Shown here piece by piece: positions 1 to 64,000 of a stretch of DNA of 64,000 bases. The notes beneath the pieces are model-generated. The model made no database searches. It was not told the origin of the DNA and saw only the letters and a list, made by a program, of their open reading frames with translations. Origin of the DNA: Callorhinchus milii (Eukaryota); the NCBI RefSeq assembly GCF_018977255.1, contig NW_024704745.1, positions 41,106,001 through 41,170,000 of the forward strand. The letters are read 5' to 3'. Numbering within the stretch: the stretch's first letter is position 1; each line of letters opens with the position of its first letter. The position numbers were made by a program, and so were the translations under genes.

Positions 1-113
1 AGGGGGGGGGAGGGAGGGGGGGGGAGAGGGAGGGAGGGGGGGGAGAGAGAGGGAGAGAGGGGGAGAGGGAGGGAGAGAGGGAGAGGGGGAGAGAGGGGGG
101 AGAGAGGGAGAGA
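1..113. repeat. GA-rich low-complexity tract
   Basis: Almost pure G/A sequence. Confidence 0.9.
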
Positions 114-681
114 TGATCAGCTGTGGGTGGATGTGAAGCCCCGTTCCGAATGTCCAGGATTGTGCGCGAACACAAAGAAACTTCCGTTTGAAATGCAAAA
201 ACATTTTCTTTTTTTTTAATATATAAAAGGCTGCGGGGGGTGACATTCGACTGAACACCGCGCACTCGAAATTCGCCATTCCCCCCCCCCACCCCCCACC
301 CCCCCGACTGCGATTTTCGTTTCCACCAAAAATCGCATTTCACGGGGGAATAACGTGGGAAAAGGGGCTCATTGCTTTTTACACACACACACGCACACAC
401 ATCACACACACAGATATATATATACATATATATACACATGATTTAAAAAAAGAGCTCCTGCCATAAAGACTAACCCCCCCCCCTCCCCCCGGAATAAAGT
501 GTGTGATTTTCTTGTTTCAAAAAAAAGCAATTTGCACATATGTGACTCGGTGCAGCCCCTGAGGCTGAGGCAGAGCCCGGAGATCCCACGAGTATAACAC
601 ACAACAGCCTCTCCCTCTCTCCCTCTCTCTCCCTCTCTGCTCTCACACCCACAACTGACAAATACACACTCCTGACCGCAC

Positions 682-960
682 ACTTACCCGGGAGATCGCT
701 GGCCGCCGAGTGTGTGTGTGTGTGTGTGCGTGTTTTTCCCGCACACGGCCGCCCAGAGCCTCTTGAAACAATTCAACGAGAGAGAAATGTCGGCCAACAA
801 AACCGAACCGGTCAGTTCACACCAACCGCCGCCCGCGCGCCGCCATGTTCCCGGGAGGTGGGCGGTGCCACGTCGCCGGGCGAGCCGGTCGGATTGGCTG
901 CCCGCCGCGTCAATCAGGGGCGACGACAGCCAATGGGCGGCCGGTGGAGAGTGGCGGCAG
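682..960 (-). promoter_or_regulatory. CpG-island promoter and probable non-coding first exon of a minus-strand gene leaving the window to the left
   Basis: CpG-dense 690-960. CCAAT boxes at 893-897 and 930-934, GC boxes, and YY1-like CGCCATGTT at 841-849. Strong minus-strand donor CGG|GTAAGT with the exon ending at 688. Confidence 0.6.
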
Positions 961-3689
961 ACTTGTCTTTCCATTCCACATGTTCCACTCCATTGACCTG
1001 AGACACATCAATTCTATGTGACCTTAGGTAATAATTCATTGATAATAATAATTTTGTCACTCAATCTGACTGTTTGTAGGACGCTGCTGTGCGCATACGG
1101 CTGCTGTGTTTCACCCGTAAAGTATACAGTCAATACACGTTACAGTATATTCTGTGAAGCTCTTTGAGACGTCTCGAAGATGTGATAAGGCAATATATCA
1201 AATGCAAGGATTATTATTATTATTAACCAATTGCACATTTCACAGCTCCCACTGATGTAAGCCAAAACATTGCACTGCTCTACAGAGACTGGGAGGAAGG
1301 GAGAAGAATGGGAGATTGAGGATGCCACCTGGAGTCATTGGGGTTATAGACATAGAATTTTTTGTAAAAGGGTGGTTTTCTTGATGGCATCAAAGAACAA
1401 GGTGACGGGAGTTTTGAAGAGTGTTGCAGAGAACAGACTGGCATAATGGCTGAAAATCTGGCCACCAATGGTGGGGCAAATTACTAGCAGAATGGGGTTG
1501 GCGAAGATTGCAAATGTAGGATGGGGTACCTGTCAGTAGCAGAAAATCTCAACTCCAACCACCCAAGTTACTGCTTCTGGGATTTTTGTGGATATTTCAT
1601 CTCTTGAATTTTTCTTGTATAGCGAAGCCTCTCAGGGAAGCCCCTTTATGTTGTAAACCAAATCTGGGGACACACAAAAAATTTAAATCATCACAATTCC
1701 TGATCCTGATAGTACTGAAGAAGCTTGTTGGATAAATGGCTGTATTTTTCTGATGAATGCATCTGTTTTAGAATTGTATTGTTCTTGCTCAGTTTGTGGC
1801 TAAACTCAAGACAGAGCCACAATACCTCATCCGGTGACTGTCCCTGGAAATTGGGTACATATTGGGTACCCTACTTTAGCACTGTTAATAACCATAAGCC
1901 CCTAGAACCCCTCATCAAGGCAACAAACACACACTGAACAAAGGTTATCAATATTGCAATTTTATGGCAAATGCAACTTTATGTAACATGGAAATTTAAG
2001 GATTCCAGTTCTTAAATGAGGGATTTGCGTCTGGCGTAATGCAAAGCCAAAGGTAATGCAAATTCCCAAAATCTATAGCTAATCCATCTGCTCAGGTACA
2101 ATCATTATCATCAAGCTGCAGGAGGCAAGTTGATTTACAGAAACTTAGTGCAAACAAATCAGTCACAGGAAGTGATCAAATACAACAGAATTTTGAAATG
2201 AGCATATACTGAATATCAAAACGTTTTTAAAAAACAATGGAGCTTTGAAATATACTTTTACTGAAAATTCTTGACTGGTAGTTCTCTGAAAAAAATTAAG
2301 TGGCTTTGAGATGCCACATGAAGGGAGCTATATAAATACAAGTTGTTGTTTTTATTACAATAATAATAATCCTTGCATTTGATATAGCGCTTTTCACGTC
2401 TTCTAGACGTCTCAAAGTGCTTCACAGAATATGCTGTAAAGTGAACTGACTGTATATTTGTGGGCGAAACGCGGCAGCCAATTGCACATAGCAGTGTCTC
2501 ACAAAAAGTCATGGATTGAAAATGACCAATTTATTATTGTTTTATTTTGGAGGGATTATTATATCCTTGCATTTGATATAGCGCCTTATCACGTTGTCAA
2601 GACGTCTCAAAGCGCTTCACAGGATATACTGTAAAGTGAATTGACTATATATTTTGTGGGCGAAAATACTGCCATATTTAATTATCTGGTGATTTATTTT
2701 TATATATTTAAATATTGTAATACTTCAATAAGATTCCCCAAGTCTTCTCTTCTCCAATGTAAATATTGATGTTTCAGGAGCCTATTAATCTGAACCCTCT
2801 GCAGTGCCAATGTCTCTAAGGTAATGTAATAGAATTATACAAAGGACTGAACAGATAGGGCTGTAACAATGCTGTGTCCATATGTAACAATAGTACTTGC
2901 ATTTGATATAGTGCCTTATCACATCATTGAGATGCCTCAAAGGGCTTCACAGAATGTACTGTAAAATCAATTGACTGTATATTTTGTGGGCGAAATGCGG
3001 CAGCCAATTGCACCCAGCAGTGTCCCACAAACATTTGTGGTTTGAGTGATCAAATTATTATTATTATTTTTTGGAGGGATTATTACTCCCGGAAATCAAT
3101 CCACCAATCAACTAACAACAGGGTTCCTACGTACTGCTAGGTAAACAGGAAGTGAAAAAAAATCTGTAAACCAGTACTGCCAACATCAGGAATTGTGGTG
3201 AATTCAATTTTATTTATGTATCCTCTGTTTACATGTAGTGTTGTATAAAGTTCAATATCACTTCCTCTGTCTTCTACTAAATCATTTTAACTATAAATCC
3301 CAAATCTTGTTTGTTCTATTTAGTGTTACTGGATATCCACAATATTTCCAAATGATTTGCTCCTAATCCACATAATTCTACCTCCTTTATAATAATAATC
3401 CTTGCATTTAAGTGTTTTATCACGTTGTCGAAACATCTCAAAGCACTTCACAGGATTTACTGTAACGTGTAATGATATTTGCAGGTGACTGTGACAGCCA
3501 CTTTACACAAAGCAATGTCCCACAAACAGCCATTAAGTTAATGACTAATTGTTATCTGGAGGATTGTTGGACAAGACACTAGGAAAACATCCTTCTCTTT
3601 CAAATAACTTCATGAAATCTTTAATATCCATCTGAACAGGCAGATGGGGCCTCAATTTAACATCTCATGCAAATGAGGGGATCTCAGGG

Positions 3690-4170
3690 ATTTGGACCTG
3701 AACTGGGGAGTCGGGATCATGGAGGGTAGCCGAATGCTCAGTCGCAGAGGAGGATTTTGAGAGGCAAAAGAAGGCAAAAGAGGGAGCAAGGCGAAGGGGA
3801 TGTGGGATGGAGTTCCATAGGGTGGGGGTAGAAAGGCTGAAGGCCTGATGGTGGGGGGTGGCGACAAGGAGCAGGTCACAGCCTGCTAAGCGAAGGGAGA
3901 GGACAGGTTGATATGGGGTTAGTCGGTCGCAGAGGTAGGGAGGGGCAAGGCATAGAGGACCTTGAAGGCGAGGACGAGGATTTTGAACTCTATTCTCTGG
4001 GGGATGGGCGGCCAGTGGAGCTGGGTGAGGGTGGGGTTGATGGGATTGTGGAGCCTGGTATGGGAGAGGACACGAGCTGCAGAGTTCTGGATGATCTGCA
4101 GCTTGTGGAGAGAAGAGTTGGGAAGACTGACAAGCAGGGAGTTGGCGTAGTCAAGCCAAGTTGTGAGCAA
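3690..4170 (-). mobile_element. L2 3' fragment
   Basis: [38 protein letters not shown]. Confidence 0.85.
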
Positions 4171-4330
4171 TGTCCTGATATGGGCTTGAACCCACAATTT
4201 TGTGACTCAGAGGCAAAAGTGCTACCAATTGAGCCAGCTAACATCTTTATAGGTATTACGGTTTCACCAGAACTCCCATATCCCTGTTCTGTATATCTTT
4301 TTCCTGTCGATTGGTACCACTGACTTACCA

Positions 4331-4643
4331 GGATTCCTGTAGCTCAGTGGTTAGAGCTTTTGCCTCGCAAGCGAGAGACCTGGGTTTGATACCCAGCAGG
4401 GAAAAACCTTGGGCAAGTTTCCTTACTCCACACGCCTGATAATAATCCCTCAAGAAAAAAACAATAACAGTTTGGTCACTCAATCCACGACTGTTTGTGG
4501 GACACTGCTGGCCGCAACTGGCTGCTGTGTTTTACCCACAAAATATACAGTCAATTCACTTTACTGTATATTCTGTGAAGCGCTTTGAGACGTCCAAAAG
4601 ACACGAAAAATGCTATATCAAATTCAAGGATTATTATTATTAT
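4331..4643 (+). mobile_element. tRNA-derived SINE (Deu-domain-like core, L2-like tail)
   Basis: tRNA-like head TGTAGCTCAGTGGTTAGAGC..GGTTTGAT, core TGTTTGTGGGACACTGCTG..TGGCTGC, (ATT)n tail. Confidence 0.9.
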
Positions 4644-6067
4644 TTCCTACTGTTTATTTTCCTTGTCCAATATCATCACACTACACATTTATCCACAATA
4701 AATAAAATTTGGCCCTAGATAGCCCAATGAATAACCTAACCAGATCATTTTGTATTTGGTCAGTCTGTTTGCTGTTATTTGTGATTCTACCAGTTTGATA
4801 TTATGCACAACTTTAGACAGGTGTGTTTCCATCTCTATTCCAAATCAATTGTGTACAATGTGAATAGTATTAGCCTCAGAAAAATGTGATACTTAGCACC
4901 TGATAAATTGAAATCAATCGGAGCAAGAATGTTTTTTGGCTAATGCCTCTTTTTGAACCAGTGCCTATAACATATCCGAAGCTATTTTTTTAAAATCACT
5001 TAATATATTATTTACCTTGATCAATGGTCCATCTTTATTCACTCTTAAACCACTTCCCAGTTTATCCTTTCTCTTTTACTGTGGAGAAAATGTATAATTT
5101 ACCAAGCTCTCACTACATTATTCTCTAACCAAGTCTCTCAGATGCTGAAAAGGTCAAACTTTCTTCCGAGTACAAATCTCCAATTTTTTTCCCAACTTCT
5201 GGCACTAAAGTACAAAATTTCAGGCATCCATTATCCCATTACTTAGCCTGACCCTTTTTTTTTAAAAAAAATGGTGTCATTTTCCCTATACCACGGTAAC
5301 CTTATACTCCACACACTGACACTACTGTAGTTTAACAGATTATCTCTCAAGGCATTCTACAAAGCTGTCAACAGCAGAGAATCGCACAGGAACTGATCTG
5401 ACTGAAAGCTCACATTCATTTTGTCCTCACACATGCATTCCAAAAGCTCTGAAGCTGGATGAAATCTGAAAAGAAACAGAATCTCATCTTTGCTTCCAAC
5501 TTCTGATCAAAAGAACATAGAGGCAAGAACACAGCGCAAGCAATAACTAAGAAAAGCTTTAAAAAAAAGTTACTTTGTATTAGGTTCTTTTAAGCATACA
5601 TGCATCTCTCTTATGAAGCACAAGCCAATGGTGCCTTTGAAAAGATTACTCTGGTGAGGTCCAGTGTGTCCACGGCAAAGTCATGTATTGAATTTTTGTT
5701 CTACTGCAAAACAAACATCTGTAAAATCGAAAACATTCAACAATAATATTTTCTTTTATCTCTTCCTTATTGGAGTAAACTTTAGGTATTTCATAATGCA
5801 TTCTCTGTTTTCATTAACGTTAAGGATTGATGCAAACTTCATCCTCAACTTTACATCAGCAATGCGACTGTTAGTCTCAGCTCATTTCGCTGCTCCTGAG
5901 ACTGCCATCTTGATGCCTGAAGTTCTTCTCACTATTATACTGGTGTATATTCTATCCTTATCCAAATTCACAGTAAAATTGAAACTGATTATTTACTCAC
6001 CATTTTATGCTTTTTAAAGATAATACTGGGCACAGATTATCTTCCACATTTGACTACCTAAAATTCC

Positions 6068-8238
6068 ACAACAACTTACATTTATATAGCAGCCATTATG
6101 TAAGGTAGTGTCTCAGAGCACTTCTTAACGTTGGCAAAGGCTGACACTGAGATGGGGGGCGGGGGGAGTGACTTTAAGCACATCGAAGAGGAAGGTCTTC
6201 GGCTGTGATTTAAAAATGGGGGAGGAGGGAGCAAAGCGGAGGGATTGAGGGAGAAAGTTTCAAAGTTTCAGGGCACAGACACTTTTGGAGGAACTAAGGG
6301 GATAAGAGACAAGCAGAAGGCCGGAGCTAGCAGGTTGTGAGCAAGGAGTACGCAGTTCGGAGATGTAGAAAGGTGCCAGAGCATGAAGGGATTTGTAGAC
6401 AAGTGCAAGGATTTTGAAGCCTTTCTGTTCTGGGATAGGGAGCCAGTGGAGCCTGGCAAGGAATGGGATGATGGAGGTACGGGGTATGGTGTGGGTGAGG
6501 ACATGGACAGCGAGTTTTGAATTACTTGGATTTAATAATAATACTATTTTGTGGATAGTGGAGCTGGGGAGACTGGCAAGGAGGGCATTGGAATAATCGA
6601 GGCTGGAGGTGACCTAGGCATGGCTGCATTAAGTGTGAAGTACAGTTGGAGGCAGGCAACATGATGGAGGTGGAGGAAAGACATCCTGATCAGGGATTGG
6701 ATATGGGGTAGGAAGGACACCTGGGGATTGAACCTGCCCCCCAGATTATGCACAGCTCCGGTAAATCTTACTCTGGTGAGGTCCACAAAATAGACAGCCA
6801 ATTCACTTTACAGTATATCCTGTGAAGCGCTTTGAGACATCTCGAAGACGTGATAAGGCGCGATATCAAAGGCAAGGATTATTATTTTATTGTTATTGTG
6901 TCCATGGCAAAATCAAGTATGGGATTTTTGTTGTGCTGCAAAACAAACATCTGTAAAATGCAAACAAGCTGACACAACATTGAACTTGTGAGTTGCAACT
7001 GGAAAAGTAGATTTGGTTGATGTAGTAGTTGACTCCCTGTCTACAAATGACATCACCGAGAGAGAGCATGTAAACAACGAAAAGGGGGGAGTCATGAGTC
7101 GGGAGAAAGCTGGGGGGAAAAAAAATTTGCAGAGACAAATGGTCACACAGAGAGAGGACATAGTTTGTGACTTTGATGAGCGCTGTCTTGGTGCTGTGGG
7201 CAGGCTCCGGAAACAGGACTCGAGGGGCTCGAATAGCAAGTGGAAGGAGACGTATGAGCGAAGTTGATATGTAACAATGCGTTCCAGAACTTTAACAATT
7301 GAAGGCAAATTAAAAATGGGCCAGTAGTTTGTAAGGTTAGAGGGATCGAGGTGTTTCTTTTGAGGAGGGGGCTGATGACAACAGTTTTGAGGGGAAATGG
7401 TGAGCTTCAAGTGGGTGGATGGTTGAGAGGAGCAAGAAGAAATAGGGGCAAAGGAATGGGGCAGTGGTAAGAGCCATGGTGGAAGGGGTGGGTGATGTAG
7501 AAGGCATGGGGGGGGTTGCTGAGGGACACAGAAAGGGAAAAGGAGGCAGCCAGGCAGATGTTTTCTATCTTTGAGACAAAGAAATCCAGGATCTCTTTGC
7601 ACTTGACATTTGAGGTAAGGACCAAGGGTGCTTTAGAGGGCACATGGAGGAGGTGATAAGTGGTGGAGAACAGCACTTTGGGGTTATTTTTCGCCTCCAC
7701 AATGGCCTGGGAATAAAAAGTAGTTTGGGCCTGTGAGAGGAAGAGATGGTAGGTATGAAGATGCTCGAGCCATGTCTGGCAGTGAACCATGAAGCCGTTT
7801 TTTTGCCATCTGTGCTCAAGCGTCTGAGTTTGGGATTTAAGGGAGCGGAGGTGGTTGTTATATTGGGGGGAGTAGGTGGTTTTGGAGAACGTCCTGGATT
7901 TCATGGGGACAAGAGAATTGAAAGTTACAGGGAGACAATCATTTAGCAGCTTGATGGCTCCATTAGGATCACTGCAGGTGGAAGGTTAGAGGGAGAAAAG
8001 GTCAGAGGATGAGGGAATTTGTGAGGGACTCGGAGGGTGGGAGGGGAATCTTTTTCCGAGCGTTGTAAAAGATAGTGGAGGGCTTGGAGGAGGACAGGGA
8101 GATACAAGAGGAGAGGGAGATGAGGAAGTGGTCAGAGATGGCCTTGTCTGTGATGGACAGATCGTAGATGTCAAGTCCATGGGTAATGACGAGGTGTGAG
8201 TTGGGGAGTTTATGTGGAGGGTGATTTTAGGGAGGAGA
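6068..8238 (-). mobile_element. Decayed L2 LINE interrupted by a SINE tail and a short duplicated segment
   Basis: Minus-strand fragments LDPSNLTNYWPIFNLPSIVKVLERIV and KNNPKVLFSTT, with an L2 3' tail near 6070-6120. Boundaries approximate. Confidence 0.85.
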
Positions 8239-8738
8239 ATAATAATCCTTGCATTTGATATAGAGCCTTATCACGTCTTTGAGACGTCTCAAAGCGCTTT
8301 ACAGGATATACTGTAAAGTGAATTGACTGTATATTTTATGGGCGAAACACGGCAGCCAATTGCGCACAGCAGTGTCCCACAAACAATCGTGGATTGATTG
8401 ACCAAATTGTTATTTATTTTCTATGAGTATGTTCCAATCATCCCTGGGCCGCCGAGCTCTATCTCCCCCTCTCTCCTTCACAAAGCTGGTCTCTCTCTCA
8501 AGACCTAACCTGTGTCTGTCTTGTTGATCTATTTGGAGTTGAGGTACAGATCAGCCATGATCTAATGGAATGGCCAATCAGGCTTGAGGAGCTGAATGGC
8601 CTTTAATAATAATCCTTGCATTTGATATAGTGCCTTATCACGTCTTCGAGACTTGTCAGAGTGCTTCACAGAATATCCTGTAAAGTATAGTGACTTTTTA
8701 AGAAAGCAACACAATTAGAGGAGATGGGGCAGGAGTCT

Positions 8739-9408
8739 GGTCCACGCCTTTATCACCTCAAGGCTGGACTATGGGAACTCTCTCCACGCCGGCCTTCCCG
8801 GCACCTCCCTCCACAAGCTGCAGGTCATTCAGAACGCTGCAGCTCGTGTACTGTCCCGCACCAGGCTTCGCGACCACATCACTCCCACCCTCGCTCGCCT
8901 CCACTGGCTCCCCATCCCCCAGAGGATCGAATTCAAGATACTCATCCTTGCCTACAAGGCCATTCAGGGCCTTGCTCCCTTCTACCTCTCTGACCTACTA
9001 TCCCCCTACTTACCTGCCTGTACCCTCCGTTCCTCTGGCTCCGGTCTGCTCCACATCCCCCGCCCCAACCACCCTACCATCGGTGGCCGGGCCTTCAGCC
9101 TCTCAGCCCCGAGGCTCTGGAACTCTATCCCCCAGTGCCATTGCCTTGCTTCCTCCCTTTCCTCCTTCAAGGCCAGTCTCAAGACCTTTCTCTTTGACCA
9201 TGCCTTCAGCTCCCCTCTCAACTCTCTACCCCCTCCTCGCCCCCTCCCTTCCCTCTACTCACCCTGACCATTTCCCCCCTCCTCGCTCCCTCCCTTCCCT
9301 CCCCTCACCCTGACCATTTCCCCCCTGCTCGAGTCCTGACCCAACTGTCCAGCACCTTGGGACGTCCTCCCGACGTGAAAGGCGCTTTATAAATGGAATC
9401 TTGTTGTT
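8739..9408 (+). mobile_element. L2 3' fragment, young subfamily
   Basis: Closely similar to 47070-47682 and 57190-57805. Ends in a TTG tail. Confidence 0.9.
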
Positions 9409-9429
9409 AAGTAGTTATGGGGAAGGTTG

Positions 9430-9900
9430 AAATTACCCATTGTTAGCAGGCATTCAGTGCAGAGGGATGAGAGGAGAGAGATGTCTGAAAGGAAATAGCC
9501 AGGTGGTTTAGGTTGGGTGTAAGCTAGGAGGATTTTGAACCAGAGAAAGGAGGGATAGTACAGGGCGAGGTGCTCAAATGGGCGGGGAGGAGTTAGAAGA
9601 ATAGGGAGCTAGACCGAGAGAGGTTTATGAGATGAGGGCCACCCTGCCGCACGTCAGTTGGGATGGGGGGGGGCATGGTAGAAAGTGTAGCCAGGCTGGG
9701 AAGCTCAATGAGGGGCAGTGTGTCATCAGTGAACAGCCAAGTTTCTGCAAGACCAAGAATATTGATGTGCTCATCCAGGATGAGGTCATGGATAGTGAAT
9801 AATGAGAGCTTTGTTAGGGAGGGAATCGACAATTTGGAGGGCAATGCGAATAGAAGCACAAGTGGGGTGGGTGGAATAGGGGGGAGGGGTTTCAGATTTG
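9430..9900 (-). mobile_element. L2 endonuclease-region fragment
   Basis: IHDLILDEHINILGLAETWL matches the N-terminal motif of APE-type endonucleases. Confidence 0.75.
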
Positions 9901-10479
9901 GAATTCACTTAAATTGTAGTTAATCGTATTCTGTAATTCCTTTTATGCAAAAGATACTATATAAACATAAGTAATTATGCCTAATCTACATTTTAGCATG
10001 GATCAATTTGCAACATTCTTACCTCTGGGTCAGCAGGGTTCAAGACTTGAGCTCAAAGTCGGGCTAACATTGCAGTACAGTGCATGTCATTGTCAAATGT
10101 GCTGTTTTTTGGAGGAGAACTTACATTTGAATCCCATGTAACTAATCAGTTGGATATTAAAGTTACAATGACACTGTTTCAAAAGAGAAGGGAGATTCTC
10201 CTGATTTTATTGTCATTCACCATATGTCTGTTTGTGGGACCTTGTTGGTGCAAATAAATAACTGTTGCATTTGCCTACAAATGCACTCACTAGATTTGAA
10301 CAATTATAGATGAGACCTTTCAATGTGAAAAGGTGCTAATAAAATGGAAGTTTTTTCTTTATGTTTAAGATACTTTATGCTTAAATATGTAGCAATAAAC
10401 CAGTTGGTAAAGAAGATGATACCTTACCATTGTCCTAGAACATGAAATATACCAAGGAGTAATTAAAGACCATATCTTT

Positions 10480-10830
10480 AAGGACACATGTGGGGAATCC
10501 ATCACTATACTGAAAGAGTATCCAAACCAAATTGAAGAGTTCCATGCATCCTACCTATATATGGAAATTCCAGAGATGTTTATTGGAAAGCACATTCTCT
10601 CTCTGGAGGAACGCATCCTGCTTGCCTAAATCCAGAAAGTATTAGGTGCAGATTGGCAAGAACCAAGGCTTGGGGACTCCAGAGTTTGCGTTGGGGTACT
10701 GCTCAAGTATAACCAACTAAAACCACATAGCTTGCCATTGAAAGCACTGTCTGGCAAGTTATTTTGCTGCTTTCCTGCTACGACCACCCTACCCATTAGC
10801 GCTTTGGCTTGCAGGGTTAATAGGAGCCAA
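10480..10830. repeat. Unclassified interspersed repeat (other copies about 40520-40710, 45315-45470, 63340-63690 and inverted 62685-62835)
   Basis: Shared blocks ATCCTGCTTACCTAA, CCAAGGCTTGGG, TAACCAGCTAAAAC and GCTTTGRCTTGCAGGGTTAA. Confidence 0.75.
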
Positions 10831-11514
10831 GTGTGTTTCAAGACCTCTTTGACCGCACCTTTGGTCACCCTCACTGCTCTCCACCCTTCCTGATACCAAC
10901 CCCCAGCTCGGGTCCAAATCCCTCACTATCCAGCGCCCTGGAACATCCTCCCAATGTGAAAGGTGCCACTTGTAACTCCCTATAACCTTCCTGGTGGGCA
11001 AATCAGCTCAACGTAAAATGCATGAGAGCATTGCCACCATCTTCCTGTCCACAGCTCAGACACAAATCGCTTCCTATTGACCGATGGTTCCAGCAATTGG
11101 AGGTGCAGATCTTAAGCAGCAGCAGCTTACCTCTGTGAGTAAATCAGGATGGATTCCAGTCACTGGTTGTACAAACACATTCACAGCCTCAGACTGCAGG
11201 TAACACCTTCCAGCAGCCAACCACTATCCTAACCTGCTCACATTTCAGCCACACATCCCTACCCATCAAGCAATGGGTTAAACCAGTTGAAAGTACAGCC
11301 CATCAACAGCAGCTGCTTACCTGCGCAGCATTTCAACAGCAGCTGCTCTGCATACAAATGAAGGATGGGTGTATGAGCATACAAATGTATACAACTGTGA
11401 CCATTTAGAATTGGGTAGCAATATACACAGTAATATTGGTGCTCTAATAGTTGCCTGTGGAATGAGCAAGGCAACGTATTAAAAATATTCCCCATCTTTT
11501 CTCCACTTGTTACA

Positions 11515-13855
11515 CATCTAGGCTCAACTACACCAACTCCCTGCTTGTTGGCCTTCCCAACTCTTCCCTCCACAAGCTGCAGATCATCCAGAACTCTGCA
11601 GCCCGTGTCCTCTCCCCACACCAGGCTCCGTGACCCCATAAGTCCCACTGGCTCCCCAACCACCAGAGGACAGAGTTCAAATTGCTCGTCGTTGCCTTCA
11701 AGACCCTCCATGGCCTTACCCTCTGTGACCTGCTGACCCCACATCACCTGTCCACTCTCTCCGCTCAGCATCGGTGGTCGTGCCTTCAGCCCCCACCCTA
11801 TGGAACGCCATCCCACACTCCCTTCGCCCCGCACCCTTCGCCCCGCTCCCTTCGCCCGGCACCCTTCGCCCGGCACCCTTCGCCCGGCTCCCTTCGCCCG
11901 GCACCCTTCGCCCGGCACCCTTCGCCCGGCACCCTTCGCCCGGCACCCTTCGCCCCGCTCCCTTCGCCCCGCTCCCTTCGCCACGCTCCCTTCGCCCGGC
12001 ACCCTTCGCCACGCTCCCTTCGCCACGCTCCCTTCGCCCGGCACCCTTCACCCGGCACCCTTCGCCCGGCTCCCTTCGCCACGCTCCCTTCGCCCGGGAC
12101 CCTTCGCCACGCTCCCTTCGCCACGCTCCCTTCGCCCGGCACCCTTCGCCCGGCTCCCTTCGCCACGCTCCCTTCGCCCGGCACCCTTTGCCACGCTCCC
12201 TTCGCCACGCTCCCTTCGCCCGGCACCCTTCGCCCGGCTCCCTTCACCCCGCTCCCTTCGCCCGGCTCCCTTCGCCACGCTCCCTTCGCCCGGCACCCTT
12301 CGCCCGGCTCCCTTCGCCCGGCACCCTTCGCCCGGCTCCCTTCGCCCGGCACCCTTCGCCCGGCACCCTTCGCCCGGCTCCCTTCGCCCGGCACCCTTCG
12401 CCCGGCTCCCTTCGCCCGGCACCCTTCGCCACGCTCCCTTCGCCACGCTCCCTTCGCCCGGCTCCCTTCGCCCAGGACCCTTCGCCCGGCTCCCTTCGCC
12501 CCGCTCCCTTCGCCCGGCTCCCTTCGCCACGCTCCCTTCGCCCGGCACCCTTCGCCCGGCTCCCTTCGCCCGGCTCCCTTCGCCCGGGACCCTTCGCCCG
12601 GGACCCTTCGCCCGGGACCCTTCGCCCGGCTCCCTTCGCCACGCTCCCTTCGCCCGGCACCCTTCGCCACGCTCCCTTCGCCCGGCACCCTTCGCCCGGC
12701 TCCCTTCGCCCGGCTCCCTTCGCCCGGCACCCTTCGCCACGCTCCCTTCGCCCGGCACCCTTCGCCACGCTCCCTTCGCCACGCTCCCTTCGCCCGGCTC
12801 CCTTCGCCCGGCTCCCTTCGCCACGCTCCCTTCGCCCGGGACCCTTCGCCCGGGACCCTTCGCCCGGGACCCTTCGCCACGCTCCCTTCGCCCGGCACCC
12901 TTCGCCCGGCTCCCTTCGCCCGGCACCCTTCGCCCGGCTCCCTTCGCCCGGCACCCTTCGCCCGGCACCCTTCGCCACGCTCCCTTCGCCCGGCACCCTT
13001 CGCCACGCTCCCTTCGCCACGCTCCCTTCGCCCGGCACCCTTCGCCCGGCTCCCTTCGCCCGGCACCCTTCGCCCGGCACCCTTCGCCCGGCACCCTTCG
13101 CCACGCTCCCTTCGCCCGGCACCCTTCGCCACGCTCCCTTCGCCACGCTCCCTTCGCCCGGCTCCCTTCGCCCGGCACCCTTCGCCCGGCACCCTTCGCC
13201 CGGCACCCTTCGCCCGGCACCCTTCGCCACGCTCCCTTCGCCCGGCACCCTTCGCCCGGCACCCTTCGCCACGCTCCCTTCGCCCGGCACCCTTCGCCCG
13301 GCTCCCTTCGCCCGGCTCCCTTCGCCCGGCACCCTTCGCCCGGCTCCCTTCGCCCGGCACCCTTCGCCCGGCACCCTTCGCCCGGCTCCCTTCGCCCGGC
13401 ACCCTTCGCCCGGCTCCCTTCGCCCGGCACCCTTCGCCCGGCACCCTTCGCCCGGCTCCCTTCGCCCGGCTCCCTTCGCCCGGCTCCCTTCGCCCGGCTC
13501 CCTTCGCCCGGCACCCTTCGCCCGGCACCCTTCGCCCGGCACCCTTCGCCCGGCTCCCTTCGCCCGGCTCCCTTCGCCCGGCTCCCTTCGCCCGGCACCC
13601 TTCGCCCGGCACCCTTCGCCCGGCTCCCTTCGCCCGGGACCCTTCGCCCGGCACCCTTCGCCACGCTCCCTGCCTTACCTCCTTCAAGGCGCGTCTTAAA
13701 ACTCTCCTCTTCAACTGAGCTTTTGGCCACCCCCCTCCTCCTCCTCCCCCCTCCCCGCTCCCCCCCTGATCAGGACCCCTAACTCGGGGCCAAATCCCTG
13801 ATTGTCCAGCGCCTTGGGACGTCCTCCTGACGTGAAAGGCGCTTCGCAGCTGTAA
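11515..13855 (+). mobile_element. L2 3' fragment hosting the 15-bp minisatellite
   Basis: L2 sequence before (..APTLWNAIPHSLR) and after (LTSFKARLKTLLFN, GGGACGTCCTCCTGACGTGAAAGGCGCT) the array. Confidence 0.88.
11817..13670. repeat. 15-bp minisatellite (CCCTTCGCCCGGCAC / CCCTTCGCCACGCTC variants), roughly 120 units
   Basis: Continuous 15-nt periodicity seen directly. It explains the long repetitive ORFs in all six frames. Confidence 0.97.
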
Positions 13856-13859
13856 TCTG

Positions 13860-14063
13860 GTTGGTTGGTGCGCTGCGCTGCGCTGTGCGCTGTGCTGTGC
13901 GGTGACGCCCTCCCGCTGGAGCAGCTGAGCCCACACACAGCCTGGCGACAGGCAGACGCGAGGCCGAGCTGCGCTTGCGCGCGGGGTGGGGGGGCGTGTC
14001 CTGTCTATAAAGCCGGGCGCTGCTCTGCGCACGCGCGGCTTTGCGGACGGCGAGAGCGGTGTC
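13860..14063 (+). promoter_or_regulatory. SOD1 (copy 1) CpG-island promoter with TATA box
   Basis: TATAAA at 14006-14011, 58 nt before the ATG. A G-rich GC-box-like tract lies just upstream. CpG-rich through about 14330. Confidence 0.8.
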
Positions 14064-17000
14064 ATGGCGCTTCTGAGAGCCGTGTGCGTGATGAAGGGCA
14101 GCGGAGACGTGACCGGCAGTGTTAACTTCGAGCAGACCGTGAGTCGCAGGGGAGCAGGAGCTGACGGCGCCCTCCCTGCGTGTTGGGCAGCGCTTCGCTT
14201 CGCGGGCGGCGGCGGCGATTGTTTTTCTGTGTCAAGTCCATTCGGGGCGGACTTCGGCCCTCCGGATCCCGCCAGCGTTTCCCTACCGTTCCTCTCGGGC
14301 CGCCCCACTCGCCGCGCCTCCGCGGTCTGATGTGGCCTCTGCCCCCCCCCCCCCCCACCCCCTCTGCCCCCCCCCCACCCCCACCCCCTCTGCCCCCCCC
14401 CCCACCCCCTCTGCCCCCCCCCACCCCCTCTGCCCCCCCCACCCCCTCTGCCCCCCCCCACCCCCTCTGCCCCCCCCCCCACCCCCTCTGCCCCCCCCCA
14501 CCCCCTCTGCCCCCCCCCCACCCCCTCTGCCCCCCCCCCACCCCCACCCCCTCTGCCCCCATTTCTCTTTCCCTCCCTGAGCCGCAGAGGACGGGGCACA
14601 GGGGATCCGACCGGAGCTGCGATAGCAGCGCGACTGCAGAGAGCGGGGAGAGAGCCTCGGTCACACGGACAGGGGCGGCGACACCCCTCTCCATCTCTCT
14701 CTCTCTCTCTCTCTATTAACAGTATTAAACATTACCGTTTAAAAACAAACTCACCCCGCGGGCGTCCTCTCTCTACCCAATATTTTTTTTTTGCTTTGTC
14801 ATTGCTCCAGATGTCCAGCAGATAACATTGATCAGTTATTGGAAGGCACGCGCCTAAAATCAACTAACTACAGGTTATGTGAATTTAAAGTCGCCATCAA
14901 GCAGGTGATAATGCTTAAAAAGGCTCTCCACATCTCGCCTGGCTGACTGTATTAGTATATTTGCTTTGAGTTCCTCTCATTCTTGAGATTATCGTCTCAA
15001 AACGCAACACAGGTAATGGCTTTCCAAGGATGGCGATTATTTGTAAGCAAATATGCATCCAATTTGTGCGCAGTAAATCTCACAAACCACTGAAGTGAAT
15101 GGCCAGTTTATCTGCAGGAGCGTTTTCCAGGATAAAAGTAAATAGTAACCCTTGCATTTCATATATCACATCTTCGAGGCACCTCAAAGCGCTTCAAGGA
15201 ATATACTGTAAAGTGAATTGACTGAACATTTGTGGGTGAAACGCGGCAGCCGATTGCGCACAGCAGTGTCCCACAAACAGTTGTGGATTGAGTGAATTTT
15301 TTTTAAGGATTATTATCCCAGATACTTTCTGAGTAGTGCCATGTAACATCCACCTAAAGGGGAGATTGATCCTCTGTTTTAATGTTGTCCAAACACATGA
15401 CAATGGAGCACTTGCCCAATACCGCACCTAGACTGAGCTCAGTAATCTGAGCAATTATAGAGTAAATGCTGTCTTTGCGCTATATGTAGGAAGCAATAAA
15501 ATACATATAGCAGTATGTAGGAAGTAATAATTGCTGGATATCCCTGTCAATTATGAAAAAGTTGTTTTATAAAGTGCATTTGTGTAGCTTACTGACTACA
15601 ATGTAAATGTATTTCAAAATTGGCAGGTCAGAAAGGAAAGGAGATGGAGGATGTTTTGCTGGGACAGTGAGTTAGTGGTAAGGCCACTTGGTGGCACTGA
15701 ACAATTGATTTCATAAGAGAACAGAACATTTATAGTCCATAGAATATGAAGTTGTTCCAAACCAAATTTAGTAAGTACTATTAGGATTTGCAGTCTTATA
15801 AAGGTAAGAAATAAAAAATACTGGGAATGTGACATAATTGAAATTATAGCCTAGAAGGGCCCCTTTGAGCCACTCCTGGAGTTGTATATTTCAAGTACAA
15901 ATTTCTAACTGTGGTTGGAGACATCTGTGCTGAATTACATTCGGTACTAGATAATAACATCGACAACAACTTGCACTTATACAGCACCCTCCACAGATAA
16001 GATTATGATCAGTAACCATTTTAGGCACGAGTAGACCATTGGCATTCTAGAGTGTAATTTCTCACAAGGTTCCTTAATTTATCTATTAATGTTGAATTTT
16101 ATACACAGTAGAACAAAACCACCTGCATCCATATTTGCCAAATCACAATCTTAAATGCTTCTATTGAGTTCTCATTCAGTCTTCTGTGATCAAGTCCCAA
16201 GTAACCATCTTTGTGCCTATCACTGTGGTTAAATTTTGGAATTAATTTGGCATTTTTTTACTACTTATGTACATAATGGATTTTTATTGTTTGTCATACC
16301 TGTTTGGAAATCTGCAAATTTGAACATGGTTTGATGTGAATCCAGCCTCCAAATCAATACACAAAATGATAGTGCAGTCGATAACGATCACTGTAATACT
16401 TCACTGAAAAACTGGCGCCCAGCCAGATGACCATGAAAACTTTCTTCCCCTCTTTCCTCACCACTTTTCTTGGCAAAGTATAATTAAATATAATTTTCAA
16501 AGTATAATTGAAGAACTGCATGTTAGATATATTCACGTGGACCTTGTCAGGCTAGGAGACGTGAATAGTTTTTTTTAAACAACATGCATTTATATAATGT
16601 TCTTCAGTGTCTCAGAGCTTTTCCTTTGCTTCAGGCTGTTTCTCAGTCCCCTTATGGTCTGCCCCTTCCACATCTCTTGCACCTATTCCAGAATTTAATT
16701 CCATGTCCTGTTGCTTCACCTGAAGAGTTTGTAGACCTCTCTGATGGAAAATTTTCTTCTAGGGAAGTGGACCGGTCACAGTAAAAGGAACTATTAATGG
16801 ACTGACACCTGGAAAACATGGGTTCCATGTTCATGTCTTTGGAGACAATACTAACGGTATGGATTGTGTACTTACCACTTGGGCAATTCATTGCTTATAA
16901 TAATAATAATCCTTGCATTTGATATAGCGCTTTTCACGTCGGGAGGATGTCCCAAAGCGCTTCACAGAACACACTGTAAAGTGAATTGACTGTATGTGGG

Positions 17001-20000
17001 CGAACGCGGCAGCCAATTGCGCACAGCAATGTACCACAAACAGTTGTAGATTGAAAATGACCAATTTATTATTGTTTTTGGTTTTGGAGGGATTATTATT
17101 AGGCATGTGGAGCAAGGAAACTTGCCCAAGGTTTCGCCCTGCCTGGAATTGAACTCAGGTCTCTCGCTTGCAAAGCAAGTGCTCTAACCACTGAGCTACA
17201 GGACTCCGCTTACTGCTTGGGTGAATTTTTTAAACTGAATGCACAATTGCATGTTATTGAATCTGAGTAACTTGAATGGAAATAAGGGCACAGCTTCAGA
17301 ATTGTAAAATATATAGTTTGCACAGGGTTATCACAGTAGGAACAAGTTACCACAAAGAATGAGTGATTACCAGAAAATAGCTGATGCAATTGCTTGATGC
17401 TGTAAATCGGGAGATATTGGGATTGCTATATGGTGCCTTCAATACTGGTCCTGGTTGCTCCCTCTGCTCAGCAAGCACAAGTGTGCCCCACCATCAGTGG
17501 TCAGGCATTCAGTGTATCTGCCCCATTCTATAGAATCCCATACCTTTTGCTTGCCCCTTTCTTTGCTGCATTCAAGATCCACCTCAGGAACTTTCACTTT
17601 GACTGGGCTTTCGGCCAATTTCCCACCCCTGGATCATGTGCAAACCCTAGACTTTCCAGCACATTGGACCATCCTCCCAACGTGAGGAGTTAAATAAATG
17701 TAAATTTGAAATGTATTCACTCAATTTACTGTTGTAATTAAATTGGTTGGGCTATATAATTTAAAATCTGTTTACCAAGGCAAATTACATATAAAGCCAT
17801 CTATTTAATATTACTTGCTATTTGACATGATCGATGTGTATTCTCCTCACAAATGTGTTTTGTTTAAACTCTAGGCTGCGTCAGTGCAGGACCTCATTTT
17901 AATCCCCTGGGGAAAAACCATGGTGCACCACAAGATCTAGAGAGGTATGTTGTGCACAGATGGTAATGCAAGATCTTAAATATCTCACTGATGTAGTGGC
18001 CAAGTGTTTGTCCATCAGCAAAATATGATTATAATTTACCTTAGGCTTGTGATTTGTGAAAACTTTGAAAAGCTCCTACTAACTTTCTAATCCAGTGGCA
18101 CACTACAGTTTTCTTTGCCCTTTCATCAATGTGAATGAAGAGCATTGGGATTACACCATCTAAAATTGGTGGAAAGGGCTGGATAGAAAATGTCCTGTTC
18201 TTGTTTTCCTATGTTCCTGAAAAAGGCCAAACTCAATGATCAATTCAGTATTGCTACAGTTAGCTTTGTTTTCCAAGATGAGGCACACTTTTGTCTTCCT
18301 GTATGAGTTCACTTGGGTGCTTGCTGGTGTACTGTATTCACTCAAATTACTGTACTGAACACTCCCGTGTACTGAAGACCCTTTGGCTCACTTTACTGCA
18401 CTATAATAATAATCCTTGCATTTGATATAGCGCTTTTCACGTCATCTAGATGTCTCAAAGCGCTTCACAGAATATACTGTAAAGTGAATTGACTATATAT
18501 TTGTGGGCGAAACACTGTGGATAGTAAATGTTTCTGATGCCATTTTGTCGAGGAAATAACAGTGCTATTTTCTGTGTACAATACACAGGAAGTGCCATGA
18601 GCAGTGACGCGACAACTTGGAAGTCGGACGTTTTTGTTTTGCGTATAATGTAGTGTCTAGGATATTGGACTCGGCCAATATTAAATGTTTCTATGTGATA
18701 AATTGGTATTGGACAAGTAGTTGAATAGTGTCTCACTACTCTGCTGTCATGTTGAGTCCTTCAAACCAGTTTTTATGTTGGCTCAAATTGGGCTGTACGT
18801 TTCTATTGTAATGTATTTTGTATAAATGTTATCCCTCAATCTAAATTGAATCATTTTAAAATCTTAAGACATGTAGGTGACCTGGGCAATGTTGAAGCTA
18901 ATGCAGCTGGTGTGGCCAATATTGCCATTGAGGATAAAATTATCCAACTGTCAGGCAGCAATTCCATTATTGGACGCACTCTTGTGGTAAGTATTAAGAT
19001 GAAAGGTAGCAAACGTGTTTCTATTATTCAAGAAGGGATAAACTGTGTAATATTGACCAGTGAGTTTAACATCAATTCTGAGCAAATTACTGGAATCCTA
19101 TCATTTGGGACAGATTATCTGAAGAAATGGACAAATCAGAGGGACTCGGCAAGGTTTTGTGAAAGGTAGATAATGTCTCAAAGCCTAACGTGTGTTTTTG
19201 ACAACCATTATGGTAGTAAGTAAAGCAGAATCAGGAGGTAGCATTTGATGAGCTATTTTACTAAGGCAACATTGTAACATGAAATTCACACGGATGCAGA
19301 GTGGGTCAGAGGAAGAAATAATTGAAGGACAATGAAAGTGATGCCGTTCAGATTGGTGCTGGGGCCCCAGATTGCCATGCTACCTGAAAAGGGGTTACTT
19401 CCAGGTTTGCTGCTGATCAAGATTGGAAGTTAAAAAGAAAATTAGAACATTAAGTAAGAGAACAAGTTTATGGGAGATGGGAGTTTAACATTACAAAATG
19501 TTCACTTTGGATGCAAGAACAGCAGATTGGAATATGTTCTAAATGGAAAAGAACTAAGATATGGAACCCTTAAAACTGTTAAAGGGTTCAATTACTAGAC
19601 TGTCAGTTTAACCTAGGAGCACAAGTTTGGACATTGATCTTGACCCAAATGACAAGTTTGGAGGGGCAGAAAGCGACCAAGAAAGCTAATGGAATGTTGA
19701 GCTTTATGGCGATGGATTTGGAATCTCAAAGGAAGGAAACGTTGCTTCTGTTCAGTGCATTGGTTGGACATTTGAAATATTGTATCCAGTTTTGGGTAGT
19801 CAGTCTTACTAAGGCTACACTTGTAATGTATTCATCAATGATTTACTAGATTAATACCTATGATTAAGTGGTTTTGGCGTGATGAGAAGCTGAATAAAGT
19901 TAGGTTGAAAGTCCCAAGGGCCTTTCATCCAAATCCCATTTGTGATATTTAATCCTTGTCAGACAGCTGCTAATGTATTGTAGTCATGAAATATTATATC

Positions 20001-20959
20001 AGGCTAGGTATTCAATGTAGTTCCTCTCTTCTAACAAGTGGAAATAAATGCACAGAATAAAGAGACAAGCTTATCTCTGCATCCAAAGAATAAAGATAGT
20101 GCCCCATTAAAATTAAAGCTTGAACATTCCATTTGAAAATACCTGGCCATTCCTTTGCAAATGCCCCATGTGAAATCGGCTCAATTTGGTTACTAATGAG
20201 TGCAGATCTACATTAGTTCATTCTGATGTTGCGTGTTAACTGATCTCAGAACTATAGCTCCAGGAACTAGACCAGGGAAATTTGATTAAAGTTCATGATG
20301 AATCAATCCTACGGTGGTACTGGAATAGGCACATTGACCTCTGCTTACATTTGTATACATTACTGGAACCTATTTTGAAACTACATTTGGCTACAACCTT
20401 TCCCATGTTTGAAAGAAATATAAAAGTAAGGTTTTGACTATGTACTTTGAGCCTTGATTGCAATTTTTAAAATTATGAAAATTTGAAACACAACAACTAG
20501 CATTCAAAAAAACATGTTTTGGCCATTTTCTTATTACACTTCAGAGCTTATTTTCCAGTTCCCCAATTTTGTGGTTGAACTCAACTGAATAAGTAGTGCC
20601 ATTTTTTTTCTCAACAGCCATCCTTAACGCTTCAGACTCAGTTTATATTGAAATTAAACTTTTGGTTGTTGGCTCACCATATTTGGCCCAAATTATTATT
20701 TGATGCCCTTTAATCTAAGAATTATTGAATCAGTTTTGAATCTAGGATGATTTTTTTGTAAAAAATATTATAGCAATAGTTGTAACAGCCAAGATTGTGT
20801 GTTAAGGTACAGATACTAATTTTTTTAATTTTGCTTCTGAAGGTTCATGAGAAGGATGATGACCTGGGAAAAGGTGGACACAGTGACAGTCTTACAACTG
20901 GAAATGCTGGAGGACGTTTAGCTTGTGGAGTGATTGGAATTGCCTCTGCAGAAAAGTGA
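14064..20959 (+). CDS. SOD1: Superoxide dismutase [Cu-Zn], canonical SOD1 (copy 1), 5 exons, 157 aa
   Basis: Exons 14064-14138, 16763-16856, 17875-17944, 18869-18986, 20843-20959, all GT-AG, phases 0,1,2,0. Protein [158 protein letters not shown]46, H48, H63, H71, H80, D83, H120, C57, C146 and R143 equivalents are all present. Confidence 0.97.
14335..14560. repeat. C-rich tandem repeat (CCCCCTCTGCCCCCCCCCA-like units) in SOD1 intron 1
   Basis: Repeated ctctg plus C-run units of about 19-20 nt. Confidence 0.9.
16897..17207 (-). mobile_element. tRNA-derived SINE, full length, in SOD1 intron 2
   Basis: Reverse complement of the 50045-50370 element. Confidence 0.92.
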
Positions 20960-21824
20960 ATTTTGTAGATTGGGGTATTGACCTGTGTTGAACAATAATT
21001 GATTCAAAATACAATGGTAACCTAGAGCAACTTTATTTGTTTGGATTTAGCCTTCAAATTGTTTCCAAAACTATGTACTGTTCCTGTTCAAAAAAAGTAA
21101 ACCCAAACTATAATCATTCTACTAGATTTAACAAATGTCATTAAAGTTGATTGTATTAATAGTACCAAACTTTGTCACATTTTGTTACAGCAGCTTGACT
21201 ACAGCTACAATTTTAAACAATGTAAAGGCCATATATTTGTTGGGGGCTTTTTCCAGCAAGTGAAGTCTTACTTGAGTTCCTTCTGAAAATGGGAATGTTT
21301 TAAAATTGCACCAAATTAGTCTTCTATACAGCGTAATTATCATGGTCGCATGGGCAATGACTACACGTTCCTTCAGGTGTTCCTTCATATAGTACTCAAA
21401 TGTTAGAAGTGTTGGAATCTTTACTCCCAAATTGAATGGTATCCTTTCCTGTGGTACCTTGTGAGTTTAAAAGACTGCACTTCCCTGTCAAATCAGGCAT
21501 GATCATGAATTTAAACATCTGATTTCTTTTCCATGGAGTGCCCTGGATTATGTGTTAATTCTTTGACTTCTTCAGGGGCTTCACAATTAGGTAGTGAGAA
21601 CAATACCACCAGACCCATGTGTTCACAATTGGAGAAGAGGAAGCACATATTGCTCAATAGGTACACAGGAATTGAATAAAATAATACACTTTAGGCAAAA
21701 TCATATGACGTATATACTGTCTTACCTCTCCAATGATGAACTTTGGAAGCTTCTCAAAGCATAAAAATATCTGCCACTAGGATGAGAAAGTAAAAAATAA
21801 TATTCCTCAAATCTTTTCTGGAAA

Positions 21825-22450
21825 ATACAATTTATGTGGCATCTTTCATGGTGGGAGGATGTCCCAAAGTGCTGGACAGTTGAGGGTTTTGACCTGAGCT
21901 GGGGGTTGGATTTAGGAGGTGGGGGGGTTGAGTGGTGAATGATGAATGATGACAGTGCAATTAAGGAGGAAGGTCTTTTGAGATACATTTTGATGTAAAT
22001 GAGGGGCTGAGGTGAGGGGACTCCAGGATGGAGTTCTGGAGAATGGGGGTAAAAGATGAATTAAAAACCTGACTGCCGATGGTTGAGGTAAGATAAGAAT
22101 TGGGTTGGTAAGGTTTAAGAAGGTCAAGGAGATAGGATGGGGCAAGACTATAGGGATTTACAAGTGAGGATGAGGATCTTGAACTTTATGGGGGATGGGA
22201 AGCCAGTGGAGCTGTGCAAGGAATGGGGTGATAGCTCATGGAGCCTGATGCAGGAGAGGATGTGAGCTGCAGAGCTTTGGAGGAGTTGGGAAGTCTGGCA
22301 AATAGAGAGATGGGAGAGTCTTGCCTGGATTTGATGAAAGCATAGATAAGTGTCTCTGCAGCCTGATGAGAGGTAGTGGTGGAAGTGGGCAATGGTGTGG
22401 AGGTGGGGGAAAAGATGAACAAATCAGAAGGGGGATGTGGGGGTTCAAAG
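21825..22450 (-). mobile_element. Decayed L2 3' fragment
   Basis: AAETLIYAFIKSR-like translation and an L2 tail. Confidence 0.75.
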
Positions 22451-23314
22451 GACAGTTGAAAATAAAGCAACACAGGCTCCTTGCAATGAAGATTATTGTA
22501 CATCCTTGTAGATTGATGCTGTCAATGTTTGAGGTGAGAATAACAATCCTTGCATTTGGTATAGTGCCTTATCACGTCATTGAGCTGTCTCAAAGAACTT
22601 CACAAAATACATTGTAAAATGGATCAGCTGTGTATTTTGTGGACAGAACATGGCAGCCATTTGCACACAGCAGTGTCTCACAAACAGTTGTGGATTGAGT
22701 GACCAAATGTTTTTTGGAGGGATTATTACCCTGGAAAGCGATCTGCCAATCAACTAACAACTGGGTTCCTACTTACTGCTAGCTAAACAGACCTGTGGAG
22801 TAAGGAAACTTGCCTAAGGTTTCACACTGCCCAGGAATCAAACAAAAGCGAATCAGAGATGTTGGGATAGGAAAGAATTAAACCAGGAAAGTACAGAATG
22901 TTGAGCTAAGAAAAATGGCAGAGGAGAAGGGTAAATTGTCAACAATGTTGAAGGTGGCAGTGGTCAAGAAGACAGTCTGGGCACAGCTGGAGGGAATGTC
23001 ATATCACATTGTAAGCCGTGTCAGGTGCAATTTGAAACCGTTTTGAAATAGTCTCCAGGAAATGTAAAAGTCAAGCTTTTCAAATTCCTGTTGCAACCAT
23101 GAGAATTGATGTTGCAATGTTGTGGTCTTCCAAACTGTGGCCTTGGACATTCTGGAGTGTGCTGAGATTATAAATCATCAGTATTTAAATTCGGGCCTGG
23201 GGAATTCGAACCATTAAACCAACCAGTTTGTTGTTTAGCCAGACATTTCCAATGGACAATTAAGCAACTGCCAATCGCAACTCTATTTCTGAAAGCCATT
23301 TATAAAGACCTGCA

Positions 23315-23810
23315 TAGAATCATAGAATTGTACAGCACAAATGGAGGCCATTTCACCCATCGTGTGTGTGCTGGCTCTTTGAAAAGAGCTATCCAAATTA
23401 ATCCCATTTCCCCATTCTCTCCCCATAGCCCTGCAAACTTGTCCTCCCCAAATAATTATCTACTCTCTTAAAAGTTGTTATCGAATCGGCTTCCACCACC
23501 CTTTCAGGCAATGTATTCCAGATCCGAACAACTCTTTGTGTGAAACAATTTCTCCTCACCTCCCCTCTTTCTTTTAATAACTATTTTAAATTGGTGTCCT
23601 CGGGTTACCGACCCACTTGCCAGTGGAAATAATTTCTCCTTGTTCACACTATTGAATTCCCTCATAATTTTGAAAACTTCTATTAAGTCTCCTCTAACCT
23701 TTTCTTCTCCAAGGAGAATAATCCTAGCCTTCTCTAGCCTCTCCTGATAACTGAAGTCCCTCATTCCTGGTACCATCCTGGTAAATCTCTGCACCCTCTC
23801 CAATGCCTTG
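23315..23810 (-). mobile_element. CR1-clade LINE 3' fragment
   Basis: ALERVQRFTRMVPGMRDFSYQERLE..RGDLIEVFKIM..TRGHQFK, with an (ATTCTATG)-type tail. Confidence 0.88.
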
Positions 23811-23812
23811 AC

Positions 23813-24136
23813 ATAATAATAATAAGAATAATAATCCTTGCATTTGATATAGCGCTTTTTACGTTGGGAGGATGTCCCAAAGCGCTTCACAGAACACACT
23901 GTAAAGTGAATTGACTGTATATTTGTGGGCGAACGCGGCAGCCAATTGCGCACAGCAATGTCCCACAAACAGTCGTAGATTGAAAATGACCAATTTATTA
24001 TTTTTTTTCGTTTTGGAGGGATTATTAGGTGTGTGGAGTAAGGAAACTTGCCCAAGGTTTCGCCCTCTGCCTGGGATTGAACTCAGGTCTCTCGCTTCCA
24101 AAGCGAGCGCTCTAACCACTGAGCTACAGGACTCCG
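23813..24136 (-). mobile_element. tRNA-derived SINE, full length
   Basis: Same family as 50045-50370. Confidence 0.92.
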
Positions 24137-24481
24137 CTTTGTCCTGTCGCTGTCTCAAAGCGCTTCACAGGATATATTGTAAAATGAATCCACTGTATAT
24201 TTTGTATAATTGAGAACGTGTTAGATTTCATTGCTCTAGTTTTGTGTATACGTTAAGTAAAACCATATTAAGATGAAAACAACTGCAAATGCTGTCAATC
24301 CCAGCCCTCCCTGCACTGTCCCTTCCCAAACCAGCTCTTTCACGTGGGTGGTGTAGGAGTTCACGTGTAGGTGTTCGCTGATGCGTAAACGTTGGAAACA
24401 GTGACAGTTGTGGTCTGTGATCCCTTCCACAGCCACAGAGAGAGAGAGAGAGAGAGGTCTGCAGTGGGAGACTGGGAAACC

Positions 24482-27400
24482 ATGGCCAGGGCTATCTGTA
24501 TACTTTTTGGTATCCGTAATGCCTTTGGAGTCGTTCACTTCAAATCAGATGTGAGTAACAGTAAAACCAGACTTTAAACTAGACTTGGGCAGTTTGAGTT
24601 TAAATAACATTCTTCAATGATCCGCTCAACAGAACCCCTTCAGTGTTAACCAAAGGGTTTGTTTTGTACTCCCAAGTTGTGTCGTTACTGTTCTCAGTGG
24701 TGGTTAGTGAGACCCTTCATTGCATACGGTCGGAATAACTAACTACGCGTTATCTCTGTGAGCTGTGGTGCAACACCGACTACTGAGAAAAACTGCGATT
24801 GAGTTGTGGGAACACTGGCAGTAAAATGACCAGGACTCGTGTACACTGAGGAAGAGGGACCTTTCATTGGCATTGCTGTACTACATCCTCAAGATGCGTT
24901 GGTGTCACTTGTTGTCACCCTTTAGACCTCGAGGCTTGTGAGTTTATATGAAGCTGATCAATGAGAATTTTTTTTAAAAAAGGGAATATATATTCAAATA
25001 GAGACAAATCGTGTCCAGAGGAAAAAATATGTAAAAACCAGAATTCCCACACCGAGAGTTGTTATTTCTGCAATTAAAAAACTCCCATAAAAGGGAGTGG
25101 AACCAGAAAAGGGGGTGACTGGGTTGCCAACTGTCAATAAAGTTAAGTTGCTTTTTGAAGGAAGCCGTTTTTGATGTGTCAGTACAATCAACAACAAAAA
25201 AAACCATAAGGGAATAAAAAAAATTCTTCTCCCTTGAATCCCCAGTCCTAAAATATTCAAATTAATTGGCTACTTATTGATGTTTATGGGATACTGCTGG
25301 CACAGATTAACTGCTTATTTTGTCAATGTAACAACATCCACTTGATGTTCTAATCAATTATAATTAATTATTATTATTTCTGATGTGGGGAGGGTGGTCA
25401 TCTGAAAGGTTTTCTTAGAAAATCCTCAATTTTTAAAATTGTGATCACATTTAAACTGGAAACCGAGAAATACAGACACACAAAATGCCAGAGGGAAAGC
25501 AGATGAGAAAAAAGTGAGAAAACAAGAGATCAGTTTACACTTATATAGCCATAAAAGAAATATGTCAAAATGCTTTACACCATATAGATGTTAACAATAA
25601 TAATAATCCTTGCATTTGATATAGCGCTTTTCACGTCGGGAGGACGTCCCAAAGTGCTTCACAGAACACACTGTAAAGTGAATTGACTGTATATTTGTGG
25701 GCGAATGCGGCAGCCAATTGCGCACAGCAATGTCCCACAAACAGTCGTAGATTGAAAATGACCAATTTATTATTGTTTTTGATTTTGGAGGGATTATTAT
25801 TAGGTGTGTGGAGTAAGGAAACTTGCCCAAGGTTTCGCCCTCTGCCTGGAATTGAACTCAGGTCTCTCACTTGCAAAGCGAGTGCTCTAACCACTGAGCT
25901 ACAGGACTCCACAAACCTGTTGCTATTCCTTAATGTCCGGTTGGAATTACAGAGGTTCACACTCTGCAGTGTTGCTCACTTTGGTTGGATCCTGGCAGTA
26001 TGGCCACAGCATTGTCCTTGCACAAACTTGATGTCCTCAAGTCAGCTTTTCACTGTGGGAGTAGAGGAAACTGACTTAAGTCATTGTCATTGAAATGCCG
26101 AAATGCTCCAAATAGCTTTAAATAGTAATCCATTTTTAAAGCGTCACTAATTGAATAAAATGAGCAGAGTTAGTAAAGATTTTTACATGGAATTTTGATT
26201 TTGTAGATGAATGGACACATGACAGTAAAAGGAGAGTTTACTGGGCTGCCTCCTGGAAAGCATACACTTAATATTCACAGCTTTGGTGACATCACTGATG
26301 GTATGAAATTTATATCTTGTGGTTACGCAATGGGTTTGATGTTCTTTCTATGCTTGCGTGTCAATGCTTTAGCTGTAACCTACCAAATGTTTTGCAGAAA
26401 TTACAAATAACCTCCAAAGATGGCCAAAAGTATGGTCAAAGAGGCAGGTCTTGAGACAGAGCTTGGAGGAGGTGCAGGAATGGGATGAGGCGAAGGGAGT
26501 TCTAGCGAGTGGGGCAGAGATGGGAAGCAATTGGTGGAAAGAGAACATCTTGGACTAGTAGTTGAATTTGTCTTGAGGAGAAAGGAAGGGCCATGAATTT
26601 AACCTTTGACTTAAAACAAAGCCAACTTTGAAGGGATGAGCATGGAACAAGCTAAAGTAAAATGGGAGCATTTGATAGTTACAACTAACACACAGTGGAA
26701 TCTATTCAAAAAGGTAATTGTAATTTTGTTGTCGTTGTTGTAGCACATTATATAAATAGGAATGCACCCATGAAAGCAAAGATCGTGCTTCCAAGTCCCG
26801 TTGTATGTAAATGGTGAAGTGTTAGATGGTTTTTCGAGTGATATTGTGAAGTGGATTTCTGTTATGTTCAGAGATTTACATTGGCTGCACATGCTAACAA
26901 GTCAGAAAAACAGCTAAGTATTGAGGATTTAGAAAATACCACAGCAACAAGATATTACTCAGCTAAACAGCTTGTTTCCCCTATCAAAGGAGTCAAGAAG
27001 ATAACAGCAAGTTACGGGCAGACATTATGTTTGGGGAGCTGCACATGCTCAAAAGATTTTTTAAAAAATCATAGATGTCTTCTGTAAAGCAGGTATTTTG
27101 TTTAAACGGCCAAATTACTGAGACCTTTACTCCACTGGTACTGAATCATTAACATTAAGTGTGACCTGGATTGAAAATAATGCATACTTTTAAAAATTGT
27201 ACAGCACAACATTTCTGCAAATTGCTGGTGGTAGAATATGAAGCCCTCTTGGTGGAAAAAATTAATAGGTTTGTAGGGATTCTCCAATGGATCCTCTAGT
27301 CCAACCCTAGAGAATACATGTTGGGGATTGAGTAGACATCCATACCAGGCGAGGCACAATCAACTAATGGAAAATCTCATGATAACTAGACCTCCTTTGA

Positions 27401-30022
27401 GGCTGCTGGGGCATTCACCCTACTTTTCTTTTGTTTAATCAAAATATATATATTTATTTGTTGCTATATATTTACGCTTGTCCCAGATATTATCAAACCT
27501 GTTACAAAAAAGAAGACGCAACATGTTATTATCCTGTTACAGAATGCAACAGACCCGGCCCCTTGTGACGGAGGGCTTGCCTCTGCGCACTCCACTTTGG
27601 TGAAGGGACCAAGGCTTCCCTGCAGTTGCAAATGAGGTCTTGTAACCCTTCCCTATCCCTCCCCTTTTAGTGGGGAGTGTGGACAGATTCACAGCACACA
27701 GGTTGTGCACACATTTTTTTCGGACGCACCCTTAAAGACAGTCATGAATTGCCCGTGTGCACTGCCCGCACACCCTGATAAGACGCACTTACTGCTTTCG
27801 GATGGCGTCCCGATGTGCACAGTACACAACATGTTTACCCAAACACACGTCTGGAAACCTCACAAACCCATACACGAGTCCCACCCATCATCTTCTGGGG
27901 TTCTGTTCCCTTTTTCTACAGGGAGCAGTTACATGGTTGGGCTAGTCCAGGCTTTGCCATCATTTTACCGGACGGTGAGCCTTTACCTCACTCCCAGTCA
28001 CTCCCCCTTTTATGGGGGGAGGCAGACATACTACATTTATGGGACGCTCATTTGTTTACATCTCGAGCGTCCCTCTATACATTTACATGGTCCCAGATGT
28101 TTATTCACAGTTTTGGGTGCCCTTGTGAATGCACCCTGATGTCTCCTTCTCACTGGTAGGGACCCCGGCGTGGGGGATGTGATGCCACTGTGGGGGCAGC
28201 TAGCACAGGAGTGGCCCTGGCTGGGGTCAAGCATGTCCCTCAGTATGTAGTCCTTGATCCTAGTGTGCGTGAGCCTGAGGCAGGCCCTCTCCGTCCCTCG
28301 TTCTGCCTGAAGACCACCAGGTTTCGGGAGTGCCAAAGTGCCTCCTTTACAGAGTTGATAATCCTCCAGGCACACTTGCTGTGGATTTTGCTGGTGCCCA
28401 GGAAGAGGCTGAGGGCAGCGCTGACTGGCCCAGACCTCAACTATGCATGAAAGCCATGAGGGGAAGGCCCTTTTTATCACCAACCAACCTGATGGTTGTT
28501 GGTCAGGGCCGGTGACGAGGCATTCTGCCACATGTCACCACAGTCACCACAGGATAACTCCTGATCGGGTTGGCCCTCTCCCCCTTACTGTTTCAACTAC
28601 TTGCCGCGTGGATCACTCGGTGATTGCGTGGGGGTCTGGAATGGTGTTCTTCATAAATTTCTCTACACATGATAGGTGTTTTGCCACACTCCAACTGCGA
28701 GGAACGTTTTGAGGCAGTCCTGCCAGACACGCCCTTCTCAGCACCAGGTACAGGTAGAAGCCCAGCACATAGTGGCATTTGTTGCTGGCGTAGAGGGGCT
28801 CTAGGCACAGCCTCAGGCAGCCACACACAAAGGTGGCCATGAGGATCAGGGCTACGTTAGGGACATCTTCCCCCCTGTGCTCCTTGCTAGTACTGTTTAA
28901 TTTTTTCTACTGTTCCTGGTCCTTTTAACTTCTTTAGGGTGAAAGATGTCAGTACTGATAGCTGCCATTAACTGCCAGCAAATATATTTTTTTGTGTATC
29001 CTCTGTGAAGTCAGTCTGGAGATAGCAAATAACTCTCTGCCACCCAGCATGGATTCTTTTTTGTTGATCTGTTTTTAAGTAATGTAATCTAGTGTTCTGG
29101 ACTTCTCAAAAAAAAAAGTTAATGTTATTTGTTTAAGGTTGGGTCAGTGCAGGATCTCATTTCAACCCCAATAAAAAAACAGTTTTGCTACAAGGTGTAC
29201 TACAAGAAAGCAACATGTGAGTATTGGATTTTAATGTGCTTTCGATCTCGCTGCTTCACCCGTCCTTCACCCTCCCTGAACCCCAGTTCAGGTCCGTAAC
29301 TCTTGTCCAGTTCTTTGGGACATCCTCCCAACGTGAAAGGCGCTATTCAAATGTAATTTTGTTATTGTTGTAATGTTAATAAAAAGAATAAAAAGTCCTT
29401 GAATATTTTTTAACAATGATTCCAGACACAAAACATTTTTTATTCTCTGTAGCCCTCAAGGTGACCTTGGGAACATTGATGTTAATGAAGATGGTTTGGC
29501 CAAGTTTGAATTTAATGCTTGCAATTTCAGCCTGTCAGGAATTAATTCTGTTATTGGACGCTCTCTGGTGGTAAGAATCATTACTTCAGGATATGTGTAC
29601 CCCCACTTTTGTGTGCTCTTCTGAGCAAACTTTTCTGGGCATTGGAAAATGTTCTCTAATATACAAAAATAAACATCTAAAATACATTTTAATTGAGATG
29701 CATTTAAAACTGCAAATAGTGGTTACTGTTTCCTCTATATTCTTCTTCTCATTTTTGTAAAACTTTCATTTAACAGTTTTTGAAGTTAATTTATTCATCA
29801 CTTGGTAGCCAGGTCCTGTTAATCTTTATCATATAATTTTAAATAATTCCATACCAATAGCAGAACTGGGTAATGGCATGTCTTTCCTTTTTAAAGATTC
29901 ACAAGATTGAAGATGACCCAGCTAAAGCCTCAAATGAGAAGTACAAAACTGGAAATTTCAGCACAAGTTTAGCTTGGGGAGTGATTGGAATTTGTCAGAA
30001 CAATATTTCACAGGAAGACTAA
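24482..30022 (+). CDS. SOD1-like paralog (copy 2), highly diverged, 5 exons, 161 aa, predicted catalytically inactive
   Basis: Exons 24482-24550, 26207-26300, 29138-29216 (79 nt, +9 in frame), 29453-29570, 29897-30022, all GT-AG, no stops. Protein MARAICILFGIRNAFGVVHFKSDMNGHMTVKGEFTGLPPGKHTLNIHSFGDITDGWVSAGSHFNPNKKTVLLQGVLQESNIPQGDLGNIDVNEDGLAKFEFNACNFSLSGINSVIGRSLVIHKIEDDPAKASNEKYKTGNFSTSLAWGVIGICQNNISQED. AATAAA at 30295-30300. Confidence 0.9.
25595..25910 (-). mobile_element. tRNA-derived SINE, full length, in intron 1 of copy 2
   Basis: Same family as 50045-50370. Confidence 0.92.
27430..28850 (-). mobile_element. L1/Tx1-like LINE 3' fragment in intron 2 of copy 2
   Basis: Minus-strand fragments CAWRIINSVKEALWHSRNLVVF and CHYVLGFYL..VEKFMKNT resemble a Tx1-type ORF2 C-terminus (recalled similarity, not searched). 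Confidence 0.6.
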
Positions 30023-30627
30023 GTGAAAAAAATCCAACCAAACAGTGATACTGATTGTAATGATGTCTGTAATATCATTTGAGTTTTCCTCATGACATGC
30101 TAAATGTCATTTATTTATGTTAAATATTCTTCCACATCTCAGCTTCACTCTTTTGCACACAGTTACACAACGAACAGTTTTTCTAAAATGTTTCTGCATA
30201 AACACCAGTGATTATTTTTGTGTACTGAATATATTCATTCATAACTATTCAACTTTTCTTTCTTTCTATTTGGTGTACAAAAAAGGTTTGAACCAATAAA
30301 ATTGTAATATTATTTGAACAGCCTTTCAATGCATTAATAAGTAAGTATTAGCTGCAGAACAGAACTGCAGAGAGAGAACAGAACTGCAGAGATCTATGGC
30401 AGAATATAATTATTTGAGCTCCCCTAACTGTTAAACAGCTCATAATATTTGTGAATGTGGTCAGTTTGAGAAAACGTCTGAATTATATCACTGATGTTTG
30501 CTTCTATTAAAACCACATGGTAGAAGCATTTAAAACGTATTTCATTTTTATATTGCATAACTTTTATTAAATTGGATATTTTTTGGTTTAACCCACCTGG
30601 TCACGGCATGCTTCCTTTCTTCTGAGG

Positions 30628-31075
30628 ACAGCAACAGCAAACAACATTTGTATAGCGCCTCTCACTTTGGAGACCGTCCCAAGACGCCGGACAGTTAAGG
30701 GTTTGACCCAAGGTGGGGGATGGATTCCAGAGGGTGGGGGCCGAGGGGGCGGGAAAATTACCAAAGGTGTGTTCAAAGAGGAAGGTCTTGATAGGGACCT
30801 TGAAGGAGGTGCGGGAAGGAGGGAGGTGAGGGAGGGAGGGTGGGGTTCCAGAGTGGGAGCAGAAAGGGTGAAGGCTCGACTGCCAATGATGGGGCGGGCA
30901 AGGCGGGGGATACGAAGCCGGCAAAGCATTTGCGGAGCGCCGGGAGCAGGCGGGTTGGTAAGATTTTAGAAAGTCGCAGAGAGATAGGGTGGGGGCAAGA
31001 CCATGGAGGGCTTTAGAAGTGAGGACAATTGAACTGATGGGAAGCCAGTGGAGCAGGGCAAGGATGGGTTGGGGG
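30628..31075 (-). mobile_element. L2 3' fragment between copy 2 and copy 3
   Basis: LHWLPI..KALHGLAP..FKVPIKTFLFE. Confidence 0.85.
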
Positions 31076-31280
31076 TGGTGGTGTGGGGGGGGGGGGTGGG
31101 CATCGAGTCCCATCAGGTACACACACCTACTGTGCAGGTACAGGTAATCTGCATCTGCAAAAAAGCGTGTGCGTGGCGGCGTGTGAATTTGCAGAGACCG
31201 CGTGAGATGTGACTGACAAAGCCATTGGCGGTGTTGGGGAGTGAGATGACGTAGTGGGGGGTGTGGGGTGTGAGGGGGAC

Positions 31281-31674
31281 ATGGTGGTGAAGGCGGTTTG
31301 TGTGCTGAAGGACGAAAGCCATTTCCAACGCCAGTTCCCTCCCGGCGCTGGAGACACAACTCCCGGTGTTGCTGGAGTCGTCCANNNNNNNNNNNNNNNN
31401 NNNNNNNNNNNNNNNNNNNNNNNNNNNNNNNNNNNNNNNNNNNNNNNNNNNNNNNNNNNNNNNNNNNNNNNNNNNNNNNNNNNNNNNNNNNNNNNNNNNN
31501 NNNNNNNNNNNNNNNNNNNNNNNNNNNNNNNNNNNNNNNNNCTGAGTGTTTAGTTGGGATGGATGTGCTGTGTGAGCGTCACTCCCCCCCCACTCCCCCC
31601 CCCCCCACTAACTGACTCCAGATTTAAACCGCCGGGGGTTCTGCTGTGTGTCAGCGGTCACGGTGACCCCTCTC

Positions 31675-31705
<31 letters not shown>

Positions 31706-34700
31706 GGGGTTTGCAAACCTGCAATTAAATGGCTCAATTTTTAACTCCGGTCTCCGTGGGGCGGGGAGGGGGTTTCTCTCGAAAAATAAATCCTTTTTTT
31801 TTGAATGACTCCATTTTAACGACGGCTCTGTCGCATTATTCGAATAACCGTTTTTTTTTTTGGGGGGGGGGGTGGGGGGGGGGTCGACAGAGCAGAACCC
31901 ACACCGCTTCTTCTGGCTAAGATTTCTCCTTATTGAGCAGGAATTACCAGAACATGTTCAGGTTTGTTCCCACACAACTCCCCGGTCCCTTCTCCTCACT
32001 GGAAACCATTGACCACTCCCCACTGACTCTGACAAACCTCCCTTTTTTTGCCCCTCTCTCCCCCTTCACACACACACACACAGGTCCACATAAACTATCC
32101 AGTTGTTGCCCATCGCCATGTTCTGCTTTCCTCTCCCAGGTGCTGAAGCATGTCTGCCTGTCAATTCACTCTTTCCTCTCCCAACGCTCCCAGTGTGAAT
32201 TCCTTCAGTCAAGCTTCCACCCACCCACAGCACTGAGAGGTTTGGTCAAAATGGCATCCTCCCTGTCCGTAAGCGGTAGTCAGAGCGCTCCTCGCTCTTT
32301 CTGCTGCCTTTGACACTCATCCTCCATATAAAGATAAAAGTTCACCCCTAACCTTGATGTTTGCCGACCTGTGTCTAAGACTCACGAGTCAGACATCCAA
32401 TTTGACCAAAACAAATGTCCACCAATGTTTCTAGCACATTCGCTGCTTGGCAACTTATAACATGATTGAAATCTAAATTTAACGCATTATTATCACTCCA
32501 TTCTTAGCTCTTGGGAATGTCGTCCGCAGACATGGGGTACACACCCAACTCTTATTTTTCCACCTCACTTTGTGACCCCCCAGTCCCCTGATGTTCTGTC
32601 AGTCTGCCTGTCAGACCTCAGGGGTTGGATAAGCGTGAATTTCCTTCAGCTGAACGTTGACAAGACGGAAGCCATACTCTTTGGCTCTCGTCAATGTCTT
32701 AAATCACATGGTTCTCACCTCCTCCACCTATCCGACCTCCCACTAAAACTCTCTGAATCCGTACTCAACCTAGGGGTCAGGTTCGACCCCCAATTGTCCT
32801 TCCTCCCCCCCCATCTGGTCCCTCAACAGCACCGCTTTCTTCCACCTCCGATGCATCGCCCGTCTCCGCCAATACCTCACCCCAAAAGCCGCCGAAATCC
32901 TGGTCCATGCCTTTGTCACCTCTCGGCTGGACTATTCAAATGCCCTCCTCGCCGGTCTCCCCTCCACTACCATTCATAAAATCCAGGTCATAATAATAAT
33001 AATAATAATCCTTGCATTTGATATAGCGCTTTTCACGTCGGGAGGACGTCCCAAAGCGCTTCACAGAACACACTGTAAAGTGAATTGACTGTATATTTGT
33101 GGGCGAACGCGGCAGCCAATTGCGCACAGCAATGTCCCACAAACAGTCGTAGATTGAAAATGACCAATTTTATTATTGTTTTTTTTTTGTTTTTTTGGAG
33201 GGATTATTATTAGGCGTGTGGAGTAAGGAAACTTGCCCAAGGTTTCGCCCTGCCTGGAATTGAACTCAGGTCTCTCGCTTGCAAAGCGAGTGCTCTAACC
33301 ATTGAGCTACAGGACTCATACAAAACTCTGCCGCCTGCATTCTTACCCACACCAAACTCCGCTCCCCGATTACCCCAGTCCTTGCCAGACTGCACTGGCT
33401 GCCTGTCCCAGAGAGGATCGATTTTAAGATCCTCACTCTTGCCTTCAAATCCCTCCACTCCTCTGCACGGCCCTACCTCTCTGATCTCCTCTCCCCACAC
33501 AGCAGTGCATGTTGCCTTCGCTCCACCAGGTCTGACCTCCTCTTTGTCCCCCGAATCCTCCACTCCACCATCGGCGGCCGGGTCTTCAGCCACTACGCCC
33601 TGAGACTCTGGAACTCCGTTCCTCACTCCCTTCGCCTCACCCCCTTTCTCCCTACTTTCAAGTCTCGGCTGAAGACCTTTCTTTTCAACCGCGCTTTTGG
33701 TCACCTTCTTCCCCCTCCCCCTGGCTCGGCCCCAGGATCCGTTACTGTGAAGCTCTCTGAGACGCCGTCCGGCGTGGAGGGCGCTATATGAATCCAAGTT
33801 GTTGTTTTGACTAGTTTTCTAAATGAAAATTAAATATGTTCATGGAGAATTAACTTTATAATGTATGGTGCTAACTCAAAAGAACACCATATCTAACCAC
33901 TTCTACGAGGCCACTTCTGTATGAAACTATTATCTTGCAGGAAAATGAGCCAGTGTTAATAAAAGGAAACATTTCTGGATTAGCTCCTGGAAAGCATGGG
34001 CTTCATGTTTGCACCTTTGGAAACCTTTTAAATGGTATGTAATATACACCTGTTTCATAAAAATATTCCATTACTATCTTACTGTCAATTTCAGTTCATT
34101 CCTGATTTTTCAATTTCCTAAGACAAATTGGTTTAGTTAGCATTGCATTTAGAGTAATAAGATATGCAAAAAAGTTTCATTTTCTCCTTTGAGTGCTCCA
34201 CATTTTAAGTTCTCTGATAAATGCAGGATGTCATCACATTTCCATCGCCTTGGGATGTGCTGCCGACGTGAAAAGCTCTATACCCATGTGATTTTGTACT
34301 GTATTGTAACAGTTTAAGATGGGAATTTTTCAGTGGGAAAAGCAGCAGGCAGCTCTTGTAGTGTTTTTTTTAACCAGGATGACTATGGTAAGTAATTTGA
34401 CATTTTAAATTTAGCTTACCTCAAAATAGACTCCAAGTCATATTCACTCCCAAGGCAGTAAATGGTCTAATTCCACCTGGAGCACTGTCTGCAATCCCTG
34501 TCATTGTATTAGAGTAAAAGATATCTTAATATTAGAGGAAATACACTGAGAAGCAAGTAGATTAATAGCTGTGTGTGGGCATAAATTATTGGGAGAATCT
34601 AGATAGAAGCGAAGACTCAGGGAGATCTTATTGAAATATTCAAGATCCAAAAGGCCATTTTTTAAAAAATCTTTGTGGCCAGCCAGATAATAATAATAAT

Positions 34701-37360
34701 CCTTGCATTTGATATAGCACTTTTCACATCTTCTAGATATCTCAAAGCATTTCACAGAATAAACTGTAAAGTCAATTGACTGTATATTTGTGGATGAAAC
34801 ATGCACAGCAGTGTCCCACAAACAGTCGTGGATTGAAGTGACCAATTTTATTATTTTTTTTCTTGAGGGTTTATTATCAGTCATGTGGAGTAAGGAAACT
34901 TGCCCAAAGTTTTGCTTGTGAGGCGAGTGCTCTAACCACTGAGCTACAGGTCTTCCACAGATACAAAAGATAGTCTTTTCCTACACATTATTTATGTAAT
35001 TTTGGTAAACAAAAGAATGGCTAGCCCTTTGTGTTGGACAAACCAGATGCTTAATGTCTTATTTCTCTTCGGAAACTTCTTTGTTGTTTTCCTGAATGCA
35101 AAGGAAATATTTCATAATATAATTGTTTCCAGGTCACTTCAGTTTAGGATCACATTTCAATCCATATGAGAAAAAACACGGAGGACCAGAAGATGAAGAA
35201 AGGTGAGTTTTGGATGTATAGATGGTCCAAGTAGGAACCATCATAAAAATAACAACAACAAACAACAACAACTTGGATTTATATGGCGGCCTTCACTCGG
35301 GGCATCATGGGGTAATGTCTTGGAGTGCTTAATAGTTGTGGAGTTTGACGGTAGGCCAGTTTGAGAAGGGGGTAACTATAGGCACGATGGAAGAGGAAAG
35401 TCTTTAGGTGTCATCTGGAGATGGATAAAGAGGGAGCAAGTGAAGGGATTGAGAAAAAAATAACCTTTTTGTTAATTAAAGTTGTGACCCAACATTAGAA
35501 ATATAGTCAATCAATTGCCAGTTCTTGCCAGGCTCCACTGGCTTACAACCACTGAATGGTTTGATTTCAAGATCCTCACAAATGTCTTCAAATCCTTTCA
35601 TGCCCTGACACCTTCCTACCTCGCCTACCTGCTTATTCCCCAATCTGTTGCCTTGGCTAGAATGCCTCTGTCCTCCTGCTTGCCCTACTATTGTACGGCT
35701 CTGAGATGCTACCCTGCATGAGGGGCACTATATAAATGCAAGTTATTGTTGAATTATGTCGACCATTTTTTAGTCTGCCAGGCTTTTACGCCTTGACAAG
35801 CGAGACATCTGGGTTCAATTCCAGGCAGGGCTAAACCTTGGGCAAGTTTCCTTACACCACACGCCTAATAATAATCCCTCCAAAACAAAAAAAATAATAA
35901 ATTGGTCATTTTCAATCCACGACTGTTTGTGGGACACTGCTGTGTGCAATTGGCTGCCACCTTTCGCCCACAAATATACAGTTAATTCACTTTATAGCAT
36001 ATTCTGTGAAGTGTTTTGAGACATCTAGAAGATGTGAAAAGCGCGATATAAAATGCAAGGATTATTATTATTATATTTTATAGAACCCCAGAGCCAAAAT
36101 ATTTTGGAATTTAAAGTGTTACAAAATGTTACTTCCTGATGTAATGATATATTTCTATAAATTTAGACATTTGGGTGCCAGTTAGACAGAAATTGGATAT
36201 TTTAATATTTAGTTCACTCCCACTGGTACTGATATCTGGTTAAACCTCAGTAGCAGGTCTTATTGGTGTCCTGCAGCTCAGTGGTTAGAGCATTCGCCCC
36301 GCAAGTGAGAGGACCTCGGTTCGACTCCCAGGCAGGGCAAAAAGTTGCGCAAGTTTTGTTACTCCACACACCTCTGTTTACCTTGCAGTACGTAGGTATC
36401 CGATCGTTTGTCAATTGCGGATCAATTTTCTGGGGGTAATATTCATTTAAAAAAAGAATAATAATTTGTCAGTCAATATACGACCTTTTGTGGGACACTG
36501 TTGTGCGCAATTGGGTCCCGGGTTTCACCCATAAAATATACAGTCAATTCACTTTACAGTATATTCTGTGAAGTGCTTTGAGATGGCTCGAAGACATGAT
36601 AAGGCAATATATCAAATACAATTATTATTATTATATATTTGCTACAATTTTACTATGTAATAAAACATTCAACAAGTAAACTTTGGTGTCTTATTATTTT
36701 TAATCTGCTGTAGGCACGTAGGAGACCTGGGAAATGTGATAGCTAACAAAGAAGGTGTGGCAGAGTTTCAAATACAAGATCGACTTCTCCAACTTTCCGG
36801 AGTTTTGTCCATTATTGGACGTTCTCTGGTGGTAGGTACTAAAAGTCTGCCATTTGCTCAGTAACAACAATGGTAGCGTATTGTACTTTCAACTGCAGGA
36901 TACTGCAGTTCAAATTGTGTGGAACTGCGTAGATTCTAGAAATTGCTGGGGTACTGAGGGGTTGTCTAATGCCCCTGTGATCAGTATTGAGATTTGTTCC
37001 TCCTGGCTGTTCTTTTAAACATTATTTAAAACATCTTTTAAATAATGGAAATACAAATTATTAATATAATAAATAATTGTAAATAATGTCAAATACAAAT
37101 TTGACCTACTAGAATAATTCTGTTTTAATTTTAATTAACTATATTAATATATGTGCTTGTGTAAAGATAGAAGACTATCAAGTAAATGATGAATACAAAT
37201 GTCTAGATCACTGACACTGTTTTACTTTGTAAAGATTGAGGAAAAAGAAGATGACTTGGGAAAAGCTGGAAATGAAGAAAGCCTTCTAACAGGGAATTCT
37301 GGAAAAGGTTTAGCCTGTGGAGTGATTGGTATAGCTGATGTTGTTATGAATTTAACTTGA
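31281..37360 (+). CDS. SOD1-like paralog (copy 3), 5 exons, exon 1 truncated by an assembly gap
   Basis: Exon 1 31281->31384 ([34 protein letters not shown]..., donor presumably in the N gap). Exons 33941-34034, 35133-35202, 36714-36831, 37235-37360 encode [141 protein letters not shown] at 37663 and 37680. Confidence 0.88.
31385..31541. other. Assembly gap (157 N)
   Basis: Run of N. Confidence 1.
32505..33806 (+). mobile_element. L2 3' portion in intron 1 of copy 3
   Basis: [33 protein letters not shown] and an L2 tail. Confidence 0.88.
32990..33317 (-). mobile_element. tRNA-derived SINE nested in an L2
   Basis: Same family. The L2 sequence ATCCAGGTCATA|CAAAACTCTG resumes on both sides. 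Confidence 0.92.
34687..34950 (-). mobile_element. tRNA-derived SINE, internally deleted
   Basis: Head, core and tail are all recognisable. Confidence 0.85.
35775..36633 (+). mobile_element. Two tRNA-derived SINE copies (about 35775-36075 and 36267-36633)
   Basis: Same head, core and tail motifs. Confidence 0.85.
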
Positions 37361-38099
37361 GACTGATTATAATGTTTCTAAACTTAAGTATACAAATAGT
37401 TTTATATCAGTAAACAACATTTTCAAATTAGTTTAAACATTACCAATTTATATCAAATTGGCCTTCTATGCATTTAATATTCTGTTTCCGTTTATTTTGA
37501 AAATGTTCTTCATACAACATTCTTCATTGTATTTGTAACCTTGACACCTTCATTTAACTTTTCCGGTTAATATATTTGGGAACTACTAATGAAATTGGAT
37601 AGTTACTGATCTTGAATATATAATTTTTAAATTATATAACAAATAATGAAATACAAAAGGGAAATAAAGGTGTAATTACAATAAACCTTTGTTAATAGGT
37701 GTTTTGATTCCTACAGAACGATAAAGAGATTTTTAAAATATACACCATTTTATGCATCAAATTTTTTTTTGTATCATTAATTACTATGTAGAAACCTTTA
37801 ACTTAGCTGAATAAGGAGTTGTAAGTTCCCATAGCAAGGTCAGTACTTGGGTTAGTACATATAACAGTCCACTTATATCAAGCACATCATTTTACCTTTA
37901 GTCATCAGTCATCATCACCTGGAGAAAAGTTGGCATAAATGGAAATAAGGTGACTTTGAAACACAAGGACTTAATCAATTCTTTTGATTCAAAGTGGTGG
38001 ACCAACACAACCACTGCTCAGAATCTATTTAAGTCATGAAATGGGGAATATGATGTGGACTCTGCTTTTCCTCATTAACCAAATTGCCTATTTTGAAGA

Positions 38100-38560
38100 A
38101 CATCTTGCACTTATATAGCGCCCTCCATGTAAGGTATCGTTTCAGAGCGCTTAACAGTGGTGGAGCCTGACTCCGAGCTGGGGGAGAGGGGGCGGGGGGA
38201 GGTGACTGTAAGCATGGTGGAAAAGGAAGATTTTCAGGTGGGACTTGAAAAAGAGGAGAGAGGTGGCAAGGCGAAGGGATTGAGGGAGAGTGTTCCAGAG
38301 TTTCGGGGTGTAGTGGCTTAATGTGTGACCTCCAATGGTGAAGTGGTGGCGAGCAACAAGCAGGAGGCCGGTGCCAGTCGAGTGGAGGTGCTGAGTAGTG
38401 GATTGGGCAATGAGGAGGTCGGAGAGGTAGGGAGATGCCAGAGAGTGAAGGGATTTGAACACAAGTGTGAAGATCTTGAAGTCAATCTGTTTGGTGATGG
38501 GGAACCAGTGGAGCCTGGCCACAAGTGGTGAGATGGGGGTACAGAGTTTGGTCTGGGTAA
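38100..38560 (-). mobile_element. L2 3' fragment
   Basis: [33 protein letters not shown]. Confidence 0.88.
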
Positions 38561-39384
38561 AACAGAACATAACATCCTTTCTTCAATAAATGTAGCCATT
38601 TTTTAATCTTAATCCCACTGGGGAATCCCAAAGATTATCCTGTTATTTCTTCTACCACTTATTCAAAAGCTCAAATTTAGATGCTATGCTGTGTCATTCT
38701 TACGATAGAGACATGTAACGCCAGTGCAGTAATACTCTTCTCCTTTTCTGACAGCTGTTCCTGTTTGCCCCAGTCATTTGTTCTAAGTATATCTTAGAAT
38801 GTTGTTGTGTCCTTATGTCTTGCTCACCCTTTAATGGATTCTAGTGAATTTTAGAGGGGCAAGATCTACGTAGAGTCCAAGGTCCTTCTTCGAGTGCCTG
38901 TTTGATCTGAGGGGCCTTGAGGTGGCTGTCTTAATGTGATTGAGGATCCTGAACACATGTTACTGTCAATAAAAGTTGATTTATGGCTGTGGTATATTTT
39001 TTTATTTACAGTATGTTTATGGTTGGCTTTGTAGATATAACTAATTATTAACTTTTGCATTTATTACTGGATGATTAGGAATTATTCCAGATATGGTACA
39101 ATGGATAACTAACCATTTCAACAATAACAAATTACATTTGTATAGCGTCTTTCACATCAGAAGGACATCCCAAAGCGCTGGACAGTCAGATCCGCACCCA
39201 AGCTGGTGATTTGAATGTGGAGGGCGGGGAGGGTAGGGCTAGGAGGGTGACTAAAAGCCACTTAAGGTCAAAGAGGAGAGTCTTGAGACAGGTCTTGAAG
39301 GAGGCAAGGGGAGGGGGGGGTGAGCTGGAGGAACTCTGGGATGGAGTTCCAGAGGGTGGGGACAGAGAAGCTATAGAATCTATA

Positions 39385-39958
39385 CAAAACACTAGTTAGG
39401 CCTCAGCTGGAGTACTGGGTCCAGTTCTGGGCACCTTACTTCAGGAAGGACATTAAGGCACTGGAAAGGGTGCAGAGGAGATTCACGAGAATGATACCAG
39501 GAATGGGGAACCTTAGCTATGAGGACAGGCTGGAGAAGTTAGGACTTTTCCCATTAGAGCAGAGAAGATTACGCGGGGACCTGATAGAAGTCTTCAAGAT
39601 CATGAAAGGTTTTGACAGGCTAGATAAGGAAAAGCTGTTTCCGCTGGTAAGTGTGTCTGAGACCCCTGTCTTAAAGATATCTACCAAAAGAAGCAGAGGG
39701 GAGGTTAGAAGAATTTTTTTTTACTCAGCGAGTTGTTTGAATTTGGAATGATCTGCCTGAAAGGGCAGTGAAGTCCGATTCGATAACAGCTTTTAAGAGA
39801 GAACTGGATAGGTATCTGGGGAAGACGGGTTTGCAGGGTTATGGGGAGAAAGCTGGTGATTGAGGTTAGTGAAAGTGACTTGCTCTGTCAAAGAGCCGGC
39901 ACAGACTCGATGGGCCGAATAGCCTCCTTCTGTGCCATAACATTCTATGAATCTATGA
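39385..39958 (+). mobile_element. CR1-clade LINE 3' fragment inserted into a minus-strand L2 (about 39120-40280)
   Basis: QRRFTRMIPGMGNLSYEDRLEKLGLFPLEQRRLRGDLIEVFKIMKG, tail TTCTATGAATCTATG, and L2 sequence on both sides. Confidence 0.9.
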
Positions 39959-40799
39959 AAAATAAGCTGAAGACCTGCCTGTCAATGGTGAGGCGGGCAA
40001 GGTGGGGGATGTGAAGCAGGCTGGAGCGCGCTGAATGGAGGGAGCGGACAGGTTGGTAGGGGGTGAGGAGTTCACAGAGGTAGAGAGGAGCAAGACCGTG
40101 GAGGGTTTTGATGCCGAGGGTCAGAGTCTTGAACTGTATCCTCTGTGTGATGGGAAGCCAGTGGAGTTGGGCGAAGATGGGGGTGATAGGGTCGTGGAGG
40201 ACACAGATGCAGAGTTCTGGATGATCTGCAGCCTATGGACGGAGGGGAGGCAGGCAAGCAGGGAGTTTGCGTAGTTGAAACTGGATGTAAAATCAATAAT
40301 GATATACATTGGGGAGTTTGCTATTATTGGTGGTTTGCAAAATTCTCATTCATCCTCAGGGAAGACTCTGTTTGTATCTAAGTCTACATCAGCTTCTTGG
40401 GAGAGTGTAGGTGCAGGGAAGCTTTGGGTGAGTTATTAAAATAGCAGAGAGGTCAATTGATCAGTGGGGGGAGTGGGAGTGACAGAAACTGAGTATACAT
40501 CCATCACCAAACCTAGATTTCCACACATCTCACCTACACATGGGAATTCCTGAGATATGTATTGGAATGGAATGCGCACTCTCTCCCTGGAGGGACGCAT
40601 CCTGCTTACCTAATCCTGGTGCAAGTTAGCAAGAGCTTGCGGACCCCAGAATGTGCATTGGGGGGGTACTACCGGAGTGTAACCAGCTAAAACGGCAGAG
40701 CTTACCATTCGGCGCACATTTACCTGAACCGTTGCCGCGTGCGATTGGATCCGAGTTTCCTCAGAGATACCGGTAATCAAAAAAAAAGTCTGCGGTCCA

Positions 40800-41060
40800 A
40801 AATCCAGAAGTGGCCCAATATGACGTTGCCGACTATTGGTCGGTCTTTAAAGCGGAAGCAACGTTTGCGGGTTTACATTGAAACATCTTAAAATTCGGCG
40901 CCCGTCCAATGTGACCCAAACCCGCCCAATCGGAAGTGAACCCGCCCAATCTGCTGGTGTGCGCATGCGTCGGGGAAAAAAAAAAGGCGGCAGCGGATGA
41001 CGCATGCGCGCCGTGTGGCTGGCGATCGGCCTTTGGCAGTGAAGGCGGAGCTGGGAAACC
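40800..41060 (+). promoter_or_regulatory. CpG-island promoter of paralog copy 4
   Basis: CCCG(C/T)CCAAT at 40901, 40921 and 40941. ETS-like CGGAAGTG at 40931. NRF1-like TGCGCATGCG at 40960 and CGCATGCGC at 41001. No TATA box seen. Confidence 0.75.
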
Positions 41061-44000
41061 ATGATAGCCACCGGGAAGTGTGTCCTCCACCAGAGCTCCG
41101 ACAGCACCGGTGTGAGCGGCGTATCGGGAACCGTGATTTTCGAGTGGGACGTAAGTAACAGTACCGGCGGCGTTGCCGGTAAACACACGGCCGCACCTCA
41201 CTCACTCACAATGTCGTCGCTCTCGAAATTACCGCCTAAACTCAAGAGCCGCGGTTGGAAGCGCACGGCGGTGGGTGTTGACGCCGCGCGAGCGCTTCCA
41301 TTGACGCACGAGAAATAAACCCGAGCAGCGACCCGCCGCGGCCACGGTAACGACTGGCCGTTGTGAAGCTGTGGCTGCCATCAGGGGGAGCCGTCGATGG
41401 CAGTTTGTTTTAACACCAAAGAGAGACTGTGTTTGTGCCTCGAAGGACCTGCGGGTGTGTGTCCGAGTGAGAGTTACGGCTGTACGTCATCCCGCATCCC
41501 GAGCAGCCGTACACCGCCCTCCCGCACCTCCTCATAACCGTCATGGCCGCCGCGACCTCCCCCACTGCGGGAGGCCAGGACACGGCCCCATGTTGTGGCA
41601 GGGACCAAAGATTGCGGGGCGTAATTGTGGAGGATCAGTTTGGTCACTCACTCCGTGACTGTTTGTGGGGCACTGCTGTGCGCAATTGGCTGCCACGTCC
41701 AGCCCACAATATACACAGTCACTCCACTGTACAGTATGTTCTGTGAAGCGCTTTGAGACGTGATGAGACGTTGTATCAAATGCAAGGACTATTATTATCA
41801 GTTGGGCCAAAGGGGCCATCTTCACTCAAACTGATTTTGTGGTCAGCCTGCACAAGAACAACAACAACAACAGCATTTACATAGCGCCCTCCATGCCAGG
41901 CGGCGTCCCAGAGCGCTAAACAATGATGGAGCCCGATGCCGAGCCAGCGGGAGGGGGAGAGGGAAGGTGACCACAGGCAAGGGCAAAGACGGAGGTCTTC
42001 AGGCGCAAACTGAAAATGGGGAAAGAGGGGGCAAGGCGAAGGGATTGAGGGAGGGAGTTCCATAGCTTCGGGCTGTAGTGACTTGTAGTGTCTGAAGGCA
42101 TGGTGGAGCGGAGGATTCGAGGGACAAGGAGGAGGCCGGAGCTAGTAGAGCGGAGGCAACGGGTAGGGCTGTGAGGATAGAGGAGGTTGGAGAGATAGGG
42201 GTGCCAAGGCGTGAAGGGATTTAAACACTAGAGTGAGGATCTTGAACTCAATCCACTCTGTGACAAGGAGCCAATGGAGGTCACAAGAGAAATTGACATG
42301 AATAAGGAAGGTAGGTCACTGTAGCCCATCTGATCTCATTCTTCCAGAACATCCACTTGAATGTCAACAACAACTTACATTTATTATAGCACCCTTCACG
42401 TGGGATAGTATCTTGGAGCCCTTAACAGTGGTGGAGCTTAACTCCGGCCTTGCATCAACAGCATTCAGCTTTTTTAAAAAAACAAGTTCAGTCTCCTGGC
42501 CTCAACCTGTTCCTGGCCGATACTCCTCCAGATAAAATTGCTTGTTTCCTTTCATGGCTGTTTGTGGGACATTGTTGTGTAAAGATTGGTTGCTGTGTTC
42601 GCCTACAAATACATTGCCTACACTTTACAGTAAAATCCTGTGAATTGTTTTGAGGTGTTTTGACGCTGTATTAAGGCACTAATATCAAATGGAAGAATGA
42701 TTTTTATTAATCTCTGGGTAAATAATAATTCCTGTCATTTGCCATTTGCAACATTGAACCTGTGTCTTCTTGTGTCCTCGGTTTAACATCTCACCTGAAA
42801 GACATCACCTCCAACAATGTAGCCGCCCGCAGCTCGTATCGACAGTCCTATTTCACGTAGACATCATTTTCTGTAAAATAACAAAACATAAACTATTTAT
42901 TTGTTCACCTTCCCTTTTCTGTACTCGAGTCCGTATCCCTTTGGTTTAGATTTTTTTGACCATGTTACATGACAAGTTATAAAGGTTTGATTTAACTCTT
43001 TTTTACCAAACTTTTTAGGAAACTGAAGAAGTGTTAATAAAAGGAACCATTAGCGGCTTGTCTCCTGGAAAGCATGGCCTTCATGTTTGCTCCTTTGGAA
43101 ACATTACTGATGGTATACTTCAATCTTGTGTTTCCAAATAACAGATCTTGTTTGATAATCAACAACTATAATTACAGTATATGAATCTTACCTAAAATAT
43201 GAACTAATCTGAATTTTTAGTTATAGTTAAATGAATTACTGGATTTGATTGGATTTTTCAAAGTAATCTTTGTTAACATGCAAGAAATTATGAACTGTTA
43301 AGCAGATAACCCAGGGGTCTCAAATGGCTTTAATGTCGATAAATATAATGTCATGCATATCAGAACAGGCGATGCATATCTCCTGTAGCTTTGAAGTCCT
43401 GTAGCTTATTGGTTAGAGCACTCGCCTCGCAAGCGAGAGGACCTGGATTTGATTCCCAGTCAGGACGAAACATTGGGCAAGTTTCCTTATTCCACACGCC
43501 TCTGTTTCATCTAGCAGTAAGTAGGAACCCGGTTGTTAGTTGAATGGCAGATGGATTTTCTGGGGGTAATAATTCCTGACTTAAAAAAAAAATTTGGTAA
43601 CTCAATCCACGACTGTTTGTGGGACACTGCTGGGTGCGATTTGCTTTTGCCACAAAAGACCTTCCTTTTCGACCGTGTCTCCGGTCATTTCTGCTCGACG
43701 TCAGGCTCCGCCACTGTCAAGCACTCTAGGATCCTACCTTGGGTGAGGGGTGCTATATAAATGCAAGTTGTTGTGAAAGCATGGTGTGTCAGATGCCTGA
43801 CTAACCCCCCAAAAAGTGTATGGATTTTTTTTGAAGCATCATGATTGCTCCCTTCAATGTCTGAAATGTGGTACTGCAGCCTATTGGACCATGGGTGGTT
43901 GCTTGGAACAAAATGAGATACAGTAATTGGCTCATCAAGCCCACTCCTTGTTCAGATCATGCATGAATGTTATTATAATCTACAACCCACTCACTATTAT

Positions 44001-47000
44001 CTTTGGGAGATATTCTGTATAGAAAATCCTCAATCACCAAAGGTGAAGCAAAAACTCCCAATATTCATCATCTCCACTGCTTCTCATATATACACCTCCT
44101 GTCCCATAATCCTGATTTCTTGTTCCCATTTTCTTCATAAATATATGCAATGTCATTGTTGAACAGAATCACATCATTATGGTGACTCCCTATATGGACA
44201 ATTATTATTTTATGCACTCAACTGTTAGGTAGGTTGAGGATAGCTCTAGTTGTGCTGAGTACTTTTACTTCCCTATTTGCATATTTTGGAAATGTTAGAA
44301 TTACGTACTCTATAATTGCATACTGTTTTGTTTCTCTTTATATTACTGGAAAAAATGATAAGGTCCATTATTTTTATCTCTTAGGTTATTTCCATTCAGG
44401 AGATCATTATAACCCATGTGATAAAAAACATGGTGGACCACAAGATGAAGAGAGGTGAGATTTAGATTTAATTATGGTATTTTAAGCGTTAAACACCTTG
44501 ACGAGCAAATTTAAGATTTGTTTACCTCTCTGTCTTAGAACAATACTATAAATCTGCAAAATAATATTGGTAAATGCAGTCAAATGAAAATTCTTTCACA
44601 ACAACAAAATTACATTCGTATATCGCCTTTCACGTCAGGACAGACAGCGTTTTCACTATATGAAATTGAAAATTTGTTCAACTGCATTTGGTGATGAATA
44701 AAGACGTGGATACATTTCATTAATTATTCAGGGTATTTAAGTAAATGAGTTTTCCAAGTAAATCTTTTTTCCCCCAGATTGGCCATGGGGACTTTAATTT
44801 TCTGTTTTCCCAGCACCAGAAGAGATGTATAGGGTATATTGTGTGGGAGCTGGAAATAGGGCAAACTTGATGGCCCCTGGGCCTTTTTGCTCTTTTTAGT
44901 TATGTATGCAGCAAATATGTGTGCATGTATCTTTCTGTTGTTTCTTAATCTGAAAGTGTTTTTATTTAAATAATTTTAGAACCAATTTCTCCAGTGCCGG
45001 AGCTATTTCCAGCAGAGGCATGATACCCAAAATTGTCTCCTGTGCTGTAAATCTTCTGTGATTGCTATGAAATTAATTCCATCATTAATGCCATCAAAAC
45101 TGGGCCCAATGGAGAAAATTTGCATGTATTTTTGCTCAATAAATTTGGCTCCTTGTACGCTTTGGAGACAATTACTGTGTCAATTACTATGGTTCAAGCA
45201 GATCTGCACTTGTAATATATTCCCACCAGCCAGAAACATACATTTTCAGAAGAGAAGGATGTAATTTAGCCTATTCCGTCTACCACAATGTGTATTGTGT
45301 TTTTGGTTTGTTGGATGTCTGACACAAGCAGGAACCCATCATTGTACTTAAGGTATCCAAGTTCTATGCATCCCACCTACACATAGAAATGCTTGTGTAT
45401 TGGAATGGAATCACACTGTCTCCCTTGGAAGATCGCATCCTTCTTACCTAATTCCAGAGAGTATAAGACCCAGGCTGGCAAACTACAATATTGCCACCTT
45501 GTTACAAATTTCACAACTAGCTGAGATTTACCTCTTTTGAGGTCCCCCTGCTTAGTCTGTAATCTAATTCCTTAAACTCTTTTTTTAAATATGAATCCTC
45601 TTTTCTATATTATTGGTTGCAGAATAAACTGCAGAGATGAATGTCAGTGTTTGTTTTCCTGTCCTATACTTTTGTTTTAATTTTCAATATCTTGTAAAAA
45701 TTATTGATTACGGCAACAGTGATTGATAACCTTCTGATTGGGTATATTGAAAGTATTGGAATAGTATAAATCTTTATCCCCAGTATCTGATTTTTAATCT
45801 GAGGACATATCCATATTTACAACATAACTTCAACAACATACAGCAAAATTTGCAGAGCACTCTTGTTTATGTCTAGTTTTATGAATTTATTATAACTCTT
45901 TTTAATCTACTCTAGACATGTAGGTGACCTTGGAAATGTGGAAGCGAGTGATTCAGGTGTGGCTGAGTTTCAAATGCATGATCGACTACTCCGTCTGGCA
46001 GGAAATTATTCAGTAATTGGACGTACTTTGGTGGTAAATATTGTGTTCCAGCAGCCACAATTCATTAAATGTCAGACTCCTAACAAGATGATTGCCCATG
46101 CAAAAATCTTAGTCTGGATTGTTTTTTTCAAATTGAATGTTTAGGTCTTACTAGTTTTTAGTTTTTAGGTCTTACTAGCTGAATGTTTTGCTGGGATAGA
46201 TTTTCTTTTCAGATGCCAGGACCAATTTCTGGGAATAGTACACAATCAAACTATTTAACTCTCATCCAGTTTTCCATAATATACTTCAGTGTATTTATCC
46301 CTAAATCTAATAATTGACTGTATAATCATGACATTTTGGATGGTTAATAGCCAATAACCTTAACACGAAGTTAGAGGGAGTATTTGAGTTACCAGCAGGC
46401 AGGACTGGCACAAAGTGTTCAGCGAAGCCAACAACAACTTATATAGAGACCCTCATGCAGGATAGCATTTATATTGAGACCCTCATGCAGGATAGCATCC
46501 CAAAGCCAACCTCGTATCAAATACACTTACTTGATTGCTGATCTCAATGCACACATCTTGGAGATTAAGTCATAGCCTGAGACAATTTGCTACAGACACA
46601 AATGCTACAATTTGTATCTGTATTTGCTTACAAATACACAGTTCTCCATTTCACAGTAATTCCTATGAAGCGCTTTGTGACATTCTTCCGATGTGTGCAA
46701 TTCACCCACAAAATATACAGTCAATTCACTTTACAGTGTATTCTGTGAAGCGCTTTGAGACATGTCAAAAACGTGATAAGTAGCTATATCAAATGAAAGG
46801 ATTATAATTATTCAGCTCAACGTGCGCAAAACTGAGGCCCTCCTGATTGGCTCGCGTCAGCGCCTCCGCACCTCAGGCGCTGACAGCATCAGCATCCAGG
46901 GCTGCACTCTCCACCTCTCAAAGCCAATCAGGGACCTCTGCGTTCTGTTCGACCCTGAGCTGTCCTTTCTTCCTCATATCCGCGCCACAACTGGCACCGC

Positions 47001-48788
47001 CTTCCATCACCACCGAAACATCGCCAGACTACGGCACTACCTCATCCCTCACGCTGCTGAAACTCTGGTCCACGCCTTTATCACCTCAAGGCTGGAGTAT
47101 GGGAACTCTCTCCTCGCCGGCCTTCCCTCCACAAGCTGCAGGTCATTCAGAACTCTGCAGCTCGTGTACTGTCCCGCACCAGGCTTCGCGACCACATCAC
47201 TTCCACCCTCGCTCGCCTCCACTGGCTCCCCATCCCCCAGAGGATCGAATTCAAGATCCTCATCCTCACCTACAAGGCCATTCACGGCTTTGCTCCCTCC
47301 TACCTCTCCGACCTACTATCCCCCTACCTACCTGCCCGTACCCTCTGTTCCTCTGGTTCCGGTCTGCTCCACATCCCCCGCCCCAACCGCCCTACCATCG
47401 GTGGCCGGGCCTTCAGCCTCTGAGCCCCGAGGCTCTGGAACTCCATCCCCCAGTGCCTTCGCCGCCTCCTCCCTTTCCTCCTTCAAGGCCAGTCTCAAGA
47501 CCTTTCTCTTTGACCGTGCCTTCAGCTCCCCTCTCGACTCTCTCTCTATCCCCTCCTCGCTCCCTCCCTTCCCTCCCCTCACCCTGACCATTTCCCCCCT
47601 GCTCGGGTACCGACCCAACTGTACAGCGCCTTGGGACGTCCTCCCGACGTGAAAGGCGCTCTATAAATGGAATCTTGTTGTTATAACAATCCTGAATAAT
47701 TTTCAATTAGGTGGATTGATGAGAGGTTTGATTTTTGAACTACCTGTAGGTTCTTGTTCCACCAGCTGGAGTGGTAGTTTCTTACACACATTTTTACTAA
47801 AAATATTTCTGTAGCATTTCCGATTCTCTTGTCCTTATTTTCAAGAAATTAATCTTATGTTGCTGATTCATATTTGTACATATTTTGTACAAAACTTATT
47901 TGAATCCAAATTTTCTAAACTATATCTGAAGTACCTTTATCCAGCTCTGTCGTGGTACTCCCTTCTAAAGAGAGAAAGATTCCAGAACAAAGGTAGGTGT
48001 GTGCTAGGTTTTGGCTCACATATCAAGGTTTGCTGATTTAGTGTCCGAGAAGATCCAATCTTTCATCAGAGCTCTATTCCTTAAATTCTATTTTGTTGAA
48101 CAATAAGACATTATCAATAGGGTAAAACTAACCTGTCTCACGGCGGACTAACCCCAGCTCATGTTCACTATTAGTCACTGAAGTAATAACCTGCCACTGG
48201 ACTTCCTACTACAATTGAACATCGATTTTGAATTAGGAAGATCAAAACCAATGCTCAAATGTGGTTCCACTACATCCACATTGAATTTTGAAACTGCCAG
48301 GGATGTTACACTCTTAACTGTATATTCCAACATTTTGCTTTTTTTTATAACTATTTCAGAATTAGTGACCATCCGACTAATACCTTAAGCTCTCCCTTCT
48401 GTTGTGCTACCATTAGGATATTTCCATTCTGTATATAGACCACACTACCCTTTCTTCTCCATAATCTCATACATTTTCATTCTTTGTATTAAACTATATC
48501 TACCACCTTTATGTCCATATATCCAGAAAGCCTAGAAGGCTCCAATAGATATCCTTATTTTAGTAACCACTTAAAACTCTTGTGTTGATAGTTAAAGCTA
48601 CAAGTGCTGATATCTTTGTTTTACATTTGTTAAAGGTGACTGAAAACGAAGATGACTTGGGCAAAGGTGGAGATGAACAGAGCCTTACAACAGGAAATGC
48701 TGGAAAAGGTTTAGCTTGGGGAATAATTGGAATAGTTAGTGAATTTTGCCCAGCAAGTGAAGATTTAACACAAAAATCTAAAGAATGA
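41061..48788 (+). CDS. SOD1-like paralog (copy 4), 5 exons, 174 aa
   Basis: Exons 41061-41150, 43019-43112, 44385-44454, 45916-46033, 48636-48788, all GT-AG. Protein [174 protein letters not shown]. Confidence 0.92.
41857..42280 (-). mobile_element. L2 3' fragment in intron 1 of copy 4
   Basis: [27 protein letters not shown], with a (CAA)n tail on the plus strand. Confidence 0.85.
46812..47682 (+). mobile_element. L2 3' portion, young subfamily, in intron 4 of copy 4
   Basis: [34 protein letters not shown]. Closely similar to 56932-57805. Confidence 0.92.
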
Positions 48789-50044
48789 CAGTGTTTGATT
48801 ACAGATCAAAGTATGCTGTATTAGCATACTGCAATTGATGTCAAATTGCATTGTTTGGTACAGTATATAAAGAGGCTGTTGTGTGGATTCAGAGTTTAAT
48901 TCTGCCGATTTTACAATGCTCAATAATATGTTATTATTCTGTCCATTTTTACAGTGCTCATAATATTTATTCATGTTCAACCAAACTTAGCCTTAATTTT
49001 TGGCTGTATCTACCAAATGCTATTAAAGTTAATACCCCCAGTCTTAATCTTTTGTGGCTGTGTATATTTTCACATTATTTCTGTTGTCATAAAAACTGTT
49101 TCACTAAATGTTAGTCCTTGTTCCTTGTCAGATATAATGCAACTTATGGAAATGGGTATGTTAGAATCTGACCATATCCCTAGCATTTCTATAAACTAAA
49201 TGGCTAGAATTTTTTTTAGATCTGCGTGATTAATATTAGATATGGGGGGGAAAACATAAATTGTTCCCCAAAGACTCAATTTAAATAATTTAATATTTTA
49301 ACTATTTTGAATTCCTTTCAATGTCTAGATATATATTTAGACATTACCAGTTCATTATGTATTTCATTGACTTACTTGTACAATCCAATATTCTGTGAAT
49401 TTCTCATATTTGCTCTTTCATTAATTTGTGAGTACTATTTGTTAAATTATTAACACTCTGATTAATGCTGATTTATGGTGTATCCTTGCTTTTTTTCATT
49501 CATGTTCCAAGTATAAATGAGAAATTCTATCTTCCAGTGCAGAGTGAGGGATCAACGAGGAACACTATCCCTTTAAGAGCCTTGCACCATGCTCACTGAC
49601 AAATTTACTTGACACCACATTTTACATTCTATCCACGTGACCGGATTTAGTAACTCATTTTAGTGGGGAAAGAATTACCAAAGGTGACAATGTATTGAAA
49701 TGTGAAGCTATTTGAGGTGTGTTCTGAGTACAAAATATTTAAATTTAGTTTTTCTCTGTTAGTAAAACAAATTAGCTACTTTCGGTGCTCTTTGTAGTTT
49801 GGGAAATATTCTTGTTTATATTGCTTATGAGTGTTTTGTTTTGCAATTGCATGTTTCATTGCTGGGCTAGGACAATATCATTTTGAGTATTGGTTGTTTA
49901 TTCGGTCATGCATTCCCTGTTGTAGATAGTTACAACCATTACATTGACTTGTTATCTAAATATGACAATGCTGTTTAAACACTTAAAACATATCCAGGTT
50001 TTAGGGTTCATAGTGGAAGGAAATGTGCAGTGCTTTGGTGATCT

Positions 50045-50370
50045 GAGTCCTGTAGCTCAGTGGTTAGAGCACTCGCTTTGCAAGCGAGAGACCTGAGTTC
50101 AATTCCAGGCAGATGGCGAAACCTTGGGCAAGTTTCCTTACTCCACACACCTAATAATAATCCCTCCAAAACCCAAAACAATAATAAATTGGTCATTTTC
50201 AATCTACGACTGTTTGTGGGACATTGCTGTGCGCAATTGGCTGCCGCGTTCGCCCACAAATATACAGTCAATTCACTTTACAGTACATTCTGTGAAGCGC
50301 TTTGGGACGTCCTCCCGACGTGAAAAGCGCTATATCAAATGCAAGGATTATTAAGGATTATTATTATTAT
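50045..50370 (+). mobile_element. tRNA-derived SINE, full length, young
   Basis: GAGTCCTGTAGCTCAGTGGTTAGAGC (box A)..GAGTTCAATTCC (box B), Deu-like core, tail matching L2, (TTA)n end. Many shorter 3' fragments of this family occur elsewhere, for example ~1060-1225, 2360-2670, 2890-3150, 8240-8410, 15140-15320, 18400-18515, 22540-22840 and 41640-41800. Confidence 0.93.
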
Positions 50371-51439
50371 CTTGAAAGATGAGATAACAATATTTGCATT
50401 TGATATACATTCTGTACACATTGAAGCATTTCACAGGTAATTTCTGTCAAACTCGTGATAATATTTGTAGACAAACACAGCAACCAATTTTGGGTACAGG
50501 AAGATCCTACCAATAGCTGTGAAATGGATGACCAATTTATGTGGATGATTGTTGGCTAGGGCAATATCATCTTCCTATTGTCAAAAGCTTGATGGATCTT
50601 TAATGTCTATCTAAATGGTAGACATAACCTCAAATTAAGGTTTTAGCTGAAGGGCTATACTTCACAATGTTGTACTGGTACTCGAAGGAAGTTTCCAAAT
50701 ATCCTGCCAGATAATCCTCTAGATAAAAAAAGGTCATTTATTTCGCTTTGGTACGTTGGAGTGTGCAAATTGGCTATTGCGTATACTGCTATATCAAATG
50801 CAAGGATTATTAATTTTTGTGCAGTATTTGCTTTGAATTCACAGATTATATTCTAAAACAGTTCTCCCCTGAGCAGCACAGGCTTTCTGTTAAGATGTAC
50901 TGCTGTTGAAAGTGACTATTAATACTCTTAGCAAGTTATGAATCACCTATTCAATAAAATTGTTTCACCCACAGAATACAAAATCACTTTTTAACAACAA
51001 CAACTTGGATTTATATAGCGCTCTCTATGATGGACGGTGTCTCAGCACTTCACAGTATCGGATCCCGGGGCCGAGCCAGGGGGAGAGGGAAGAAAGTGAC
51101 CAAAGGTAAGGTCGAAAAGGTCTTTAGCCGAGACCTGAAAATAGGAAGAGGGGGTGACCCTTCAGCTCCCCTCTCGACTCTATCCCCTCCTCCCTCCCTT
51201 CCTTCCCCTCACCCTGACTATTTCCCCCCTCCTCGCCCCCTCCCCCTGACCATTTCCCCACTGCTCGGGTCCTGACCCAACTGTACAGCGCCTTGGGACG
51301 TCCTCCCGACGTGAAAGGCGCTCTGTAAATGGAATCTTGTTGTTGTTGTTGTTCGAGACATCTTGAAGACGTGATATGGCGCTATATCAAATGCAAGGAT
51401 CATCATTATTATAAAATGCATTAGGCTCAGCCTGTGATG

Positions 51440-51600
51440 CCCTGCCCCCCCCCCCCCAACCCCCTGCCCTGCCTGCCCCCCCCCCGCCCTGCCTGCCCCC
51501 CCCCCCCCCGCCCTGCCTGCCCCCCCCCCACCTGGCCTGCCCCCCCCCCCCCCGCCCTGCCTGCCCCCCCCCCCCCCCTGCCCTGCCGCCCGGCCCCGCC
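51440..51600. repeat. C-rich tandem repeat (CCTGCCTG plus C-run) upstream of copy 5
   Basis: Seen directly. Confidence 0.85.
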
Positions 51601-52400
51601 CGCCTCAGCCCGTGTGTGAAGTCACGAGGGCCGGTCTCCCGCCCCGCAAGAGTTGACACTGCGCGTGCGCGCGCCTTTACACGGCTCTGCGCGGTCGGTG
51701 GCTGTCGCCTCGTCGGGCGGTTCGCGGTCGTGAAATTGGGGAATTATGACGACTACGAAGGCCGTGTGTTTGCTGAGGGGTCACTCCTCCGTGGTCGGGA
51801 CGTGTACTTTCAAAGCAATTGTGAGTCAGGCCACGACTGTTAACAGTCATAGTAATGCCCGGGGCTGGGCGGGGGCTTCGTGTCCATAACGGAGATGGAC
51901 GCGGAGGGCAGACACGTGGCCCTTCGTTTGTTTCACTTGAAGCGCATGTGTTTGTAGCGCAAGAGCCGCCATCTTCCTAACTCCCGGTGTGTGTGTGTGT
52001 GTGGGGTGTGGGTGTGGTTCTCCTGCACGTTCCAGCTTCTTGCACGGAATCTCCCCAACTTGCCTTTTTTAAAAAAAAAGTCGGATTTTTTTTTCAGCGA
52101 AAACGTTTTGCATTGAACGCGCGGTTACACGGCGTATTGATGAGCTGCGGCCGACACCGCCAGGTCGGGTTTTAACTGACCTCAATGGTACAGTGTGTGG
52201 TGTGGTGTGTGTGTGTGTGTGTTGAACGTTGTGCACTGTTGTTCACTGCTCGAGCTCCTGTGTCGGGAGGAGCCGCCGCTTCAGAGGCCGTTATAACCGT
52301 TGATGTGAACCCGCGCGCCCGCGGCCTGGTTTTAACGGCCACCGTGGCGGGGGTTGGAGCCCGCGCCGCTCGGGCCAACCCGGTCTTTATATCACCACCG
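51590..52400 (+). promoter_or_regulatory. CpG island around exon 1 of paralog copy 5
   Basis: CpG-dense, with GC boxes (CCCGCC), an NRF1-like GCGCGTGCGC at 51661 and several YAACKG motifs in intron 1. Confidence 0.65.
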
Positions 52401-55400
52401 CCCTGTGATCGTAATAAATGACCACTTTTCGTTTGGATGGGCTGTGGCTCGTGACTTCTCCGGTCACCACACCAGCCGTGCGAGTGGCAGTGCAGTCGGT
52501 GTCCCCATCTATGGAGACAAACACAATAGGCAATTTGGACGCACAAACCATGAGGTTAGTCAGTGACTTAATTTTTTCTCGGCCACTTAAGACAGGTTGA
52601 AGCACTGGTCGACAGCTATTTGGCGAGCGGTTTAACTATTGGGGCTCGGGCGCCAGTCCGGCTTGGTCGCTGTGCTGTGGAAATTGTTGCATTTAGCTAC
52701 AAAATACACTTTAGTGCAGTCTTTGAAGCACTTTGAAATGGGTTGTGGAAGGTACTGTATCAAATGCAAAGATAATTATTGTAACCTCACCAAACTTTGA
52801 CACCTCTTGGCCAAATTGCTAGAGTGAGCTGGTTGAAATGATAATCGATGTAATGCGTAGATTTCCATGTTAAGTTATATTCTATCTGGTCACTGAGTGG
52901 CTTTTATGACAGAATTTTGTTTACAAAGCTCTGGTTCTAAGAAGGCCAAACCCAATAACTTTTCCATGGAATTATTTTGTAGGCAAATGGACACGTGGTA
53001 ATTCAAGGAGAAATCAGTGGACTGACTCCTGGAAAGCATGGAATCCATATTCATTTATATGGAGACGTTTCTGACGGTATGGACAATGTACCTATCGTAT
53101 TATGTATACATACAACCATCGTGTGAACAGTACTATTAGGGATCTGATTTAATAACTCCTAGCATGTAAAGGAAGGACATCCTTTATAAATACCCACTTG
53201 TTTTATTTTGCCTGAATTGGGTTGGTACTTTTGAGAAAACCTACTGTTTTCACCACATATTGAAAGATATTTATTTCCTCTTCCAACTCGGATATTGGCT
53301 GTGGACAGACTTGACCCTCAATGACATTTATACCACTGAAGGTTAATGCAATTCTTCCAATCAGAGATGCGGAATAGGGTCTTTAGCAGCTTATTGAGGA
53401 TGGGGAAAAGTAAACAAAAGCTTCTGTTCAGTAATTCCTGCTGGAAGATGCATATAAGTGGATATTGTCTGGAAATATGATTCGGGGCTGAAATGCAACA
53501 ATAGTCAAATAGCCCACCTTTGCCACAAACATCACTACCAAATTGTTTATAGTGAATTAATTTGGGCCACCACATTCCCCACCCCGCCCCCTGAAAAAAA
53601 ATGTAACATGTTGGTATTGTTGATGTTCATGCAAATTACTGGTTTGTTGAAGACATTTCTGAGGTTGCTATTAAGTAACAAAGACGCATTTTCCTGAGAT
53701 ACAAAACCATTTAAGTGTAAGTACTGTATTTGTTTTTAGGCTGTGCCAGTGTAGGACCTCATTACAACCCCTGTAACGAAACACACGGTGCACCACAAGA
53801 TAAAAAGAGGTGAGATTTCCTTAGGCAGTAATGTCCAAAGTGAAGAATGCAGTTCATTACTTTGATGTTTAACACTGCCTTTGTATTTAACAATGATCCA
53901 TATCATTTCATAGTACTGACTTGTACCAATAACGGAAGTTATCGAGAGCTTCAAAATTATTTTTTCCCATCATTAAATCTAATTGAACCCTGATTTTTAG
54001 CTTGCGATAATAGGCTTCAATAATATTTCATTGATTAGTTATCTCATAAAGGGAAGGAAAAGTCAAGTTATTATTGAAGCGTATTATCCCATGATTAAAA
54101 ATCACAGGATCGCTTACTGTCAAAATTAATCCCCAGCTCTATTTAATTGTAAAACATAGTTTGGCCGCTTCATAATACCACTTATCAGGGCTTTGTTTTG
54201 CAGAGTTAACCACATTTATATATCCAAATCTTTTTGAGTTAGACAAGCTAGTTAATCAACAATATCTTAGATGTCCGAGGACCTACCAGCCATGTCTGCT
54301 CTCCACCATTTCAGTCTTAGAAAGTTACCATTTACCTTTCTTTCCCCCAACCCCTTCCCTATTGGAAAATTAAGTTGTAGCCAATGGATAAGTAATACAG
54401 ATTCTCTTATTTTGAGAATCTTTAGGTTTGTCTATCGCTCTGTTAAACCTCTTCGTTGATGCCAAAGATTAGTAACTTGTGATCTGGAAATGACTCCATT
54501 TATTTAAATAAGTGGCTGCCAAAGATGGGCTTGGAAGTCAAAAAGAGCTGTCTGACCTATTAAACGCACAGTACAAGCAAGATTGTTGTAATCAACAGAT
54601 GTGTAGTTGGGTTGGTGAGCTCTGGTTTAGCTTCCAATTGAATTAAATAAAACTATATTGTTCCAGAAAACTGTCCTGAGTATACTCTAGAAATGTATTG
54701 CCTTTACAACAGCATTAGCAACAATAACTTGCATTTAAATAGCACCCTCTAAGTCGGGTGGTTTCTCAGAGCGCTTAACAATGGTGGAGGCTGAGCCAGG
54801 GGGAGGGGGAAGCTGACTGTAGGTGTGGTCGAAGAGGAAGGTCTTCAGGTGCAACCTGAAGATGGGGAAAGAGGGGGCGAAGCGTAGAAGTTGATGTGGA
54901 GTTCCAAAGTTCAGGGCATAGTAGCTGAAGGCATGGCCGCCGTTCCCGGAGCGGAGGATTTGGGGGACACGGAGGAGGCCAGACCCAGGAGAGCGGAGGC
55001 AGCGGATATTGCTGTGGGGAGAGAGGAGGTTAGAGAGATGGGGGGGTGTCAAGGAATGGAGGTGGTGTGCGGTGGTGTAGCCCTTATCTCAAGGACACCA
55101 CTTGCCCTATCCTCCTCCTCCTCTGGCTCTTTCCCCTCTTTTGAGCACCTCACCCTCTCCCACCCCTCCCATCTCTCACTTAAAATCCTCTTCCTCTTCC
55201 GGCCCCCTAAAACCTCTCCCATCTTCATCTCTGATATTTCTACCCTCCTAACATCTCTCTGCTCTGATCGCCTCATCATCCTGGGCAACTTCAACCTGCA
55301 CTTCACCCCCTCCTGCTCCATCTCCTCGGACTTCTCCCTCCTCCTCGCTCAACCTCTCCCTCCACATCAACTCCGCCGCTCACATTCATGACCACCCACT

Positions 55401-58400
55401 CGATTTGGTGATCACCCGGGGCCTCAGTGTCTCGGATGTCACCATTACCGATAAGGCCGTCTCCGATCACCACTTCATCTCCTTCACCACGTCCACCCCC
55501 CTCCCTATCTCCACCAGACCCACCACCATCTTCTACCGCCCCTGGAAGAAGTTACCCCCACAATCCCTAACTGCTGCCTTGGAGTCCTCTAAACTCCTCT
55601 CCCTCTGGCCTTCAACCCTCACTGACCCCTCTTCTGCTCTCACCCTCCTCCACAACACTCTCTCCTCCACACTCGACACTCTTGCCCCCATCACCTCCTG
55701 TACTGTCTCTTATTCTCACTCCTCCCCCTGGTTCAACACCCACCTCCGCTCACTGAAGAGCCAGGTGCGGGCTGCTGAACACACCTGCTTCAAATCTGGC
55801 CTAACGGTCCACCGGCAAATCTGGCTGGACCTCCTCAAAATCTACCCCTCCACTCTAGTCTTGGCCAAGTCGTCCTTCTACTCCAGGATAATCCTGGGGG
55901 AGAAGAACACCCCCAGACTTTTGTTCTCTACCACATCCCGACTCCTCCGTTTCCCCCCCCCCCCACCATCCCGCGCAGGTCATCTCCTCCAACCTTCACT
56001 GCGAGGAGATGCTGGATTTCTTTGAATGCAAAATCAAGGGAATTTGGTCCGCGGTCACTGCCCCTCCAACTTCCCCCCACCCTCAACCCCCTCCCTCCCA
56101 CACTCCGACTCCTACCCATCCTCCCCTATACACCTTCGAACCCGTTTCCCCACCCTCTGTCACCAAACTCATCCTGTCCTTGAAACCCACCACCTGCTCC
56201 CTGGACCCCATCCCCACTCCACTCCTTATCTCTCAGCTCCACCTCCTTGCCCCACTTCTCACAGACACCATCAACCTGATCCTCTCCTCTGGCTCCGTTC
56301 CCATTCCCCTCAAAACTGCCACCATCACTCCCACGTTGAAAATACCCTCCCTTGATGCGTCGCATATATCAAACTACCGGCCCATCTCCAACCTCCCCTT
56401 CCTGTCCAAGGTTCTCAAAAGAGTCGTCGCCTCCCAGCTGCGCTCTTTCCTCTCCACCCACTCACTTTTCGAACCCCTCCATAGCACGGAAACCGCCCTG
56501 GTCAAGGTCACCAATGACATCTTGACCATCTGCGACCAGGGCTCCCTCTGCCTCCTCGTCTTCCTCGACCTATCAGCCACATTCGATACGATTGACCACT
56601 CTATCCTCCTCCACCTCAACCTTCAAGGCCCTGTCCTTGAGTGGTTTAGGTCCTACCGCTCCCACCGTCTTCATTTTGTCTCTGCAAACGGCTTCTCCTC
56701 CAGCCCCCGCACTGTCTCGTGCGGTGTCCCTCAGGGCTCTGTCCTCAGTCCCCTCCTCTTCACCCTCTACATGCTCCCCCTTGGTGACATCATCCGCAGA
56801 CATGGAGTTAACTTCCACATGTATGCGGATGACACCCAACTCTACCTTTCCTCGTCTACCCTCAACTCCACGACCACCGATGTCCTGACAGCTGCCTGTC
56901 CGACATCGAGTCCTGGACGAGAGACAACTTTCTTCAGCTCAACGTGTGCAAAACTGAGGCCCTCCTGATTGGCTCGTGTCAGCGCCTCTGCACCTCAGGC
57001 GCTGACAGCATCAGCATTCAAGGCTGCACTCTCCACCTCTCAAAGCCGTCAGGAACCTCGGGGTTCTGTTCGACCCTGAGCTGTCCTTTCTTCCTCATAT
57101 CTGCACCACAACTGGCACCGCCTTCCATCACCTCTGGAACATCGCCAGACTACGGCACTACCTCACCCCTCACGCGGCTGAAACTCGGGTCCACGCCTTT
57201 ATCACCTCAAGGCTGGACTACGGGAACTCTCTCCTCGTCGGCCTTCCGGCACCGCCCTCCACAAGCTGCAGGTCATTCAGAACTCTGCAGCTCGTGTACT
57301 GTCCCGCACCAGGCTTCGCAACCACATCACTCCCACCCTCGCTCGCCTCCACTGGCTCCCCATCCCCCAGAGGATCGAATTCAAGATACTCATCCTCACC
57401 TACAAGGCCATTCACGGCCTTGCACCCTCCTACCTCTCCGACTTACTATCCCCCTACTTATCTGCCCGTACCCTCCATTCCTCTGGCTCCGGTCTGCTCC
57501 ACATCCCCCACCATAACCGCCCTACCATCGGTGGCCGGGCCTTCAGCCTCTCAACCCCCAGGCTCTGGAACTCCATCCCCCAGTGCCTTCGCTGCCTCCT
57601 CCCTTTCCTCCTTCAAGGCCGGTCTCAAGACCTTTCTCTTTGACCGTGCCTTCAGCTCCTCTCGACTCTCTACCCCCTCCTCGCTCCCTCCCTTCCCTCC
57701 CCTCACCCTGATCATTTCCCCCTTCTCGGGTCCTGACCCAACTGTCCAGCGCCTTGGGACGTCCTCCCGACATGAAAGGCGCTCTATAAATGCAATCTTC
57801 TTGTTGTGGAGGGATTTATAGACTAGAATGAGGATCTTGGTTGATCCGCTCTGTGACAGAGAGCCAGTGGAGTTTGGCAAGAACTGGAGTAATCGGGGTA
57901 TGAAGTTTGGTGCGGGTGAGAATGTGGGCAGCGGAGTTTTAAGTGAGCTGAATTTTGTGAATAGTGGAGGACGGGAGACAGTTGAGGAGGGCAGTGTGGT
58001 GGAGGTGGAAGAAAGTGGTGCTGGTCAGGGATTGGATGTGGGGGAGGAAGTTGCACATGGGTTCGAAGAGTTTTAAGGACAGTTCGGGTAGGTTGACGAG
58101 GTCGGAACCATGGGACAGAAGATATTGGTGGGAGCCAAAGAGTATGGCTTCCGTCTTGTTGTTTTTCCGTCTTTACTACTTGTTCTGCGTCTCCCAGTCT
58201 ATATGAAAATTAAAAGATCCCATTATAATCACATTGCTTTTGCTATGTGCTTCCCTGATTTCTATACCTCCCCCCCCACACACACACACTATATCACTAC
58301 TATCTGGAGGTCTGTGGCCAACTCCTACCAGAGTCTTACCTCCTTTGCTTTTCTTTAATTCTGCCCATAGTGTTTCCATGGCTTGATTACCCTTACTGAA

Positions 58401-60882
58401 ACCTTTTGTTTCTACTGCTGTAATTGTCTTCATCAGTCTTGCTATTACTTTCTAAAGATCTTATAGCCTGGAATATTTACTCTCAGTCATGCCCAGCTTG
58501 TAGCCAGGTCTCTGTAATGGCTACCACATCATAGCTTTTTGAGCCCGCATGAAACCGACCACCTGCTCCCTCGACCCCTCCCTACCCCTCTCCTTAACTC
58601 CCATCTGCACCTCCTTGCCCCTCTATTCACAGACATCATAAATGCCCTGTCCACTGGCACTGATCCCACCCCTCTAAAAACGGTCGTCATCACTCCTAAC
58701 CTCCACACCTCAATTTTGTTGTTTTTAATATGAATTTGTGTTTCTAACTCACTTGTTTTATTCATTATGCTACATGCATTTATGTACAGAACTCTTACTC
58801 TGGTAACTGCCCATATGCCCTGACGGTGTTTTTCTCATACTTTTTGACTTGTCACACTTCTTGTGATTACGTCCTATAACCTTTTTTCTTCCCATTGACC
58901 TTGCCAATAACCATAGGCTGCAGATCATCCAGAAAAATAGGAAGTAACTTGCCATGTCATGGCTGTTTGTGAGAGATTGCTGCATGTACATTGGATATTG
59001 CATTTCCTACAAACAATGTTTAAAGGATTTGTTCTGAATTGCCTGCCTTATTAGTTGATAGTATTGTGTTTTTCTAGCGTTGCAGGAAATTGTTTTATCA
59101 AATTGAATCCCTTCTCCTAGATTGATGGCATTCAGTGAGAATGAATTCACTTTCATAAGACAAGATCTTTGATTTAGAGAATATTTGGGTAGAAAATGTT
59201 TTTCAGTAGAGTTAGGGTTCCGCTACATTTGCCCTTCCCTTTAATTTTTTTGTGAGAAAATTGTATATTTTGCCCTGCCTTATTTCAAAGGGATATATCC
59301 CTCAAATATTTTTCTGTAGTAGGTGAAGTGTAACCTATGTTCACAGAATGCTAATGTAATAGAAACTGAAATCTTAAGTAAGCTCATGGGAATATCACAG
59401 ACGTTGTCTAGGTATACACTATTGTATTATCAGTACTTATGACTGAAGAAAAATTAAGATATTGTACTCGATTTTAGCTGTCTAAATTGTTTCAATCTAT
59501 GTAGACATGTAGGTGATCTGGGCAATGTAGAAGCTAATGAAAATGGCGTTGCCATATTTGAATTAGAAGATCGACTTCTGCGCCTAACAGGAAAACATAA
59601 TATAATTGGACGATCAGTAGTAGTAAGTATTAAAATTTTTAATTTTGGGCACTCACTGTGTATTGTCAATCCATAGAATCATGACATGTTTATGTGGCCC
59701 ATAAAGCCATGCAATGTTTACGTGGGTATTTTGTTCAACCTCTGGGGAGAAGTCAGGCTTGGCTGTGACTCCCGCTAAAGTTAAATAGCTGCCAACATTC
59801 ACTGCCAAGGATCATCTATGATGGCTTGGGAGGGGTACTGAGGACAACCAGCATTGCGGAACTGCACCCCAGCAACAGGAGAACAGCAGAGAGGCAAATG
59901 TCAGTGGGGACAAAATTAAAAAAATAATTAGTCATGCACTAAAAATGTTGGTAACATGAAAAATGAACTGTTGAGTTAGGTATTGATCCATTGCATCAAT
60001 AATGACAGATGTAGAACTGAACTTGTGTGAAGTGCTTTGAGACATCCTCCCCACATTAAAAGTGCGAAATAAATGTAAGTTGTTGCTTATTGCCACTTTG
60101 TCTAGATTGTACACCTTCTGACATTAACATTATCTTATTTCGAGATTGTAACGATCAAAGATCAAAAAGTGAGATAAGTTATGAATATAATGAATTTTAT
60201 AAAAATAGTCTGGTGAGTGAGCTTACACTGAAATTGTCTGAGGGATTTCTGTTGTGCTGCTTAAGGTTCAACCATGGAGGAAAAGCCACAAATGATCCAC
60301 TATTTAGCAGCAACATGCTTTTAAAATCAACAGAAAGTTTGTTTTTCCCCTCTGGGAAAGGGCAGCCATTGGGATTCATTTTGATTTGTTTTAGAAGGGG
60401 GTGAATTCTCTGGTAGTTGAGAATAAGTTCAGACCTGTTAAAGGTGGGAAAAGTTTGATGGGAGACACTGGTGCAGTTACAGTGTGGTAGGAATAATAGA
60501 ATCATAGAATCAAATAAAAACATACAATTTTTTTTTATCTCACTAGCTTCACTATACACTGAAATCCCTGAATAATTGCAACCATATATTTAAAACTATG
60601 CAGCTCTTAATTTGCCTCAAATAATGTAAATCAACATTGCATTCCATAGGGTTTTTTAAAAAATAAGTAATTATTCTGAGATTGTTTGATAACTTCATAA
60701 CTTTGTTGATATTTTATTCTAAAATCTTTTAGTGGAATATAGAGATACTGGTGTATCTTTTTTCCTTTATAAAGGTTCATCAGAATGAAGATGACTTGGG
60801 TAAAGGTAACAATGAAGAAACCCACATAACAGGAAATGTTGGAGAAGGAATTGCCTGGGGTATAATTGGAATAGATAACTAA
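51746..60882 (+). CDS. SOD1-like paralog (copy 5), 5 exons, 154 aa
   Basis: Exons 51746-51820, 52983-53076, 53740-53809, 59505-59622, 60775-60882, all GT-AG. Protein [160 protein letters not shown] at 60985 and 61641. Confidence 0.93.
54722..55060 (-). mobile_element. L2 3' fragment abutting the long L2 in opposite orientation
   Basis: Minus-strand translation includes [11 protein letters not shown], typical of the L2 ORF2 C-terminus. Confidence 0.8.
55065..57805 (+). mobile_element. L2-clade LINE, 5'-truncated and frameshifted (endonuclease remnant, reverse transcriptase, 3' tail), in intron 3 of copy 5
   Basis: Fragments [17 protein letters not shown] (APE endonuclease), then [35 protein letters not shown] and YADD (56822-56833). 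Ends in the L2 tail GGGACGTCCTCCCGACATGAAAGGCGCT...TTGTTG. Boundaries approximate. Confidence 0.93.
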
Positions 60883-61884
60883 ATATGTGTCCCAAAAGTC
60901 TAACTGCACTGTTTGTAGTGTTGTTAGTAGATTTAAATTTCTCCATTGTTATTGAACAGCAACTGGTTCAAAATGGGTTTTTAAAATAAATCTGTCTGCT
61001 AGTGTGGCATGTTTTAGAAATGAAACTTTTTTTAAAACAAATTAAGGTTTCCTTTGACATCTCTTTGACTTTTATTTTTTTAATTTGAATGTGTGATAAG
61101 TTACGAAGTCCAGCATGTACACAGATAGAAACAGCATAATTTAGTTAATTGCATTATACTGTTGAATTTGATCAATCTTTTAAACTAATAGCAAAATATT
61201 ATTTAAACAATGAAAGGGAACAGTATATTGATCATAAGATCTCTTGATCCTATTCAAAGAAGTGAACTTCTCCTGATACCTGGTCAACAAGCCTTCTAGT
61301 TAATTGATTATTCATCTTATGGCTGTTGAGACCTTATTGATGTGAAATGGCAACTGCATTTACCTGGAAAAAAGCTCCCATACTTGTGGTGTAATTTGAC
61401 ATTTCCAGTCTGATGAGATGGTATACCAATGCAACTTATTTTTACTGTCATAATGGGTCAGTTTTTTTAAAATAAGAGTCCTCATTGTATAACTCCCATC
61501 TTTAACTAATATTGAAAAGTACATGCTGTTCATATTAAAATGTTCAACTGATTTTACAAGACTATTTTAAGCTTAAATATTTGAGTCCACCATATTTTTT
61601 AATGCATGTAATAGATACAAATATTTATCTGTAAAAGACAAATAAAAGCTCACATTGCAGTTTGTCATTTGGTTCATGTTTGTAAATTACATCAAATTGT
61701 CTTCATTCTTGAAATTTAATGGTCCACATCCACATACTGCTGGAATGAGTTTATCCAGTGGATTGGATGAGGGCAAAAAAAAATTAAGCATACTCCATTT
61801 AAGAAATGTTAATATCAAATTTGACTCTCTTCTATCCCTCTTCATGCAGGAATATGTGTGCCTTTAGTGTTTTTTCGTTCTATT

Positions 61885-62595
61885 CTGACCTCCTCAACCT
61901 CTCCGTTCTATCCCGCAGACTTACCGAGCCAGTGCACAATCTAGGCGTCAGGTTCGATCCACAGCTGTCCTTCCTTCCCCACTGCCTTCGTCCACCTTTG
62001 CCACATTGCCTGCCTCCGACTGTACCTTATCTCAGGCACAGCCAAAACACTCGTCCATGAGTTCGTCACCTCCCGACTCCAAATGCGCTCTTTTCCGGTT
62101 TCCCTAGTTCCATCGTGTACAGGATCCAGCTGATTCAAAACTCCTCCGCCAGCATACTCGCCCGACTAAACGCTCTACCCCTATCGCACCAGTTCTAGCC
62201 TGGCTCCCTATCGCCGAATGGATCGCTTTCAAGATGCTCACTCTCGTGTTCAAATCCCTTCATGCCCTGGCACCTCCCTACCTCCACCTGCTCACCCCAA
62301 GGCACAAGCAGCTGCCTCCACTGACTAGCTCCTGCCTTCTGCATGTCGCTCATGCCCTCCGTTTCACCATTGTTGGCCACACTTTCAGCCACTATGCCCC
62401 GAAACTCTGGAACACACTTCCTCTATCCCTCCACATTGCCCCTTCCTTCTCTATCTTCAAGTTGCGCCTGAAGACCTTCCTATTCGACCATGCCTACAGT
62501 CACTCACCTCTCCCTGGCTCAGTTTTGTGCGCCGCCATTGTCGAGCGCTCTGGGATGCTACCCTGCATGAGGGACGCTATATAATGCAAGTTGTG
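61885..62595 (+). mobile_element. L2 3' fragment
   Basis: [33 protein letters not shown]. Confidence 0.87.
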
Positions 62596-64000
62596 TTTTT
62601 GTCAGGATTAATTAAAAATCACAAACATCCAGCTTTTTGTCTCAACTGAGTTCCCAAACCAGAGTTCCATGTATGCCACTTAAACATGGATAGGGTTATC
62701 CTAGCTGATCAAACTAGGAAGCTTGCCATCAAGAACACTAGCAAGTTATGTGGCTTTAGCAGGTTAAACTCCAGCAGTACCACAATTTGTATGCTGGGGT
62801 TCCCAAGCCTTTGATTTTTGCAACCTCCACCTATTATCGTTTACCACATTTTAAAGTAACTTATTAAAGGGAGTTGAGATGTTTTATCAAATATGCTGTA
62901 TTATATGCAAGTAGTAGTGTTGAAGGATAAGCAGAGATCAAATCATTGATAGTTTCACTATCAAACTCACCCAAACTTCTTTCTGCTTCCATCAGACAGT
63001 TTATCTGCCAATCTGTTGATTTTTTTGGTAGAAGCTAGCTCATAATGAACATGGCAGAAAAAAAACATTTAGTTTACAAAATGTCATTTGGACTGCAACC
63101 ACCAGTAGTTAATTTAGAGTGTCTTCACATTAATCAATTCCAACACACCAATTTGTTTACGATCCTATGACTGATGTTAATGGACAGCTAAACATACCTT
63201 AAAAGAAATATAGCAATTTTAATGCTTTAGTGACACATCGGGATTCAGACCTGGCCCTGTGGCAAACAACCTTTTAGGTTGTCAGCTTGGCTCATTTGGT
63301 AAGATTCTCATCTGGGTTCTGAGGTTTAATGTTGGTCAGCCGGATGTCTGACACATGCAGAAATGAGCAACATGCTTAAGAGTAGCCAAATGTAAGTTCC
63401 ACGTATGATACTTACTCATGGAAATTACTGAGTTTGGAAATGGACACTCCCAAGAGGAATAATCCTGCTTACCTAATTCTGGAGTATATTAGGCACAAAT
63501 TAGCAAGAGCCAAGGCTTGGGCCTCCACTGTGCATTGGAGTACTGAACTGCTAGAGGTTAACCAGCTAAAACCACAATAGCTGGTCACTGAAAGCAAAGT
63601 CCAGTAAGCTTCCTGCAATTTGTTGTTGCGTGTCCAGCTAGGACCACCTTACCCAATAGGGCTTTGACTTGCAGGGTTAACAGGAGTTGAGTGGGAAGAA
63701 TCCCTGCCAACAGACATATTGGCATTTGGTTTGCATTCTCTGCTGCCATACTAGTTTATTACTGGAGGGTGTACTGTGATGTCTGAGGTGCTGTCCTCTG
63801 GAAGAGACAAACTGAAGTCCTTCAGTGTGTTCTTCTGGTGGATATTAAAGATCCCATGACTATTTGTGTCACTAGCCAGGATTCACCCTTGTACTGGGTG
63901 CCAAAAACAGGAAAGTATTTATTTACCAATAGTAACAACCCTAGTCTTGCAGCCTGTCAGAATGTTTGCATATATTGTATTGCTGCCTAGTAGCCTATAA

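Follow-up and report, generated by a model that had tools for sequence, protein, structure and literature searches.

Relatives of cytosolic SOD1

Human SOD1 without its disulfide is prone to aggregate and is studied as such in ALS, a subject that part of PMC6383938 also touches on. The disulfide is kept in every eukaryotic Cu/Zn SOD derivative covered in the relevant part of a 2026 review, namely CCS domain II, Cu-only SODs and CSRP (PMC13017621). The passages of this review on the individual derivatives describe CCS domain II as having the SOD1 fold with three of the four Cu histidines, CCS as docking on SOD1, and Cu-only SODs as having lost the zinc site and the electrostatic loop (PMC13017621). 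Binding and release of CCS are governed by the GDXT tetrad and the reduced 57-146 state, according to the passage of PMC6383938 that deals with this step. Leporipoxvirus pseudo-SODs, which target host CCS, are inert SOD1 homologues acting as decoys (PMC7605207).

The 64,000-nucleotide window, which is the whole stretch of DNA analysed, contains five SOD1 copies in tandem, and the second of these, copy 2, was compared with the systems above. Like vertebrate cytosolic SOD1 (PF00080), copy 2 has the five exons and the phases seen in copy 1, the barrel glycines, the dimer face, His48, His63, His120 and Asp83; unlike SOD1, it has no His46, His71, His80, Arg143 or disulfide, and its loops IV and VII are rewritten. 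The fold and the three of four Cu histidines are shared with CCS domain II, but CCS differs in retaining the zinc site and the disulfide and in possessing domains I and III, whereas copy 2 consists of one domain and sits within the SOD1 tandem cluster. The poxviral proteins resemble copy 2 in that it is likewise predicted to be inert, and differ in being viral and in their target. Cu-only SODs share with it the loss of the zinc site and electrostatic loop; they differ in being active, extracellular enzymes with Cu site and disulfide in place, whereas in copy 2 His46 and the disulfide are missing and the frame begins directly at strand 1. No description of a SOD1 of this type was found in the literature searched for one.

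The other members of the cluster are:

14064..20959, forward strand: copy 1, canonical SOD1 with all ligands, Cys57/Cys146 and Arg143
31281..37360, forward strand: copy 3, SOD1 paralogue with H48C, H120E, C57H and R143G, zinc ligands retained
41061..48788, forward strand: copy 4, SOD1 paralogue with H48C, H120T, C57Y, R143G and C146W, zinc ligands retained
51746..60882, forward strand: copy 5, SOD1 paralogue with all metal ligands, R143G and C146W, sister to the Trp57/Trp146 clade

All four have 99-100% matches in protein databases. Position 143 is Gly or Ser in copies 2-5 and in all shark orthologues. The cluster runs from an intact copy, through loss of Arg143 and loss of Cu with Zn kept, to loss of both Zn and Cu, a gradation that lets one ask what roles SOD1 has beyond catalysis.

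Gene structure and metal ligands of copy 2

Copy 2 comprises five exons, which splice to 161 codons with 0 stops; its introns are GT-AG at all exon ends, with the phases of the four neighbouring copies:

24482..24550, forward strand: exon 1, from ATG to donor, matching the N-terminus of the shark orthologue
26207..26300, forward strand: exon 2 (Pfam Sod_Cu, E 1.8e-5), with His43 (26261), Thr44, Asn46 (26270-26272, Cu ligand lost), His48 (26276-26278, retained) and the tetrad Gly51-Asp52-x-Thr54 retained
29138..29216, forward strand: exon 3, with Trp57 (29140-29142), His63 (29158-29160, retained), His71 gone and a rewritten zinc loop (net +9 nt) with CTACAAG at 29188 and 29200
29453..29570, forward strand: exon 4 (Pfam Sod_Cu, E 1e-6), with Pro80 (29454-29456, Zn ligand lost) and with Asp83 and Gly114-Arg115 retained
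29897..30022, forward strand: exon 5, with His120 retained (29900-29902), a degenerate electrostatic loop (-1 aa), Ser143 (29966-29968), Trp146 (29975-29977), an intact strand 8 and the stop TAA
30295..30300, forward strand: candidate polyadenylation signal AATAAA, a match to the consensus alone

The Sod_Cu domain and five-exon structure place copy 2 in the SOD1 gene lineage, and an NCBIfam search gave nothing beyond the Pfam result. Exon 4 numbering was anchored by a gap-free match to human SOD1 chains (residues 82-118). The substitutions H46N, H80P, C57W and C146W, reported in an earlier note on this DNA, hold at codon level (N46 AAT, W57 TGG, P80 CCT, S143 AGT, W146 TGG). Two further substitutions reported there need rewording: His71 is gone, but its replacement by Val hinges on where the gaps are put (the MAFFT alignment has H71Q), and Ser143 is present, but relative to its own orthologues the change is Gly to Ser and not Arg to Ser. 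The rewritten zinc loop with three additional residues is borne out by an exon 3 of 79 nt where the other four copies have 70 nt, the electrostatic loop is shorter by one residue as claimed, and the motifs GDLGN, IGRSLV and GVIGI are retained; both indels are in frame. The CTACAAG pair that had been noticed lies at the insertion site of exon 3, and as a 7-mer pair unlisted by the repeat finder it is weak by itself.

Three of the four Cu ligands are retained (His48, His63, His120) and position 46 is Asn, with the Cu strand altered by G44T and H46N. Among the Zn ligands, His71 and His80 are lost, and His63 and Asp83 are retained, as is Asp124. The description of both metal sites as dismantled was therefore right about His46, His71 and His80, but overstated in view of the remaining His48, His63, His120, Asp83 and Asp124. 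Copy 2 lacks the full Cu and Zn ligand sets, Arg143 and the Cys57-Cys146 disulfide of an active Cu/Zn SOD1. It does not qualify as CCS, being a 161-aa single domain without domains I and III, zinc site or disulfide, or as a Cu-only SOD or CSRP, its Cu site being incomplete and the disulfide absent. Copy 2 is almost certainly without dismutase activity.

Orthology with sharks and age of the tryptophan pair

SOD1-like proteins of 12 shark species share Trp57/Trp146 and Gly143, and copy 2 has both tryptophans. The best full-length relatives of copy 2 are shark proteins (65, 59, 58 and 52% identity, with 40-45% to the four neighbours), and in a set of 1.84 billion representatives the top two single-domain matches of exon 4 are shark Trp57 proteins. 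In the tree, copy 2 and 10 shark proteins form one clade (support 100/99); 13 of 28 diagnostic residues are shared with the shark clade by copy 2 and 7 of 28 by copy 5. Orthology of copy 5 to the shark Trp/Trp proteins, in the form of a grouping of these with copy 5 that leaves out copy 2, was rejected (p-AU 0.0071). It is virtually certain that copy 2 is the orthologue of the shark paralogue and that the Trp pair is ancient.

W57, G143 and W146 are present in 10/10 aligned shark proteins and all seven metal ligands in 9/10; copy 2 has the clade membership, Trp57, Trp146 and absence of Arg143 that mark the shark paralogue, but not its metal ligands. Because 9/10 aligned shark orthologues retain all seven ligands, the Trp pair predates metal loss, and on this sequence comparison the loss of ligands is the later event and belongs to the chimaera lineage of copy 2. 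The interval separating the two is some 400 million years. The earlier note had treated the Trp pair as part of the metal-loss event and as peculiar to copy 2, and both views have to be abandoned: it is an older trait of the paralogue, common to shark orthologues that keep their metal ligands, and Trp146 also occurs in copies 4 and 5.

The shark models, annotated as 'superoxide dismutase [Cu-Zn]-like' (e.g. XP_067896643.1, XP_020366739.1), share with copy 2 Trp57, Trp146, the lack of Arg143 and diagnostic residues, and are grouped as its orthologues; unlike copy 2, they retain the metal ligands (9/10) and evolve slowly. The search for conserved orthologues that the note had proposed thus succeeded, and the pseudogenised orthologues that it had raised as a counter-argument are not seen in 9/10 aligned shark proteins, although catshark models look decayed. 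This decay appears to be independent, with H63Y in both catshark species and, in one model, His71 replaced by Pro and exon 2 read in a different frame.

The shark SOD1-like database models are automatic annotations, and no paper was found in the literature searched for shark Trp/Trp SOD1-like proteins. PMC11083954 deals with a catshark sperm SOD, scyTo_0006156, which is not the Trp/Trp gene scyTo_0011685. For Heptranchias, the records of the paralogue and of SOD1 show a longest contig of equal size, a hint only of shared position. No second intact Trp/Trp gene was found elsewhere in the chimaera genome among 24 matches or 2 DNA matches.

A shark orthologue (P0032) is predicted to form a SOD1 barrel (pLDDT 89; TM 0.88-0.97 to solved SOD1) when folded with a deep alignment of mostly Cys/Cys proteins, and folding from the 10 Trp/Trp proteins by themselves reached pLDDT 46.5. 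The indole rings of Trp57 and Trp146 may occupy the room vacated by the disulfide and by the side chain of Arg143, which would shut the substrate channel. A SOD1 paralogue of vertebrates, disulfide-free since before the shark-chimaera split, offers a natural, testable way to stabilise the barrel.

Pattern of change in copy 2

The 51 positions invariant across sharks and 77 canonical SOD1s, with 20 in the zinc and electrostatic loops and 31 elsewhere, were used as reference sites. Copy 2 changed 9/20 of the loop sites versus 2/31 elsewhere (p=0.0018), both of the latter at the Cu strand; excluding indel-adjacent sites, it changed 6/17 loop sites (p=0.017). Copies 1, 3, 4 and 5 changed 0-1 of the same 20 loop sites. 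The barrel, tryptophans and dimer face were spared, interface positions 50-52, 54, 113-115, 148, 150 and 151 being those of the shark and canonical majority. Between copies 1 and 2, dN is 0.63 and dS 0.62 in the loops, and dN is 0.31 and dS 0.47 elsewhere. This distribution of changed and spared sites supports the suggestion of a catalytically inert SOD barrel under constraint.

An exon 5 relic on contig C9, diverged at 11/52 UTR bases, already has Ser141; since the relic, copy 2 changed four loop residues, and across residues 144-153 it changed 0/10 and the relic two. On the question of whether the relic is a retrocopy, both alignments score 18. The fold of copy 2 has very probably been constrained for long after metal loss, and the chances that it is still a working protein today are put at slightly better than even.

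Database absence and variants

The copy 2 locus appears absent from protein databases: no protein was found among the 120 of 1251 matches listed or in further searches, and exon-sized word searches of a 5.8-billion set, which are weak searches, returned no match. Among contigs of runs X1, X7, X9 and X2 over 24300-30500, unspliced pieces occur in X1 only; that X1 is RNA is a guess, and its pieces may be pre-mRNA or DNA. No splice joint appeared among the 15 of 372 joint rows listed, in a table swamped by repeats. Other-sample contigs contain two coding differences, both non-synonymous and affecting invariant positions. One contig of run X2 (depth 6.8) has H43Y through C>T at 26261, and one contig of run X1 (depth 4.4) has G82V through G>T at 29461, which may be an error. 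The 400 bp around the ATG has the lowest CpG of the five copies (o/e 0.47).

Proposed function and alternative explanations

The evolution of copy 2 involved tandem duplication of SOD1 with loss of Arg143, as shown by the Gly or Ser at position 143, followed by fixation of Trp146 and Trp57 before the chimaera-shark split, as shown by the tree. The shark lineage was then strongly conserved with its metal ligands, and the chimaera lineage freed the zinc and electrostatic loops while keeping frame, barrel and interface, as the site pattern shows. With no way to make the 57-146 bond or to take copper via Cys57, copy 2 would remain in a permanent 'immature-SOD1-like' state, and may bind copy 1, the paralogues, or CCS if present, via the face formed by Gly51-Asp52-x-Thr54, Gly114, Arg115, Gly150 and Ile151. 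Like CCS domain II and the poxviral pseudo-SODs, it could in this way tune how its partners mature or how stable they are.

Because key metal-binding residues are lost, copy 2 is likely a non-catalytic partner protein, if still expressed; given a working protein, a partner-binding role is moderately favoured. The preferred reading, a metal-poor, catalytically dead SOD1 barrel likely dimerising with SOD1-fold partners, is predicted at even chances. No CCS-like exon was detected in the genome among 19, 10 and 30 matches, in an exon-wise search that can miss CCS, and the C2 match showed no SOD-like frame where translated; CCS as a partner is thereby weakened. Tentatively, and with the odds against it as a whole, this would be an undescribed cartilaginous-fish SOD1 pseudoenzyme in which Trp57-Trp146 replaces the disulfide and plugs the Arg143 channel, a stable protein retained for some 400 million years, with the chimaera copy as an end point still alive today and fully independent of metal, which would regulate or chaperone SOD1 and might replace the undetected CCS.

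The main rival explanation shares this history but has copy 2 lately silenced or unselected, a young pseudogene whose frame is unbroken. Only 2/31 non-loop invariant sites have changed, and the ATG, eight splice ends and polyadenylation hexamer are intact, which argues against it, but in a neutral-drift simulation (starting from copy 1, with an assumed indel rate) 30% of the runs still had an intact frame at d=0.02, and survival is likely up to that distance. The lack of a database protein, unlike the four neighbours, also fits a recent lapse, although tissue-restricted genes are often missed by annotation; so do H43Y and G82V, each of which comes from a single low-depth contig, the weakest CpG island of the five and the apparent independent decay in catsharks. 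A recent lapse is considered a real but unlikely possibility. An ancient death, with the substitutions as random decay, is extremely improbable in spite of the long branch (0.60) and lost catalytic residues. Part of that branch length is lineage-wide, because the copy 1 branch is also long (0.35). The altered positions concentrate in the metal loops (p=0.0018), Trp57/Trp146 is inherited and not decay, and frame and splice sites survived in 5/2000 neutral runs at d=0.10 and 0/2000 at 0.12, so that at most 5/2000 stay intact at d of 0.10 or more. The simulation, the C9 relic and the site pattern refute it, within the simulation's assumptions.

If copy 2 is instead a residual metal sink, His48, His63 and His120 would still bind a single Cu or Zn ion in a site that is open, like that of Cu-only SODs, and the protein would buffer metal instead of working through partners. 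The sparing of these histidines, Asp83 and Asp124 while adjoining loop sites changed, and the ligands retained by shark orthologues, are consistent with this, but the Cu strand itself is changed by G44T and H46N, and the passages of PMC13017621 on these proteins give Cu-only SODs an intact four-His site and disulfide and have CCS domain II, with three His, bind no Cu, making a sink improbable. Compared with the partner protein favoured here, a shorter splice form would differ in its loop: joining the donor at 29195 to the acceptor at 29461, one of three in-frame pairs close to the junction of exons 3 and 4, yields an open frame of 151 codons with most of the zinc loop deleted. Its extra donor falls at the duplicated CTACAAG, but the sequence GTGTAC fits the consensus more poorly than the GTGAGT at 29217, which is the splice place of the four neighbours, and its use is highly improbable; such a form would alter the loop, and the enzyme would still be judged dead.

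Structure of the SOD1-type genes

The window holds a tandem array of five SOD1-type genes, all in the same orientation on the + strand. Copies 1, 3, 4 and 5 match database proteins labelled Callorhinchus milii at 99-100%, and copy 1 is the canonical SOD1. The gene under study is copy 2:

24482-30022, + strand, copy 2: exons of 69, 94, 79, 118 and 126 nt with GT-AG ends; 161 codons with no stop among them

Every substitution listed for copy 2 in the earlier note (H46N, H71V, H80P, R143S, C57W and C146W) was present in the spliced sequence, and His48, His63, His120, Asp83 and Asp124 were retained. Human SOD1 numbering is used throughout, with His46 of copy 1 as the anchor and PDB chains as a check on exon 4; the loops were taken to span 62-83 and 121-142. 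A long GC-rich tandem repeat lies immediately upstream of copy 1 exon 1 (about 11700-13770), with a GC content of 0.75 in 12001-14000. A proline-rich open frame on the minus strand of genome stretch L022 (about 6200-7040) resembles the end of SCAF4, the usual SOD1 neighbour; a family search with this frame gave no match.

Ancient origin of the tryptophan pair

A profile search with five exon-5 sequences returned 1251 proteins, and among the best 120 listed the closest relatives of copy 2 were four shark proteins (65, 59, 58 and 52% identity), whose clusters led to further shark species. An independent exon 4 search of 1.84 billion representatives gave 29 matches, the two best single-domain ones being the same kind of shark protein. 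Across both searches, SOD1-like proteins with Trp57 and Trp146 were found in at least 12 shark species, with no ray orthologue among the matches listed. Ten aligned shark proteins, 71-87% identical to that of Heterodontus, all carry Trp57, Gly143 and Trp146, and nine carry all seven metal ligands; in a motif scan of 169 proteins, Trp at 57 or 146 was confined to sharks and the chimaera.

In a 36-row tree, in which copies 2, 4 and 5 were flagged as long rows, the ten shark proteins grouped with copy 2 (support 100/99), and copy 5 was sister to that group (98/86). Canonical SOD1 was separated from the set made up of copies 2-5 and the shark proteins (97/91). Because copy 2 groups with the sharks, and the alternative placing copy 5 there instead was rejected (p-AU 0.0071), Trp57 and Trp146 are older than the divergence of chimaeras and sharks roughly 400 million years ago. 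Among the members of this ancient Trp/Trp paralogue found here, copy 2 has diverged furthest.

The tryptophans arose while metals could, in principle, still be bound. An aromatic residue occurs at 57 or 146 only where Arg143 is already gone (copies 2-5), which would fit a ring occupying the Arg143 pocket; when SOD1 is bound to CCS, it is Arg143 that sits between positions 57 and 146 (PMC6383938). In copy 5 (51746-60882), all seven ligands and Cys57 are retained, yet residue 143 is Gly and residue 146 is Trp, so that it resembles an intermediate on the way to the Trp/Trp form.

Later, loop-targeted loss of metal sites

The canonical set comprised 77 of 136 proteins (148-160 aa, with the His motif; Arg143 and Cys146 present by construction). 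Of 51 positions that do not vary across this set and the shark proteins, copy 2 differs at 11: within the zinc and electrostatic loops at 9 of 20, versus 2 of 31 elsewhere (G44T and H46N; p=0.0018), or 6 of 17 in the loops with indel-adjacent sites left out (p=0.017). The other four copies have 0-1 changes at the same 20 loop sites. Noisy estimates against copy 1 gave dN 0.63 and dS 0.62 in the loops (43 codons), and dN 0.31 and dS 0.47 outside them (80 codons). Metal loss in copy 2 is later than the tryptophans, and targeted. The reading in the earlier note is supported in part: an inert SOD barrel is likely, but the Trp pair joined there to metal loss is the older of the two.

Constraint or decay

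Neutral drift was simulated from copy 1 (2000 runs per divergence d, indel rate assumed). Frame, ATG and splice ends survived in 30% of runs at d=0.02, 5.5% at 0.05 and 0.25% at 0.10, and in zero of 2000 at 0.12, the level changing 22% of residues. A relic of copy 2 was found on contig C9 of the C. milii genome:

G000:C9:19617962-19618113 (L020 1463-1614): exon 5 relic and UTR start, 152 bp, isolated between repeats, 80% identical to copy 2

Ser141, Lys136 and the stop of copy 2 are already found in the relic, which still has Gly127 and Gly143 and preserves the electrostatic loop at an earlier stage; 11 of 52 UTR bases differ from copy 2. Since their split, four loop residues changed in copy 2, and residues 144-153 changed twice in the relic and not in copy 2, all small numbers. 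Long-dead decay of copy 2 as a pseudogene is unlikely because of the site pattern, the simulated drift and this relic, and a barrel freed from metal chemistry has probably survived long.

A recent lapse of the gene is the main alternative, if the less likely one, and several observations point that way. No database protein for copy 2 was among the matches listed, and its four neighbours have entries. The only two coding differences listed, H43Y (window 26261, run X2) and G82V (window 29461, run X1, depth 4.4), each in a single contig of another sample, are both at invariant sites. Around its start, CpG enrichment is lower than in any of the other four copies, and catshark orthologues also look decayed, possibly independently. 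Those of Scyliorhinus (P0053, P0148, P0166 and P0167) carry H63Y, and the S. canicula models additionally have His71 replaced by Pro and exon 2 in a different frame.

Fold and possible role

Folded with 95 rows, mostly canonical SOD1, the Heterodontus orthologue reached pLDDT 89.3 and pTM 0.86, superposing on solved SOD1s with TM 0.88-0.97 and rmsd of about 1 Å; with only 10 Trp/Trp rows, pLDDT was 46.5. The dimer-interface residues of copy 2 are intact, including the GDXT tetrad, which governs SOD1-CCS pairing (PMC6383938); in copies 3 and 4 the dimer face carries D52N. Copy 2 would have no dismutase activity and little metal, and may act through dimerisation with copy 1 or its paralogues, as a brake or folding partner. 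CCS is less probable in that role, since Sod_Cu, HMA and SOD1 queries of the genome detected nothing resembling a CCS exon; such queries can overlook CCS, which may be absent, unassembled or missed.

Relation to known systems

Copy 2 belongs to the SOD1 lineage. Its nearest known systems are SOD1, CCS domain II, leporipoxvirus pseudo-SODs (PMC7605207) and Cu-only SODs/CSRP, but it falls outside the active members of each as these are defined. The accessible text of PMC13017621 lists no disulfide-free SOD derivative and states that the three histidines of CCS domain II do not form a Cu site; that of PMC10416458 covers one chimaera SOD1 only, and that of PMC11083954 deals with a different gene. 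No description of the Trp/Trp paralogue was found in the literature accessible, and subscription journals or supplements could mention it.

Other SOD genes in the genome

Copies 3 (31281-37360) and 4 (41061-48788), both with database entries, have H48C, have lost His120 and Arg143, but keep the whole zinc site, and their exon 1 is longer, suggesting a second, CCS-domain-II-like route to inactivity. About eight tandem intronless genes (G000:C1:43550632-43630086; L001-L007, L011), some with lost ligands (e.g. L007), are labelled SOD3-like, a label inferred from their signal-peptide-like starts. Expansion has thus affected both Cu/Zn SOD families of the C. milii genome, which also encodes a multi-domain SOD-repeat protein (G000:C7:4388313-4389638; L008, L015, L016), probably CSRP/SOD4.

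Follow-up and report, generated by a model that had tools for sequence, protein, structure and literature searches.

The stretch of Callorhinchus milii DNA analysed here, a 64-kb window, contains five SOD1 genes in tandem, all on the + strand, and a sixth copy was not found in the 10 kb upstream or the 20 kb downstream. Copy 1 (14064..20959) is a canonical SOD1 with all metal ligands, Arg143 and both disulfide cysteines. Copy 2 (24482..30022) is the most diverged of the copies; its frame is intact, and with N46, W57, Q71, P80, S143 and W146 its zinc site is gone as well. Copy 4 (41061..48788) is the sister paralogue of copy 3 and equals the public protein P0017; it has H46, C48, Y57, T120, G143 and W146, and its zinc site is intact. 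Copy 5 (51746..60882) retains all seven metal ligands and C57 but has G143 and W146. Copy 3, the subject of this analysis, shares 61% identity with copy 1 across exons 2–5, and its dN/dS against each of the other four window copies, all of them paralogue pairs, is 0.35–0.54.

The readable part of copy 3 exon 1 (31281..31382, + strand, as for all its exons) comprises the start codon, strand 1 and the first part of a long insertion that separates strand 1 from strand 2. The 3′ end of this exon is not readable within the window; its translation equals the first 34 residues of the public protein P0004, and a contig from run X2 spans the exon and joins exon 2. Exons 2–5 form one open frame with GT–AG boundaries and are all covered by spliced contigs. 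Exon 2 (33941..34034) encodes H43, H46 (codon start 34004), C48 (34010, TGC) and F50–G51, and here the GDNT motif is replaced by G-N-L-L at positions 51–54. Exon 3 (35133..35202) encodes H57 (35135) in place of Cys and the zinc ligands H63 (35153) and H71 (35177), and exon 4 (36714..36831) the zinc ligands H80 (36715) and D83 (36724) and the interface residue G114. Exon 5 (37235..37360) encodes E120 (37238, GAG), D124, K142 (37304), G143 (37307), C146 (37316), G150–I151 and the stop codon. Residue numbers follow an alignment in which positions 1–34 of the exon 5 query correspond to 119–152 of solved SOD1 chains, together with a 154-residue rodent SOD1. The changes reported in the preliminary description (H48C, H120E, C57H, and R143G with an adjacent Lys, K142) are thus all present in one open frame, together with the retained H63, H71, H80 and D83. 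That description did not include exon 1, the loss of GDNT or the retention of C146 despite the loss of its disulfide partner C57. The copy 3 protein is 174 amino acids long with a single Pfam domain, PF00080 (144 bits; cut-off 28.9), an insertion of about 15 residues and a net charge of −9, compared with −3 for copy 1.

Copy 3 agrees with a Callorhinchus milii database record. Its spliced contigs come from two studies, and those of runs X1 and X2 show 0 differing letters over exons 2–5, which rules out assembly error as the source of the changes. Run X4 has nine listed substitutions, every one of them outside the copy 3 coding exons. No run listed as holding copy 3 is catalogued as RNA. Spliced contigs of copy 1 were seen in all four runs compared. 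In runs X8, X10 and X11 copy 1 is spliced and no copy 3 piece is among those listed, although contigs cannot prove absence, and run X10 shows slight depth over copy 3 exon 5; these three runs provide no evidence for tissue restriction of copy 3.

A likely orthologue of copy 3 is present in 15 shark and ray species. The copy 3 set comprises 16 sequences (14 with exon 5, 13 of them full) and the copy 4 set comprises 14; P0012 was divided so that one half entered each set, and P0142 is represented by exons 1–4. These counts omit additional isoforms of the same genes (P0032, P0044, P0133, P0140, P0141, P0144, P0145, P0149 and P0152–P0155) and part-models (P0299, P0300, P0303, P0306, P0315, P0322, P0427 and P0428). 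At the sequence level, the zinc ligands H63, H71, H80 and D83 are kept in all 16 copy 3 sequences and in 30/30 when copy 4 is included, and D124 is kept in 28/28 copy 3 and copy 4 sequences. Position 143 is Gly in 14/14 copy 3 sequences, positions 51–54 are GNLL or GNLF in 16/16, and the insertion has the same length in 15 of the 16, the sixteenth having another modelled start. Position 57 is His in the window and Tyr in all 15 relatives, and position 146 is Cys in the window and Trp in 13/13 relatives; a Cys57–Cys146 disulfide therefore cannot form in either the chimaera protein (H57/C146) or its relatives (Y57/W146).

Of 58 positions invariant across 21 canonical SOD1s, 43 are retained in all 13 full copy 3 sequences, whereas H48, D52, N53, T54, C57, A60, H120, G141, R143 and C146 are gone in 12 or 13 of them. 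Judged from these alignments, loss has been selective, removing the copper ligands, Arg143, the disulfide and the CCS motif but leaving the zinc site, the fold and the dimer face. In all four species pairs compared, copy 3 has a higher core identity than SOD1 (0.83 versus 0.78, 0.85 versus 0.84, 0.87 versus 0.76 and 0.92 versus 0.82). Window copy 3 is 0.69 identical to its shark and ray relatives; the SOD1 equivalent is 0.73. The tree does not unite it with the shark and ray group, a grouping present in 21–28% of bootstrap trees and not rejected (AU p 0.28). At 26 diagnostic sites it is copy-3-like at 13, copy-4-like at 4 and other at 9, and it has the insertion in common with the group, of which it is a likely orthologue. 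Copies 3 and 4 are retained together and, judged from read-through gene models, are adjacent in catshark and sawshark. No copy 3 of a second chimaera was found among 120 listed of 3333 matches, 120 listed of 139 short matches (best identity 73%) or the best 150 of 9714 distant representatives.

The AlphaFold model of copy 3 (pLDDT 89.9) is an eight-stranded barrel with a TM score of 0.97 to dog SOD1, the insertion region being modelled at pLDDT 63–67. The interface residues F50, G51, I113 and G114 are kept in 16/16 copy 3 sequences, and V148, I149, G150 and I151 in 14/14; the copy 4 interface drifts at positions 5, 7, 50 and 148. The predicted complex of copies 1 and 3 is a dimer of canonical form, scoring 0.94 against 0.00 for the highest of three controls, with runs agreeing in at least 97% of contacts and a partner pLDDT of at least 87. 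Applied to reference pairs, the score threshold passes 51 of 78 solved and 2 of 108 mismatched ones; because SOD1 dimers have already been solved, this pass indicates likeness only, and complex prediction cannot discriminate which family member binds. In the model, the insertion and the lost disulfide leave the dimer face unblocked, and copy 1 is the likely dimer partner. Counting against such pairing, human H48Q is described as stable yet pairing poorly with wild-type SOD1 (bioRxiv 10.64898/2026.07.15.738613). Human SOD1 lacking the disulfide is reported to dimerize weakly, at 51 μM (PMC6383938), and a human copper-site mutant to hold zinc poorly without CCS (PMC6018003). In view of these two results, stable zinc binding by copy 3 is putative.

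The data establish the residue pattern of copy 3, its splicing and the retention of relatives across sharks and rays. Because those relatives are conserved as tightly as authentic SOD1, copy 3 is likely an old SOD1 pseudoenzyme and not a decaying gene or a new metal site; it would act through its dimer face, in the simplest case as a partner of SOD1. The full reading, a dead, zinc-only SOD1 duplicate that probably works as a dimer with true SOD1 or as a homodimer, is the one we favour, albeit tentatively. The protein would be dead and zinc-only because His48, His120, Arg143, Cys57 and GDNT are lost while the zinc ligands and the dimer face are kept. In its favour, human SOD1 is described as tolerating substitution of H46 and H120 for abundance (bioRxiv 10.64898/2026.07.15.738613). 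It would lack dismutase activity because two copper ligands and Arg143 are lost and the protein is more acidic, and it would bind one zinc per subunit; together, these two steps are highly probable. Folding of copy 3 would require neither CCS nor a disulfide; in sharks and rays, Tyr57 and Trp146 would likely fill the former disulfide space. Glu120 would be a lineage-specific filler of the vacant copper pocket and not a ligand. Finally, mixed dimers with SOD1 would have a single active site, and their effect would be either to damp SOD1 output or to keep immature, disulfide-free SOD1 folded in expressing tissues. The formation of mixed dimers and their effect is the weak step of the proposal.

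The copper pocket itself admits another use. Two of the ligands 46/48/63/120 are replaced in copy 3 (C48 and E120), and the canonical four-histidine set is incomplete. The preliminary description had proposed a re-specified His46/Cys48/His63/Glu120 site and pointed to conservation of C48 and E120 across species. The two residues fare differently: C48 is fixed in 16/16 copy 3 sequences, whereas E120 occurs in only 1 of the 14 with exon 5 (Arg in 7 and Gln in 6, with Gln in a fifteenth sequence) and is not supported as a family trait. Position 120 is Thr in 14/14 copy 4 sequences. Variation between Glu, Arg and Gln rules out E120 as a conserved ligand; it may yet be fixed in chimaeras, since a second chimaera sequence is lacking, and may serve as a fourth ligand there alone. 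What survives of the idea is a three-ligand pocket, His46/Cys48/His63, for Cu(I) or a second zinc, or else a thiol that is reactive, in a protein that would buffer or sense metal or oxidant, a possibility we consider rather unlikely. H46, like C48, is kept in 16/16 copy 3 sequences, and this joint invariance is equally predicted by a second metal or thiol site. Cys48 also occurs in 8/14 copy 4 sequences, H48C takes two base changes (CAT to TGC), and a motif scan of the 150 best-ranked among 9714 distant representatives found Cys48 in 3 domains, all of copy 4 type, against 238 with His/His. Loss of Arg143 and His120 would, moreover, open the pocket. By contrast, C48 invariance alone says little because 59% of the core columns (75 of 128) do not vary in 13 copy 3 sequences anyway, Arg120 in 7/14 would bring positive charge into the pocket, and copy 4 has replaced His46 with Tyr in 13/14 and Cys48 with Ser or Leu in 6/14. 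His46 may be retained for its hydrogen bond to Asp124, and in the solved structure of a yeast H48C mutant Cys48 is reportedly not a copper ligand.

Copy 3 could instead act away from SOD1, its homodimer, or a dimer with copy 4, serving as a scaffold for a non-SOD partner through the acidic surface and the 14–15-residue insertion. The uniform insertion length (15/16), the ten columns of fixed derived residues, the net charge of −9 to −12 across copy 3 sequences and the joint retention of copies 3 and 4, with their apparent adjacency in catshark and sawshark, are all consistent with this, but the insertion in sharks differs greatly in sequence from that of the chimaera, and its model has low pLDDT; we regard such a scaffold as unlikely. 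Copy 3 might also be a permanent mimic of immature copper-free, disulfide-free SOD1 that binds CCS and slows SOD1 activation. CCS is reported to bind disulfide-free SOD1 only, H46R/H48Q/C146S being bound at 34–134 nM (PMC6018003), and in copy 3 the disulfide can never close. G51, G114, G150 and I151 are retained, the leporipoxvirus pseudo-SODs offer a precedent (PMC7605207), and CCS R104A is described as leaving complex formation unblocked (PMC6383938). However, GDXT, given as the source of many CCS contacts (PMC6383938), is GNLL or GNLF in 16/16 sequences, and a decoy should keep it. Nor was a CCS gene found in the genome, although a short-exon gene could escape such searches: the PF00403 profile returned two multi-domain clusters and nothing else, a PF00080 search at E 10 revealed no CCS-like exon, and three patterns built on CCS motifs matched 0, 2 (repeat-like) and 0 times. 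We consider the decoy reading improbable. Decay of a functionless duplicate, already disfavoured in the preliminary description, is very improbable, for although all catalytic features are lost and identity to the relatives is slightly under that of SOD1, there is no stop or frameshift, spliced contigs occur in two studies, relatives in 15 species are better conserved than SOD1, and the losses are selective and not random.

Vertebrate SOD1 is usually taken to be a single gene. A description of these SOD1 paralogues was not found in a literature search whose coverage mostly excludes subscription journals, and six accession numbers of these proteins led to no paper. In its accessible text, a 2026 review on SOD derivatives (PMC13017621) lists three eukaryotic families, CCS, Cu-only SODs and CSRP, and no others; that of a catshark semen proteome names one SOD (PMC11083954). 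Databases label these proteins ‘superoxide dismutase [Cu-Zn]’ or ‘-like’, so shark antioxidant gene counts and SOD peptides may include dead enzymes. Across the whole class, cartilaginous fishes have at least two putatively zinc-only SOD1 twins, and selection on them is apparently as strong as that on the enzyme. Because the proteins are small and easily expressed, two questions can be addressed directly: whether the dimer face gives SOD1 a conserved non-catalytic role, and which of the changes (Tyr57/Trp146, Leu or Phe at position 54, the insertion) hold a copper-free, disulfide-free SOD1 in its fold, this state being linked to misfolding in SOD1-ALS. More speculatively, and with low probability, cartilaginous fishes may have kept a dedicated copper-free SOD1 subunit since before the chimaera/shark split, one that would fold with neither disulfide nor CCS and act as a mixed-dimer regulator or folding partner, with the fixed His46/Cys48/His63 triad as a soft-metal or thiol switch. 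It would be the first vertebrate cytosolic pseudo-SOD1 in the literature surveyed and a natural answer to the copper-free, disulfide-free state in which human SOD1 misfolds.

Copy 3 resembles vertebrate SOD1 (PF00080) in its five exons, fold, zinc ligands, Asp124, electrostatic loop length and dimer face, and departs from it in H48C, H120E, R143G, C57H, GNLL, the 15-residue insertion and greater acidity. By fold, the ESM Atlas returned only SOD clusters and one CCS cluster. Domain II of human CCS likewise combines an SOD fold and a zinc site with no working copper site, and shares an acidic residue at 120 with window copy 3, an acid that the copy 3 relatives lack. As described, however, CCS keeps three copper histidines, Asp for the fourth, and the disulfide, and is fused to domains I (Atx1-like) and III (CXC) (PMC13017621), and it is marked by Ala231/Arg232 at the dimer face (PMC6383938). 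Copy 3 is a lone SOD1-derived domain with Cys48, no disulfide and Gly150/Ile151 in 14/14; the earlier suggestion of convergence on CCS domain II is not supported. The pseudo-SODs of myxoma and Shope fibroma viruses are also lone, intracellular, dead SOD1 homologues (PMC7605207), as copy 3 appears to be by sequence; these leporipoxvirus proteins are viral and reported to sequester CCS (PMC7605207), whereas copy 3 is a host gene without the motif read by CCS. Oyster dominin and tardigrade RvSOD15 and its kin are described as animal SOD duplicates lacking copper ligands (PMC13017621; PMC11313143). Dominin, which uses a dead SOD fold for recognition and is the model for the scaffold alternative, is extracellular, whereas copy 3 lacks a leader, begins where SOD1 does and derives from the vertebrate cytosolic SOD1 locus. 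Cu-only SODs and CSRP, which are secreted, keep the copper site and have lost the zinc site and long loop VII, the reverse of the copy 3 pattern. The human SOD1 trap mutants H46R/H48Q, C57A/C146A and C146S are, as copy 3 is predicted to be, copper-free and disulfide-free with an intact zinc site, but they are engineered or disease variants, whereas copy 3 is natural, long conserved and accompanied by compensating changes.

Copy 3 lies in an array of five SOD1-type genes, all in tandem on the + strand and each with five exons separated by GT-AG introns. SOD1 is single-copy in most vertebrates. No sixth copy was detected within 10 kb upstream or 20 kb downstream, and all Pfam matches that a whole-genome search returned for this contig fall inside the window. 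Copy 1 (14064–20959) is a canonical SOD1. Copy 2 (24482–30022) has an intact frame that has lost copper and zinc ligands (N46, Q71 and P80, in SOD1 numbering), a zinc loop lengthened by three residues and the longest branch in the tree; no spliced contig of it occurs among the pieces listed for four sequencing runs. Copy 4 (41061–48788) is the sister of copy 3 and is conserved across 13 species of shark and ray. Copy 5 (51746–60882) retains the seven metal ligands and Cys57 and carries Gly143 and Trp146; judging from these residues, it may bind copper yet have little activity, and may exemplify the initial step of the series. About 1.9 kb of GC-rich tandem repeat (11813–13671) ends ~400 bases ahead of the copy 1 start. 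Tail to tail with the array, a proline-rich open frame on the minus strand (L042, ~6200–7000) is one that we take to be the likely last exon of SCAF4, the gene usually found next to SOD1.

Exon 5 of copy 3 (exons 2–5, 33941–37360) is 100% identical to a 174-residue Callorhinchus milii protein (P0004), publicly named superoxide dismutase [Cu-Zn]. The residues listed in the preliminary description were all confirmed (H46, C48, H57, H63, H71, H80, D83, E120, K142 and G143), and C146 is present without its partner cysteine. Contigs from two studies (X1, 380 nt; X2, 498 nt) join exons 2–5 exactly, with no other letters, and that of X2 also covers exon 1; the RNA status of these runs is a database guess, but their contigs skip every intron. 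Runs X3 and X4 contain unspliced pieces of the gene, and X4 differs from the window at nine places, none in coding exons.

Among the matches listed, a search with P0004 returned three kinds of shark and ray protein: canonical SOD1, proteins of 171 residues that share the extended strand 1–strand 2 insertion, and proteins corresponding to copy 4. These matches include at least 16 copy-3-type sequences (16 species) and at least 14 copy-4-type sequences, counted without extra isoforms of the same gene or late-found part-models. Copies 3 and 4 form one branch (96/94), separate from the canonical SOD1s of cartilaginous and bony vertebrates. Callorhinchus milii copy 4 joins shark and ray copy 4 (100/99); the duplication thus predates the chimaera–shark split, ~400 million years ago. 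Window copy 3 itself sits at the base of the branch without a firm position: bootstrap support for grouping it with the 171-residue proteins is 28% and 21%, and an AU test did not reject their joint clade (p 0.28). Diagnostic sites favour that clade by 13 to 4, with 9 neither way, although many of the favourable ones show the ancestral state. The shared insertion (15 residues in window copy 3, 14 in its relatives, 2–7 in copy 4) is the strongest link, and copy 3 is likely orthologous to the shark and ray group. In catshark and sawshark, read-through gene models (P0012, P0140, P0141, P0306 and P0427) fuse copy-3 to copy-4 exons, implying the gene order of the window; the fused models are either annotation errors or read-through transcripts encoding a two-domain protein.

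The losses in copy 3 are selective. Of 58 positions invariant across 21 canonical SOD1s, 43 are retained in all 13 full-length copy-3 sequences and five more in 8–12 of them, whereas ten are lost in 12 or 13 (H48, D52, N53, T54, C57, A60, H120, G141, R143 and C146). Zinc ligands are retained in 30/30 copy-3 and copy-4 sequences, and Asp124, which hydrogen-bonds to His46 in SOD1, in 28/28. Shark and ray copy 3 carries Tyr57 and Trp146, and Trp146 also occurs in window copies 2, 4 and 5, so that window copy 3 probably regained Cys146 through a single-base change. As read from sequence, the positions lost are those of the copper ligands, the disulfide, the CCS motif and the arginine (Arg143) that guides superoxide (PMC6383938, in the part available). 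In 4/4 shark and ray species pairs, conservation is higher for copy 3 than for SOD1; between chimaera and sharks or rays it is slightly lower for copy 3 (0.69 versus 0.73). We consider it highly probable that copy 3 is a dead enzyme whose zinc site is under selection.

How such a protein would act is less certain. Our leading, if tentative, reading is a zinc-only pseudoenzyme working via the SOD1 dimer face. Pairing with SOD1 itself would be its simplest mode of action, the partner being the step that we infer. The AlphaFold model of copy 3 (54-row alignment; pLDDT 89.9, low solely at the insertion and tail) superposes on solved SOD1 with a TM score of 0.97 and an r.m.s.d. of 1.2 Å. Modelled together, copies 1 and 3 fold as a canonical dimer that scores 0.94 (best of three controls, 0.00), on a scale whose mark is reached by 51 of 78 solved pairs and 2 of 108 mismatched pairs, with contacts agreeing to at least 97% and a pLDDT of 87 or more for the partner; because SOD1 dimers are already solved, this indicates likeness rather than binding.

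The preliminary description had proposed a re-specified His46/Cys48/His63/Glu120 site. Its cysteine held up across relatives, Cys48 and His46 each being present in 16/16 copy-3-type sequences, but its glutamate did not: position 120 is Glu in 1/14, Arg in 7/14 and Gln in 6/14, with Gln in a fifteenth (sevengill shark), and Thr in 14/14 copy-4-type sequences. Glu120 is thus private to Callorhinchus milii among the sequences compared, and the four-ligand site does not characterise the family. An unlikely alternative is a metal or thiol site of three ligands, His46, Cys48 and His63. That Cys48 never varies in copy 3 is genuine but weak evidence, because 75 of the 128 core columns do not vary in that group either. 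A yeast H48C structure has reportedly been determined. In copy-4-type sequences Cys48 is replaced by Ser or Leu in 6/14 and His46 by Tyr in 13/14. Outside cartilaginous fishes, scanning the best 150 of 9714 distant representatives for the motif found no Cys48.

Against pairing with SOD1, the human H48Q variant is a poor partner for the wild-type protein (bioRxiv 10.64898/2026.07.15.738613, in part) and human SOD1 lacking its disulfide dimerises weakly (PMC6383938). That copy 3 is instead a scaffold for a new partner seems less likely again. Shark and ray copy 4 has Tyr46 and Thr120 and a dimer face changed at positions 5, 7, 50 and 148, which may point to another partner.

A decoy for CCS, as described for leporipoxviruses (PMC7605207, partial text), is a poorer candidate still. 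CCS binding by His48 mutants, as stated in the preliminary description, is confirmed for H46R/H48Q variants in the portion available of PMC6018003; CCS, however, recognises SOD1 via Gly51-Asp52-Asn53-Thr54 (PMC6383938), and positions 51–54 read G-N-L-L/F in 16/16 copy-3-type sequences. Domain-profile searches of the whole genome found no CCS gene. Nor did pattern searches built on CCS motifs; its absence, if true, would alter the reading of the SOD1 array. Decay, set beside dN/dS values of 0.35–0.54 between copy 3 and the other window copies, is scarcely credible.

Elsewhere in the genome, the SOD3-type extracellular gene is likewise expanded (G000:C1:43550632–43630086; L001–L007, L011 and L033), with eight intact-looking single-exon frames and one broken. 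By eye, the copper histidines and Arg143 are retained in L001 only, position 120 is Arg in L004 and Ser in L006, and L007 and L033 are far degenerate, which would represent a parallel drift towards dead SOD folds. A 748-residue open frame with three weak SOD-domain matches (G000:C7:4388313–4389638; L008, L015 and L016) is likely a CSRP gene.

The suggestion that copy 3 is a convergent CCS-domain-II-like protein is not supported by the dimer face, which is of SOD1 type (Gly150/Ile151 in 14/14 copy-3-type sequences) and unlike that of human CCS, marked by Ala231 and Arg232 (PMC6383938, as far as available). Of the copper histidines human CCS retains three, along with the disulfide, and the D200H substitution turns it into an enzyme (PMC13017621, in part). 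Copy 3 is a SOD1 descendant resembling neither CCS nor an ideal CCS client. Our literature search, with most subscription journals outside its reach, returned no description of these cartilaginous-fish paralogues, and the copy-3 and copy-4 genes sit in databases under the enzyme's name. Dead SOD folds are already known from CCS domain II, poxviral decoys, dominin and tardigrade copies (PMC13017621, PMC7605207 and PMC11313143, each in part); the present finding points to an ancient vertebrate family of conserved pseudo-SOD1 proteins.

Follow-up and report, generated by a model that had tools for sequence, protein, structure and literature searches.

Vertebrate SOD1 is usually regarded as a single-copy, highly constrained enzyme, and the five tandem SOD1-type genes found in the chimaera Callorhinchus milii (GCF_018977255.1, contig NW_024704745.1, forward-strand positions 41,106,001 to 41,170,000; this stretch of 64,000 nucleotides is the window below) raise the question of what the fourth of them, copy 4, might do with a broken copper site. 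Copy 4 (41061–48788) is an intact five-exon gene whose introns are all GT..AG, whose exons 2 to 4 have the same lengths (94, 70 and 118 nt) as those of canonical copy 1, and whose exon 1 lies in a CpG island (GC 0.57, CpG observed/expected 1.31 around the ATG). Its product of 174 aa, free of internal stops and 56% identical to copy 1, matches exactly the annotated C. milii protein P0001 (XP_007902252, V9LAH8). Databases name V9LAH8 superoxide dismutase. The features of the array are listed here, with residue positions, as throughout, in human SOD1 numbering unless given as copy 4 residue numbers.

14064–20959, + strand: copy 1, canonical SOD1; metal ligands complete, Arg143 and the two disulfide cysteines present
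24482–30021, + strand: copy 2, derived paralog; the chimaera copy is the most degenerate, on a long branch (0.63)
31281–37360, + strand: copy 3, the sister of copy 4 among the paralogs, with H46 and C48 in 13/13 rows
41061–41150, + strand: copy 4 exon 1 (coding part), encoding strands 1 and 2 and, between them, loop I with its insertion of 6 residues (loop 19 vs 13); GTAAGT donor
43019–43112, + strand: copy 4 exon 2, H46 kept, H48C, D52N
44385–44454, + strand: copy 4 exon 3, C57Y, S59H, P62D, zinc ligands H63 and H71, invariant new Cys67 (HYNPC)
45916–46033, + strand: copy 4 exon 4, zinc ligands H80 and D83, a copy-4-specific 13-residue segment and the first catshark-shared peptide (residues 112–121)
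48636–48788, + strand: copy 4 exon 5 (coding part), H120T, R143G, C146W and a 14-residue tail
51746–60882, + strand: copy 5, derived paralog; Cys67, R143G and C146W common to copies 4 and 5

Exon 1 of copy 3 is readable only in part within the window. A genome search with exon 5 returned four matches among 11 candidates, all inside the window; it missed copy 2, so distant SOD copies can escape such a search. The next 20 kb beyond the window yielded no further SOD copy (best match E 0.78).

The substitutions H48C, H120T, C57Y, C146W and R143G, on which the initial annotation had built its description, are all present in the translation, and the zinc ligands H63, H71, H80 and D83 are intact as it had stated, with H46 kept as well. 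The 6-residue insertion that it placed between strands 1 and 2 was borne out by the distance from the strand-1 Cys to the strand-2 Phe, which is 19 residues as against 13 in copy 1. Likewise, the new cysteines claimed for HYNPC and the tail were found at copy 4 residues 73 (human position 67) and 162; with residue 54 (H48C) there are three new cysteines, and because two SOD1 cysteines are lost the total is four, compared with three in copy 1. Further changes, absent from the initial annotation, are D52N, S59H and P62D. The chimaera protein carries His46, Cys48, His59 and Asp62, retains two of the four copper ligands (H46, H48, H63, H120), has a full-length loop VII, and bears a net charge of −14 vs −3 for copy 1.

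An AlphaFold2 model of copy 4 (pLDDT 83.7, pTM 0.80) has eight strands, its best Foldseek match is human SOD1 (TM 0.81/0.92, rmsd 1.8 Å), and PF00080 is assigned to P0001 in precomputed annotation; copy 4 is thus predicted to adopt the SOD1 barrel, with the loop holding residues 51–70 modelled at pLDDT 68–75. Of the features that define a Cu/Zn SOD1 enzyme, the barrel and zinc ligands are present, and the copper ligands, Arg143 and the Cys57–Cys146 disulfide are not. CCS is a poor fit, as copy 4, across the rows compared, is a single domain of 157–174 aa without the ATX1-like domain I and CXC domain III, and has Gly rather than Ala at SOD1 Gly150 in 15/15 complete rows. Cu-only SODs and CSRPs, which in PMC13017621 are defined by a kept copper site and loss of the zinc site and loop VII, show the reverse of copy 4, which retains both of the latter. 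By inspection, strand 1 begins at residue 3 of the model, leaving no place for the signal peptide of SOD3. Copy 4 is likely a zinc-bound pseudoenzyme and very probably lacks meaningful dismutase activity, judging from its residues; in human CCS domain II, loss of His120 alone is reported to abolish copper binding and activity (PMC13017621).

In a tree from which isoform duplicates, partial models and read-through models were left out, the copy 4 orthologs of chimaera, sharks and rays form one clade of 17 rows (support 100/98), with a species-like topology and the chimaera as first branch. Two catshark rows whose C-termini are aberrant form part of the tree but not of the exon-5 counts. On this tree, copy 4 is an old extra SOD1 copy common to sharks, rays and chimaeras. 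Chimaera–elasmobranch identity is 0.70–0.75 for copy 4 (mean 0.73, n=14) and 0.69–0.73 for canonical SOD1 (mean 0.71, n=9); by this measure, copy 4 is conserved to the same degree as the real enzyme (73% vs 71%). Fifteen complete rows share 88 invariant columns, 16 of which are absent from all 23 canonical rows. All four zinc ligands are kept in 17/17 rows and the copper site is broken, which supports, at the level of sequence, the earlier designation of a Zn-only-type paralog. T120, G143 and W146 occur in 15/15 complete rows, His120, Arg143 and Cys146 all being lost; position 46 is Tyr in 16/17 rows, namely 16/16 elasmobranchs, whose only remaining copper ligand is His63 (1/4); and position 57 is Tyr in 13/17 rows and Cys in 1/17. 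The outgroup retains H46, H48, C57, H120, R143 and C146 in 13/13 rows. At the dimer face, Gly51 and Gly114 are present in 17/17 rows, Gly150 in 15/15 and Ile151 in 14/15 complete rows. The GDXT motif has become GNXT/S/V, with loss of Asp52, in 17/17 rows, and Leu or Ser replaces Phe50 in 14/17. Net charge is −10 to −15 in 14/15 complete rows; two canonical SOD1s have −3 and −4.

Other features of the chimaera protein are not shared by the family. The loop I stretch varies from 16 to 20 residues and is acidic in elasmobranchs, so that, in this alignment, the insertion is conserved neither in length nor in composition. The C-terminal tail and its Cys occur in 1/14 rows, that of the chimaera, the single holocephalan species in the set; with a pLDDT below 50 (predicted disordered), the tail was ruled out as a family feature. 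The Gly143/Trp146 signature was found in 71 of 221 compared proteins (31 rows were not parsed at the motif), all chondrichthyan, and the best 120 of 3,443 profile matches include no bony-vertebrate ortholog of copy 4. A search of the titles and abstract openings of open-access literature found no paper describing these SOD1 paralogs, and the 12 of 24 supplements of PMC8455134 that were examined held no match to them.

Copies 3 and 4 share at H48C the 12-nt match CTTCATGTTTGC, present in both as claimed, from which it had been argued that the Cys outlasted the divergence of the two copies and is functional. The first part holds against recent gene conversion: in exon 2, 5.7 of 21.3 synonymous sites differ, and the resulting dS of 0.33 (0.50 over all four exons), far from near zero, rules out a recent event. 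The longest identical run between copies 3 and 4 is 17 nt, vs 16 nt for copies 3–5 and 4–5, and the sole blastn match at exon 2 is the exon itself, at 82%. By these comparisons, Cys48 is old and not derived from recent conversion. An ancient partial conversion between copies 3 and 4 may have occurred, since exons 2 and 5 are their most similar (0.81, 0.79) and chimaera copy 3 groups with elasmobranch copy 3 at only 55/11 support. The functional part of the claim fares less well, because Cys48 is not conserved throughout copy 4 orthologs. It is present in 13/13 copy 3 rows, and shark orthologs of both copies carry it; in copy 4 it is found in 11/17 rows (chimaera and 10/10 sharks), with Ser or Leu in 6/6 batoids (rays, skates). 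Cys48 may therefore matter in copy 3 but is dispensable for the role of copy 4. Cys67, present in 17/17 copy 4 and 16/16 copy 5 rows, is the new Cys whose conservation pattern behaves as functional. A Cys48–Cys67 disulfide was ruled out for want of co-conservation: batoids and copy 5 have Cys67 but no Cys48, copy 3 has Cys48 but no Cys67, and the two are accordingly not an obligate pair.

The new point of this analysis is the listing of the copy 4 protein in catshark sperm. In Table S2 of PMC11083954, V9LAH8 has a single entry, on the spermatozoa sheet with values of 280,299 and 182,025, and is absent from the seminal plasma sheet. The sperm were pelleted and washed before analysis, and the search used a cross-species database in which the engine assigns "a direct ortholog" (PMC11083954). 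Catshark copy 4 models and V9LAH8 share two fully tryptic peptides, residues 112–121 and 122–134, the latter containing T120; catshark copies 1 and 5 have no tryptic peptide in common with V9LAH8. The two peptides occur in 12 and 27 of the 221 compared proteins, respectively, all with the copy 4 signature. With one study of one species, contrasting sperm with seminal plasma, the protein is probably present in sperm. A sperm pellet can carry other cells. The other SOD entry in the sperm table is A0A401PG28.

We tentatively propose that copy 4 is a conserved SOD1 duplicate whose product, free of copper and stabilised by zinc, has a non-catalytic binding or structural task in sperm. The structural element derives from conservation and analogy, and we put the odds that its main function is that of a scaffold or structural component slightly below even. 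Zinc would occupy the H63/H71/H80/D83 site and hold the fold, and the bulky aromatics Tyr57 and Trp146 may pack in place of the lost disulfide, in which case copy 4 would mature without copper or CCS. This packing is putative, as the 51–70 loop is modelled at pLDDT 68–75, and Tyr at 57 in just 13/17 rows speaks against it. The retained Gly51/Gly114/Gly150/Ile151 face would permit dimerisation. Selection may have acted on a new surface comprising the acidic strand 2–3 hairpin FEWDETEEV, the basic DRLLRLAG loop and unpaired Cys67, features that could bind or disulfide-link the protein to a sperm structure; Cys48 would be a relic of a remodelled metal pocket, still retained in copy 3. More speculatively, and with distinctly less confidence, a single early event that removed Arg143 and the disulfide could have founded a four-gene non-catalytic SOD1 family, maintained over ~400 million years as a structural or signalling module of the germ line, in which copy 4 would be a zinc-stabilised, Cys67-cross-linked sperm component pairing with sister copies or SOD1 through the old dimer face.

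Copy 4 could instead regulate real SOD1, pairing with it through the kept dimer-face residues (Gly51, Gly114, Gly150, Ile151) or trapping CCS, and so tune superoxide in germ cells. Its gene shares an array with SOD1, it cannot form the disulfide whose formation frees CCS (PMC6383938), and Leporipoxvirus pseudo-SODs are described as sequestering CCS (PMC7605207). Nevertheless, this reading is unlikely: the GDXT motif of SOD1 makes many CCS contacts, and Asp52, the salt-bridge partner of CCS Arg104/Arg232 (PMC6383938), is lost in 17/17 rows, Phe50 is Leu or Ser in 14/17, Cys57 and Arg143, both part of the CCS cycle, are missing, and most copy-4-specific invariant residues lie elsewhere than at these positions. 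If the idea of the initial annotation is taken further, Cys48 could be a ligand in a metal or redox pocket rebuilt from His46, Cys48, His63 and a new His at 57–59, able to bind zinc or Cu(I) or to sense oxidants. Such a pocket would account for the His46, Cys48, His59 and Asp62 of the chimaera, for Cys48 in 13/13 copy 3 rows, and for the His at 57, 58 or 59 in 18/19 of the compared sequences with His46 and Cys48 and in none of those with Tyr46. Those 19 rows, however, are relatives and isoforms rather than independent events, and within copy 4 only the chimaera has the full set, Tyr46 in 16/16 elasmobranchs and absence of Cys48 in 6/6 batoids leaving the protein highly conserved, which makes a pocket of this kind improbable.

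We also see little prospect for a zinc store or buffer, an acidic protein holding and handing over zinc in spermatids and sperm. Invariant zinc ligands, the net charge of −10 to −15 in 14/15 complete rows and the catshark sperm listing are consistent with it, yet a single buried zinc per ~160 residues makes for a poor reservoir, and such a role leaves 88 invariant columns unexplained. A weak or unusual copper-using dismutase or peroxidase is very improbable: the chimaera protein, called superoxide dismutase in databases, does keep His46 and His63 and gain Cys48 and His59 near the old copper site, but elasmobranch orthologs have only His63 of the four copper ligands and no Arg143. That five catalytic or structural residues are gone and two catshark models have aberrant C-termini might suggest a duplicate in decay, or an artefact of assembly or annotation, a scarcely credible reading already largely refuted by the open frame, canonical splice sites, a species-like tree of the orthologs in 17 species rows, and conservation equal to that of SOD1.

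An array of SOD1 pseudoenzymes spanning the whole class, with one member that equals the enzyme in conservation and is listed in sperm, suggests that vertebrates put this fold to non-catalytic use. As databases name these paralogs superoxide dismutase, dead and live copies can be lumped together when antioxidant genes are counted in sharks or "SOD" is called in proteomic data. The immature, copper-free and disulfide-free state of SOD1 is linked to ALS, and proteins that apparently fold without copper or disulfide provide a natural experiment on its stabilisation. If the family reading is true, nature would have supplied, in these proteins, stably folded forms of the state that misfolds in the disease.

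Copy 4 resembles vertebrate cytosolic SOD1 (PF00080) in its five-exon layout, exon lengths, 56% identity to copy 1, predicted barrel, four zinc ligands and dimer-face glycines; it differs by lacking His48, His120, Arg143, Cys57 and Cys146 (and His46 outside the chimaera), by being far more acidic, and by its longer loop I and new Cys67. CCS domain II shares the SOD1-like fold with an intact zinc site and a copper site broken at the His120 position (PMC13017621). In contrast to CCS, chimaera copy 4 stands alone as a domain of 174 aa, with neither domain I nor domain III, retains Gly150, at which CCS carries the destabilising Ala231 (PMC6383938), lacks the disulfide that human domain II keeps, and clusters with the SOD1 duplicates of its array. 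The Leporipoxvirus pseudo-SODs of myxoma and Shope fibroma virus, as described in PMC7605207, are stand-alone, catalytically dead SOD1 homologs, as copy 4 appears to be from its sequence. The likeness is one of description: they are viral CCS decoys, whereas copy 4 is a gene of the host, retained throughout a vertebrate class, with a sequence that gives mixed hints of a decoy role (dimer glycines kept, Asp52 changed to Asn). Drosophila Sodesque (Sodq, CG5948) is likewise a lineage-restricted Cu/Zn SOD paralog without catalysis-essential residues, although it is fast-evolving and has a signal peptide (PMC1847502). Copy 4, unlike Sodq, is slow-evolving and starts directly at strand 1. Enzyme folds are reused as non-catalytic sperm components in the mammalian GPx4 capsule and the Drosophila S-LAPs; their folds are unrelated to that of copy 4, and the analogy is one of working, with no relationship implied.

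A six-frame motif scan of the window identified five SOD1-type genes in tandem on the + strand, and their exon borders were set by splice signals. The fourth gene, copy 4, consists of five exons:

41061-41150, + strand, copy 4 exon 1
43019-43112, + strand, copy 4 exon 2
44385-44454, + strand, copy 4 exon 3
45916-46033, + strand, copy 4 exon 4
48636-48788, + strand, copy 4 exon 5

This model gives a stop-free reading of 174 residues, and a search with exon 5 retrieved a database protein identical to it (superoxide dismutase isoform X1, XP_007902252, UniProt V9LAH8). With human numbering assigned by alignment to lemur SOD1 and to human SOD1 from the PDB, all copy 4 substitutions listed in the initial annotation (H48C, H120T, C57Y, C146W and R143G) were found in the model, as were the C-terminal tail, a 12-nt identity between copies 3 and 4 and the six-residue insertion (from strand-1 Cys to strand-2 Phe, 19 residues vs 13 in copy 1). 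Use of an alternative in-frame AG acceptor at 44400, 15 nt into exon 3, would remove residues 57-61, including His59; there was no sign of use of this acceptor. An identical 9 bases, TGGGAAACC, precede the ATG in copies 2 (24473-24484) and 4 (41052-41063), and the pre-ATG bases of copy 5 are similar.

The functional roles of SOD1 positions were taken from the accessible portions of PMC13017621 and PMC6383938. The zinc ligands of copy 4 are intact in 17/17 rows (species sequences), and His120 is replaced by Thr, Arg143 by Gly and Cys146 by Trp in all 15 complete rows. Cys57 is retained in only one row of 17, and His46 has become Tyr in each of the 16 elasmobranch rows. Because a single replacement at the His120 equivalent abolishes both copper binding and activity in domain II of human CCS (PMC13017621), we strongly infer that the copy 4 protein would be catalytically inactive. 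AlphaFold2, using a 70-sequence alignment, predicted an eight-stranded barrel (pLDDT 83.7, pTM 0.80), with lower local pLDDT in the insertion block (60), residues 51-70 (68-75) and the tail (<50); the top Foldseek match of this model was human SOD1 (E 3e-19, rmsd 1.8 A).

Sequence searches and cluster look-ups revealed the same paralog set in sharks, rays and skates. In an IQ-TREE tree of 76 proteins, copy 4 formed a single group of 17 rows (branch support 100/98), copy 5 a group of 16 (98/81) and copy 2 a group of 7 (100/99). Because the chimaera branches first in each of these three groups, the array is, as judged from the tree, older than the chimaera-elasmobranch split, which occurred ~400-420 million years ago. 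Copies 3 and 4 were joined at 91/89, the copy 3 group itself being weak (55/11), and canonical SOD1 of cartilaginous and bony vertebrates was separate at 99/96. Arg143 is absent from the four derived copies, and Trp146 is present in each of them except chimaera copy 3, a pattern that suggests one early loss and later rounds of duplication, on a tree with midpoint rooting only. The best 120 profile matches included no bony-vertebrate member of the derived copies.

Cys48, which is common to copies 3 and 4, had been proposed to be functional, with recent gene conversion as the refuting alternative. In exon 2, 27% of synonymous sites differ between these copies (dS 0.33; 0.50 over four exons, vs 0.53-0.91 for other copy pairs), and sharks carry Cys48 in both genes; because of these two findings, Cys48 is taken to be ancestral to the pair, and recent conversion is rejected. 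Its conservation in orthologs held for copy 3 (13/13 rows) and only in part for copy 4 (11/17), where it is missing from all 6 batoids, for which one loss event is enough. Among sequences with His46 and Cys48, 18 of 19 also possess a new His at 57-59, as does none of the Tyr46 sequences. This pattern agrees with a rebuilt pocket that persists in copy 3 and chimaera copy 4 and was given up in elasmobranch copy 4, although such rows do not count as independent evidence. Every row of copies 4 and 5 (33/33) carries Cys67, which, because no partner Cys is conserved alongside it in copy 4, is likely a free thiol there. The tail Cys, which had also been singled out, occurs in one species only.

In a study in which catshark semen was searched against UniProt Chordata, V9LAH8 is listed once in Table S2, among 535 spermatozoa proteins, with means of 280,299 and 182,025 that do not differ between groups; it is absent from the 305 seminal plasma proteins of that table and, by SOD terms, undiscussed in the available text (PMC11083954). 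P11418, blue shark SOD1, has values of 46,921 and 16,641, areas that are not strictly comparable between proteins. The accessions checked for copies 2, 3 and 5 and for bamboo shark copy 4 were not found in Table S2, where their peptides could stand under cloudy catshark accessions. Two fully tryptic peptides are common to V9LAH8 and the catshark copy 4 models, and none is shared with catshark copies 1 or 5. Because these peptides are confined to copy 4 rows among 221 proteins, the catshark copy 4 ortholog is the likely source of the listing, which denotes presence in spermatozoa and makes no claim of sperm specificity.

Mean identity between chimaera and elasmobranchs is 73% for copy 4 (n=14), 71% for canonical SOD1 (n=9) and 59-64% for copies 2, 3 and 5. 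Across 15 complete rows copy 4 has 88 invariant columns, 16 of whose residues are absent from 23 canonical rows, including, in copy 4 numbering, I2-A3-T4, W29, E34, N58, C73, H106, R111, A113, N115, T126, K148, G149 and W152. With this many invariant columns and an identity matching that of canonical SOD1, copy 4 is, on sequence grounds, not a decaying gene, and decay is the least credible of the explanations considered. Residual catalysis is very improbable.

The picture with the best support is a zinc-stabilised SOD1 barrel that would be incapable of redox chemistry, has its dimer-face glycines intact and is maintained for new surface features and one thiol. Since spermatozoa are where the protein is listed, the leading mechanism, tentatively favoured, is that it serves there in binding or as a structural component. 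Regulation of SOD1 or CCS ranks second and is unlikely; the retained dimer face speaks for it, but Asp52, which bonds CCS Arg104/Arg232 (PMC6383938), is Asn in 17/17 copy 4 rows. A rebuilt metal pocket in copy 4 is doubtful, and so, ranked after it, is a zinc store.

Copy 3 (31281-37360), with His46 and Cys48 both retained alongside a His at 57/58, is a stronger candidate than copy 4 for having a rebuilt metal site; its loop I is ~14 residues longer than that of SOD1, with a conserved acidic, His/Pro-containing motif in elasmobranchs. In chimaera copy 2 (24482-30021), His46, His71 and His80 are lost and exon 3 carries an insertion of 3 residues, and shark copy 2 has all seven metal ligands in 6/6 rows; the chimaera changes represent either lineage-specific decay or a change of function. 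Copy 5 (51746-60882) combines Cys67 (16/16 rows) with a Cys at 57 (8) or 59 (8), a possible shifted disulfide, and in 7 rows from sharks Asn takes the place of His120. Five database gene models join copy 3 to copy 4 exons (P0009, P0134 and P0135 from catshark; P0007 and P0141 from sawshark), one being a two-domain protein of 262 aa; these are candidate read-through transcripts or annotation merges. In annotated SOD1 isoforms of chimaera, ray and catshark (P0067, P0044, P0064, P0177), exon 1 is followed by an insert of 17 residues, basic and containing Trp/Cys, that is similar among them; this suggests a conserved alternative exon, putatively in intron 1 of copy 1 (14139-16762). Directly upstream of the SOD1 start, a GC-rich tandem array in which several reading frames are open (11700-13700) lies within a LINE-like fragment. 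On the minus strand of locus L005, a 290-codon open frame (~6170-7042 of that locus), Pro-rich then Arg/Glu/Asp-rich, has its end facing the array; it may be similar to the final exon of SCAF4, the gene that usually lies downstream of SOD1.

Copy 4 is neither an SOD1 enzyme nor a CCS, Cu-only SOD or SOD3. Its type is not among the three eukaryotic families named in the accessible part of a 2026 review of SOD variants (PMC13017621), and a literature search, with subscription papers and several supplements outside its scope, found no paper on these SOD1 paralogs. Copper-free SOD folds like that proposed here are already known, from the available accounts, in CCS domain II (PMC13017621), leporipoxvirus decoys (PMC7605207) and Drosophila Sodq (PMC1847502), and the kind of protein is therefore not new.
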